In this document: positions 1 to 64,000 of the stretch, piece after piece
Layout of the letters: every line of letters starts with the position of its first letter
How positions within the stretch are numbered: position 1 is the stretch's first letter
Origin: Macrostomum lignano
Taxonomy: Eukaryota
Direction: 5' to 3'
Assembly: GCA_002269645.1 (NCBI GenBank)
Contig: NIVC01000774.1
Location: 63,387 to 127,386 of the forward strand
DNA: 64,000 bases
Program-made: the position numbers and the translations under genes
Notes under the pieces: generated by a model
Told to the model about the DNA's origin: nothing
The model's input: only the letters and a program-made list of their open reading frames with translations
Database searches by the model: none

Positions 1-534
1 GCCGCTTCCTGCTAAGAGGTTGTATGACGGCGCCAGCAAGCTCACATGCGGAGCGGAAAGGTGGTGAATTGAGTCGGAGGCTGGGGCTCGCACGGAGCGC
101 ATGCTGATGCAGCTGATGCTGGCTGGAGGCTGGGAAAATTCTGTAGAGAGAGAAATTCACTGAGATTCGGTGCACAGCACTTATATAGCTACATGTAAAT
201 TGATCCAAGGCAGGAGTGTCGAGTCTCTCACAAAACTCTCATATAGTCAGATGAGCTTGATTGATCGGTCAGAGAATTTCGGCTGTATTGGCAACACGGC
301 CCCATGCTTAGCTAATGCCGAATGGGCCGCGATCTTCATCAAACACAGGCGGACAGTCCAGTTTATGTGTAAAATGACGCCAAGTTTGTAGGCCCTGCGC
401 AAGCTCGTAAAGGCGCAGCTCAGAAAGCCGGAAAAGTCGTTAGGCTAAGAATTGACTCCGAAAGGGCGCCGCTCCTTTTTGTATTTAAAAATCAGTCAAA
501 AAGGAAAGGTAGATTTAAGGACTCCGATGGATCC

Positions 535-1355
535 AATGAGCGGAAAGGCAGATTCAATGAGCGGAGAGGCAGATTCAATGAACGGAAAGGCAGATTCAAT
601 GAGCGGAGAGGCAGATTCAATGAACGGAAAGGCAGATTCGATGAGCGAAAAGGCAGATTCAATGAGCGGAGAGACAGATTCAATGAGTGGAGAGACAGAT
701 TTAATGAGCGGAGAGGCAGATTCAATAAGCGGAGAGGCAGATTTAATGAGCGGAGAGGCAGATTCAGGGACTGAATGAGCGGAGAGGCAGATTCAGGGAC
801 TGAATGAGTGGAAAGGCAGATTCAGGGACTGAATGAGCGGAGAGGCAGATTCAGGGACTGAATGAGCGGAGAGGCAGATTCAGGGAGCGGAGTGAGCGGA
901 GAGGCAGATTCAGGGACTGAATGAGCGGAGAGGCAGATTCAGGGAGCGGAGTGAGCGGAGAGGCAGATTCAGGGAGCGGAGTGAGCGGAGAGGCAGATTC
1001 AGGGACTGAATGAGCGGAGAGGCAGATTCAGGGAGCGGAGTGAGCGGAGAGGCAGATTCAGGGACTGAATGAGCGGAGAGGCAGATTCAGGGAGCGGAGT
1101 GAGCGGAGAGGCAGATTCAGGGAGCGGAGTGAGCGGAGAGGCAGATTCAGGGACTGAATGAGCGGAGAGGCAGATTCAGGGAGCGGAGTGAGCGGAGAGG
1201 CAGATTCAGGGAGCGGTGTGAGCGAAGAGGCAGATTCAGGGAGCGGAGTGAGCGGAGAGGCAGATTCAGGGACTGAATGAGCGGAGAGGCAGATTCAGGG
1301 AGCGGAGTGAGCGAAGAGGCAGATTCAGGGAGCGGAGTGAGCGGAGAGGCAGATT
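535..1355. repeat. Minisatellite with core GAGCGGAGAGGCAGATTCA; unit grows from 21 bp to 29/30 bp along the array
   Basis: Read directly: ~11 copies of a 21-bp unit (GAGCGGAGAGGCAGATTCAAT), then interspersed 29-bp (+GGGACTGAAT) and 30-bp (+GGGAGCGGAGT) units. The ORFs called here are repeat artefacts. Confidence 0.95.
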
Positions 1356-2284
1356 TAGAAATGAAACACGGAAGGAGAAACTCTAGTGCAAATAAATTTT
1401 TTATCAAGTAAAGTCCGCATAGCTATGAAGAATTAATCTCAGTGAGCAATCTCTGTGATTGATGCCTTTGCACTTAGCCAATGCTAGCTATAAATAGCCT
1501 GTTGCCGATATCGGTCGAACAGTGCAAAAGTGTTTCAAGCAATAAAAAAGCCAGTCAATTTTGGCATAAGCTTTTTGTTGGAGTGTCGGGCACAGTGTAT
1601 ATCGTCACAGATATCCAGTTTTTGATACTGTTATATATTTCTTCCATAGATGCAATGGTAAATAATGCGGCATCATTTGTAGTTGTGCAACGTAAAATGA
1701 GTTGGAAAAATATCAGGTTTAAAATAAAAATAAATAAATACGCTCGTACAGCCAGTAAACAGGAGGTTTGACACGGCGACTGGTGCAAAACAAAAATGAT
1801 AAAAAATAACAAAGGAGACTAGGTAAGACTCTGCAAATATAAGCAATAGAAGGAGTGCAGATTAGTGAAACTAATTGTCACTTGAGACAACAGCTATTAG
1901 AGTCCTACTCAACACCTTAAACAGAGATGAATGTTTATATACTATCCTAAACCAAGTGTTCTCACGCAATAGAATTTGGCTTGCAGTGCTCAAGCTGAAC
2001 AGAAAATATGAGTAACTGATCATGTTTCCACTTAAGCAGTGGCAGGAGTTGCTCAAGGAATCAAATATAGCATTTTCCACATCCGTTTTAAATAGGAAGC
2101 TCTTGTTCATGCCAGTGGGGATTTAAATATCTATAGAATATAATCTGACAGGATCATGCATTTAGCAAAGCCTTTTATTCATTTTTGATACTTTGTTGTG
2201 CAAAATCAAATTCATTATAAAATAAGCTTCGCTTGACATAAAATTGGGGAAGTGAGCTCTCAGAAAAGGCTTCCGTTAGTACCA

Positions 2285-2879
2285 ATAGCTTTCCGATAGC
2301 TTTCAGGTAGCTTTCAGGTAGCTTTCCGATAGCTTTCAGATAGCTTTCCGATAGCTTTCCGATAACTTTCAGATAGCTTTCCGGTAGCTTTCAGGTAGCT
2401 TTCCGATAGCTTTCAAATAGCTTTCCGATAGCTTTCAAATAGCTTTCCGATAGCTTTCAAATAGCTTTCCGATAGCTTTCCGATCGCTTTTAGGTAGCTT
2501 TCCGATAGCTTTTCGATAGCTTTCAGGTAGCTTTCCGATAGCTTTCAGGTAGCTTTCCGATAGCTTTCAGGTAGCTTTCAGGTAGCTTTCAGGTAGCTTT
2601 CAAATAGCTTTCAGATAGCTTTCAGGTAGCTTTCAAATAGCTTTCCGATAGCTTTCAGATAGCTTTCAAATAGCTTTCCGATAGCTTTCAGATAGCTTTC
2701 AAATAGCTTTCAGATAGCTTTCAGGTAGCTTTCAGATAGCTTTCCGATAGCTTTCAGGTAGCTTTCAGGTAGCTTTCAGATAGCTTTCCGATAGCTTTCA
2801 AATAGCTTTCCGATAGCTTTTCGATAGCTTTCCGATAGCTTTCCGATAGCTTTCAAATAGCTTTGCGATAGCTTTCCGA
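2285..2879. repeat. 11-bp minisatellite AGCTTTC(C/A)(G/A)(A/G)T, ~54 copies
   Basis: Read directly: agctttccgat / agctttcagat / agctttcaggt / agctttcaaat variants in tandem. Confidence 0.95.
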
Positions 2880-3061
2880 GAACTAACTGATTGTATCCAC
2901 CGACAAGCTCAAAATTTATTCAGCGATCCATCTACTTTAAGTAGGATATTAATGATTTCTTAGTCTATAATGGGGCCATTCAGCCATCACAGAGCCGCTA
3001 CATTAGCCAATCAAATATATCAGCAACCAGTCCATTCCCAGCAGGATATCAATGAGCCCTA

Positions 3062-5893
3062 TCAGTCACCCGATCCGCTCTCGTCATCGTTGATGCACTG
3101 CAGACTGTTCTGGCCAAACCATTCCGTCCAGTGGCCGGACATCAACTGGTGATAGAACGGCGTCAATGGCAGCTGAACGGCCAGGCAGCCGTGGAAAGGT
3201 GGCTCAGGCGGCAGCAGGGCGGCTGGCACGCAGGCGTGCAGGGCGGCCACATCGTCGCCGTGGTTGTGCACGCGGTCGGCCAGCTTGCTGGGCAGCAGGG
3301 CGGAAGCGACCCGGCAAGTTGTGTTGAAAAACCGGCCGCCGCGGACAACGTTCAGGGCGCAGACTCGGACCGGCAGGGCCTTGTGAACCACGGCCCGGTA
3401 GCGCCGGAAGTAGCGCAGGTCCAGGCGCCGGATGTGGCGCAGGGCAAGGCCGGACATGTCGAGCACGACTGAGACGCCGCAGACCTGCGACCGGAGTTTT
3501 GTGCTCATCAGAATAGTGCTAGGTGTAGGGTGCTGGGCGTTGCTTAGTGGGACCGGAAGTTGATGCTTAGTGGGACCGGAAGTTGATGCTTAGTGGGACC
3601 GGAGGGTGGAATGGTGGATGCTTAGTGGGACCAGAGGGCGATGCTTAGTGGGACCGGAGGGTGGATGCTTAGTGGGACTGGAGGGTGATGCTTAGTGGGA
3701 CTAGAGGGTGATGCTTAGTGGGACTGGAGGGTGATGCTTAGTGGGACTGGAGGGCGATGCTTAGTGGGACCGGAGGGTGGAATGGTGGATGCTTAGTGGG
3801 ACCAGAGGGCGATGCTTAGTGGGACCGGAGGGTGGATGCTTAGTGGGACTGGAGGGTGATGCTTAGTGGGACTAGAGGGTGATGCTTAGTGGGACTGGAG
3901 GGTGATGCTTAGTGGGACTGGAGGGCGATGCTTAGTGGGACCGGAGGGCGATGCTTAGTGGGACCGGAGGGTGATGCTTAGTGGGACCGGAGGGTGGATG
4001 CTTAGTGGGACCGGAGGGTGGATGCTTAGTGGGACTGGAGGGTGGATGCTTAGTGGGACCGGAGGGCGATGCTTAGTGGGACCGGAGGGTGATGCTTAGT
4101 GGGACCGGAGGGTGATGCTTAGTGGGACCGGAGGGCGATGCTTAGTGGGACTGGAGGGTGATGCTTAGTGGGACCGGAGGGTGGAAAGGTGGATGCTTAG
4201 TGGGACCGGAAGGTGATGCTTAGTGGGACCGGAGGGTGGAATGGTGGATGCTGAGTGGAACCGGAAGGTGATGCTTAGTGGGACCGGAGGGTGGAATGGT
4301 GGATGCTTAGTGGGACCGGAAGGTGATGCTTAGTGGGACCGGAGGGTGATGCTTAGTGGGACCGGAAGGTGATGCTTAGTGGGACCGGAGGGTGGATGCT
4401 GAGTGGGACCGGAGGGTGATGCTTAGTGGGACCGGAGGGGATGCTTAGTGGGACCAGAGGGTAGAATGGGGGATGCTTAGTGGGACTGTAGGGTGATGCT
4501 TAGTGGGACCGGAGGGTGATGCTTAGTGGACTGGAGGGTGATGCTTAGTGGGACTGGAGGGTGATGCTTAGTGGGACTGGAGGGTGATGCTTAGTGGGAC
4601 CGGAGGGGATGCTTAGTGGGACCAGAGGGTGGAATTGGGGATGCTTAGTGGGACCGGAGGGCGATGCTTAGTGGGACCGGAGGGCGATGCTTAGTGGGAC
4701 CGGAGGGTGATGCTTAGTGGACTGGAGGGTGATGCTTAGTGGACTGGAGGGTGATGCTTAGTGGGACTAGAGGGTGATGCTTAGTGGGACCAGAGGGGAT
4801 GCTTAGTGGGACCAGAGGGTGGAATGGGGGATGCTTAGTGGGACCGGAGGGGATGCTTAGTGGGACCAGAGGGTGGAATGGGGGATGCTTAGTGGGACCG
4901 AAGGGCGATGCTTAGTGGGACCGGAGGGTGATGCTTAGTGGACTGGAGGGTGATGCTTAGTGGACTGGAGGGTGATGCTTAGTGGACTGGAGGGTGATGC
5001 TTAGTGGGACTAGAGGGTGATGCTTAGTGGGACCAGAGGGGATGCTTAGTGGGACCAGAGGGTGGAATGGGGGATGCTTAGTGGGACCGGAGGGCGATGC
5101 TTAGTGGGACTGGAGGGTGATGCTTAGTGGGACCGGAGGGTGATGCTTAGTGGGACCGGAGGGTGATGCTTAGTGGGACCGGAGGGTGGATGCTTAGTGG
5201 GACCGGAGGGTGGATGCTTAGTGGGACCGGAGGGTGGATGCTTAGTGGGACCGGAAGTTGATGCTTGTTACAATATGGGTGATGATTTTCAGATGATTAC
5301 TGATGAGATCAGGCGGTTGATCTTTGATAGGATTCCATAATTTTTTAAGTTTTCCGTGATCACAAACGCAGAAGATGCCTAACCTGAGTATCCTCTTCCT
5401 CTAGCAGGGCCTCCATGACAACGCAGGTAGCCCGCACGAGTTCAGTGCTGGAGTACTTGGCGCAGTCCCAGAGGCCCAGTCTGTACAGCACGATCCGCCT
5501 GCCCTCACCGTCCCTATGAGGCAGCACAACAAGCACGCCGTCCTCAAGCACAGGCCGCACCCCAGCTGGTCCATAGTCGTCAAATACGTCAGGGAATTTG
5601 CGCCTTACTCGCAGATAAGCTCTAATCCGTTTGTGCGCGCCGTCGACGTTAAACTTGCGGTGGCGAAGGAACTTCAATAAGAAGGCGTCGTCCGTGCGAC
5701 AACGCATGGTAGCATCCGATTGAATGGCGGAGCGCAGAGCTGACAGGGCGGCAGACCGGGTCTCCGGGGTCTCGCCCAGCTCCTGTTCAGCGCGCCTGCG
5801 GGCCGCCTCGGAGAGGCCGCTGGCTGACTGCTGCTGCTGCTGCTGGCATGCGCCCAGCGCAGTCAGCTGAGGGGCTCTGGCGGCGTCAGTCAT
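3062..5893 (-). CDS. CRAL-TRIO (Sec14-like) lipid-binding protein, alpha-tocopherol transfer protein/clavesin-like; 2 exons (5893-5384, 3484-3062), ~310 aa
   Basis: Exon 1 has TDDAFLLKFLRHRKFNVDGA (CRAL-TRIO N-domain) and LPHRDGEGRRIV. A GT donor at 5383 and AG acceptor at 3486-3485 join ...EEEDTQ|VCGVSVVLDMSG in phase 0. Exon 2 has LPVRV...LLPSKLADRVHNHG and LHACVPAALLP; stop TGA 3064-3062. Confidence 0.9.
3541..5266. repeat. ~23-bp G-rich minisatellite GATGCTTAGTGGGAC(C/T)GGAGGGT filling the CRAL-TRIO intron
   Basis: Read directly: ~70 copies with 22-32-bp variants; occupies ~90% of intron 3485-5383. Confidence 0.95.
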
Positions 5894-7067
5894 GCAATTA
5901 TGAGAATAAAAATATTGATTAATACTGTTTGAAATGAATTGTTTCTGCAGCTGTGGAGTCAATTCATACTTATAGTGAAATATGACCAAAATACATTTTT
6001 GCCTAAACTAGCCAACCAAAAATAAATTTACATTTTGTCTATCTAAATAGTGTCAAAAGAATGATTTATATTGGATGACACAAGGCAAATAAAAAAATTC
6101 TATCATTTTTGTATATATGGTAAAGAAACATTTTAAAATTCCACAAAAACATGCAAAATGCCTAGCTTTAAAAAAGTTTATTATAATAATATAAAAAGAA
6201 TATTTTATCCAAAAGGCATATGGCCATCTTTATAGTTATTTGTTTAGGACTTTGTTTGAATTTAACAAAATAAAAGGAAGTAGTGGCATTAATGCTTTAG
6301 ATTTTTATTCATTAAAAAAATTTTAAAAACCTAATTAGAAAGATATTTTTGTTATTAATCTTATATGGTTCAAAGATTTTTTTTACTAATTACCAATAAA
6401 AACCAGAATAAAAGTAGATTTTTATAAACACAAATCAAATAAAGACAAAATATTATGCTAGTATAATTTTAGTTTCATGCAGTTTTTTTATTTATCTTCT
6501 AAAATGAAATATGTTATTTTGTAACTTCTTTTTTGACACATTATTCTATTACTTTTGTCGAAAAGAATATTATTTCAACTTGCATCGCACTATAGTCTAT
6601 AGACTGTTCATAATAATAGTAATAATCTATTGTTATATTAAATTTTATCAATGAAAACGAACAAAAGAGAAAATCCTAATTTTTGTCCTTAAATTTAAAA
6701 ATAACAGCGAAATAGTTTAATGGCACAATAATCCGTATGTGCTGGCTAAAATATTAAAACTTAATCAGTACAATAATCATCTTGGAAATAAAAGCGGACT
6801 GTTTAATCGATAACTTTAAAAACAGTATTAAAATCATTAAAACATCATAACAAACATAAACTGAATTTAGAAGTAAGACGAACGAAAAATGTTACAAACT
6901 AATAAAAGCTTTTCTTTTCTTATTTTAAAAAATTAAAAAGATATAGATTATTTATTTTCAGTGAATCTAAGCTCAATTTTTTTGTTGATTGCATCCGTTT
7001 TTGAGTGAATGAAAGTGCGAGAATTTACTTTTCTTGACATGCAATTGGAGTCGCCGAGGCTTTTGAA

Positions 7068-10000
7068 ATGGCGGCTACGGATAGCCAGCTGCTAAATAAT
7101 AGCAATCTGAGGAGACTCGGAGCAATGAATGATCCAAAAGTTTCAAGGTAAAGTTATCAAATACCACTGGCGATTCATGTTTGTGAAAATATGCCGATGG
7201 AAAGGGAAATTACTTTCATCGTCCCAGCCGTCTAACGATTCTTAGATACAACTGGCTCTGAATAATCCTGCAATAAGTATTGTGTTTTAAATCGAGAGCA
7301 AATTTTCTTTACTCAATTTACCGACATGCGACCTACATATTTATATGCGGAGTTACAGTAAGCAGTTACTTTTTCTGATTTTAGCTAGCAACTAGCGACC
7401 ATTTTGGCAGGTATCCTACACTTTTTATTGTATTAAATAAAAAGCTACTTAACTCAGTTTACAGAAGGGCCTATGCATCCAATTTTCGAAAAGCATTCGG
7501 TCCTTTTAACCACTATAAAATCTGCTTTGCAAAATTCTGCTAGCTATGACTATATACGTTTTCATAATAAATCAAATTTCAGAGTCAACCTTTCTCGACC
7601 GGGCCATCTAAACAGCCTTGAAGACGCAAACGCATTGCGACTACGCATCAACCGGGTCAGCTTGGTGCAGCAACTAAATGTTTACCCCGTACTGGACATT
7701 CTCTGGAGGGAGAAAATCCTCAGTGATGCTGATTTAAAACTGATTAAACGGGGAAGCTCGAAGGCAGATCATACGCGCATTCTTCTTGATATTTTGCCTA
7801 CAAAAGACCAGCATACCCAATGGTACCTAAGATTTCGGTGAGTCTCAGTCATTTTTAAATAGATAGTTAAAGTGGGCCAATTATTTTACACAGATTATTC
7901 CGTCATTCAGTGTTCAGTGCCAAAGGTTGTTTCACTTCTCGATTCTCAGGGAGGCTCTGCAGAAGACTGCCGAACTCGATCCAGCAACGCAGCGGCAGCA
8001 CACGATGCTGGTTTCATTCCTAGATAATACCATTGTCCAGCGTCCACTCCAGCTGCCAACAGCCGCAGCAAAGCAGCAGCACGCGCAGAAGCAGCCCCTG
8101 GCCAGTGGAAAGCGACAGCTGGTGCAAATCCTGCCAAGCATCCCCAAAGACGAATCGACAGCGGACTCAGCCGAGGCGGCCTCTCATAAAGCGCTGTGGA
8201 AGCAGCTGAAGGAGGCAGCCAATCCGCCAAAGTCGGCGGCTCCGCGACCGCCGCCCTCTTATCGAGAGCGACTGGCCGAGCTGCCACCGGAGCTGGTAGA
8301 GGCCTACGGGTAAGAATTGGTTGGGGACACTGCATGCAGGAGAAAGCAGGAGGACATAACCCTAATAATGGTGAGAATTCATTGCAAACAAATTTATCGT
8401 GTAAAAGTACAATCGAATTCAAGACTAGAAGGACACTGCACTCGGAACTGGGTGCGAAAATAATTTGAAGGCCGATTTTTACCTTCGCTTGACTCTTACT
8501 CCATTACATGTATCAATACTTCTCATTATACATGTAGTTGAATACCTGTAATCAATGGTAAATTTTGCCTAGCACAGATGGCATTATTCCATACTTATTT
8601 CAAGCCAATGCGACTGGAGGGTGGATAGATAATAATAAGGATTGTAAAGCAGTCACGTGATGAAGTTTGTTCGTGAGGTGAATGTACACTGAGGAGCGGC
8701 TGTGGCCAAAATTAATTGCTATTATATCTGGGTGAAAGTGCATATACAATGACCATACAATTTTGTGATACTTCGCTTGTCGCTTATCACATGTGGAAAG
8801 AGATTAGAAGAAAAAGGTTGCATTTACTACTTACAAGTACCACAAATGCAGGAAACACAGGAGATGTCGAAGATGTTTGCTGCAATTGAATAAATACACG
8901 TTCACTGGCAATCATTCCGCAGGGCATGGCGCACAGACAAGACCGAGTCCATGCTGCGCCGGGAACGCGAAGCCCTGAAGCGAGTGCGCGCCGCTGATTA
9001 CTTCCTCGCCTGCCTGACGGCCTCGGGCGGCGACACGGTTGACAAGTCGTCGACTGCGCCGCTGATGTGCCTGCACGCGCCCGTGAAGCGGCTGCTGAAG
9101 GATGCCAGACATTCGCACATGGCCTACAAGCACTTTCACCTGCTGTCCAGCCGCCACCTGGTGTCCCTGGCGCCCGCCCTGGCCGCCTCCTACTGCGCTC
9201 TGGTCGGCCGGTTTGCCGTTTGGTCCCCGTTCGCCGCCCGCAAGCTGGCCAGGCACGGCTTCCGCCTGTTCGACTTTCTCGAAGGCCTGTGCGAATTCCG
9301 GCTGTGCGAACTGGTGGCCGCCGCTCTCGCTGAATTCGCCGCCCGAGGCGCCGGCCTCGCCTCGCTGGTGCCCAGCTTCCGGGCCGGAGTCCGCCTCATG
9401 GAGGCCCGGCTCAACAACGCCCAGCTGGCTCTGGCCGACGCAGCTCGACTGGCCGCCAGCGAAGCCGCTGGACGCATCGTCGGGTGTCCTTCGGCCAGGA
9501 GCTGCTCAACCAGTCGGAGCTGTTGGCGCTGACTGGCCGGCTGCTGCTTGAGCAGGGCAGCCTGCTGCCTGCGCAGACCTGCTTCGCGACGGCTGTCAAT
9601 GCAAGTTGGGCTGGGCTGGTGGCTTCTGGCGTTTTCAACAGATGCTCTGGTATGCCAGCGGCCCAGGCTCGATTCCAAGTTCAGCCACATTAGTTTGGGG
9701 CTGAATCGGAATCTCGGCTTGGCTCTGCTCCTACAATTAACGGCCTGGAGGGCCAATCCCCAAGGCACAGTGAAGTGTACATGCCTAACGATAAATAAAG
9801 TTAGGGCCGCTGTACACTCCTGTGTGAGTGTGTGCCTGTGCGTATGACTGCGTACGTATCCGCGCGCTTGTGTGCCTGCTCAGGGGAGTCGGCGGAATGG
9901 GCACCCAATAAACATAACTAAAAAATGACTAATTAATAAATCCTTGTCCATTATTACCCCAGTAATGCCTCTATCCGGTTGTGTGACAATGTCGCTTAAA

Positions 10001-13000
10001 GTGGGCCAGGGTGCACACAACTCCCCTGCCTCTAATCTTCGTAGTCAAGACGGCGTCGTAGTCAAGCACGTACGACTCAAAGATCATGTAATTTTTGGAG
10101 GCCATTTTCTTAGAAAAAAATGCATTGCGGCGGTAGGAAAAATCATTTTTTCATCCCAAAATCAATGATCGCATTTGATCTGGGGCGGTGAAGATGACTC
10201 GTATCATTCTTTTAATTAAGAATGCACAACATGGTACTCTGTTATATTTTATGTGTAGTGAAATTTTCATTTCATACTATTTCATAAGCCGTTATTATTG
10301 TGCACTAACTGTCTGTATGCATGTAGGAACTATGCAATAATTTACATTGAAGTGGAATTTTACCTACAAGAATGGCTCAAGAGTTGCAAAACTTTTATTG
10401 CTTGATTCAAGAAGGAACAAAACAAGAAGTTAAGCTAATGCACTTGTGAGTATTTACAACTTTGGGCTTATGAAATAGAAAGAAAACAATAGGAAAATGA
10501 GACAATATAAAATATAACTGAGTAACATGTTGTGCATGCTAAATAAAATAATGGTAATCTTCACCGCCCCAGATCAAATAAAATCATTGATTTTGTGATG
10601 AAGAAATGATTTTTTCCACAGTTTATCTTTTCCAGGAAATAGGCCTCCAAAAAATAACTCGATCTCTGAGTTTAACGTCCTGTTACACTGCAGTGGTCCT
10701 TGGTCTTAGTATAGGTGGGCGTCTTCTATTGCTCGCCACACCGCAATACAACAAGAATGCAATGCATACGAACTTCCAGAAAGTGGACCTGACCGACATG
10801 AACACTGTGTTCAAAGTTCTGTACTATTCGCTAGACGTTTACCTGGTCAGGTACGAAGAAATCAAGGCTGAAAAACTGGCTGTGGCCTGCGTTCAGCACG
10901 CGCAGTGAGTCCTGAGCTCTGTTGGCAGCAATGTTACTCCAGTCAACGCGCCATCCATGCATCATCAAAGCGTAAAAACGAAATCTTATTGAATCCAATT
11001 GCAGAAAATTTTTTAAGCCGCACTCGCCGCAGTACGTCAAGGCGCTGCTCAACTACGTGAAATTCTCCAACACCTTCAAGAAGGACGCCTTCGGAGTCGA
11101 AGTTGCCACGGTGGGTTTCTGGGCATATTTACTGATGCACTTTTATGATCGAACCAACCTTCTACTGCGTGCTAATGGTGTGGGCCAGTAAGTCCAAATT
11201 AAGGGGTGTGGTTCCAGACCGGCTTCCATTCTTCCAGGCGTGGTTCCAGACCGGCTTCCATTCTTCCAGGCGTGGGTACATTCTGGATTCCATTCTTCCA
11301 GGCGTGGGTACATTCTGGATTCCATTCTTCCAAGCGTGGGTACATTCTGGATTCCATTCTTCCAGGCGTGGGTACATTCTGGATTCCATTCTTCCAGGCG
11401 TGGGTACATTCTGGATTCCATTCTTCCAACCGGCTTCCATTCTTCCTGCAGGTGTGGGTACAGACCGTCTTCCATTCTTCCAGATGTTCAATAATAATAA
11501 TAATTTATTACACCTGCCCCAATTCGGCCAGATGTGCAACCGACAGCTCAGCCGCAGCTATTGCGCGGCGCATCTGAAGGCTGCGTACGGCTGTTCAGTC
11601 CAAGGACTGGGGGGTCGCCACACCCAACCCTCAATTACCCCAGCTAATGCTGGCATCCATTTTACAGCTGGTTGAACTGAAGCAATGCAGAGTTAATTGT
11701 CTTGCTCAAGGACGCAAATTGTTTCAGTGGGATCGGGAATCGAACCCCCGACCTTCAAGTCATATGTCCGACACTCTAACCACTATAGGCTACAACCCCC
11801 TCCAGGCGTTCAGTTACATTGAATGTAAAAAATCGCTAAGTCAGTAGGGATACGAGTGCAAACCACAGCGATCCAGAGCCACACCGGATCTGCACACTTC
11901 AGAACGCTGCCCTGTTCGCCCACGCCGTCATGGGCTACGAGCACCCGCTGCTGGCCGAGGCCCAGTCGCTGCTGGCGCTGGCCCAGCTGCTGGCCAATCC
12001 CGGCCGAGGAATCAATTCTTCGGCTCAGAGCCCGTCCGACCTGGCCCTGGCCGCCATTCAAACCGGACAGGACGCCTATCCGGCCGGACACCCGTTGCTG
12101 GCCAGTCTCATGGTGAATTTCGGCCAGGTCGTGCTACTGGAACTCGGACAGCCGGCCGACAGCCCAGAAGCCGCCAGTCATCCGCACAGCCAGTCCGCGC
12201 TGGCCCACTGCCAGCTGGCGGTGGCCGCCCTGGCCGGCGCCCTCGGCGAGCGGAGCCCGGCCACCGCGCGGGCCCGCCTGATTCTCGGCCAGCTGCTGGC
12301 CAGGCTGGGCGACGTCAAGGCGGCCGGGGAGCAGCTGCGGCGAGCGCACGCCGCGCTGACGCGGGCCGGCGGCCAGCAAACGCAGCCGCAGCAACAGCCG
12401 CAGCAAGCTCGGAGCCACGTGCTGCTGCGTTTCCTGCTGGAGTATGCCAAGTTTTTCAGGTTGGTTACCTGGAGCATTCTCTTTTGAAGTCTAAAATGTA
12501 AGGGTTGGGAGGCTGACACATTACTCATAATTTGGATCTGCTCGCGCAATTGCACAGTGAAGTGTACATGCCTAACGATAAATAAAGTTAAGGGCCGCTG
12601 TACACTCCTGTGTACGACTGCGTATGACTGCGTACGTATCCGCGCGCTTGTGTGCCTGCCCAGGGGAGTCGGCGGAATGGGCAGTAATGCCTCTCGCCGG
12701 TTGAGTGACAATGTCGCTTGAAGTGCGCCAGGGTGCACACAGTCGGGGCCGCATCAGTGGAATGACTACTTGCGGCCTTCGCTGACTGCGCATCGAATTC
12801 AGTTGCTTTATCCAGTTTCGTGTTGACGTTCAGAAAGTAGCAATAGAAACTTAGATAAGCATAGTTATCGTGACAAAGACTTTTTCTGCGCCTGGGCTGA
12901 GCATTCGTCTCCAGAATTTTCCTCTCTTCAAAAATCGCGCAGGCAGAGCGGGCAGCTCCAGCAGGCACTGCTGCTGGCCAAGCAGGTCGCCGAGACCACC

Positions 13001-14461
13001 GAGTGCTACGGCGCCTACATCCACTGGGTGGACGAGGCGCTGGCGCTGACTGCCGACCTGCTGGCCGAGACTGGCGACTCCGAAGGCAGCGCCGAGGCGG
13101 CCAAACGCCGCACCGACTGGCTGGCCGAGCACCCCGTCTACAAGTCGCGTCTGGATTGGCAGTCCCTGAACGCCCAGCCAGATAAGGCCTTCTTCAAGAA
13201 GTTCAACCTGTGGACGGAGCGACGGGGCCGGATTATGGGCCAGCTGAGGAAGCAGCAGCTGAAGAGCCAGAAGAGGCAGCAGAAGCATTCGCTGGCTGAG
13301 GCGAATGTCGACAGCGGCGAAGCGTCCAGCGAGTTGCGCAAGACGCTCAAGGACTTCGCCGACGATTCGGACGCCCGTTTCGGCTCTTCAACGTCCTCGT
13401 CGTCGTCGTCCTCCGACGAGTCCTCGGCTGGAGGAGGCGCCAAGGAGGCCGAGCGAGGCAAGAAGAAGGCGCTGAAGAAGCGGAAGGAGCTGCAGCGGCT
13501 GAAGGCCTCTTCGGGCTCGTCGTCTGCCTCTGACTCGGATGACGAGTCTTCAGCGGAAAAGAAGCAAAAGAAGAAAGTAGAGGCTAAAAAGGAGGACAAG
13601 AAGTCGCAGGATAGCAGCAACTCAGATGATTCTGACAAGGGCAAGAAGTCAAAGAAAGACAAGAAGGACAAGAAGGACAAGAAGGACAAGAAGGACAAGA
13701 AGGACAAGAAGGATAAGAAGGACAAGGACAAGAAGGATAAGGACAAGAAGTCTTCGGAAAGTGGAAGCTCAGATGATGATGCCCAAAAAGAAAAGAAGCC
13801 TGAAAAGGATAAGGACAAGAAGGACAAGAAGGACAAGAAAGACAAGGAGGACAAGAAGGACAAGAAGGACAAGAAGGACAAGAAGGACAAGAAAGACAAG
13901 GAGGACAAGAAGGACAAGGAGGACAAGGACGACAAGAAGGACAAGGAGGACAAGGACGACAAGAAGGACAAGAAGGACAAGGACGACAAGAAGGACAAGA
14001 AGGACAAGAAGGATAAGAAGGACAAGGACAAGAAGGATAAGGACAAGAAGTCTTCGGAAAGTGGAAGCTCAGATGATGATGCCCAAAAAGAAAAGAAGCC
14101 TGAAAAGGATAAGGACAAGAAGGACAAGAAGGACAAGAAAGACAAGGAGGACAAGAAGGACAAGGACGACAAGGACGACAAGAAGGACAAGAAGGACAAG
14201 AAAGACAAGAAGAACAAGAAGGACAAGAAGGACAAGAAAGACAAGAAGGACAAGAAAGACAAGAAAGACAAGAAGGAAAAGAAAGACAAGAAGGACAAGA
14301 AGGGAAAGAAAGACAAGGATGACAAAGAGGACAAAGAGGACAAGGAGGACAAGAAGGACAAGAAGGACAAGAAGGACAAGAAGGACAAGAAAGACAAGGA
14401 AGACAAGAAATACAAGAAAAAGAAAAATAAGGCAAAAAAGAGTAAAAAGTCGGGTAGCAGT

Positions 14462-14504
<43 letters not shown>

Positions 14505-17500
14505 CGATCAGCCCCATAGGGTTGGTGCACCTTCTGGTGCGGTCAAAGGAGCTGCCTCATCGCGGCGACCCGGTTTTAACACCAAAGCTCCTAAGTCGTG
14601 GTCTTCAACCCATCTGCCCTCGCGTGCCTTCGGCACGGCTGGCAGGGAGACCGGTTGTTTTGCTGCTGTCTATCTGTCCCGCCTCGTCCTCTTTGCGCTC
14701 GCCCTCACTACGCTCGCCGGGGACATCGAAACTAATCCCGGCCCAGCCTGCAACTCATGCAACGGCCCAATCCGCACGGGCATGCACAGCCTGCCATGTG
14801 AGGTCCCAGAATGTTCCGAGCGCTGTCACTGTCAGAAGAAATGCAGCGGTATGCACCGCGCCGAGATTGTCCGATCTCCGTGGCGCTGCTCTGTGCACCG
14901 CCCCCTTGAATTGGACTCGGCATCCGCTGCGCACCTGCGTGACCTCCCGGCACCCGAGCCCCGCATGTCTCAGCCAACGCGCTGTCACAGCTGCTCAGGG
15001 CCCATCCGCACTGGCACTACTCCGCTCACTTGCGCTGCCAAAGGTTGCGCTCTGGCCTGCCACCGCTCCAGCAACTGCAGCCACATCTCGCGGTATCGTG
15101 GCGCCCCCAGCTGGCTCTGCCCTCTGCATCGGCAGCAGGCGGTCCAACTTCCAGGCGCACACTCCATCTTCCGCCGCCCTGCTCTTACCCGCAGACAAGC
15201 TGATCCCACTACCGACAGAGATCTGAACGATCCAAGCGACGCCCAGCGCCGCTACTGTGCTAAATGCTCGACCGCCATTCGCCGCGGCGTCGCGTTTGTC
15301 AAGTGCAACTCCTGCAGCGCCGCTTACCACAAGTGCTGCACCGGCCTTAATCGCAACGCCGCGGATGCCGCGGCTCGCAGCCCTTGGGACTGCCCAGTTT
15401 GCACAGCGCGCACCCAAGGAGCTCCCGCCCCTTCGGCAGCTACGTCGCGCGTCCCCCTGCAGGACAAGGTCGCCCGCGACACTAAATTTGCCGACAGCCT
15501 CCGTCTTCTCCAGTGGAACGCCGACGGAATCGCCTCCAAACTGCCCGAGCTGGCCGAACGCCTCTCCGACAGCGATATCGACATTGCAGCTGTCCAAGAA
15601 ACGAAGCTCTCCAACCGCACGCAGCTGCCAAAGATCAACGGGTACATCGCCGTGCGCAAAGACCGCGGCGACGGCAGCGGTGGAGGTCTGCTGCTTCTCA
15701 TCAGAGACAAGCTGGCCTTCCGCTCGTCCCCGCAACCCACGGCCACAGCGGACATGGAAATCCAGACGGTCGACATCCAGATATCTACCGCTAACTGGAT
15801 TACCATCACCAACGTCTATGCTCCACCTGTCCGCACCTGCGTCGAGGATCGACAGCTTCCGGACTGGAATCACCTGGGCACTCCGTCTCAGGGCATCATC
15901 CTAGGAGACTTCAACAGCCACTCTCCGGCCTGGGACCCTATACAGCCCCAGGACGAACGAGGCTCCACGCTCCTGGACTGGTCCATCGACACGCAACTGG
16001 AAATCCTTAACGACGGCTCGCCCACCAGAGTCAATAAAGCCACAGGTGGCGAAAGCTCACCGGATGTGTCCTTCGCCTCCTCAAAGCTGGCTAGCAAATG
16101 CACCTGGCAAGTCTCCGATGACCTCGGCAGTGATCACACGCCGATTGTGATCCGCCTTGACCTCAAGGTTAGGACCTTGCCTAAGGCCCAAAGCCGTCTC
16201 ATATGGTGCAAACAAGGGGTCGACTGGAATGCTTTCCAAACGGTCGTCGAGGACAAATTTAAAGCCCTTCACAAAGAGCATCTTACCTTTGACGCCAGAG
16301 CCAAACGCTTTAATGATATAGTCATGCAAGCGGCAAACCTTTGCATCGGCAAAGTCCGTACCTCGCACAGACCGCGTCCCTGGCTCACCCCTGAACTCAA
16401 AGCGGCGATTAAGCTCCGTAACCGCCTCAGGCGCTCCGTTGGCGAGAATAGAGAAGATTGGCTCAGCGCCTGCGCCAACGTTCACAAAATTGCCAGGGCA
16501 ACGAAAGAGGCTGCTTGGCGTGACACGATAACCGATCTTGAGAAAGAGCCCAACTCGAACAAGGCGTGGAAGTTCATCCGCAGCCTTAACGGCACTCCGG
16601 ACTCCAACTGCCCTAATGAGGCCCTCCAGGTCGGCAACAAAGTGTTAACAGACCCTAGAGACAAAGCCAACGCCTTTGCCAAGCAGTACGCCTCTGTCAG
16701 CAGGTACCACATTTCCCATTCGGATCGCGCTACTATCCGAGAAGCCAAAGCCATCCTTCGGCTTCCCCTTCCGCTCCCAGGTTCGACCCACGACGGTTAC
16801 GCCGCCATCACCGAGCAGGAACTGGACTCCGCCATCCAACACCAGCGTGCTAACGGCGCTGCTGGCGCCGACGAGGTCACGCCTCGGTTCATTAAGGCCC
16901 TTGGCCCGCTCGCCCGCGCAGAGCTGCTTAGTCTCTTCAACTGGTCCTTCCAGCACGCGGCCGTCGCTCAATCCTGGCGCACCGCGATTATTATTCCCCT
17001 GCTCAAGGCTGGAAAGTCAGCTCGGGACATCGCGGCCTTTCGCCCCATCAGCCTCACATCCTGTATTGTCAAGCTGCTCGAGCGCATCCTGGTCACTAGA
17101 TTGCACCACCTGGCTGAGCGCCACGGCTGGATCTCCCCGAACCAGGCGGGGTTTCGGGCCAACTACTCCTGCGAGGATCAGCTCCTGAGAGTCACCCAAG
17201 ACATCAGCGACGGGATGAACCTCAAACCATCTGAACGCACGATCATTGCTCTGCTTGATTTTTGTAAAGCCTTTGACAAAGTGTGGCGTGAGCGCCTCAT
17301 CACCGTTATGGCACGCAAACGCGTCCCTCTTGTCTTTATCAAATGGACTGCGGCCTTTTTGCGCCATCGCATTGCCCGCGTGCAACTCCACGGTGCTCGC
17401 AGCTCACCGGTTATCATGCGCCAGGGCCTCCCGCAAGGATCGGTCATCGCTCCGTTTCTCTTCCTTATTTTCATTGACACGGTCAATGACGTGGTCAACC

Positions 17501-20500
17501 CGCCGGCAGAGATCTCCATGTATGCCGACGACATCGCCCTCCGCGCCCGCCACCGCAACAAGCTCGAGGCTCAACGCGCTGTGCAAAGAGCACTCGACAA
17601 CGTGGCCCGCTGGAGCAATGAGCACAAAATGGTCCTAAACCCAGACAAAAGCGAGGCCGCCTTTTTCTCCACGGACACCAGCGAAGCCGCCTGGTCCCCG
17701 GCTATCTCTATCGAAGGCCGGAACCTGCGGCACAATCCAACGCCTCGGCTGCTGGGCCTCACACTGGACCGCACTCTGAGTTTCCGCAGTCATCTGGAGC
17801 ACGTGTGCAATCGGACCACTTCCCGATGCCGTCTCCTCGCCTGCCTGGCCTCCAAGGAATGGGGATGGTCCAAAAAACTCCTGCTCCGCATTTACCGTGC
17901 CATGCAACTTAGCATCATTAACTTCGCTGCGCCGGCCTGGCACCCTTGGCTCTCTGAATCCGCGTTTCAACAGCTGGAGAGAGCGCAGAACGCAGCCCTT
18001 CGTATTGTCACAGGACAACACCGCACGACTCCGGTTGAGGCCCTTAGGCTGGAAGCTGGCATCTGCTCCGTCCGCACTGGTAGCAATGTTATATGCCTGA
18101 CGGCCTTCGAAAGAGCTCAGCGCCTCCCGGATTCTCACCCGTGCCGCATTGCCGCCACTGGAAACACAGCGCACAGGCTACGCAGGAACAGTTGGCGGAA
18201 CCACGTCACCGACCTGCTGCCACTCATTGCTAGCTCGGTCACGCCGCGCGCCATGATCTGCACTGCTCGTCCGCCGCCTTGGGACCCTTTCTCTACCGAC
18301 GTGCGTGTCGACATGGCGTTGCCGGAACCCGGTCCCGCGCGCACAGCCACGGCCATCGACACTATCCGCCACCTCCCAGGCCTGATCACCATCTACTGCG
18401 ACGGCTCGGCATCAGGCGGCACGACCAATGGCGGCGCCTCAGCCATCGTCACGACCGGTGACCCAGCCCACCCTATCATCCTGGCGACTCTTCAACAGCG
18501 CGGCGCGCCCTCCACATCCTCGTTCGAAGAGGAGCTTCGCGCCGCCTCTCTCGCCATCGGCTGGATCAACCAAGCTGCTCTCACCGCGGCTACCAACATC
18601 TGCTCAGACAGCCAATCTATGCTCCGCGCTCTGGCCAGCGGCAACCCCAGAATCAGATCTGCACTACCTACTGCATCTGCCGAAATCACCTGGCAGTGGG
18701 TTCCGGGCCACCAGAATATTCCTGGCAACGAGCTGGCCGACCAAGCAGCCAAAGAGGCCACCACGCTCGTGTCTCCCGCTAGTCAGATCAGCATCCACAG
18801 CGCCAAAAACGTCATCAGAAGATCCGTCCTCGATCCCCCGATACGCCACGAGCGCACCCGGCACGCGTACCGGCTTCTCAACCGTCAATTGGAAGAGGAC
18901 TCCATCACCAACCGTGCCGATGCGGTGCTTCTTGCGCGCTTACGCTCAGGTCACTGCACTCTTTTCAACGCGTATCGCAGCATTGTCGACCCGGCCGTCG
19001 ACCCAGCATGTCACCGCTGCGGCCATCCCTGCGATGACCTGGAACACTGGCTTGACTGCCCAGCTCTCGCCGGCACCAGGCTCCGCCTTCTTGGAGGACC
19101 CACGACAGACATCAGCAGCATTTCCGCCGACCCCCTCGGGTTGATAGCGCTGGCCAGACACTGCCCTTAGCTCTGCCTGGGCGCGTACCACCAAAACAAC
19201 AACAACAACAACAGCAGCAGCAGCAGCAGTAGCAGTAGCAGCAGTAGCAGCAGCTCTTCTTCCAGTAGTAGTTCGGAGGACGAGAAAGAGCACAAGACAC
19301 TGAAAGTTAAGAAACAGTTGAAGCGGAAAAAGAAGAGCCCCAAACCGGACAAGAAATCTGGAAGAAGCTTGTCGTGTTCAAGCGACGCCGCTGAAGGGAG
19401 CGCGACTGACAGCTCCGATGGTGAAGCGGCGAAAAGGTTTCGAACGATTGCTGCGGCGAAAGGAAGGGAGAGTGACCTCCTAAAACTGAAAGGTGAAATT
19501 CAACACAATTATAAGAGACAATTTATGTAAGAAAAAACTTAATATTCTTTCAATATTCGTATTTTTTCTGCACCAAAAACAGTCGTACTGGTCGGAGACT
19601 CTGGCGTCGGCAAGTCCAGCCTGATGACGCGGTTCGTCGAAGGCACTTTCCGGAACCAGATGTTCAGCACGGTGGGCGTTGACTTTTGCACCAAAAATCT
19701 TGAGGTGAACGGGCGGCAAGTGAGTCTGCAGATCTTGGACACCGCCGGGCAGGAAAGGTGAGGAGCTGCATGTACTGGCAACCTGCTGACCCTACCAGTT
19801 CGGTCCTCAATGCGATCCCAGACTCTTTAAGTTCGGTCCTCAATACGACCCCAGACTGTTTAGTTCGGTCCTCAAATACGACCCCAGACTCTTAGTTCGG
19901 TCCTCAATGCGATCCCAGACTATAGTTCGGTCCTCAATACGACCCCAGACTCTTAGTTCGGTCCTCAATGCGATCCCAGACTATAGTTCGGTCCTCAATT
20001 CGACCCCAGACTGTTTAGTTCGGTCCTCAATACGACCCGACTGTTTAGTTCGGTCCTCAATACGACGACGGACTATAGTTCCGTCCTCAATACGACCCCA
20101 GACTGTTTAGTTCGGTCCTCAATACGACCCCAGACTGTTTAGTTCGGTCCTCAATACGACCCCAGACTGTTTACAGTCGGGTCTTGAATATGACCTCAGA
20201 TTCATGTTGGGTGCTGAAATATCTCAAGCGGTTCGGCCATCAAATTTCATAAGTCTGGCCATCGATGCGATGCCTCTGACTGTTCGGTTTGGTCACTAAC
20301 GAACCCCGTCAGCAGACCTGCCTCGCACACACCGATCGCCGTGCAGGTTCCGCTTCCTGGGCCCCAGCTACTACCGCGGCGCCGACGCCGCCATGCTGGT
20401 GTTCGACTCCAGCAACCGATCCAGCTTCGACAGCTGCGCCCGCTGGCTTGACGAGCTCCGCCTGGCGGCTGACCGGCGGCTCACCATCATGCTGGTGGCC

Positions 20501-20724
20501 AACAAAGCTGACCTGCCGTCCGCTGCAGTTTCCAGGGATGAAGCTGAGCGATTTGTTCAAGAATTCGGCCTGGCCGGCTTTGCCGAGGTGAGCGCCATGG
20601 CAGCGGCGGCGGCGTCAGTGGCGCCTTCAAGCAGCTGTTGAAGCTGCGACTGGCGCGGGACGCCGACAATGACGTTGAGAAAGGTGGAAACGGTGACGGA
20701 ATCCTTCTGATTGAGGGTGTCTAG
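7068..20724 (+). CDS. Multidomain CARD - TPR-like - Lys/Asp-rich - Rab-type GTPase protein (~1518 aa reconstructed); this allele is interrupted by a LINE
   Basis: Hand-built exons: 7068-7147, 7583-7837, 7950-8309, 8923-9600, 10780-10904, 11005-11110, 11903-12459, 12943-14503 + 19213-19492 (LINE between), 19583-19757, 20347-20724. All junction phases are compatible, given a GC-AG intron at 9601-10779 and one added G each at 9482-9484 and 20599-20600. Junction DLLKLK|VVLVGDSGVGKS links the Ser/Lys-rich exon to the GTPase. Confidence 0.75.
7583..7990 (+). other. CARD (death-fold) domain, exons 2-3 of the 7068-20724 gene
   Basis: LRLRINRVSLVQQLNVYPVLDILWREKILSDADLKLIK...ADHTRILLDILPTKD...FREALQKT matches the CARD six-helix pattern (L..nR..Lv..l....vLd.L...il...d...i......r.LLdiLp.k....F..aL). 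Recognised by eye; needs an HMM search. Confidence 0.75.
9650..10034 (+). mobile_element. tRNA-derived SINE family 2, copy A (5' degenerate, with a 58-bp AT-rich insert at 9904-9961)
   Basis: Near-identical to 12550-12742, 55883-56205 and 56803-57108 (shared GCACAGTGAAGTGTACATGCCTAACGATAAATAAAGTTA.GGGCCGCTGTACACTCC). Retains B-box-like GGCTCGATTCC. Confidence 0.75.
11205..11483. repeat. 32-bp minisatellite CCATTCTTCCAGGCGTGGGTACATTCTGGATT in intron 6
   Basis: Read directly; period 32 (e.g. ttctggatt at 11281 and 11313). Confidence 0.92.
11489..11800 (-). mobile_element. tRNA-derived CORE-type SINE (family 1), full length
   Basis: Minus strand: tRNA head GGGGGTTGTAGCCTATAGTGGTTAG (A box) ... 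GGTTCGATTCCC (B box). Then GCGTCCTTGAGCAAGACAATTAACT...TCAGTTCAACCAGCTGTAAAATGG, resembling the MIR/CORE motif GTGACCTTGGGCAAGTCACTTAAC...TCAGTTTCCTCATCTGTAAAATGGG. (TAT)n tail; second copy at 47343-47645. Confidence 0.85.
11903..13140 (+). other. TPR-like helical repeats (kinesin-light-chain/TPR_10-12 type), exons 7-8
   Basis: Motifs MGYEHPLLAEAQSLLALA, AGHPLLASLMVNFGQV and LGERSPATARARLILGQLLARLGDVKAAGEQLRRA resemble the G..HP..A..l..La pattern of KLC/NPHP3-type TPRs. Confidence 0.6.
12550..12742 (+). mobile_element. SINE family 2, copy B (5'-truncated) in intron 7
   Basis: Aligns with the 3' half of copies A, C and D. Confidence 0.75.
13650..14410 (+). repeat. Coding low-complexity (KKD)n tract with a 300-bp (100-aa) internal tandem duplication
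   Basis: 9-bp AAGAAGGAC units. The unique spacer KKSSESGSSDDDAQKEKKPEKD occurs identically in lines 13741 and 14041. Confidence 0.93.
14503..19170 (+). CDS. LINE polyprotein: leader-2A / 3x PHD-like fingers / APE endonuclease / reverse transcriptase / RNase H / C-terminal CCHC; intact, 1555 aa from the first codon (first ATG at 14782)
   Basis: APE: QWNADG, AVQET, ILGDFNSH, GSDHTP. RT: FRPISLTSCIVKLLERI, GLPQGS, YADD. RNase H: IYCDGS, SDSQS, WVPGHQNIPGNELAD. Tail CHRCG...EHWLDC. The frame is open, without ATG, from 14503. Confidence 0.93.
14519..14591 (+). ncRNA. Candidate HDV-like self-cleaving ribozyme at the LINE 5' end
   Basis: P2 GGAGCT(14548-53)/AGCTCC(14586-91); P3 GCC(14554-56)/GGC(14564-66); L3 TCATCGC (HDV: TCCTCGC); J4/2 C-C-A-A with putative catalytic C14582. 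P1 is probably GGGTT(14519-23)/GACCC(14567-71), with a GCACC-TTCT-GGTGC hairpin in J1/2. P1 and P4 are short, so activity is uncertain. Confidence 0.6.
14671..14745 (+). other. 2A-like ribosomal stop-go peptide YLSRLVLFALALTTLAGDIETNPG|P
   Basis: GAC ATC GAA ACT AAT CCC GGC CCA (14722-14745) = DIETNPGP. Exact D(V/I)ExNPGP consensus, preceded by G and a hydrophobic helix, in frame with the LINE ORF. Confidence 0.9.
19583..20724 (+). CDS. Rab-family small GTPase domain forming the C-terminus of the 7068-20724 gene (exons 19583-19757, 20347-20724)
   Basis: G1 GDSGVGKS, RabF1-like TVGVDF, G3 ILDTAGQER, RabF3/4 RFRFLGPSYYRGA, G4 VANKAD, G5 EVSA. Intron 19758-20346 is GT-AG, phase 2. No canonical CC/CXC prenylation tail in either possible 3' frame. 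Confidence 0.92.
19797..20172. repeat. 30-33-bp minisatellite AGTTCGGTCCTCAATACGACCCCAGACTGTTT in the Rab-domain intron
   Basis: Read directly, ~12 copies. Confidence 0.92.
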
Positions 20725-21575
20725 AATCTTCAGCCTTCGTACAATTTCTACTTGCTTATTTTGCTTGACTTCCCCGCCTACTTTTTTTCACCGAATCTCC
20801 TTGCCCGGAACTGCAAAAACAGGCGGCCTTTTGTCAGCTCTACTTGACACAGCTGATTATTTTATCGTTTTACGCGAGAAGAAACCGGCCGCTAACGCAG
20901 CTACTCGCAGTAGAGCAATACGTAAAGCGAGAGAATTTTTATCTTTGCTGCCAACAAAACACTTTTCTGTTAATCTCTGTTTTGTACCCAAATTTGTCCA
21001 TTCCTTCGAGACGTTTTTATAAACAGGGGATTTTTCCAGAGCTTTGAATTCTTTAATCTCTGTAACCTGACTTTGATAATCTCAACACGGCTTTACAAAT
21101 ATTTACAAAATGCTATGAAATCACGATAAAAGATTAATAATTGAATAAATTGGGTTGGCTGAGAATTATTGGTCATTTTAAACTCCTCAGCTCAGTATAA
21201 CAAAAATTGTATGCATGATTGTTCATTTATTAATAGAATTATTCGTTCCACAAGCCAGCAGAAATGAAATACTAATATTTTGAAATCCACATACACTTAA
21301 CATGTCTGATAGCCTACTGAGCCGAGTAGTAAAGCGGGAGAGAGAATGGCAAAATAGTTATGGTTAAATATATAATTATATCGATGATATAAACTTGAAT
21401 ACAAAGCAAAGCCGCACAGGTGTGTAAAATGAGCAAAGGTATTTACAGTACAAAATCGATAAGCATTGCTAAGCAAGCACATTTCAAGGTCAAACTGCTT
21501 TGCGCTTATTTAAATTCAATTCAAGGATTAAAACTGAGTAAAAGCAGCAGGAGTTCCACGCTGCAGAGGCGAATT

Positions 21576-21578
<3 letters not shown>

Positions 21579-21606
<28 letters not shown>
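21579..21606. repeat. (TA)n microsatellite
   Basis: Read directly. Confidence 0.9.
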
Positions 21607-21609
<3 letters not shown>

Positions 21610-21810
21610 TACTATAACTGTGTTGATTATGAAAATACTGCGCTACTCAAAATTAAGGGCATAACATATTTCATAATAACATTATCAGTATGGTTAAAAT
21701 ACGCGGGTCGCTAAGTCTACTATGAGTAGTAAACAGTTTTCAGCAAACAAGAAGGATGATCGAAGAACTCTGTTGAATTGCCACTGTCTCGCGCGAGATT
21801 GAAAACAGTT

Positions 21811-24800
21811 TTAGTTGACCAAGGCGGCTGGCGTCCGGCACAGAACTTCCGCCACCTCCTCCTTGGTGATCCAGATCGCTCCACTCTCTGATGACGACAT
21901 CGAACTGCTGGTTGTGACGGAGTCTGACAGAGTTGCTGGTGGCTGCTGCCGGTGAGGGGGGCTCGACTGCCGGACCTGAGAGGCTGCATTTGTAGGTGTT
22001 GACCGGCCCGCTGAACAACCTGGCTTTTGTGCAGTTGGCTTTTTCTGCTCAATCTGCTTTTGCTGTTGCTGATGTTGCTGATGTTGTTCTTGTTTTTTCT
22101 GAAGCTGCAACTGCTGCTCTTCCTTCTGCTTTTGTTGTTGCTTCTGCTTTATAAGCAATGTTTGCTGCTGCTGCGGCTGGACGTGCTGTTGCTTTTTTTG
22201 TTGGTGGTCTGGTGGCACTTGTTGCGGTTGCTGCTTTTGCGGTTGTTGCGGTTGTGGCTGTTGCTGCTTTTGCGGTTGTTGCGGTTGTGGCTGTTGCTGC
22301 TTTTGTAGCTGTTGTTGCTGTGGCTGTTGCTGTTGTTGTGGCTGTTGTTGCTTTTGTGGCTGTTGCTGTTGCTGTTGCTGCTTTTGCGGTTGTTGCGGTT
22401 GTGGCTGTTGCTGCTTTTGTAGCTGCTGTTGCTGTGGCTGTTGCTGCTTTTGTGGCTGTTGTTGCTTTTGTAGCTGTTGTTGTTGCTGTTGTTGTGGCTT
22501 TTGTTGCTTTTGTGGCTGTTGCTGCTTTTGCGGTTGTTGCGGTTGTGGCTGTTGCTGCTTTTCTAGCTGTTGTTGCTGTGGCTGTTGCTGCTTTTGTGGC
22601 TGTTGTTGCTTTTGTAGCTGTTGTTGTTGCTGTTGTTGTGGCTGTTGTTGCTTTTGTGGCTGTTGCTGTTGCTGTTGCTGCCTTTGCGGTTGTGGCTGTT
22701 GCTGCTTTTGTGGCTGTTGCTGTTGCTGCTTTTGCGGTTGTTGCGGTTGTGGCTGTTGTTGCTTTTGTGGCTGTTGTTGCTGTGGCTGTTGCTGTTGTTG
22801 CTTTTGTAGCTGTTGTTGTGGCTGTTGCTGCTTTTGTGGCTGTTGTTGTTCTGTCTGTTGCTGTTTCTGGTTTTGCAATGGTTTTTGCAGCAGTTGCCGC
22901 TGCTGGGGCTTTTGCATTTGTTGCTGCTGCTGTTGAGTCAGCTGTTTCACCGGCAGCGCACGCTTCTGCGTCATCTGCGTCTGCGCTTGCGCCTGGCTGC
23001 CGATGCTGGTGATTCCTCCACCCAGCCTGGCCACGGCTGACTTGTTCAACCGCACGTTGGTGGCGTTCGCCCGGCGAATCGACTGCGGCTGGCGAACTGC
23101 GTTGGCAAATCAAGGTCGGGGATGGGGATTGGTTAACAGTCACTGGCAGCCTACCAGTTATGAGTAGTGCAGCTTACAGTTATGAGTAGTGCAGCCTACC
23201 AGTTATGAGTAGTGCAGCCTACCAGTTATGAGTAGTGCAGCCTACCAGTTATGAGTAGTGCAGCCTACCAGTTATGAGTAGTGCAGCCTACCAGTTATGA
23301 GTAGTGCAGCCTACCAGTTATGAGTAGTGCAGCCTACCAGTTATGAGTAGTGCAGCCTACCAGTTATGAGTAGTGCAGCCTACCAGTTATGAGTAGTGCA
23401 GCCTACCAGTTATGAGTAGTGCAGCCTACCAGTTATGAGTAGTGCAGCCTACCAGTTATGAGTAGTGCAGCCTACCAGTTATGAGTAGTGCAGCCTACCA
23501 GTTATGAGTAGTGCAGCCTACCAGTTATGAGTAGTGCAGCCTACCAGTTATGAGTAGTGCAGCCTACCAGTTATGAGTAGTGCAGCCTACCAGTTATGAG
23601 TAGTGCAGCCTACCAGTTATGAGTAGTGCAGCCTACCAGTTATGAGTAGTGCAGCCTACCAGTTATGAGTAGTGCAGCCTACCAGTTATGAGTAGTGCAG
23701 CCTACCAGTAGTCAGGAATTTAAATACTCTGTACATTGTGTTGGCTCTGTTCGGGCGTGAATCTCCCAACAAGACCCAGACAAAAATTTCCCTGCATTAA
23801 ACCGAAATTAATCTGGCCGCGCACACAGAATCAAACTCGAGTAACAACTCGAATTTTGGTGCGAGAGACAGACTGCGGCACTCAAAGCATTTGCTCACCG
23901 GGCGAACCGCTGATGCTGGACACGCGGCCTCTGCCAGCGCTGCCGCCGCGGCCGCCGCCTCCGCCAATGAGTTTCCTCGGCGGGCCCGGCGCCCCGTCAA
24001 CCGACTTCGGACGCTTAACGATGCGCGCCCGGCCGACGCCAGCCGCTGAAGATGCCGACGGCGCTGGTGGCGAGTCCAGCCGGGAGGAGCTCACATCTTC
24101 AATGTCGGCGCTGACATCGTCCTCGTCGCAGATGGTGGAGCCGGCCTCCGAGTCGCCGCCGCCGCCGCCGCTAGATATAGTCAGGTTGAAGGTGATCGGC
24201 GACTGCTGCCGATGAATTGAGGCCGAGGCCGATGTTGAAGAAGCCGATGACGTCACCTGAAGAGTGAACCGCTGTGCCGGGCTGCCGTCCAGACTGCCGG
24301 CCGGGGAGGCATCCGAATAACCGGAGTCTTTCGAGCGGCGGCCGGCGCTGATGGAGGTCGATGAAGGCGCAGGCGGGGCTGACCTGACCGGGGTCGGTGC
24401 GACAATGCCAAGCGGCTTTCCGGCACCGCTCAGCATCGGCTGCTGCTGCTGCTGTTGCCTTAGGACAGAAGATGAAGGCGGAGTCAGCTTTGATGATGGC
24501 GCAGCAATAGAGGAGGCCGAGCTGGACGGCTTTGCCGGAGTGGAAGCCATCACAGGCGTTGGAATTGTGCTGGGCTTGGAGCTGGCGCCGGCCTGAGGCC
24601 GCACAGTCGAAGCCGGCATGGGCAGCCTGGAGGAGGCGGTGCCGCTGGCTATAGCGGACGGACTCACGGGCACCCAGGATGTGCCGGCCACGATGGGCTT
24701 GGGCGCGGGCAGCTGAGAAACCGCTGGCACGTGGCGCACCGAAGCAATCGGCACAGGCGACGGTGCCGCCGGCGGCTTGACCTGGCCGAACAGAGCGCCT

Positions 24801-27800
24801 GTGGCGTCTCCATCGTCCTCGTCGTCGGTGAGGTCCAAGTCTGTGTCCGTGTCCTGCGACGCGTCAACCTCGGCCGTCAGCTCTGCGTTAGTCGCCGATG
24901 CGTGCGGACTCTCCCGAATAGCGGCGGCGTCAATCTCCATGGAGGAGCCGCTGAGGTCGCTGGTGTCAATATCCGACAGCTCCAGCGTGAGCTGCCCGGC
25001 GGCCGGCTCCTCGTCGCTGTGGATGCTGAAGGTGCGGCTGTCAACTGGACGTCCGGGCGCGTCGGCGCTTGTTCGACTGCCGCCGCTGCTGCTCTGTCTG
25101 TCGGCGTCGCGTAGTTCAACAGGCGACGGCGAGCTTCGCTCCTCCGTCAGGGTGTACAGCCGCCTGTCAGTGCCGGCGTGGAGCCTGCAGGCCAGGCGGT
25201 GGTGCTGATGGACCAGGTGGATCTTGCTGCTGCTGCTGCTGCTGCCGGGGGCGGGTTGACGCGGCGGCGCCGGCGGCGGCAGCCGATGCTGATGGCGGGC
25301 CGCCCCGGTTAACGACGCTTGGGTTTTCGGTTTCGACGGCCCCGCCTCGCTGCTGGCCGACTCCGCTAGCGGCTGTTGCTGCTGCTGCGGCCGTTGCTTT
25401 CTTCCGTCGAAACCTATCCAGAAAAAAGACGCCTTGCTGTTGCTGCTCGCGCTGCTGTCGCCGCCCTCGCCATTGGAATCGATGGCTGGCCTCGCACGGG
25501 CGGCCGCTAACTGCTGCTGCTGTTTCTTTGGCATAGCAGAAGAAATGCAGGCTTCAAGCAGTTGGTCGGCGTTGTCGCTTGAGCAGCTGGATGACCGGCT
25601 GGAGGTCTGCGCCGATGTCCGGTAGGAAAAGTGGGCCGGCGTGTCCTCGGTTTTGTAGGTGACCTGCGGGTCAGGCGTTGAAATTCTTTTCTATCTACCT
25701 ACAATCACTGACAACTGAGTGTATGAATGAGAGCTGCAGCAGTGCTTTTAAAATTAACCTGCCTGTAAGATCTCATCGGATTATTTATAACATTCCTTAT
25801 GAAATCTCTGGTATATATGTCTTCTTTGTGAGAACTCATAGGAATGTTGCTAATGTTCCTTGTGAGATCTTATAAGAATCTTGCTAATCTTCCTTGTGAA
25901 ATCTCATAGCAATGCTACCAATTCTACTTGTGAGATCTCATAGCAATGCTACTAATCTTCCTTGTGAGATCTCATAGCAATGCTACTCATCTTCCTTGTG
26001 AGATCTCATAAATGCTACCAATCTTCCTTGTGAGCCCTCATAGCAATGCTACTCATCTTCCTTGTGAGATCTTATAAGAATCTTGCTAATCTTCCTTGTG
26101 AAATCTCATAGCAATGCTACCAATCCTCCTTGTGAGCCCTCATAGCAATGCTACTAATCTTCCTTGTGAGCCCTCATAGCAATGCTACTAATCTTCCTTG
26201 TGAGATCTCATAAATGCTACCAATCTTCCTTGTGAGATCTCATAGCAATGCTACTAATCTTCCTTGTGAGATCTCATAGCAATGCTACTAATCTTCCTTG
26301 TGAGCCCTCATAGCAATGCTACTAATCTTCCTTGTGAGATCTCATAAATGCTACCAATCTTCCTTGTGAGATCTCATAGCAATGCTACCAATCTTCCTTG
26401 TGAGATCTCATAGCAATGCTACTAATCTTCCTTGTGAGATCTCATAGCAATGCTACTAATCTTCCTTGTGAGATCTCATAAATGCTACCAATCTTCCTTG
26501 TGAGATCTCATAGCAATGCTACCAATCTTCCTTGTGAGATCTCATTGAAATGCTGAAAGATGCTCGCGCCCACTCCACTATCAAGCAGACACTCACCGTC
26601 TTCTCATCGCACTGAACGCCAACAGCACCGCGAGTGGAGCGACCGGCCACAGCAGCTCCGACGCCGGACTGTACAGGTCCGATGTCCTCTTCATCGTCTT
26701 CCTCGTGGATGACATTGCCAGCCACCTCGTGCTCGTCCAGCTCGTCCTCCTCGTCCTCGATGCCCAAGCCGATGTCTATGGCCTCCTCTTCATCCTCCTC
26801 GTCCTCAATGGCCAGCGCTGCTGCCACTTCGTCCACTTCGTCGTCGTCATCGTCGCGCTCTTCGACACCCCTAGCTAAACCGAGAGACAGCGCTGGCGCC
26901 GACTGCTGCTGCTGCTGCTGCTGCTGTTGCTGTGCCGGAGCGCCGTCAGCGGCGCCGTAGTTCAAATCGACACTAGACGGCGGAGACGGAGTGTGCTCAA
27001 CGTGGAACACAGTTGGCCGGTCGTCAGTCACAGTTGTGATGGTTTTAGCCGCGGCATGGGCTCTGGATGGCGGCATGCCGCTGCGAATGCAGTCCTGCAG
27101 GATCTGCGAGTCCAGACCGTCGTCTTCGTCTTTTGACGAGGAGGAAGCGGCTGAGGAAGCCTTGCTGGCGCTGCCTGGTCGGCGATGCCGCCCTGCGGCT
27201 CCAGGAATTTGTTGGGGCTGCGTTGAACGTTGAACTGTCCGCGTCTGCGGTTGCTGCTGTTGCTGCTGTGTGTGTGTGTGTGTGTGTCTTCGGCTGGGCG
27301 GGTTCCCTCATTGCACCCACTCAGGGTGCGTGCACTTCAGGAACCCTAGCACCTTCGCTTCATCTCCCAGATCCTCCAGACCTTGAATACCAAAACGCGC
27401 CCTCTCCTTATGCCACCTGTCGCACCACACCCAGTGGTCCTTGTCCTCTTCCTCACCGCAGTCCTGACAACTCGCCTTTGCCTCAGCACCGATTTTTTGT
27501 CGCCAGTAGGCCGTCTTCTTGCATTGACCACATCTGAGTTGGGCGAGTGTGGTCTCCGTGCTACGATTTTCAGCGCATTTGTTAATTTTGTGCTTGTAGA
27601 CCCTACGGAGACGCTCATCAGAGGGCGGGGGCGCCGGCTCCTTCCTGATGGCCGCCTTTACACAGTTCCACATGACGGGGACGTCGTCCTGCGGTAGAGC
27701 CGCTGCTTCCTTAGCCTCCTGGTCGACATCCTCGTTGCCCGCGACACCAACATGACCGGGTACCCACTGCAGCACCACTCTGGTAACTTGGCTAATCTCA

Positions 27801-30800
27801 CGGAGTCTACTGATCAGGCGGTACGACGTGGTATCCTGGGTAGCTTTCTCGCTGCTGAGCTTGAGGAGGGCCGATTTACAGTCCGTCAGGATGATGGCAT
27901 TTCGCGGCTTGGCCTCCGCAATGGTATCCAGTGCCAGCTCCAGGGCTCGCTCCTCCGCAACCAGGGAGCTGCACCACTCCCCGGCCGCCGCTTTCTTGAC
28001 GCGTCTCTCCGTGTCAAAGTACACGACACAAGCTGCACCACCCTTACGCTGCCCTTCTCCAACAGACCCATCCGTGTAGATTGACAAATCGAATTTGCCC
28101 CAGGCGTTAATGGTGTCGATCGTCTCTGTGGCGAGGTTGCTGTCACCCTTCTTTCCTCCGCGAATAAGCTCCGTAGCGATCACGACGCCGTCCATATGTA
28201 GCCGTCTCCACGGCGGGTGTCTCTTTCTGGTGAAGCCCTCTCTGGGGTGGGTCGACCTCCTCAGGCATTCCTCTCTGGCCTGATCCCTCCACCCTTTGTT
28301 CGCCTGAAGTCTGCGGTTTCCGGTTCTTTCACTACACTCCCTGAGCGGGTCTCCCTCTGGGGCTCTGGTGGCCTTTTCCCAGGCCAGCATCGCCCTTTTG
28401 CGCGCTTGATAACGGATCGGCTCGATATTAGTCTCCACGTACACCGCTTCAATGGGGGTGGAACGCACCAGTCCCGCAGCTAGACGGAGACATTCTCTCT
28501 GAGCACGTTCGAGTTTTTCAAAGCTAGTGCTGGACAGCCAGGGGAGCCACGCTGGGGCGCAGTACCAGATACAACTCTCAACAATACTTTTGTAGATCAA
28601 CAGGAGTTCCTCGTCCTCCAGCCCCAGCTGGTATTAGCCAGGACACGGATAGCTCTAACTCTGCGTTTCATTTTGTTTAGCACGGCCTCCGTATGAGCCG
28701 CGAACGTTAAGCCGCCATCGATGGTGATACCCAGGTATTTAAGTTTCCTCACAGTGGCGATAGTGCGGCCGGCGATCGTGAGTCCCGTGACAGCAGACTT
28801 GTCCTTAGGAGATCTACTAAAAATACAACATTCGCATTTGGTTGGATTTAGCTCTATCTTCAGCACTTTGGCCCACCTCTCGATCTTAATCAGCGCTCTC
28901 TGGATGGTATCTCTGACCTCCGAGTACACGGTACCAGAGGCCCAGATGGCGAGGTCGTCGGCGAAGCCGCCATATTCCACGCCCTGCTCGGTGAGGCCGT
29001 TCCAGCCGTTAGCGTAAAGGAGGAATAACGCTGGGGAGCTCACCGCTCCTTGCGGCAGTCCCTCCTGGAAGCGTCTGAATTTGCTGGTCTCATCGCCCAC
29101 GCGCACTCTGCCTTTGCGGTCCTCCAGGAAGCTGGCGAACCACTTAACGAGGTGCGCTGGGACTTTTTCTTCCAGCATTCTATCCATCAATTTGACCCGC
29201 CACACTCTCTCGTATGCTTTGGAGCAGTCCAGGGTGACGGCAACGGTCTTGAGCGGGCGGCGCTCCTCCCAGCCATCCTGGATGGATTGCACTAACCGGA
29301 TCACTTGCTCTTCAGTGCTGCGGCCTCTTTGGAAGCCCGCCTGCCAACTTTTGATGATCTTGTTGTCTTCCATCCAAAAGTACAGCCGATTAGTGACCAT
29401 CCGCTCCATCAGCTTCGCACACACCGGGGTGAGGCTGATAGGGCGATACGACTCACGCTGCTTCGGATCTTTGCCGGCTTTGAGCAGTGGTATGATCTCG
29501 GCTTTCTTCCAGATCCCGGGGCACGAGTGCTCCGCCCAACTGCGGTTGAAGATGTCGAGCCAGCGATCTAAGCACTGTTCGGGCAAGTTCTTAAGGAACC
29601 GTACCTCAATACCGTCGACGCCACCTTTTTTGTCTGCAGCCATCTGGTCAAGTGCGTCTTTGAGTTCTTCGCGGGTGAACGGGGTGCTGAATTCAGCGCC
29701 CTCGTTGTACGTCCTTAGTTTCTTGGCGACCTCAGCTCTTAACGCCCGCTCTTCTTTACCCAGCTGGACTTTGCTGTTTGATGCATACAAATTAATGAAG
29801 ACCGCCGCTTTTTCCTTGTCGGTTCTAGCTTCTCGTCCTTCGTTGACCACGATCTCGTTAGGGACACAGTCCTCCTTAACCGCGTGCAGGGTCTTGATCA
29901 GCCTCCATGTGCTTTTGCCGTCATCTCCTTCTTGCAGCTTACTCACGTGCTCTCTCCAGAAGGCGGAACGTTTCTCTTTGATGAGATTGCTAAGGGTTTC
30001 GTTAGCGCTGTGCCACCGCGCTCTACTATCAGAGTTTTCTCTACTTTCCTTATCACTGCTGTTGTTGCTGCTGTTGTTGAACCAACTGAGGCTGTGGAGG
30101 CTGCATGGGCTCAGATGGCGTGTCCGGCAGGTAGCTGGGCGAGAGCGGCGGCCCGGCGGAGCGGCCGCCAGTGCCGGCGCTGTAGGAGCTGGCGCGGGAC
30201 GAGCGCAGCGAATCGAGGCCGACGCTGTCCAAGGAGTGGCCAGACGAGCCCCGGCTGAACACCAACGGCGTCGGCTGCACGGAGCCGCCGGGCGCCGAGG
30301 CGGATGCGGAAGCAGCTGGCGTGGCCGCAGTCGATTCGGCCACTGCTGCTGCTGCAGTGACAGATGCACTGGCGCCGGCGCAGCCATCCGTGCCGTCCTG
30401 CCCGCCAGCAACAGAGCCGGCAAGGCGGACGCACTGCGGCAGGGTCAGCTCCGACTGGCCGGACGAATTGTAGTGCACGGAGGCCGATAGCGGCTGCTGG
30501 CCGGATCGGTCATGGGTCACGTCGGACACGGCGCTGCGCAGGCTTTCCTGGCTGGCCGAGCGCTGCGGACTGCACAGAAGTGGCCGGGGCGACGAGCTTG
30601 GTGTTCCCGCTGCCTTCCCAGATGCCGACGCCGGAGCTGCCGATGCCGTTGCTGTCGCCGACTGGCGTCCGGCATGCTGACTGCTGCTGCTACTGAGGCT
30701 TCGGCTGCCGGCGCTATTGTTGCTGCTGCAGCCAGTGCCGGCGCCAGTGTGGGGCGGCGGCAGCTCAGCCGAATCGTGCAGCCTGGCTGAGACCAAATTC

Positions 30801-33476
30801 TTCAGGGCGCTGGCGCTGGCCAGGCGAATCACCTGGTGGAGTTGGCGATGTTGCATTGGAGATGCATTGCAGTGGGCTAGATTAGCAATCCATTACATCC
30901 CACTATATGCGGGATAGATTAGCAATCCATTACATCCCACTATATGCGGGATAGATTAGCAATCCATTACATCCCATTGTCTCTGGGATAGATTAGCAAT
31001 CCATTACATCCCACTATATACGGGATAGATTAGCAATCCATTACATCCCACTGTCTATGGGCTAGATTAGCAATCCATTAGATCCCATTGTCTCTGGGCT
31101 AGATTAGCAATCCAATACATCCCACTATTTACGGGCTAGATTAGCAATCCATTACATCCCACTATTTACGGGCTAGATTAGCAATCCCTTACATCCCACT
31201 ATTTACGGGCTAGATTAGCAATCCCTTACATCCCACTATTTACGGGCTAGATTAGCAATCCCTTACATCCCACTATTTACGGGCTAGATTAGCAATCCAT
31301 TACATCCCACTATTTACGGGCTAGATTAGCAATCCCTTACATCCCACTATTTACGGGCTAGATTAGCAATCCCTTACATCCCACTATTTACGGGCTAGAT
31401 TAGCAATCCCTTACATCCCACTATTTACGGGCTAGATTAGCAATCCCTTACATCCCACTATTTACGGGCTAGATTAGCAATCCCTTACATCCCACTATTT
31501 ACGGGCTAGATTAGCAATCCCTTACATCCCACTATATGCTATTAGGCATGCATAGACGCTATCAAATCACCTTGTGCTTAGACTGAATGAGACAGCGCAG
31601 CATTGGCACGGCGCCAAGGCGGGTCAGCAGTCTCTGATCGGCCAGATGATTAGAAGACAGATTCCACAGAATGCCGCAGGCGTTAGCAACCACAGTTAAA
31701 GAGGCTGAGCGCAGCTGGGTGAGCAGAACAGGAAAAGCAGGCCTAACAGCTGAGCGGAGATCCTCGCGCACGGCCACAACCGAGCTGATGTTGCGCAACA
31801 CGCCGCCGCCAGTCTCGGCCAGGCTGGGGTTGCAGGTGAGACAGGCGCACAGCAGGCTGAGAGAGCCGGGCACAGCGCAGATGGCCTCCTTGTTGGCTGT
31901 GGAGTGGGCCGACAGGTTCCACAGGGCCGACAGCAGGCTGCGAAGGGTGGTCTCTCGCCTAACCTGGAGAGAGAGTGCAAGAATAATAAGGCAAAGTAGA
32001 TGATTAAGAATAAAAGGAGAGAAGAAAAAGGAAAATAAGACAAGGTCGAAAGAGGAAGAAGAAGAGGAAGAAGTAGAGGAAGAAGAAGAAGAATAATAAT
32101 AATAAGAAGAAGAAGAAGGAGAAGAAGAAGAAGAAGAAGAAGAAGGAGAAACAGAAGAAGAAATAGAAGAAGAAAAAGAAGAACTGCTAACTCTTACAGG
32201 TCACAGTTCAATTCGCAATACAACAGCATATATATGCATAGAGACAACCAACCTGAAGCGCCGCTCTCGTCAGTACACCGGCCGCGCCAAGCCGGCCAAG
32301 AACGGCCCGACACTCGGCGTCCGCCTGCCAGCTAAGATTTCTAATAACGGCGGCGGTCACCTGGCAGAGCTCCTCCTCAACCGGTTGGGCAACGCCGACG
32401 GCTAATCCGGGCGGCGATTTCAGCTGTTCAACGAGCGACCAGACGGCCGGCGCCCGGAGGCAAACGCGACGCTTGCAGGCGGCATCGCCGTAGCTCAAGT
32501 TAGTGAGAGCGCTGGCGGCGTAGCGGCGCAGAAATAGGCTGCATGGCGGCGGCCGGTACTGGGTGCGGCAGAAGTCGACAAGCAGCAGGTCGGACAGGCA
32601 CTCAACTCCGCCCAATTCAGCTATGGCTGGTCGGTCAGTGTCCGAGTAGGACAGTTCAAGCAGCACGGACAGGGCGCTGCAGCAGCGGTCGCGCAGGGCG
32701 TCAACGGCAACTTCGGCAGGTGGAGGAGACGACAAGGAGGCCAGCTGGCCGCAGCGGCACAGCACAGCACGGACGGCATCGCAGTAGGCGCGCACCTGGT
32801 CCAGGTGGCACAGGATGAGCTTCTCCTTGGCGCCAGCCTCCGGACAAGCGGCCAGATTAGCCAGTATTTGAGCTGCCCGGTCTCGCACTGGCCTGGGCGG
32901 CAGGCTAGCGTGCGGGCTCGGACAGCGGGACTCCGGACAGGGGTCGCGGGTCTCCGGGCCGTACAGCAGCGGCAGCACGAGCCCAAACGGCTGGCCCTGG
33001 CGAAGGCGGCTGCAGTCCACGGGATCGGTGGACATCCGCAGCAGCGCCTGGCTGAGTTGATCCGGATCGTCGGCCGGAGCGCCGCCGGCGCCGTCAAGAG
33101 AATCGAGATCGTCTAAATCGGCGAGGGCGCACGTTGAAGTGACGGTTGACTCGTCCAGATGCTGCTGCCGCTGGCTCCGCTGTTGCTGCTGTTGGCGCCG
33201 GTGCTGCCCAGTCCGGGAGCCGGCAAGGCTGGCCGCGGGACTGGCCGGGCTGTTCAGCGGCGGCGGCTGGGCGATGCCGGCAGAGGCTGCGGCGGCTGCC
33301 GACGACTCGTCGGCGGCGTAGACGCTGGCCAGCCAGGCGGACAGTTGAGCAGATGCTCGAGAGGCGGACGCGGCTGCAGTTGCTGACGTAGCTGTCGCTC
33401 GGCCATGATGGCGCTGCTGCTGCTGCTGCTGGTGCTGGTGTTGTTGCGATTGCACAGGAGCGGCAGTGATTGGCAT
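21811..33476 (-). CDS. APC: Adenomatous polyposis coli protein (~2038 aa reconstructed); this allele is interrupted by a LINE
   Basis: Exons 33476-32253, 31963-31571, 30832-30056 + 27268-26597 (LINE between), 25663-23899, 23096-21811; all GT-AG and phase-compatible. ARM region closely matches APC (LRRYAASALTNLSYGD; VIRNLSWQAD; LQ|VRRETTLRSLLSALWNLSAH; GGGVLRNISS; ACGILWNLS; IQSKHK|VIRLASASALKNL). 20-aa repeats QPTPLVFSRGSSGHSLDS and YKTEDTPAHFS; region-B-like SPSYLPDTP; SAMP motifs ILQDCIRSGMP and LLEACISSAMPKK. Confidence 0.93.
22050..22920 (-). repeat. Coding Gln-rich repeat (PQKQQQ / QQQPQ)n in the last APC exon
   Basis: The Q-rich frame (ORF 21811-23055) is the one joined in phase 1 to the upstream APC exon (SGSP|VRQPQSIRRANATNVRLNKS). 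Confidence 0.8.
23146..23709. repeat. Near-perfect 23-bp minisatellite CTACCAGTTATGAGTAGTGCAGC (~24 copies) in the last APC intron
   Basis: Read directly; copies are identical apart from the first. Confidence 0.97.
25790..26544. repeat. 34/32-bp minisatellite CTTCCTTGTGAGATCTCATAGCAATGCTACTAAT in an APC intron
   Basis: Read directly; degenerate at the left end, homogeneous at the right. Confidence 0.93.
27269..30055 (-). mobile_element. 5'-truncated Ingi-like LINE (RT + RNase H + CCHC) inserted in the APC poly-Gln tract
   Basis: 5' junction CAA CAG CAG|TGA TAA GGA; 3' end ...GAAG-(AC)10 tail|CAG CAG CAA CAG. Begins in the APE-RT linker. Different family from the 14503 element (different tail, diverged protein). 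Confidence 0.92.
27308..30055 (-). pseudogene. LINE ORF fragment: RT (YRPISLTPVCAKLMERM, GLPQGA, FADD), RNase H (IYTDGS, TDCKS, WVPGHVGVAGNEDVD), CQDC..H..C; one frameshift at ~28615
   Basis: ORFs 28597-30423 and 27308-28600 join into WGWRDEELLLIYKS if one G is added at 28615-28616. This gives the same spacing as WGWSKKLLLRIY in the other LINE. Confidence 0.88.
30872..31535. repeat. 37-bp minisatellite GGGCTAGATTAGCAATCCCTTACATCCCACTATTTAC in an APC intron
   Basis: Read directly, ~18 copies. Confidence 0.95.
32050..32182. repeat. (GAA)n-rich purine tract in an APC intron (pyrimidine tract on the coding strand)
   Basis: Read directly. Confidence 0.85.
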
Positions 33477-36400
33477 TGCCTGGGCCTGGAGAGCTCGCAG
33501 CCTATATGGGGGGGGGATTAAGATGGGTGTTACTTTTTATCAACTTATCTACTATTAGTAGGAATAATAGAACAGTATATACCAAGTTTGAGAATATTTG
33601 CTAAGCCTCGAGAGCCGCAGGCGCGTATAGCTTCTCAAGATCAGGGGTTAAATTTATATTTATGCATTAATTTTCGCGTTGAAGGTGTTGAATATCTAAT
33701 AAACTGTCATGATTTTAATCTCTATGGCTTAGGGTTCTGATAACGAATCAAAGTGTTATAGTTAATTCAGTTACCAATGCCCCTCTTGACCATGGCAGGA
33801 AAATGACCAGCCAATACAGTGGTAAATTGAGTGGCAAATTCAGAGAGCAGCTCCGAAGACCTAAGCTGTGATAAAGGCAGCGGTAGAGAGGAAATTGACT
33901 TTAGAAACTGAAGGCGAAGCTGTAGAAAAATAATAACGGCTACTGGGATGAAAGAGCTGGGCAGGCAGGCAAATGAGGGCGGTTTAGTTATCCCACGGCT
34001 ATGCAGAAGAAATCGATGGGATCTTACTACAGCCGCGCAGTTATATATAAAGTTGAAGCTATTTTGTGAATAGGCCGCATAGCAGCTTAGTAAGTAGCAA
34101 GGCTATGCAGGCTACGCTATCCAACATTAGCAATCACTCTGCGCAGCTAAAAGGTGAATGCCCAGCACATATAAATACTGACGGGGCGATTCTCATTTAG
34201 AAGCGTCTCAGTTCGCTTAAACGAGGATTTTAAATGACAGGGATTGGCGGCAAGCCCAGCGTGGGCGCGCACAGACTGATGAGTCATTCAAACAAGCGCT
34301 ATTTGCCATTTTTTGCCTTAAACTGCACAGCAGGAGTCGGCGCGCGTGCGTTCGAGTGTATTTTTTTCCCACTGGTGTCTTGCCTGGACGGGGGAATCAA
34401 AGAAGAGAATTAATTGAAGCGGGCCGGCATACCATAAGGTTCGGTAGATAAAATGCCGCTTTATCAATAGATTTTCCGTGTGCTCGTTTCGCTCTATCCG
34501 CCGTGATGCATTAAGAAGCAACAGCAACACCCCTTGCCAATTGCCAAATAGATGCACTACTGGACTACTGGGCGCACAAACCAACAACAACAACAACAGA
34601 AGGAAACTGTTGCAAACTGATGAAAATGGTTGCCCCCCCCCTCAGTTTACAATTTGCAAAAAAGCAACACGATGCCGGATTGAGGCAAGAGTGCCCGGGC
34701 GTGTCGTCTGGACAGGACTGTGACAGCTGAATTGGACGAAAATGATTAAGCAGTTTGCTTGCATTTTCCCCTTCCAGTCCAATGTGTTTTTTTCTTTTCA
34801 ATTCCTCTTCGCCCGGAACACACTGGCCAATTAATCAGTGTCGTTAGTGCGCGAAAGTGATCAGCTGGGTAATTGGCCCTGGCCCGAATAGAGACCAAGC
34901 GAGTGGGCGTATTGAGTTACGCAGCGCGGTACGCAGAAGCAACTGTGTGTGTTTTTTTGCAGACTTGAGCGGCACTGAATTGAACAATTGGCTCTGGCAA
35001 GAGAAAGCAAACAGACTGGCTTCCAAAGCATTGATTTGATGCCAATGCTAGTTCTAGTTAGTGCATATAGTTAGTTGCAAATAAATTCGCCTTCCGGATC
35101 CAAGCTCATCACAATGGCACTAACAAGGCCTTTCAGTGCAGCACGGCGCTAAAAAAGTGCCTCAGCTGCCGTAGAAAACCGATTATCTCATTTCTGGCAT
35201 CGGAGAGAATTATTGTCCCCATTGTGTTTTCATAGGAAGCCTAGCAACTGCACGCTTCCGTTCAATGCTGTGTGAGCGCATTTTATACATTATTTCTCCC
35301 ATTCACAGTGAGCTGTGATGCGAACCAAGCCTGGGAGATGATTGGATATTAAGGAGAGGCAAAGCAAGCGGGGAAGCTTGTTGATGGCATTGCGAGATAG
35401 GAGCAAAGGGTTGGAGAGACTCAATAGCGAACAAGTCAATCTCATTAAGCCAAATAATGAAGCTAAATATAATATATGGTTGCCAAGAGGATACTGGGGG
35501 AGTACGTATTGAATAAAATATTAATTGTAGATTCTAACCAACGATGACGAAGCTGTGAACTGCTCGTGATTTAAACTTTCTCAGGCTCCCCTGGGCGGAA
35601 GTTCGCACCACCATATTGCGGAAAAGAGCATTGGTGAATTATATTTTAACAAAAATCTGACCTGACCAGCGGAACACAACTTTGTATTAGTGCAGCAGAG
35701 TTGGCTTTCACAAGGGCAGCTGTGTATTGCTAATGATTTAATCGCTACAGTCAATATTCACTTTAATATCCAAAGCTTTGCCGCCTGTGCTAATATGCAT
35801 GCAACTGATCAGTATCAAAAAGCAGCGGTCGGATGCGAACAATTGAAGCAAACAGAAAAACACAACGGTCAAGAGTTGTCAGTAAAAGCAGTAGATTGGT
35901 ATCTAAATAACATTTTACAGTTTTATAAAAGTGCACTGTGCCATCCAAAAAAGTCTATCAATTGATTTGCCCTGCTCTTATATGATTAACACAATTAGTC
36001 AGTATAGAGTATGTAGCTATGTGTAATTAGTGCTGCTAGACATTGTGGCCCTGTTACCACAGCCCCAGCCAGGGAAACTACAGCTCAGCGAAATAGACTG
36101 GTATGGATATGGGAATTTAAAAAAAGACAGCCAAACTCGGTCCATGCAAACGAGATGCGGAAGGGAAAGCGTGGTGGCTCATTTCTGGGTTCAGCAGTCG
36201 CCGTGGGAATTGGGTTAGATGAGAGCAGGGCGAGGGAATGAGAGTGGGGGGGTAAGAGGGAAAACACTAGCAGCATGAGCAGGCTTTGGGAGGGGGAGGG
36301 CGGCGGTTGAAGAAGGCGAATAAAGCGGGGACTCTGCGTCTGCAGGCTCCCCCCCCCATGCCGAAATCCCCACACGGCGTCGCCTCGGCCGCAGCAGCAG

Positions 36401-38472
36401 CAGACAGACGCGCGCACCATACAGAGAAAAAAGTAGTATGCACTTTTCTATTGCAGCCAGTCAGCATTTTGTGGAGGCCTTCGGATTATCCGTCAGCGCA
36501 GCACAGCCAGCCCTGAGGCCCAACCTCCAAACCTTATCAAGTCATCACGCTTCTATCCTGCCTGGCTGAGAGAGGCTGCACACAGCGAGAGAGATGGAGA
36601 GACCTGGTAGCCTACCCCCCCCCCGCCCTACTCAGCGGCGTACAATTGAATTTCGCGCTGTCACAATTCCGGAGTCAGTACAGAGGCAAATATTCCCAGA
36701 TCATCTAACTCCTAACCGGCTCTCAACTCTGCTTCCATCCCCAAACCCCGGTATAAACTGTCAGTCAATGATCGGGCAGGCTATAGGACCAACCTGTTGA
36801 CCAAGCAACAATGCCCCAACGGTCCGCTTCCAACTCAGCCAAATGGCGCCTGTCATAACAGAAATGGTAGGGGAGCGGGGGAGTTAAAAAACTAAGGCAA
36901 GAAGGCGTCAGTGGGAAAATGGATTAGCTAGCATTTCAAACTGACGCTGGACAGCTCTATACAGTAGATGGCAGCATGATGGACACATGCGGAGTCTGGC
37001 TGTACTGGCGAGGCTGGACACGAAAAAATCCAATAGCTGTACTTAACCCAGTGGTATAATGTTTCTGCAATTGCTGTTTTGAGATTGCTTCTCTATGCAC
37101 TTGGCTAGATCAGCTGGCCTGAAGCCATTGGCAAGCTGAAAGGCTCAACATCAGCACTAAGCGGATGTCGGCTTGCGATAAGGAAAAGAGAGGGACAGAC
37201 GGATTCTTCGCATCTATTCTGAAAATAAAAAATTCCCTCAAAAAATTGTTGATGCACAAAATATGCCGATTTTAAATAAGCCAGCCTACGTAAGAGCTTT
37301 CGAAATCGGCCTTAGATACAAAAACGCAGGAAAAATAAAATCGAAACACATGCGACTGGGAAGGGGGGGGACAGGCTGCAGTCAAAGGCGCGGACGATTT
37401 GAATAGAGAGGCAAAGGCAAGGCAGAGAATTAAAAAGCAATCAGAATTTTCTGACTCACTTGAATAAAGCCGAACCCAGCTGCGCCACAATTGACTGAAT
37501 ATTAAACTGTGACTTCCCATGCGCGTTTCTCCCGCCTCTCCCAAATAGGCCTTTTTCGTATGCACTGGATGTCGAACTCCGATTTCGGGACAAGCCCAGG
37601 GAGAATGACAGAAGAAGAAAATAATCTCTATGTTTTGGCAAGCGGATAAAAACTCTGCTTGCTGCAAAAACTTGCTGTGTGCGCAAGCAGTTCAGCATTG
37701 AATAACAGAAATTCGGTACAACTGCTTGACGCCTGCCGGGAGGTGGGTGGGCCGAAAGCCACTCTCAAACCAGTGATTAAGAAACCTCCAGCAAGCAGCC
37801 TCTCTACAGCTATAGCTATGCACTCAATACTGGATAGCAAAAGGAAACGCTAAATTGGCGGACAAAAGCCGGAAAATACGTTAAAAAATGTTTCATTCAG
37901 CCAAGAGAAGCGAGGGCAGCAAAGCTAGGCGTTTGTTTGGGAACAGAATTTTTCTTTTTAGAACCCTTTGCGTAGAAAAGAAATGTTTTTATAATGATAA
38001 GAGGAAATTGCAAATCTATGTGACACTGTCTGATGATAAAATAGCAAGAGTTTCTATAAGCTTTCCGACTGCCCAAACGGTGACAATATTTCATAAATCA
38101 TAGTTACTAGTACATAAAAATAAGGTTGGGCTATGGACATAGCTTTAAGAGCCATGCTATCTTAGCCTTATATAAGCCAAATTTGAAAATGCATGACTGA
38201 GCGAGGACTTCGTAAGTCACTTCCTAATCTTGATTAAGTCCTTGTGGCTGAGTCTGCTTGTCCTAGACTGAAATAGCATGGCTTTAGACATAAAAATTTA
38301 GTACTAGATTTTAATGCTCCAGAAGTATTTTTATGGCCACACCTTTTATTTATCGGACTTAAAAAACACAAAAAGGTTAGCTCGGTTGGTTGTCCCTAGG
38401 CTGAGATATATTGACCAAACCTATATTATAAGATTCTTGACTTCCGTGTACCCTACCCTATGGCGGCATTTG

Positions 38473-39176
38473 GTATGGCAGGAGGTGGCGAATTCTAGGA
38501 AAGGATGCCCGGAACGGGAAGTGGTCGAACTCGTACAGGATATGGCAGGAAGTGGCAAATTCTAGGAAAGGATGCCCGGAACGGGAAGTGGTTGAACTCG
38601 TACAGGATATGGCAGGAAGTGGCAAATTCTAGGAAAGGATGCCCGGAAGTGGTCGAACTCGTACAGGATATGGCAGGAGGTGGCAAATTCTAGGAAAGGA
38701 TGCCCGGAACGGGAAGTGGTTGAACTCGTACAGGATATGGCAGGAAGTGGCAAATTCTAGGAAAGGATGCCCGGAACGGGAAGTGGTTGAACTCGTACAG
38801 GATATGGCAGGAAGTGGCAAATTCTAGGAAAGGATGCCCGGAAGTGGTCGAACTCGTACAGGATATGGCAGGAGGTGGCAAATTCTAGGAAAGGATGCCC
38901 GGAACGGGAAGTGGTTGAACTCGTACAGGATATGGCAGGAAGTGGCAAATTCTAGGAAAGGATGCCCGGAACGGGAAGTGGTTGAACTCGTACAGGATAT
39001 GGCAGGAAGTGGCAAATTCTAGGAAAGGATGCCCGGAAGTGGTCGAACTCGTACAGGATATGGCAGGAGGTGGCAAATTCTAGGAAAGGATGCCCGGAAG
39101 TGGTCGAACTCGTACAGGATATGGCAGGAAGTGGCAAATTCTAGGAAAGGATGCCCGGAACGGGAAGTGGTCGAAA
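38473..39176. repeat. 67/61-bp satellite with 195-bp higher-order periodicity
   Basis: Unit GGCAGGAAGTGGCAAATTCTAGGAAAGGATGCCCGGAACGGGAAGTGGTTGAACTCGTACAGGATAT (67 bp); the variant lacks ACGGGA (61 bp). The 67+67+61 pattern recurs (identical ORFs at 38629 and 38824). Confidence 0.93.
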
Positions 39177-42100
39177 GCGTCGAAAGAATTGCAGAAGATG
39201 GTAGATAGTAGATATAATAACAGAACTAATAGGCGACGACAGTGGAGAAATCTAAGAACTATTAGACGGCAATAGTGCACTACTAATGCAGCAGGAATAC
39301 AGACAACAGATGTCAGGCGGAAGACAGTAGTAAGAATCAGTGAAGTACAACAAAGCCATACGGAATGCAGGATTAGAACAGTTGATGGTGATAAAAAAAT
39401 GGCGCGCCAGCAGAGGGAGGAGTAGAAAAAATGATGTAGGAAAAGTGGAGAAAAGGCCAGCCGATGCTTTATGGCCCTTTAAGCCAGGTCAGTCGGACTG
39501 CGCATGGCCTGCTCCTGTCTGCCATGCAACGCAAGCTTGTCGTGCGCACACACGGACAGACAGAGAGAAGGCGTAGCCCACGCAGCAGCGACCGTCAGGA
39601 GCCGCAGACAGACTAAAAGTGAAGAAGCGAAGAAGATCGCAAATAAGAGGGGGGGGGGATCAGGGGAGTTGGAGAGCACAGAGAGGCAGCTATGCACATG
39701 GGATCGGTGATTCTACTAAGACATTGAAAAAAAATTGCCAGTTATAATGCTACCACGTACGCACTGAGCGTAGTGCAGCTGAACCGTTGCTAAAATTATA
39801 TTACTTTAGTAAGCCAACTGGGGTAGTCATAAATATTGTTGCCAGGTTGTTAATCCATACCGCACTACCGGTATTTTACAATCTTCAGCTAAGCTGAACA
39901 ACAATGGCAAAGATTTTTTCATCCAACGAGCTTCTTAATAGCTTCGAGTGCGATACATTATTAGCAGGCTGATTGACACCTGCTGATGGAGTGAAATATA
40001 TTTGGTGACCTGAGACGCAATCAATTGATGTCAATGCGAAGCTTAAAAGCATTTTTATTATAGACCATGATGAAAACAAAGCCAACCCTTATCAAAACGG
40101 AGAGCCTTGAAATACTCTATTGCTAGGAGCGCTAGCATCTGGATCAAACAAGCTCAATAGACCAAGAAACGAACATTCCTCCGCACTCACTTGTCAGCGC
40201 CTCATTATGCAGAGATCGCTGTGATTTATGCGCCCAGCCTACTGACAGCAATAAGAAATTGAAACGCGCAGCAGAATTGGCCTCGACGTTGCGGAATCGC
40301 GGCAGTAAAAACAGGATGAGGAAGAGGAGGGGAACGGGAAAGGCGAAAGAACAGCAGAGTCGAGTGGGGAGAGAGTTATCAAATACGGAGCTGAAAAAGC
40401 ACGCCGGGAGAAAATAGTATTGAAAGGGAGGGAGGATTGAGGAGAGAGGGTGGAGCGAGAGAAAAGGAGGAAGGGAAGGAGTGAGCGCGAGCATAGCAAG
40501 CGCAGGGCGATGCATATATGGGATTTCTTGGCCCGATGCCAAAAAATGCTCGACAGGCAGACCGGATAAGCGCATTGAATTCTAGCATTTAGTGTGGCAG
40601 AGAAGCTGCAGCAGATTACAGATAGCTACTCACTTTAGTTGAGCACCGTCTCCAAACGGAATAAACAGTTAGATGTCAATTAGAATACGCGGAACCGATA
40701 TGTTTATCAGTAAACAATGACCTTAGTGTTCAGTATAAGCAGTTTGCATCACAGACTTGTGCCAACCTCTGTCGCGGCTGCTTTACATAAATGAATTTTT
40801 AAAGTGTCAGAAGCCGCAGGTTTTTTAATTGTGTAAATCTAACTAACGAGTTTCGAGATCCGCTCAATTCCGCAAAGAAACGTTAATGCCGAGAGAAGAC
40901 AGTCAAGCCAGCTGTTGCACGTGTTAAGAAGCGCACAGTAGAGGACGCAGATTTAACACAATAAATAGACAGGGCAGTACTATTATTGCAGTGGGTTAGC
41001 AGGGCGCAGTAGCCTTACGCTACGCTTTATAAGCGCCCTTATATGCGCTATCTCATTCGGAATGGGAAGGCACCAAGAGAGTCTGTTCTTCCTGACTGGC
41101 TGCGGGGTGGAGACCAGGCGAATGCACAGGCCCCGGGATTGGGCGAATCGCCTGGACTGAGCAAGTAGAAGCTGGGAGAGAGAACTGGGAGAGGGCGGGA
41201 GGGGGAGAGAAATTCACAGGAGAGAATTCAGGCCAGAATGGCCAAAATTAGCCAGAGCGGAATGCCCCGAAGCGAAGAAGCCAATGACGATATGCCGGGA
41301 GAGTCTAAAAATAGCCTTCGGATTTAGTGGACTATATGCACTGTGGTGGCCCCTGTAGCCACTGACTGGGAGGGGGAATTCCAAAGCAGCACGAAATAAC
41401 AAGCTGATTTTAATCGGATTGAATCTTTAAGATTCGTGAAAGAAATCGGAATTACAGTGCCTAGTTACGGGGACGATCTCATGCACACTATAGCGCAGGA
41501 CTATCCTGATTATCCCTCTGTGACTTTGTGAGGAAGGTACTCACTCAGGGTGTAGGTTTGCAGATTAGATTTTCTAATACATAAGATAGAGTACAATGCC
41601 TTTCAGGACACTGTCTATTAGCAACATTTTTCGACGCACAAAAGACAGCAAGAAACCGCTTGTTTCACATAGCGACTATACATCCTATGCAGCAAGCGGG
41701 AGGCGAGTAGTTCAAACAAGGACACGGTTGAGCATCTAACACTAACACGCCCATTAGCTGATAGTCCATTCACTGGCTTTCCCCATGTTTTACCTGCTAA
41801 AACGATGCCATTACCGCAAGAATAGCATAAGATGCTTCATAAATCCCAATACAGGTCCCGAACAGAACCGTAGAAAGGCACGAACTTTTGCAGAAAGGAC
41901 TCAAATTTCTTAATAAATAATTCACAGCTCAAGCTCAACTATTGCGCAGCTTATTAGATTTATAATTCTAATGCACAACCCATATCAAATCCATGTTTGT
42001 GAAGATAAAAAAACAGCAAAACGAACCAGTGTTTTAGGTTGCTATGCGTAGTTGCCATGCAATCCATAATTTGCACTTTGTATTTTATGAATATATTATT

Positions 42101-44492
42101 GAGTTCCATATTGACACAGACAGGTAGAATTATCTCACGCCTTTCATTTTTTTAACTTTATTCCTTCCCCTTTTCCGAAAGTAAAATTGTAAACGTGCGC
42201 GACGTGAAAGGCAGAGAGAATTTGCGATAGTGCTGGATTCAGACCTCAATCGGAAAGTGGAATAGGAAGCTTCAACTTTTTGACGCGACATTCCCGGCTT
42301 GTGCCACGCAGTGGAAACCCTAGTGTCTGACAATTGTCAGTCCCTCACACCGTTCAGTTGGCGAGTGGGAGAAAAAAGTGAAAGGAAATTAGCTCTTCTC
42401 GCTCACACTCCCACTCAACTCTGCTGCATTTCCTACGCGTGAATTTTCGACCGGCTCCTTAACACGCCGCAGCCCTCCTAACCCACAAATCCCCGATGAC
42501 TCATCCCGGCTCACAAAATGCCGGCCTGACCCAATATCGCCTCGGGTTGTCGCGATCTCCCCAACACAGTAGGTTACAAGCAAGAAGGCAAGACTGAACT
42601 GTCATTCAAAATCGAATTCGATTCGAGATTGCATTGCAATAGCTCGCATAGGCTAACGGAAAAATGCAAAAAAGCAGCTGACCAGCACCCGAAGCGAATG
42701 CGGCTTACGATTCAACTTCAAAGAGGCGAACTTTCCAGAGCGGAAACGCAGCTGATTCAACAAGGAGGTTGAACCAATCCCTACTCTGCAGACTATTAGC
42801 TCATTCATGCAGTTTACACGCACAGGTGTGGCCACAGACCCGATGCAGCAGCAGCAGCTGTTTAAGCATTACTGGCCTTCCGGGCGTCAAAAATGCTATG
42901 CGTACATTTGAACCCGCCAGAACCAACTGCTACCAGGACTGTGTGAGAAAGTTCTACTTGGCTTGGTTAGAAACTAGTAGTAATAGCGTATTACTCGGCA
43001 GTATACGCGGTGTAAGCACTGGTATAATAAACTTGGCATCGTTTGTTCACCACAGGAACAACAAAAACTGACACAATAAATTCAAGCCGTACCATCCGAC
43101 CCCTAGTTGACTTCGTATAAAACAGATAGAAAGAAAAATGTCAAGGGCCGTGACCCGAAGCCACTCTAGATAGGCTCTAGCAGATGCCGATGTCCTCATT
43201 TTCAAACGACTTTTTTCTAAAAGAAAAGGTAAAAAAACGGCTACGGTGGTCATTCGAGCGAGACGACGCGGCAAAGTCCCGGGATTCCAAAAGCCTTCGC
43301 TCAAAGCTGCCACTCCGCCGGGCGTGCCAGCCCTTTCAGTTCAGCTTGAAGAATTTTTTTTCGGTCCGAATGCCACCCAAAGAGAATTTTTCTCGGCTCG
43401 AAAATCTAGTCTAGCAACCCACTAAGCAACAGGCACGCAAGCTTATTACTGGGCGGGCTCGGCCCCACCAGCCCGTGCGCAGTGCAGACAGCGCAGCGCG
43501 GTCTAAGCATTTTAAAACTCGGAAAATGTTTACGTTTCCAGCAGGCCTGGATGAGAGGAAAGTGGAGCTTCAACTTCCAGTAGGCAGCAGGTACCATTGC
43601 TGCTTCACAAAGCTGAGAGCTGAAGCGGAGGCTTTGGAAATCCTTCTCGAGTGCAGCCAAGAGGAAAGGAAAACTGATTTGAAATCTCCGCCTCTTGAAC
43701 TGTCTCTCCGCCTTGGTGTCGGGTCTTAGCGATGTCAATCGAACAAAAACTCCGTGTGTGACGCAAAGTTTTCGTTACGTAATCAAGCACAAGGATTAGC
43801 GATTTGTATGCAGAAGGCAGCGGAAACTCGGAATTGAATTGTCAAGGATGCCAAGGTTCCTAGTAGTCCCATTTTCAGCTGCCGAAACAGCTGACAGAAG
43901 TGGCGAGTTATGCAGAAAATTAGTGAAATTGAAATGACGTTCGGCTGTAATCTCCCGCCTTCCAGCTAGGAAGCTTTTTGCTGGAATAAGAAGAGCCATC
44001 CTTGCAGACAGAATCCCCGACAGCACGGGATAATCTAATTTAATCAAAACTTTCCACTTTTTGATAATGAAAAACCTATTAATCAAACTACCTACAAAGA
44101 TTGATGATAATACAAGATGCATTAGGCGCATTGGATGGGCTAGCTAGCATGTTGGGTTTGCATGTAACTGAATTTCAATAAATCAAATGCATTCAAAAGC
44201 TGACAGTAAACATTGCAGCAGAGCATAGAATTATCTGCTCTGCCGAATGTGGAATAATAACATGTTTGGCATTAACACTAAGCCAGCCAGTCTATAGAAG
44301 TAGACAAGTTGACAATCATAGTCGCGAGTATAACGAATAAGCAGGCTGGTTAATGTGCGAATAAATTTTTGTTGGTCAAAACCATAAAAGAAATAGAGGA
44401 CTATTGAAATGAATCAAATATCTTCTATGCAAGCTATCAGACTGAAAGTTAAAATCAAAATAGATAGCTGGCTCGCAGTTCCTTATGGTGAT

Positions 44493-45176
44493 CAAGGACG
44501 ACTTAAGTAGAAGGACGGGAAACCGCGTTTCTTAGAAAATTTTTGAAGGCACTTTTTCCCGAAAAAATACACTACGGAGATAGGAAGTTTTCATTTTTTC
44601 AGCACAAAAATTGTTATTGCGTTTGATAGGAGGCAGATCCAGTGTTCATCTTTTGATATGTTGTGCCTTTTTTATTGCTCTATCGATATTTATAAAGCTT
44701 TTCGTTCAGAAAATTAGGATTCTATGTTAATTTTTTATTCTACGTATATTTCCTGTATCTAAAAATAACAAAAATGCATGACACAGCTCCAATATTTGGT
44801 TTTATGAACCTATTTTATCATCTGTTACAAATATTTGCTACACAGTCGGGTAAGAATGATAAAATAGACTAGGCATTCTAATAGGCATTCTAATGTATTT
44901 CAAGCACATGACACGCGAAAATATACGTAGAATAAAAAATTAACATATAATCCTAATTTTCTGAACGAAAAGCTTTATAAATATCGATAGAGCAATAAAA
45001 AAGGCACAACATATCAAAAGATGAACACTGGATCTGCCTCCTATCAAACGCAATAACAATTTTTGTGCTGAAAAAATGAAAACTTCCTATCTCCGTAGTG
45101 TATTTTTTGGGGAAAAGTGCCTTCAAAACTTTTCTAAGAAACGAGGTTTCCCGTCCTTCTACTTAAGTCGTCCTTG
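44493..45176. mobile_element. Non-autonomous DNA transposon (MITE/foldback) with ~260-bp TIRs and 8-bp TSD ATGGTGAT
   Basis: Left arm CAAGGACGACTTAAGTAG... (44493-~44752) is the near-perfect reverse complement of ~44917-45176 (...CTACTTAAGTCGTCCTTG). ATGGTGAT at 44485-44492 and 45177-45184. An 8-bp TSD suggests the hAT or P superfamily. Confidence 0.9.
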
Positions 45177-47342
45177 ATGGTGATATGGTGATAAAGAGAA
45201 TATCCAGTCATTAAATATCGCTATTTCGAATAATACTGCTCATATAATATATACAAACTTACAAATATCCTTACTCATAGAATACTACTATATACAGCTT
45301 GTCCTCAGCGCGACCTCAGCAGCAGGAGAGCAAGGCCAAAGCAAAGTAAGCCAATGGGAGATTGATTGCGCAATCAGTGTGAGGAAACTATTCACTGCTG
45401 CATTCCTCGAATTTCCTGCAGCACACCGCAGCGCCGGCTACCCTCAAGGCAAAAGAGCAATCGAGCTACAAGCATACCCTAGAGATGCGACTTCTGCCGG
45501 GAAGATTAGCACGAAGAGCAGGAGAACTGACATCAGGAAGTGACCAAATATATTCGACTAGTCCTAGTCTTATTCGGATTATTCGCTGCGCTGCTTCTGG
45601 GAAGAATTTTGAGACTATTCCCTGCATAAACATGCAGATCCAGAAGTGTGTAACGACCTGTATAAGATTATCTTTACATCTTCTCGAAATTTCACCTGAG
45701 GACTGTCCCTATATACAATCATACCCTGTCTGTCCTTACATTCTTTTCTAACTGAGTTTCTCTCTGGAACAGCATTTTCGATACATATCGTCAAATCCAA
45801 GACGACTAATGAAATTCATAAGAAAAACGGAGTCCATATATTGCTTATAATATGTATTCGTGCCTGCAGAACATTTGTTGGCAATCTCTTATTTTTGCAC
45901 CTGGCCGCTTGGCACACACAGCTACTAATCTGTATAATATACACAGTAAGCATGTTGGAGAATCAGTACAGTTTGGCAGTCTGCCAAAAAGAGGCGGGGC
46001 CGGGGGCGAGGCGCTGCATAAACGGTTTCAAAGGTTTCTATTACATCTATACTAGGTAATAGAAGGTGGCTAAGCTCTCCACCGTGCTGTGCATAGAGCC
46101 GGCATATTTGAGAGTCACTCACTTCCAAATATAGCAATAAATTTTCTTTTCATTCATTATTGGCAAAGAAATGTATCAAATAATCAGTTTATACGGCTAG
46201 TTTTTAGCTATATAATAAAGTGCACAGAGTTAGCGGTCGCCATAAAGCTAAGCCAATCTACCACACGCGCCTGACAATAAAAGGTCTTAATGAATTTTCC
46301 AGCGGCCAGATAGATATTAAAGCCGAAATAAAAATGTCAAACAAACGGATAGAAACCATAAATGACTTGGGGAGTCGCAGGCTTCACACTGGGCCGGCAC
46401 GAAAATTCCTCTAGTAAAACTCGACTGAAGGCAAACACACCTCGAGATTGATGAAGCGAAAAAAATCTCATCAATCTAAGGAAGCCCCGTCAACTTTCGA
46501 GTTGTTCGAATCGATCTAATGCGTAAAATGATGACCCCGAGACTGACCTCTTAAGCCTATAGTTATTGACCGAGCTGTCAGAATTTGGAGATTCCATTTT
46601 TTACCTTATCTGACCTCCACTCACACCCTAAAGCAGCGTTTTTCTCTCAGGTGAAGATTCAATTCGCCGCAAACATCGACCCCAAACAGAATATCTGCAG
46701 TAGCTGAAGACGCAATACGCGGCAGGTGCAAAAAGTCTAGCGAGGGAATAATAAAAAGAATTAATTAGCAAGCTAGCCAGCAATTAAATCTAAGAAGCTG
46801 AATATTTAGGCTCACCCAACGGCATAAACCCATGCATTGAGTGGTCATAGAATTGTTTCGCGCTAAGCGCCCCCAGCTTTTTTTGTAAAGCAAGAGCCAA
46901 TAAAGCCAAGGGAGAATATTCTGCAAGACTAGAAGGAACAAATTGTAAGCCGGATAATCCCAACTATGGGAATCCATCTATAACATTATATACTCTTCAT
47001 TCAGAATCCCACCGCTGCGTAAGACATATATTTGGCATCGGGGCGTATTTCAAGTCAGATAAATCCCGGCGCAGTTGGGGGTTGGAAACACAAACATTGC
47101 GCGGCAGGTGCTTGGAATAGCCGCAACAGGCAGGCAGATAAAAACAGGCAAGCTGGCTGTTGCATATAAAACTGCAAAGAAAAATCCCTAGGCAGATATT
47201 GGGAGAACTGCATAGAGAGAAAATCTGGGTCAAGCCAGGTCAAATCACGCGGATGGGAAAGATTAATTTTAATTTCTAATATACTCAGCAACAGCTAAAC
47301 TTCCCCCCAACTGAGCAATGTTTTTATTGCTTGCTTTTTATT

Positions 47343-47645
47343 CCTAGTAGGTTAGAGCGTCGGACTCACGACTTGAAGGTCGGGGGTTCGATTCTCGACC
47401 CACTCGGAACAATTTGTGTCCTTGATCAAAAGACACTCAACACTGCATTTCTTCAGTTCACCCAGCTGTAAAATGGGTGCCAGCATTAGCTGGGGTAATT
47501 GAGGATGTGTGTGGCGACCCCCCAGTCCTTGGACTGAACAGCCGTACGCAGCCTTCAGATGCGCCGCGCAATAGCTGCGGCTGAGCTTTCGGTTGCACAT
47601 CTGCCGATTGGGGCAGGTGTAATCAGTTATTAATATTAATATTAT
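47343..47645 (+). mobile_element. CORE-type tRNA SINE (family 1), second copy
   Basis: GGTTAGAGCGTCGG...GGTTCGATTCTC head; GTGTCCTTGATCAAAAGACACTCAAC...CCAGCTGTAAAATGGG core; AT-rich tail. Collinear with the reverse complement of 11489-11790. Confidence 0.85.
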
Positions 47646-50600
47646 GTAGGAACAGTGAGAACACTCGCCGTGACATCCTGATCACAAACCGGTTGATCAG
47701 CTCTTCAGGCAGCTGCTGCCAGAAGGCATTCAGGACCGCCAGTTGCAACTGTTTAGCAACTGAATGCTATCTGAATAAAAGCATTCAATTGTCTGAGAGT
47801 TGGATGTGAAAGCTTATGGGGGGAATTGCTGAGATGTCAAGGCTTATGAGGGGAATTGCAGAGACGGCAAAGCTTACGGAGGGAATTGCTGGATGTCAAT
47901 GCTGAGAGATCAAAACCTACAAGTATTTTACTTAAAAAAATAATTTCATTTTTTGTTGGCTAACCAAACGGGGGCGGCTCTGATTGCTAGTTTGAAAACT
48001 AAAAATTCATGTATTTTTGCGGTAAACAATGGCCTCAAGCATCGATCTCCAAATAGATCGCGCATTCCTAATCATCCCTGACAGACCATCCGGACTTTTA
48101 ACACGCTGAATGATGCCCGAGTGCAAAGTTTTTTTTTCTTCAGTTTTTTTACGCGAAGCGACTTAGATCGTTGGCACGCGAAATGAAAAGATACAAAATA
48201 TAAATAAATGAATGTTGAGTATCGAGATCCCTGATTGAGTCAGCTTTTTATATCGGGTAGGATAATGGCACAAATGGCACGATGTATCAAAATAAAGCAA
48301 AATAAAGCCAAATTTTAAAGCAGCATATTTTCAAACAGACAGGTGACTGAAAGGGTGGCGATTGCTGACGCAACCTATGGCAAACAAAGTAGACCCCTTA
48401 AATTACTAGGCTAAATGTAAGGGTAAACAAGACTAAAAACGCCAAATGATGACGCATACTATAGACGACACACGTATATATAGTAGCCAAAGAGGAAACA
48501 GTCATATATAATCAGCAATATTATCAAAGTGAGAAATCCGATATAGCCATACGAATACGATGCACACAGTTGGAGAGAAGTTCCACTGACTAAAATTTCA
48601 ACAAAAAATTCCAAACAAGAAGCAAGTCGACGCTGTGACGCAATCGTGAGCACACACGCAGGGGGCGCCGGTGGCTAGATTAGATAAAGTAAAATAAAAT
48701 GGCTTAGCAATGCGGGGCGCAGAGAAATCCAACTATAATATAACGAGGCTCTTGGGCTTGGCAATCAGAGGGCACGCATGCTACTCGCACCAGCCTACCA
48801 GCAGCTCAAATACAGGAAAGCTCCAGACTCCCTATCTGCATATGCAGGCTAGACTGAGCAAAGTGGGTCAAAGAAGGACAGCGCTGACTCGATGGGAAAG
48901 AGCGGACTTGGGAAAGAAAGACCGGGCCTGAGAGCGGCAAGCTGGCGGCGGGCGAGATGGGAATATATGGCCGCCCCGAGTCAGCGCTCCCAAGGCGCTT
49001 GGTAACAGGGGAATTGGGTGGCGGGGGAGGGGGAATGAGTCACGCATGCGGCGCAGGAGAAGCAACGGAGTCCAAATTCGGGTTGGCGTTGCCAGTTGCA
49101 TCTTATGCTCTTTCAATAACTAATTTACCGATTCAAAGAAGCAGCAGCGCTCGACACGGATGCGTCAGATAGTAGCACTACAGATTCGGAACATATATAT
49201 GAGCTAATATACGTGTTGCTTAGATTATTCAACCCATGCTTCGACGATTGTTCATGTTCAAAACCGTGTATGGATAAGAGCATTAAATTCAGACTTTGTC
49301 AGAGCCATTAGACAATATTTTGTGTATTTTGTGACGCAGAACAAGTCTGCAACTGCAACTGTGACTAAACTGTCAGACCACATGTGGTGCTCAATTAGAT
49401 GTTCGCAGCGTTACAGGAAACGCACTGTGTGAGCAAACCGGACTGCACTCTTAGCAACCGTGATGACATCCACGCCTGACTCCATGGAACAATTCTGTAG
49501 ATTGATTTCGTCTGGTGGACTCTACAACTCCATGAGTTGCTTGAATTATGACTGCTCTGTGTCTTAAATTCAATGCTCTGCCTCTGCCCGTGGCACAGAC
49601 CATAGACGGTGTTTTGACCATAGACGAAAGTAGACACATCAGTTGAATATGATTGCCAGTGCCTTAAAATCAATGCTCAATTTTTAATGAAAAGGTTCTA
49701 TATAAAGGGTGTACTGAAAAAAAGGTCGAATTTTAATCTAAAACTTTGCACAACTGTCTGCTACTATTTCTTAGTAACTGCGTATACTGATAGTCAACAT
49801 TCATAAGTTTTCTTTCTTGCAGTTCTTCTTTTGATTGGTGTTTCCATTCATGAGCAACAGAATTCAGAACTGGCTGAAATCGCCATTGTAAGAATGGGCA
49901 AATGCCACAGGCTTATTTCCTATTTCGATTAATTTAACAAGTTGTAACAAGTTCTCTCCTTACAATCGTATTATCAATACGGGATAGCCATACGGTCGTC
50001 GGCACCCGCCGCAACGCTGCTCTTGTTTTAAGACCTTTGTTGCTGTCATGTAAGACATAATAACATAGTAGGAATCATGGCTCAGCGGTAAACGCGCCAA
50101 AATCTCGCGCCACAAACCCTAGTTTGTTTCCGTGCGCTATATTATATATTATATATTATATATATATATTATATATTATATATTGCGCTATATTATAATG
50201 ACAAACCAAACCCCTCATGCAATGATGATTATTATCGTACTATTGTACGCCTTGCCATGTACAACCTTGAACCTTACAACCTATTGTACAACCTTGAACA
50301 TTATTGTACTAACCATCATTGAATTATATTTCAAGAATCCTATGAATGACTTAATCTCTTTATCTGAAGTACTTTACAAGTTGGCGCATTTGTTGCATAG
50401 AGCTGTCGGACAATAAAAAGGGCAGAAGCAGGAATTAGTGACACAGATAATACCTTCACACCCTGCTAGTTAAGAAACAGCATCCATGCTTTTGTCCTTC
50501 TTGGAGACTTAATGCAAGAACAGCGTTGAAAAGTTTAGGAACTGTATGTAAAAGCTGTCAGCCAGCTGACAGTAGGTCTAGCAGGCAAGAATTAGGCAGC

Positions 50601-52753
50601 ATTCTGGACGGCTGCAACAGACGTACGCAAGCGCAGATACATAGGAAAGCAGCTGATAGGCAATACCGAAAGATCGCGATGCAAGCGGAGGAACACTGTT
50701 GGAAGAGAGGGCCATCTCGCTAAAGAACAAAAACGCATGCAGGCCCTGCAGCGTGTCTAGGATCCGTGTGTATCAGCCTTTACCAGCCCCAATGTTTGCG
50801 TTCGCAAAACTAAACCGTAGAAATTGTACAAACCTAACGGTTGGAATTGCAACAGATGAATGCGCACTATGGACACAGAGTGGGCCAGCCAGCTATGAAC
50901 TGACAGACTAAGAAAATCATGATGCTTCTAAAGGCCATGCTTGTGTTTCAGTCGCAGTTCGACAAGGTTTGAATTCGCTAAAAAGTGCATTGTGCTCGTA
51001 TTATTTTTGTCCGCAATATTCAAACAGCTATGGGATGTCACAAGTGGACCAAAAAATGATTGGCTCGCCATGGCTAGAGCTAATGACTACAGCAGGAGTA
51101 AACTCGCCGCTATCTGACCTATGCATTTTTTATCCATTGCCTTCCCGTGCTGTGCCTCAGCTCTGCCTACTGGCTTAGACAATGATGCATGGATACCACA
51201 CCCTCAGTGCAGGGATGATTCCCCTCGCCCCAACCGCCTTCTCTCCTTGAAGAGCCGTTGCAACCCTTCAACCTGCAATTAGTGGGGTAACATGGGGCTG
51301 GGAAATGGGCGAAAGCCAGGAGCAAGTTTCTGCGCGGGATCAGGCGCCCCTAGATGCATATACCGAACGCAACTAAGGTTCAAGTTCTTCCCAAGCAAGT
51401 ATCAGGCCTCCCAGTCCAAGCCAAAATCATGCCAGATCATCTTGTCAGTTGCTTTGGCACAATAATTCTTACATGCTGTTTCTAGCTAGCCTTGTAATCT
51501 GTCTCCCATCTCCCACTGCCTATGCCAGCACAATATCTTCAGGTGCGGCAAGAGCCAGGTCGAGCCAGGAAAAATGCACCAAAAGAAAGCAAAAAGGGCA
51601 ACAGAGAAGTTTCGGAGGCTGATGAGGGGAGAGAAAGGAATGAAAAAAAAACCGCAATAAAGCTGATGAGGCGAATAGGGCAGCTGGACGTGCGCAAAGT
51701 GCGGCATCAACAACAGTGTTAAAAAGGTACTTTCGTCATGCTGCAGGGCCGCCCCCTGCCTGCTGCAAGGAATCTCTCTCGCTGGGCCTCTTTCTAGGCC
51801 TATCCTGCTACAGAAACCAAAGGCCAGAATGTTAGCCGTCAGGTGAAGCACCAGGCGCTAAGAGAGGAGCGAACGCACCTGCAAGCAATCAATGCAACTC
51901 GGGAGCAGCTGCAGGAGTTTAGCCTTAGAGTGAGAAGAGTGACAATTGCCCCAGTCCCGATGATGAGTGGCACTGGGGATATTGTTTGGGTCGCGTTGAT
52001 AATAATCCCATGACAAGAAGGGGACACCACCAGGCCAGTTGAAGCTCTGCAGATTCGCACAGCACATCAGGGCGACTATCCATCCGCCCTCGCATGCGAT
52101 GCCTATGAAGCGATTAGCCTTGAAGTAGCATTAGCTGCTTACAGTATGTCCATGGCCTACTGAATTATACACCGCATGCGTCTGCAAGTCCCGGCTTCTC
52201 AGTGCTAAATACAAAATCGATATTTTTGTTGGTGAACTATGGCAAGGGAATTATTGAGCAGCTGCAGATTCTTAAGAAACTGAAAAACAGGAAATGCGAC
52301 AGGATTTTAACAGTGTCATTTCCATTCGTTTTAAGTGGCAACTTTACTCTTCAATAACTATTTTTCCTTTAAACTACTACTAGTATGAGTAGAGACAGAG
52401 GCACTATTGCAGCAAATTCTGTTTCAATACATGTATTATAACGCACTTAAGAAAGAGTGGAACCAGGGTGCACAAATGTGGCATTGCCGCCACCGGAAGC
52501 GATAATTTAATTAAGAAATTTTGAAGGTGAAATGCAATCTGTCACAATATAATGATAGATAATCTACTGAAAAGTAGTAATAAAATAGTTTTAAGTGAAT
52601 TTCTTATTCGTGTCTGCAGAAATATTGCATACTAATAGCTTAAGAGGCAAGAGGTTAATACCAGTTGAGAGCAGTATTAACTGGGAACTTTTAGCCACGC
52701 GTGCAGGAGCTCACAGCTCTATTTTTCTACAAACGATACCAGGAATTGCTTAC

Positions 52754-53148
52754 CCTTCTTGCAGCGAGCGCATAGCCGAATTCCTATCGAATCCCTGCCA
52801 GCCAGTCTGCTCCTCTGCAGCCGCTCCGTCGTCATAGTAATCCAATTGGCTGTCGAACGGAGCCGCACAGAGCGCCGCACCGGCCGACGCGGGCTGCTCA
52901 AAGATGTCGTCTTCCCAGATGTAGCCGTCGTCGTCATCGCGTCGACGATCCTGACACTCGCTGGCGTCGCCGGGGAAGCCGACAACGCCGATCCCAGTTC
53001 GCTGGCGCAGCTCGTCGAATACCAGCGGCGACATTCGACGCCAGGGCAGGCAGGCGAATTCGTCTTCATCATCGTCGTCATGGAAACCGCCGATGCTTCC
53101 TCCTCCGGTTGCCATTCCAGATTGAGAGTCACTATAGGCCCCTGGCAA
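52754..53148 (-). CDS. Putative coding exon of an unidentified gene with an acidic N-terminus (MATGGGSIGGFHDDDDEDEFACLPWRR...GYIWEDDIFEQ...)
   Basis: GC-rich open frame bounded by acceptor CTGCAG (AG 53150-53149) and donor GG|GTAAGC (GT 53-52 at 52753-52752); ATG at 53115. No downstream partner exon identified, no recognisable domain. Confidence 0.5.
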
Positions 53149-53269
53149 CTGCAGCTACTCAAATTGGCGCTCTTGCCCGGCTGACAGGAGCTGAATTGGA
53201 TTGCCGCACCAGCCTGATGCCTGGCTGAAGAGTGGCAATGCACCATATATTTGTAAAATGTACCTTTGT

Positions 53270-54002
53270 GACCTGGGTGCCACTGTGCACTATCCCACGG
53301 CAGGCACTTTAGTGCATGGGCTGGGTGCCACTATCCCACAGCAGGCACTTTGGTGCATGGGCTGGGTGCCACTATCCCACAGCAGGAACTTTGGTGCATG
53401 GGCTGGGTGCCACTATCCCACAGCAGGCACTTTGGTGCACGGGCTGGGTGCCACTATCCCACAGCAGGCACTTTGGTGCACGGGCTGGGTGCCACTATCC
53501 CACAGCAGGCACTTTAGTGCATGGGCTGGGTGCCACTATCCCACAGCAGGCGCTTTGGTGAGCTGGGTGCCACTATCCCACTATACCACAGCAGGCACTT
53601 TGGTGCACGGGCTGGGTGCCACTATCCCACTATCCCTCAGCAGGCACTTTGGTGCATGGGCTGGGTGCCACTATCCCACAGCAGGCACTTTGGTGCACGG
53701 GCTGGGTGCCACTATCCCACAGCAGGCACTTTGGTGCATGGGCTGGGTGCCACTATCCCACAGCAGGCGCTTTGGTAAGCTGGGTGCCACTATCCCACGG
53801 CAGGCACTTTGGTGCATGGGCTGGGTGCCACTATTCCACAGCAGGCACTTTAGTGCATGGGCTGGGTGCCACTATCCCACAGCAGGCGCTTTGGTGCACG
53901 GGCTGGGTGCCACTATCCCTCAGCAGGCACTTTGGTACATGGGCTGGGTGCCACTATCCCACAGCAGTCACTTTGGTGCATGGGCTGGGTGCCACTATCC
54001 CA
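53270..54002. repeat. 41-bp minisatellite GGGCTGGGTGCCACTATCCCACAGCAGGCACTTTGGTGCAT (~18 copies)
   Basis: Read directly; period 41 (53318, 53359). Confidence 0.95.
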
Positions 54003-54652
54003 TAAGCTACAATACAATGCTAGCAAACGAAGTAACCAAGGCAGCAGTATGAAGCGTGTTTCAAAGAAAATGACACTTTATTGAATGAAACAGAATAAGT
54101 AGAAAATAGTTGATCGAGAGAAACTTATTCACAAGCAGCCTAAAACCATAAGATGAAAAGCAGCGCCTAAAATTGCTTTGCCGATAACACAAGAAATACA
54201 TATAGTTGAAGATGCACTGAAAACTTCTGTTCTGATTCTTGTACGCATAATCATATGGCTAAATAAAAGGTCAATTGAATTGAAGCAAGCATGCACCGAA
54301 CATACTACTTAAGGCACCTAACACCGGAGATATTAAAGAGAAAGCGAAGGTTATAAAGTAACTAATTAAATAAACAATATTTTAATATACGAATTAATCA
54401 AATGAGACGATATACTATAGAGCATTAACTAATACTTATATTTGACTATAACATAGAGAAAGATTATTTACAATAGGATACAGATTAAACAGAAGGCCTA
54501 GATGATTAGAGGCCAATAATATTGAGACTAGATCTATCCTATCTACCATGCATTTTTAACACTAATAGGCTATACTAGATGGTAAGAAATATACTTATAG
54601 AATTTTGTCTGCCTAATAACTAAAATGAATAAACCCAATATTGTCTCTGCGT

Positions 54653-55749
54653 CTATTTGTCTCCGCCTTGACGAAGCTCCACCCGCTCGGGCGTGGTGGC
54701 CGACTCCAAGCGGCGGAAATCCTCGCGGCCAGAATGTAGACAATTAAAATTGCGTAGGCGCTGAGCACCAGGCCAAGGCAATTCGACAGCTTGGCAGCGT
54801 CAGGCAGCTTGGCATAGTTGCCAGCGAAGAAATTCTTCTCTGTTAGGCCTAGCAGGCAGCTGGCCACGGAGCCAACAAATATGCCGGCGCCCCAGAACCT
54901 GCGGGGTTATTGGGCGTGGGGAAATGACAAGTTAGCGTTGCTTGAGTGGCACTGGGAGATGGGCATTGGTGGAGTGGCACTGGTAGATAAGCATTGGTGG
55001 AGTGGCACTGGGAGATGGGCATTGGTGGAGTGGCACTGGTAGATAAGCATTGGTGGAGTGGCACTGGTAGATAAGCATTGGTGGAGTGGTACTGGTAGAT
55101 AAGCATTGGTGGAGTGGTACTGGTAGATAAGCATTGGTGGAGTGGTACTGGTAGATAAGCATTGGAGTGGCACTGGTAAATAAGCACAGGTGGAGTGGCA
55201 CTGGTAGATAAGCATTGGTAGATGGTCAAGGAGTAGCACTAGACATAAGTAATAAATGGCATGAACATACCGATGCATACTGAGATAAGAGGCCCGCAGA
55301 GAATCCGACAATGTCGGGAATACGAACGCGACAAAAGCGATGACCCATTGCATGCAGAACAGGATGACAACCGCTAGGCCGATCCAAGAGTGCAGACTGT
55401 ACATATTGGGTATATTGTGGGTAGGCAGGTTGTGAAACTTAAACACAGCAACTAGGCCTACTATGCTGAACACGAGTGCCAGGATATGCAGAATTCCGTG
55501 CACACTCTTCAATAAAGGCTTGCGACTGTTGCGAAAGACGCGATAAACCAATGCGGAATTGGCGTACAAAAACACCATACCGATGACCATGAACAGCGGA
55601 TGGTAGTTGAACACTTTTTCATTGTTCCAGTCGAATCCGCCAAGGTACTTAGTTAGCCATACTGTTGTCATGACAACCGCGCTAGCGCCGGTGGTCAGAG
55701 CTACTAGGACCCACACAGTGAAGGACTTTAAAGAATTGTCACCAGCCAT
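54653..55749 (-). CDS. CYB561: Cytochrome b561 family transmembrane ascorbate-dependent reductase; exons 55749-55271 and 54898-54653
   Basis: FNYHPLFMVIG, ALVYR, KSVHGILH, HNLPTHNIPNMYSLHSWIG, SYLSMHR|FWG...LLGLTEK: four conserved His heme ligands. Phase-2 GT-AG intron 55270-54899. The C-terminus AREDFRRLE...GDK* needs one extra C at 54727-54728; otherwise the frame ends at 54613. Paralog assignment is not possible by eye. Confidence 0.9.
54940..55222. repeat. 28-bp minisatellite CATTGGTGGAGTGGCACTGGTAGATAAG in the cytochrome b561 intron
   Basis: Read directly; period 28. Confidence 0.93.
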
Positions 55750-55882
55750 TGATTTGATGCGCGTTCTAATTGGCTGAAATGCAACATGATACAATAATCA
55801 ACATTTAAACATTAGCAGTAATACACATGGTGCAGCTCACAGGAATTTCTATTGGTGCAGATATTAACTTTACTAATGTCGA

Positions 55883-56205
55883 GGGGCCGTAGCCCAGTGA
55901 TCTATCGCGGCGCTCTTATATGCCAGCGGCCCAGGCTCGATTCCAAGTGCAGCCACATTAATTTGGGGCTAACCTGGAACTTTGAGGGCCAACCCCAAGG
56001 CACAGTGAAGTGTACATGCCTAACGATAAATAAAGTTAAGGGCCGCTGTACACTCCTGTGTGAGTGTGTGCCTGTGTGTATATGACTGCCTACGTATCCG
56101 CGCGCTTGTGTGCCTGCTCAGGGGCGTCGATGGAAGAATGGGCAGTAATGCCTCTCGCCGGTTGACAGTCGCTAAAAGTGCGCCAGGGTGCACACAGCCC
56201 GTCCT
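55883..56205 (+). mobile_element. tRNA-derived SINE family 2, copy C (retains head)
   Basis: Head GGGGCCGTAGCCCAGTGA (A-box-like) ... GGCTCGATTCC (B-box-like); shared body; AT-rich tail. Confidence 0.8.
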
Positions 56206-56802
56206 ATAATAATATTAATTAACAGCTGCTGTCAGTCACCTTGTTACGAGTGACACGTTTTGCTAGATCATTTTTCACATGCACTGATGCAATTATCCAG
56301 AAGCACATGATTTTTGGTAGTTATACCGCAGACAGGCCGGGCTACTTGACCTTAGCTAGACGCTGGAAAGCCAAACAAGTACACAACAGAAACAGCAGGC
56401 AGCTACCTTATCTAGCTAACCTTCGCCTGCACTGAACTTATTCCATTGGCTTGTCTCCCAAAGCATTCCCAAGAAAGAATCTGTTTATGCAGCTAGCGGC
56501 ATTAAGACAAAGTCTGGTGGCCTTAAGAAATCCTAGACCAGCTGCGCAGATCCGTGTCCCTGCAGTCAACTGTGCAGCGCAATACACACAGCGGACAGAG
56601 CCAGCAACTCCGGGCAGCAATTTTCACGCAAAGAAAAAAAAGCTAAAAAAATCTGTTTGGTCTCTCCTCTCTTTTTAGTAGCATTTTCCATTTTTATTGG
56701 CATCGCTAAATGCAATGTGAGGTTGTGAATCAGCTACAATGAACATGCCGCGTTCCGTTACTAGAATGGTACAGATTTATTATTTTATAAAAAATCTAAA
56801 TC

Positions 56803-57108
56803 TATAGGCAGGGGCTGTGGACACGCTGGCGCACTTTAAGCGACATTGTCACACAACCGACGAGAGGCATTACTGCCCATTATTCCGCCGACTTCCCTGA
56901 GCAGGCACACAAGCGCGCGGATACGTACGTACGCAGTCATACGCACAGGCACACACTCACACAGGAGTGTACAGCGGCCCTTAACTTTATTTATCGTTAG
57001 GCATGTACACTTCACTGTGCCTTGGGGGTTGGCCCTCAAGGGCATTAATTGCACGAGCAGAGCCAAGCCGAGATTCCAATTCAGCCCCAAACTGGACCAC
57101 TGGCACAT
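56803..57108 (-). mobile_element. SINE family 2, copy D (inverted relative to copy C)
   Basis: Reverse complement aligns with copies A and C over ~300 bp. Confidence 0.8.
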
Positions 57109-58828
57109 GAGAGCACCGCGCTAGACCACTAGGCCATGAAAGAGTAAAAATAAGATTTAAGGGCCTAGATACAAACCTGATGCCCCTACCAGACATGTAA
57201 AATAGGCTCTAGTATAACAAAGCATATAGTATACAATTTAACATTTCATGCAAGCATCACCTGTGACCTGCAACTTTTCAACTGCGAGTGGACATTTAGC
57301 TGGACTGATTTCATTTTGATTTATTGATTTGATTGAATGACTGAAAATTGACTTATTAAGTCTATGCATGCCTAAATTATTAAGACTTAAAGTACAAGAA
57401 ATATACCATTAATCAAATCACAATAATGGCTTTCCTAGAAAGTCTTTCAAAATCTTTTATGGTTAGTAAACAGTCTATAACAGAGTCCTATAATGAAATA
57501 ATTCATATCTTTCTCTTTGATATTCTCTTTGATTCATTTCTCTTTCTCTTTCTTTCTCTTTTTAACAATAGTTGGTTATATATTCTAAGTTAATAAAATA
57601 GAGACTGTTACTCTTATTTGCTATTATCTGAACATAGATCTTTGAAATACTATGATAAGCAAAGTATATGTGTATGTGTATGTGTATGTGTATTCTGACC
57701 CTGGCTAACTAGCAAAATATATATAAAATAGCTATTAATATAGCTCATTCAACTGCACTTAGGCTCTGCCTACACACAACCTGTGCACACTGAGTAGCCT
57801 ACCATTGTTATGTATTTGACTGCAGTGGCAAAGCAATATGGCTGATTTTCTTGCCCTATTATCAATAGGTGGAATTGTCTATACTATAGGCATTAGCACT
57901 AGTTTTAGACTATGTGTAAGGTCCCAAGTTTGAGTCTACCTGCCAAGGGACAATTAAAATTGAATTTATTCATTCATTTGTAGCTTGTACATTGAATAAT
58001 TTGGACATTTTTTATTTTAGCAAGGCATACTTAAAATGTTATTTTTGCTATTTGGCATAAGTCTACTAAGCAATTTTTTTTGTAAAAAATTGCCTTAAGT
58101 ATTACTGATCCCATCAATAGGTATTGCCTAGCTCTATGAAAGTATGAAATTACTAAACTACAAACAATGCTGCTAAATTATATTTACTGATACTGAGTAT
58201 ATTGCTAAATTTTAAGTTGTACAGTGTCAAAAATTGATTAGTGAGCTGTATTAAATGCTAAAAAAATTTGATTATTGAAAGGATCATTTCAGTTTGCTAA
58301 AGAGACTAAAGTGCTAGCCAAGAGGAGAACTACATACTGCTGAAAGGATAAATAAGAATTGTTAAAGGAATAGTTGTAATATACAAATAGAATGACTACA
58401 GGCTACTGAGGAGAATCAAAGATTGTTAAAGGGATCATTGCAGACTGCAAAGGGGACAAATGACAAACTACTAAGGTAATTCCTCTGGACTTATAAGTGT
58501 ATAGCTGCAAATTGCTAAGGGGGATAACTGCAGACTGCTTGGAGGATGATGGCAGACTTCTGAAAAGGATAACTAACTATTAAGTTTTGAGTGGGTAAAA
58601 ACTGTGGAAGATTAAGTAGAGGTTGTTAAGGGGATTACTGCTTACTGTTACTGCCTAGTGAATTATTGTGGTTTGCTAAAGGGGGGAGTTTTAGGCTGCT
58701 AAAAGGATAAATGCTTAATAAACATTAAAAGTTTTAAAAAGTTGTAGACTATAGGCTGCTAAGAGTATGACTGTAGTCTGTTTTGTAGGATTAGAAGGAA
58801 TAATTTCAGGTTGTTGTAGGATATCTTA

Positions 58829-58990
58829 AGAATTGCTGAGATGTCAAGATTTACTAGGGGAATTCCTTAGATGTCAAGGTTTAGTGGAGTTGCTGAGTTG
58901 TCAAGACTAATTGGAGGAATTACTGAGTTGTCAAGGCTAACTGGGAGAATTATTGAGATGTCAAGGCTTACTGGGGAAATTGCTAAGATT
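58829..58990. repeat. Degenerate ~30-bp tandem repeat GAATTGCTGAGATGTCAAGGCTTA..., related to 47808-47900
   Basis: Shared core aattgctgagatgtcaaggctta at both loci. Confidence 0.6.
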
Positions 58991-61544
58991 TTTTGCTATT
59001 GGAGGATGCTTGGGAGATATTGAAATCAAAATCTAAATAAGAAATTGAGAAAAAATGCTACAATTGAAACTTTTATGATAAAGGTTGCCATATATTTTTT
59101 TTGTATAGAATAACCAATTGATGGAATTAAGGTAACAAGCCCTTTGGCTAGTTTTACTTCCTATTTTTAAAGTCATTTTATCTGCTAGCATACAAAAAAG
59201 TGGCAGAGAAAGTGACAGTGTATCACCTAGACTCAACCTAAGGGGTAGTATAAGTAATATTAGCTTCTATGCTTTTTGGCACCCATGTTTTTGGTGCTTA
59301 GTATTTCAGTACCCTAGATTGCTTTTTGGTGTTCCAGTTTATAATATCTAAAGGCTTATGCACACTGCAATCAAATGAGGGACCAAATCATATGACTTGT
59401 TTAACCACATATTATTTTTTAATTTTTTCCTAATTGCTTGAAATCTCAAATTTAGTGACAAAAGCTAATAATGCAAGGGCTAGTTGATCAACTAAAATGC
59501 TATACATTGGTTGCTTGCCTCTTACATAGTACCCCAAGTTGCATAACACACAAAACTCAACTCAAGCCACTCTATTTCAACAACTCTCCATTTGGTCCTT
59601 AGAAACTCTACAATAGTAATCTAGCCCACTCAATGTTTGTCTTTTTTCAGCACTTTTCTCTTTTTTCTTCTCTTCTATTGTGTTCTCCACTTTTTTGATG
59701 AATTAGATTGAAGTTGTGAGACACAAATTACTACAAGTTCTTAATTCAAAATGAGCTCTTAGCTCTTTTATGTGCTTGTAAATTTTTCCTAGCATTCGCT
59801 GGCTTCAAGCTTATACCTGTAATGCACAAATCCCTTCGCATATCTATAGGAATATTTTACAATTAATAAAATGCTTTATTAATCATCAGTGCCACAACAC
59901 TCTCATCTTTTCTCTCTTTTTTCTCTCTTATTTTCTCTCTCCTTTCCTCTCTTTTTCCTCTTCTCCCTCTCCTCTTTTCTACTCTCTACCTAATTTATCT
60001 CTTTTTTCCTCTCATCTTCTCTGTGCTCTATTATTCCCTTACCTTTCCTTTCCTATATCTCCTTTTTTATTCCCTCATCTCTAGGACTGTAGTCATGCTC
60101 TAAGTTCTCTATCTGGCCCTTAAGATAAAAAGTTTGCCAACTTATGACAAGTGAAATGAGCAAGCATGAAAAAACAGTATGCTTATTAATTGCCACTAGA
60201 ACCCCTGGTAAACAAGGTGCAAGAAAATCTCATTTTATATAACCTTCAGCACCTTGATAATTAAATACTAGGAAAAAGGACAATTAGAAAATTGTACTAT
60301 GCTTGGTTTTTATTAGCTTATGCCAGTTATGTCAATAAGAGTGCTAGCCTTTATACTTTAATATAGACTATACATTGGTATTGAATTCAGAGCACAAAAT
60401 AGTTTTCTAAAATCTATTGAAAATATATACACAAAATTTAGGCTTAGTTTCAAATATATACGCACAATATTGCTTGTGCAATCAATAAGAAAACTTGCAT
60501 CACCTTTTTTTAAACCCTAGCCTAGTCATTCTCCTTAGTATCAGTTAGTTGATTGCAGTGTGAATGCTTGTAATCACTCATAAAGTCAATTGATGAATAG
60601 GTCTAATGGCATGAAAAACTGAAGTAATTGTCAAGGATTCATTAATCATCAAATCAAATTTTGTGTAATCAATTGAAAATTGGCCTCCTTTGATGGCAGT
60701 GTGAACAAGCCTTAAATAAAGTATTCATATAACAATATATTAAATTTTCTAAAAAACTTTTTATTTACCTGACAATATGGGATCTATTATGTTAAACTGG
60801 CATATTTTCTTAATTTAATGACAACAAATTTTCTGTTACACCACTGGCAACTACTAACTAGATTTGCCTGATAAGTAGATGTTAAAAATATATACACAAA
60901 ATAGTATCAACAGACTTCTGTCTAGCTACACATTTTTTCGCTTTCCTTTTCATGTGACGTCTATTGACATTGACATTGTATAACGGCCTGACAATGTACA
61001 TGATATACAAAAAACTTCATTTTTTAAAAGGCTTGCTTGTGCCTTATGGCATGCTGTAATGGAAACCTAAGCCTTAATATGCATTCGCACAAGTTATTTT
61101 GATTCTTGAATCCGCTATACAAAATGAATTCAGTCAGGAAGCTGTGCCACCTAGTGAACTATTTAATCACCCAAAATCAGTGTAGGCCTACGCGTAAATG
61201 AGGAAAAATACTAGCACCAGTGTAGTGAGCAAGTACAAAGTCTTAAAATGCCTATTTACTACAATCATTACAATCGGCATTCGCAGTTTTCAATTATGTA
61301 CAAATCGATCAAATGTCATCTATTTCTTAGAATGTATCTTTTGAACATTTAAAAAGAAAAACAAAAATTTCACAGGAAGATCGAAAATATTGTTATTAGC
61401 CTGATAAGAGAATTATTATTAAACAATAAAAATAAGACGCAGACCTAGAAGTTGACCTCTACACGGTTAGTTGTTTTAGAATTTTAGAACTTTAAGTAAT
61501 AAAGGACACGGTATGTACAGACAATATTTCAGTTTAATTAGAAA

Positions 61545-61717
61545 TAGGGGCGTAGCCAAGAGGGGGGACACCGGGGACATGTCTCCCTGGGGGAGATAAT
61601 TTTTTACTGCTTTTGTATCTGCTTTTGGTTTCTACACGTCATTTAATAATGAGATGGATTGATGTCTCTCGATCTGTCCCAGCCACCTTGACGTGAATCC
61701 TGGCTACTACACGCCTA
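61545..61717. mobile_element. 173-bp hAT-like MITE with 8-bp TSD ATTAGAAA
   Basis: Ends TAGGGGCGTAGCCAAG ... CCTGGCTACTACACGCCTA (imperfect TIR). ATTAGAAA at 61537-61544 and 61718-61725. Confidence 0.75.
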
Positions 61718-64000
61718 ATTAGAAAATGGTTGTTGCAACTAAAATTTAATTTTAACTAAGTCTAGTAAATTCCAACTAATTAAGCAGCTAAAAAACCTTT
61801 TAATCGCCCTATATTTATGCCGAGTCAATCTACTTAAATGGCATATATATTTAATATGTACAAAATATCGAAAAAGATCAGTTATTTCCACAAAATCTCT
61901 ATAAGTTGGCACATAAAAATCCATATAAAAACTAATATAAAAAGGTATTTCCAATAGACTAAATATTCTTCCGATGGCTGCAACTAGTCAGAATAAGCTT
62001 TTCTTTCGATCCAAACATTGGAAAAGTCGATACAATACATGTATGCGTGTTGAGTTTTCCGTAGTGTAATTCCGTAGTGTCAGCTTGATCCAAAAGCCAA
62101 GGAGTAATCAAGATAAAATAAGATTTTTTCAACTTTTGAAAATGTACATACACTTATATGTAGTTATATATTTAGATACGTAGATTTCGAGTTATGCATT
62201 ACGACTCTGATCTCTACGAACTAAAATTATGTACTCGTTAAACCTTTATTCGCAGTTTGAAATTTTAGAAAAAAGGATAATAAATTTACATGATGCATGT
62301 TTGACCACCATATCAGGATAGGGGTGCAATTTGGTACAAATATTTTCGCCAGACGGTTAGATTTCGCCTGTCGCTCATCTGCTGATCCATACGAATAGGT
62401 TTGGTGAATTTCGGGTAGGGAAGTTGAAAGCCTTCCTACTGTACTATGCAATTCTGTTTTTTACTGTATGAAACGGGTGGAAATCTGCGTTACGCTTTTG
62501 AGGATTTGCACCTCCGGTGTACGGACGGAATGCCAACAGACTTTTATTGTCCGCAGTCTCGTGCACATAGCTGCCGAAAAAAATAGCTGTTTGAAATGCA
62601 AATTGATTGCGATGTGCAAGGCAAACGAGCTAGGACTGCTTGAAGGGGAAAACAGGAGAAGAAAATAGTGGGGCTATGCAATATGCATCCTTCCCTGCAT
62701 GCTGCTTGCAGCGCTGCCTCTAATGCGATCATTACCCCCCCTCCCTCAGCTGCTTCGTTCATTACCGAGTGGAGGAGAGGCTAGCAGCTGCGTGTGCGTC
62801 AGGAAAGAGCCGGCGGGTTAAGCTTATGGAGATAGGGGGAACGAAAGGTAACAGAAGCGGGGGCGGGGCGATCGATTGATTGGGGCCCCCGCTCCGGCCT
62901 GTTGTAGCTGGCCCTATAGCCTGCAATATGCAGACGAAATCAGAGAACTGCTGGATTTCGAGGGGAAGATGCTAGAATCAGCCTCTGGTGTGTAGCGGCC
63001 CCGCTGCTTCCTCCACTCTCGGATCCCTCTCCCCAAGCTTTGCGCTGGGAGCGGGGAGATCAGTGTGCGGGGATCCGAAGCGCGGCTGGTTTCGTGGAGG
63101 GCTGGTGGAATGCGCGAGAGTTTCGGATGGGCGACCACCTTCCCCCGATGCTTGTATATTCATGCCGCCATTGGCTCTATCGCTGCTGCTCTATTTGTGC
63201 CTGCACGCAGCTTTTGCCTCCAGCATCCCCGTCCAGATCTCTCTCTCTCTCTCTCTTCGTCTGTTTAACTGGCCTCCAATCGCGCCTTTTCGTTTTTTTC
63301 TCCGTCATTCCGACTTGGGGATCCATGCCTCATAGCTAAAACCTTGCAGACGTTATACATCAGAGCGAGACTTTCCGTCTTTAATTACCCGGTCTGAGCG
63401 GATAATCAGAAAGCAAAGGCGATCGCGGCATTTAAGTTTCAGGCAGAGCGACCTTCAGATTATATGAGTTGCCGCCACCAGGTAAACAAGGCATCTATCT
63501 CTGTTTAAAATCATTTTAGTTCATTTGCCTTCCCGCTTTCACTGGGCTTGCATTCTTATTTACCAGCTGCTTAGTGATCTCAAAATCATTAAAGTCGTAG
63601 CAAAGAGCACCAGACAATCGTAATCAGTAATTTGTGGTCAAGATAACTGAAATCTACTGATAAAAGCAGAAGGTGGCGATGAAGCTATCAATTGTAGATT
63701 TTAGAGATTAGCAGCAGTGTGAGACCGCTACCAGTTCTGCAGATCGACAGATTCTGCAGATGCAAACTTTAGTCGTTTCCGGGGCATAAAAGGCTTGACA
63801 CTAAAGGAGCAAAAATGAAACTTTCTACCTGACAAGTTGGCGACAAAGTTGTCTGTTACTCAGCCACAAGTAGCAAGTCTACTCTTCCTACTACTTTAAA
63901 TGCTTTAATACTTAATAAACCCTAAATCCGTAAGATCAAGGGATGACTAGTAAAACTATTCATGCGATATTTTCCATACGAAAATAATCTGTCTTACCTT

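Follow-up and report, generated by a model that had tools for sequence, protein, structure and literature searches.

A LINE insertion in exon 4 of one of three APC copies in the flatworm Macrostomum lignano and its predicted consequences

Somatic insertions of L1 into exon 16 of human APC have been described in colorectal cancer, at codon 1526 (Miki et al. 1992) and at codon 1396 (Scott et al. 2016; PMC4889970). Macrostomum lignano is a neopolyploid with the subgenomes S, L1 and L2, the karyotypes of line DV1 being SSL1L2 or SSL1L1L2L2 with 4-6 chromosomal copies per worm, and most of the difference between its subgenomes is due to insertions and deletions, divergence being ~2% by SNPs and ~36% once the length of indels is included (PMC10733133). 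A literature search revealed no paper on APC of M. lignano, and the transcript clusters Mlig014094 and Mlig012377 were mentioned in no paper found.

The locus studied here is situated on contig NIVC01000774.1 of M. lignano DV1, assembly Mlig_3_7 (GCA_002269645.1). The window, i.e. the whole stretch of DNA analysed, comprises 64,000 nucleotides and matches the contig with 100% identity; all coordinates refer to it. It was compared with two paralogous contigs of the same assembly, NIVC01004510.1 (L001) and NIVC01001558.1 (L003).

The APC gene and its exons

The minus strand of the window encodes a gene that, judged by its sequence, is an APC orthologue. Its armadillo domain (query residues 265-685) matched the human APC ARM structures in PDB when searched with phmmer (3nmz, E=1.8e-74, covering exons 2-4, and 3au3, E=8.6e-70), Pfam Arm was found with E=1.5e-9, and the top non-Macrostomum database matches were APC and APC2 with ~40% identity across the armadillo region. 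The following exons and motifs were assigned:

52754-53115, minus strand: APC exon 1 (aa 1-~121), located by tblastn of PAA76982.1 with 100% identity, donor GAAGG/GTAAGC, part of the 2,167-codon model
32253-33501, minus strand: APC exon 2, N-terminal region and first part of the armadillo domain, inside the PDB 3nmz match
31571-31963, minus strand: APC exon 3, armadillo repeats (Pfam Arm, PDB match), 100% identical in L001 and L003
30063-30832, minus strand: exon 4, 5' part, with the armadillo end, a Ser/Ala-rich linker, PTPLVFSRGSSGHSLDSV, LSPSYLPDTPSEPMQPP and a polyQ run (alignment to 1TH1 chain C)
~30145-30095, minus strand: B-like motif LSPSYLPDTPSEPMQPP in the 5' part of exon 4
26597-27269, minus strand: exon 4, 3' part, with the SAMP1-like motif, the 20R-like DDRPTVFHVEHTPSPPSS and an acidic tract, in frame from 27268 and 100% identical to L001 and L003
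27025-26972, minus strand: 20R-like motif DDRPTVFHVEHTPSPPSS in the 3' part of exon 4
23899-25663, minus strand: APC exon 5, with the 20-aa repeat TEDTPAHFSYRTSAQTSS, SAMP2 and a Ser/Pro-rich tail (Pfam APC_r, SAMP)
21811-23096, minus strand: APC exon 6, Q/P/K-rich repetitive C-terminus with the normal stop codon; the C-terminus of P0001 maps here and the frame is open to the stop at 21811

The first coding exon thus lies 19 kb upstream and the ATG at 33476 is internal. When the LINE in exon 4 is taken out in silico, the NIVC01000774.1 copy holds 2,167 codons without a stop.

Among the motifs specific to the family, SAMP2 (LLEACISSAMP, 25561-25529) reached 30.8 bits against a Pfam cut-off of 19.6 and the 20-aa repeat TEDTPAHFSYRTSAQTSS (TEDTPAHFSY..., 25651-25598) reached 22.9 bits for APC_r against a cut-off of 19.9, while SAMP1 (ILQDCIRSGMP, 27103-27071; 10.8 bits, E=0.32) stayed below the Pfam SAMP threshold, as did the 20R2-like PTPLVFSRGSSGHSLDSV (30274-30221; 13 bits) for APC_r and the 18.8 bits of APC_rep for its cut-off of 27. 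The PTPLVFSRGSSGHSLDSV region aligns to 20R2 of human APC and the B region that follows it in PDB 1TH1 chain C (E=6e-4). A 20R-like string, DDRPTVFHVEH..., had no Pfam match, and since the segment holding the 20-aa repeat and SAMP2 had no PDB match at E<=10 the Pfam result was used for it instead. The SAMP motifs are predicted to bind the RGS domain of Axin, and by this feature it is SAMP2 that places the gene in the APC family. A model that had seen only the letters and their open reading frames (the sequence-only reading) had located both SAMP-like strings exactly at these positions; of the two SAMPs and the retained 20-aa repeat that it named, SAMP2 exceeds its cut-off while SAMP1 and the retained 20R-like motif fall short, and its region-B-like motif is supported by the alignment to 1TH1.

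No Pfam match at E<=0.1 was obtained for 15-aa repeats, the N-terminal oligomerisation coiled coil, the basic domain or the EB1-binding domain in a 1,615-aa model lacking the first 129 residues. These four features are likewise listed for no Macrostomum protein, and the vertebrate matches have them. Some invertebrate APCs lack these vertebrate-type features too, so that their absence does not exclude membership in the APC family.

The LINE insert and the empty sites

Exon 4 is interrupted in the window by an insert with the following parts:

27270-30062, minus strand: LINE insert, 2,793 bp, 5'-truncated and sense to APC, starting ACAGCAGTGATAAGG and ending (AC)9; L001 and L003 lack it at precisely this position
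28597-30054, minus strand: LINE frame segment with reverse transcriptase (Pfam RVT_1, E=5.2e-35)
27308-28600, minus strand: LINE frame segment with RNase H and a C-terminal Cys/His motif (Pfam RNase_H, E=1.8e-14)
27270-27287, minus strand: (AC)9 microsatellite tail, 3' end of the LINE, seen in the sequence
30063-30074, minus strand: TSD, 5' copy ACAGCAGCAACA, 12 bp, from filled versus empty site (L001)
27258-27269, minus strand: TSD, 3' copy ACAGCAGCAACA, 12 bp, from filled versus empty site
30050-30055, minus strand: premature stops TGA TAA in the APC frame, formed from ...AGT GAT AAG... (S D K) of the LINE frame
Junction 1, APC-LINE: ...CAGCAGCAACAACAGCAGTGATAAGGAAAGTAG
Junction 2, LINE-APC: ...CCGAAGACACACACACACACACACAGCAGCAACAGCAGCAACCG

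Both paralogous contigs have the exact empty site with an uninterrupted GGTTCAACAACAGCAGCAACAGCAGCAACCGCAG, which agrees with the earlier guess of another copy without the interruption. ACAGCAGCAACA occurs singly in L001 and L003 and NIVC01000774.1 has one extra 12-bp copy; the TSD lies within a run of CAG/CAA, in which slippage by 3 bp can make its precise length uncertain, and it may alternatively be read as 16 bp with a 3-bp slip, the insert then starting at TGATAAGG. On both sides the flanks of the insert are 99.6-100% identical to the empty site.

The insert is a non-LTR retrotransposon carrying the signature of target-primed reverse transcription. Its 3' end is complete, with its own stop codon, a short 3' UTR and (AC)9, and it aligns from ~residue 545 of P0123, a 1,446-aa EN-RT-RNH relative (48% identity), the endonuclease being missing. 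The RNase H segment is offset one base from the reverse transcriptase segment, which reveals a frameshift near 28600-28620 that the alignment to P0123 crosses. EN-RT-RNH relatives measure 1,250-1,450 aa and have the domain order Exo_endo_phos, RVT_1, RNase_H, so the family is by its domains of the endonuclease / reverse transcriptase / RNase H type with a (CA)n tail. With its whole N-terminal third, including the endonuclease, gone and one frameshift, the landed copy was dead on arrival. In the protein search no M. lignano relative of the LINE protein was found (the best match being 48% identical), and a blastn comparison with the window and every other locus retrieved matched only the element itself, so that the age of the insertion was judged solely from the empty sites and the intact flanks. 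The insertion postdates the divergence of the three copies, since the other two keep the empty site, and it is young, as all other exons of the copy retain an open frame and share 99-100% identity with their paralogues.

The three near-identical APC copies are mutually equidistant with ~1.3% SNPs, their exons are 99.2-100% identical and the first 917 residues contain only 2 amino-acid differences. Several further copy differences are present in the window; one of them is another, full-length LINE at ~14260-19196, which L003 lacks. By sequence the copies match the published subgenomes S, L1 and L2, and because all three are equidistant none can be assigned to a particular subgenome. Exon 5 of L003 carries a 1-bp homopolymer frameshift (C5 to C4), which if real would make redundancy thinner than three copies; PacBio-type homopolymer errors are probably present nearby.

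The older assembly ML2 contains the filled form, A0A1I8JA23 reading APC-LINE-APC over both junctions, and also the empty form (A0A1I8J120; n=2), both at protein level only. ML2 and Mlig_3_7 were built from the same PacBio reads and are not fully independent. Loss of the other copies was looked for and not found, an ML2 model reading through exons 4-6; the contigs behind the ML2-derived models P0001 and P0002 are not on record. A0A1I8JA23, annotated as "RNase H domain-containing protein", was considered as an APC-LINE fusion protein and rejected as a gene-prediction artefact, because it depends on introns that change the frame and leaves out parts of both genes.

The premature stop and the predicted fate of the copy

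In the APC frame ...SPSYLPDTPSEPMQPPQPQLVQQQQQQQQ (LVQ8 at 30085-30056) directly precedes TGA TAA at 30055-30050, and the frame picks up again at 27268 with QQQQQQPQTRT... Both points had been noted in the sequence-only reading, and RVT_1 and RNase_H now identify the insert as the LINE it had named. Its product of 798 aa was wrong, the exon at 53115-52754 having been missed and the internal ATG at 33476 taken as the start; the predicted product is 927 aa, ends LVQQQQQQQQ and is deposited as PAA76982.1, "hypothetical protein". As had been claimed, this product is predicted to retain the armadillo domain together with one 20R2/B-like module and to lose every SAMP. Besides the two SAMP motifs, the C-terminal 1,240 residues that are removed contain the other 20-aa repeats, among them the two further 20R-like motifs at 27025-26972 and 25651-25598. 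The stop aligns to ~residue 81 of 1TH1 chain C, which, with F1396 (the F that ends ...SSLDSF) as the anchor, corresponds to ~codon 1440 of human APC, an equivalence that is approximate because the alignment is of low complexity there. It falls inside the human mutation cluster region, after 20R2/B and before any SAMP, in agreement with the tumour-type position proposed earlier.

The stop is not in the last exon, as the exons at 25663-23899 and 23096-21811, with two introns, lie downstream. Neither AATAAA nor ATTAAA was found in the sense strand of the insert, and premature polyadenylation inside the LINE was for this reason not adopted as a mechanism. With two downstream exon junctions and no AATAAA in the insert, the gene structure makes nonsense-mediated decay of a read-through mRNA plausible and indeed likely. 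Any fragment that was made could not be held through SAMP motifs in the Axin destruction complex, and the copy would therefore be null for beta-catenin destruction.

The explanation preferred here, to which we give a probability of roughly 75%, is that the LINE in exon 4 renders one of the three APC copies null and that a redundant copy is here decaying in the ordinary way after polyploidy, as opposed to a tumour-type allele favoured by selection. A non-LTR retrotransposon landed in the large exon 4 of one subgenomic copy, the first bases of the sense-oriented element set TGA TAA into the APC frame, and the remaining copies, among 4-6 chromosomal copies per worm, would buffer the loss; it is this buffering that suggests ordinary decay. 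A phenotypic or dominant effect of the truncated copy is unlikely.

A different outcome, that the filled copy is transcribed, escapes decay and yields a stable SAMP-less 927-aa fragment acting as a hypomorph or dominant negative that shifts Wnt/beta-catenin output, as the sequence-only reading had proposed in outline, is improbable, even though the predicted architecture (armadillo and 20R2/B kept, SAMPs lost, stop at ~codon 1440) is that of a human mutation-cluster-region truncation. In human, APC alleles with a truncation at the corresponding position are expressed and have effects, which is a point against a silent null. In the transcript-guided public annotation the locus has its own cluster, Mlig014094 and not Mlig012377, with a CDS that ends at the LINE-derived TGA, a hint of a separate transcript that runs into the LINE and could make protein. 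The separate transcript cluster also counts against reading the copy as a silent null. Against an expressed fragment, 2.8 kb of LINE and two introns follow the stop so that decay is likely, whereas the human truncations lie in the last exon; only one of three subgenomic copies is affected, the other two having the empty site; and DV1, a standard laboratory line, is healthy and regenerating. The sequence-only reading had carried over the APC phenotype of planarians, but beta-catenin plays a different part in the regeneration of M. lignano than in planarians, which speaks against a direct transfer (work of 2025 cited in 10.64898/2026.07.29.741434).

It is very improbable that the LINE instead acts as a new intron, spliced out in frame by cryptic sites to give a near-normal APC. 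There are 19 in-frame GT...AG combinations around the insert, upstream of the stop lie two candidate donors similar to ones that the gene uses (TCA/GTTGGT at 30086 and the exon 2 donor CAG/GTTGGT; GCA/GTGATA at 30056 and the exon 3 donor AAG/GTGATT), and an intron of 2.8 kb would fit the size range of the introns of the APC gene. However, the donors within the APC exon (30086 and 30082) are also present in the empty copies, whose annotated models continue across them without a splice, both are weak compared with the GTRAGT consensus, and the matching in-frame acceptors have no clear pyrimidine tract. The transcript-based CDS stops at the TGA with no splice over the LINE, and the only read-through model, A0A1I8JA23, uses invented frame-changing introns and retains LINE protein sequence. 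The strong consensus GTGAGT donors in the insert were also considered for rescue and rejected, as both lie downstream of the stop and cannot restore the frame.

Truncated human APC is reported to act dominantly on spindle and kinetochore function, and DV1 has a known tendency to gain extra copies of its large chromosome. That DV1 expresses a stable SAMP-less N-terminal fragment which acts dominantly on spindle/kinetochore function or on the Wnt set-point and contributes to these extra copies is hardly credible; if true, lines with a more stable karyotype, e.g. NL10, should lack the insertion or carry it at another dosage.

Least probable of all is an assembly artefact in which a LINE read or contig was misjoined into the APC locus, since, although the triplicated genome is very rich in repeats, 36% of the length of Mlig_3_7 is reported as chimeric between subgenomes (PMC10733133) and homopolymer errors of PacBio type are probable nearby, a misjoin would not give a precise 12-bp duplication around a 5'-truncated element with its own 3' tail and flanks 99.6-100% identical to the empty site, and two assemblers (ML2 and the Canu-based Mlig_3_7) gave the same junctions.

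On the preferred explanation of a decaying redundant copy, the insertion alone reveals no new mechanism. It nevertheless means that one APC copy in the DV1 reference genome is structurally a cancer-type truncation labelled only "hypothetical protein", and that the older model of the locus merges APC and LINE into a false "RNase H domain-containing protein". Work on APC/Wnt in M. lignano by RNAi, CRISPR or expression must distinguish three copies. The locus also provides a clean, datable case in which, shortly after the genome was duplicated, a retrotransposon would have disabled one homeologue of a signalling gene that is sensitive to dosage.

Comparison with known systems

In its domains and tail the element resembles the RNase H-bearing non-LTR retrotransposons (I/Ingi/Nimb-like), with which it shares the order APE endonuclease-RT-RNase H in its full-length relatives, the C-terminal Cys/His motif and a 3' tail that is likewise a microsatellite and not poly(A). 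As in the homeologue fractionation and TE-driven divergence described for S, L1 and L2, three equidistant copies differ mainly by large indels, but here the indel hits a coding exon of a key signalling gene, while that study contains no gene-level cases (PMC10733133).

Truncations of the human mutation cluster region (e.g. R1450*) are alike in that the armadillo domain and 20R2/B are kept and the Axin-binding SAMPs and the C-terminus are lost, the flatworm product being a predicted one. They differ in that neither 15-aa repeats nor an N-terminal coiled coil, a basic domain or an EB1-binding domain could be detected in the flatworm protein, that only one weak 20R is kept in its product and that gene dosage is 4-6 copies in the flatworm and 2 in human. 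The flatworm stop also lies outside the last exon, unlike the human tumour-type truncations, and loss of the other copies was not found.

Close counterparts are the L1 insertions into human APC, where in both organisms a 5'-truncated LINE with a TSD (14 bp in Scott et al., 12 bp in the flatworm) lies in the large exon of the 20-aa repeats and ends the protein at or within the insert, between the armadillo domain and the SAMP motifs. The flatworm stop (~codon 1440) falls between the human insertions at 1396 and 1526, and the insertion of Miki et al. is also in sense orientation (PMC4889970). In contrast to the L1 of human tumours with its poly(A) tail, the flatworm LINE has RNase H and a (CA)n tail; its exon is not the last, so that decay is plausible while the human alleles are expressed; and there is no sign of a second hit, both other subgenomic copies having the empty site. 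The human events are somatic and tumour-selected whereas the flatworm insertion is germline and resident in the assembly, a germline echo of the L1-into-APC events of human colon cancer.

APC gene in the window

Database searches and domain comparisons identify the protein encoded on the minus strand of the window as an APC orthologue. The window shows 100% identity over 43 kb to contig NIVC01000774.1 of GCA_002269645.1, the Mlig_3_7 assembly of Macrostomum lignano line DV1. Six coding exons were reconstructed, with GT-AG borders throughout, and once the insert in exon 4 is removed they comprise 2,167 codons with zero internal stops.

Coding exons of APC in the window (add 63,386 for the record coordinate on NIVC01000774.1; all reconstructed with GT-AG borders)
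53115-52754, minus strand, exon 1
33501-32253, minus strand, exon 2
31963-31571, minus strand, exon 3
30832-26597, minus strand, exon 4, interrupted by the LINE
25663-23899, minus strand, exon 5
23096-21811, minus strand, exon 6, the last

Among proteins of organisms other than Macrostomum, the nearest are APC/APC2 of vertebrates and arthropods, with ~40% identity across the armadillo region, and residues 265-685 match the human APC armadillo domain of solved structure (E=1.8e-74). The Pfam threshold is passed by a single 20-aa beta-catenin-binding repeat (22.9 bits against 19.9) and a single Axin-binding SAMP motif, LLEACISSAMP (30.8 bits against 19.6), while another SAMP-like string, ILQDCIRSGMP (10.8 bits), and two more strings resembling the 20-aa repeat fall under it. 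Vertebrate-type 15-aa repeats, N-terminal coiled coil, basic domain and EB1-binding domain were not detected in Macrostomum APC.

The last exon (21811-23096, minus strand) codes for a stretch of ~400 residues in imperfect repeats rich in Q, P and K (QQQPQKQQQ...), with a 9-bp length difference among the gene copies and long spurious ORFs on the opposite strand and in other frames. The introns flanking the interrupted exon (30873-31535 and 25820-26554) are full of minisatellites with units of ~37 bp and ~34 bp, each in ~18-20 copies, which vary in copy number and sequence among the three gene copies. In intron 3 an identical hexamer is found at the donor and at the exon start past the acceptor (AAG/GTGATT...CAG/GTGATT; 31571/31570 and 30833/30832), perhaps by chance, perhaps as a relic of intron origin. 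A cytochrome b561-domain gene is annotated upstream of APC (~54613-55773, minus strand), as it is in the other two contigs carrying the locus; downstream, the annotated neighbour encodes a small GTPase of the Arf/Ras type (<=20641, plus strand).

The LINE insert and the empty sites

The insert in exon 4 spans 2,793 bp (30062-27270), has the orientation of APC and codes for reverse transcriptase and RNase H (E=5e-35 and E=2e-14, respectively), with a single frameshift near 28600 between the two segments. Its best database relatives are proteins of 1,250-1,450 aa with endonuclease, reverse transcriptase and RNase H domains; the alignment to one of 1,446 aa (48% identity) begins only at about residue 545, and the insert therefore lacks the N-terminal third and is unable to move autonomously. 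At the 3' end the insert retains its stop codon, followed by a short 3' UTR and (AC)9. A second, apparently full-length LINE is located at ~14260-19196 (plus strand), ~2.6 kb past the APC 3' end, with endonuclease, reverse transcriptase and RNase H in one open frame (14782-19170, 1,462 aa) and a (CAA)n-like tail; it is missing from the paralogous contig L003. The two LINEs share only ~32% protein identity and thus belong to different families.

Assembly Mlig_3_7 holds two further copies of the locus, L001 (NIVC01004510.1) and L003 (NIVC01001558.1), each collinear with the window, and comparison of these paralogous contigs revealed GGTTCAACAACAGCAGCAACAGCAGCAACCGCAG uninterrupted at the insertion site in both, bearing out the sequence-only reading, which had presumed an intact copy elsewhere. 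In the window ACAGCAGCAACA is present on both sides of the insert (30074-30063 before, 27269-27258 after) and is read as a 12-bp target-site duplication; given that it lies in a CAG/CAA tract, it could also be taken as 16 bp long with a slip of 3 bp. Either length marks target-primed reverse transcription and not a mis-join. Both states also occur among the UniProt models of the older ML2 assembly, filled in A0A1I8JA23, which runs APC-LINE-APC over both junctions via invented introns, and empty in A0A1I8J120 (n=2). The PacBio reads are common to ML2 and Mlig_3_7, so that two assemblers agree, not two data sets. The insertion is real, recent and dead-on-arrival. The public ML2 models are mis-annotated, the chimeric one being named 'RNase H domain-containing protein' and the empty one 'Armadillo repeat-containing protein 5', and each omits some of exon 4.

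In pairwise comparison the three copies are ~1.3% apart in SNPs, no pair being closer, which fits the published picture of line DV1 with three subgenomes, S, L1 and L2, in worms that are SSL1L2 or SSL1L1L2L2, with a subgenome SNP divergence of ~2%, or ~36% once indel length is counted (PMC10733133). Exon identity is 99.2-100%, and the first 917 residues differ at 2 amino-acid positions; the insertion postdates the divergence of the copies, and the window copy has had no time since for further decay. In exon 5 of L003 a one-base C5-to-C4 difference (~39494, GCCCCGG; window 25247, GCCCCCGG) shifts the frame past the SAMP motif LLEACISSAMP and gives the annotated protein PAA66432.1 (1,316 aa) an aberrant tail. 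It looks like a long-read homopolymer error but may be real, making this a second disabled copy. L001 stops within the intron following exon 4. The ML2 empty-site model is in frame across exon 5 into exon 6, where it is unlike both the window and L003, and therefore may, by this sequence difference, represent an L001-type copy. More kilobase-scale presence/absence differences among the three copies were found in the 19-kb first intron (L003 22090-27474 versus window ~40059-40072; also window 44490-45171 and 49703-50200), consistent with indel-dominated subgenome divergence.

Predicted product and transcript fate

The APC frame runs ...LVQQQQQQQQ into TGA TAA (30055-30050), derived from ...AGT GAT AAG... 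(S D K) of the LINE frame. These stops, the resumption of the APC frame at 27268 and the SAMP-like strings at 27071-27103 and 25529-25561 are all present as the sequence-only reading had described them. Its product of 798 aa has to be corrected to 927 aa, in agreement with PAA76982.1 and the exon 1 found 19 kb upstream, since its start was an internal Met (33476) and that exon was overlooked. The truncated protein is thus already deposited (PAA76982.1, BOX15_Mlig014094g1), labelled "hypothetical protein".

Neither AATAAA nor ATTAAA occurs on the sense strand of the insert. A read-through mRNA would carry its premature stop far 5' of exon junctions, which would make it a candidate target of nonsense-mediated decay. 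Cryptic splicing that removes the LINE may give some rescue, as 19 in-frame GT...AG pairs surround the insert and two donors before the stop (GTTGGT at 30086, GTGATA at 30056) are like donors used in the gene; however, every cryptic donor is weak compared with the GTRAGT consensus, those within APC exon sequence exist unused in the empty copies, and the CDS of the transcript-guided annotation stops at the TGA. Of the three subgenomic copies of APC, one is truncated by the LINE, and although the predicted product is shaped like a human tumour allele, the consequence is most likely a buffered null. It is one case of the transposable element-driven decay of redundant copies expected in a neopolyploid, not a new kind of thing.

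Comparison with human APC alleles

The retained VQPTPLVFSRGSSGHSLDSV...LSPSYLPDTPSEPMQPP matches human VQETPLMFSRCTSVSSLDSF...ISPSDLPDSPGQTMPP in chain C of PDB 1TH1 (E=6e-4), a segment made up of repeat 20R2 with the adjoining B (catenin-inhibitory) region. The predicted product keeps the armadillo domain and a 20R2/B-like module and loses every SAMP motif, as is likewise the case in human tumour truncations and in line with the earlier proposal of a retained 20-aa repeat and region-B-like motif. With human numbering fixed at F1396, the last residue of ...SSLDSF and the site of the L1 insertion of Scott et al., the flatworm stop corresponds to about codon 1440, ~10 codons from the R1450* hotspot and with the two somatic L1 insertions published for human APC (codons 1396 and 1526) on either side (PMC4889970). 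Given the 20R2/B alignment and this stop position, the architectural analogy is good.

The human truncations lie in the last exon, and truncated alleles were expressed in Scott et al. (PMC4889970), whereas two introns follow the flatworm stop and, unlike in human tumours, the site is unbroken in two further subgenomic copies. Judging from 2025 work as cited in 10.64898/2026.07.29.741434, the planarian APC phenotype cannot simply be transferred to M. lignano. For the M. lignano community the case is of some interest, and a LINE in flatworm APC parallels the L1 insertions in human APC.
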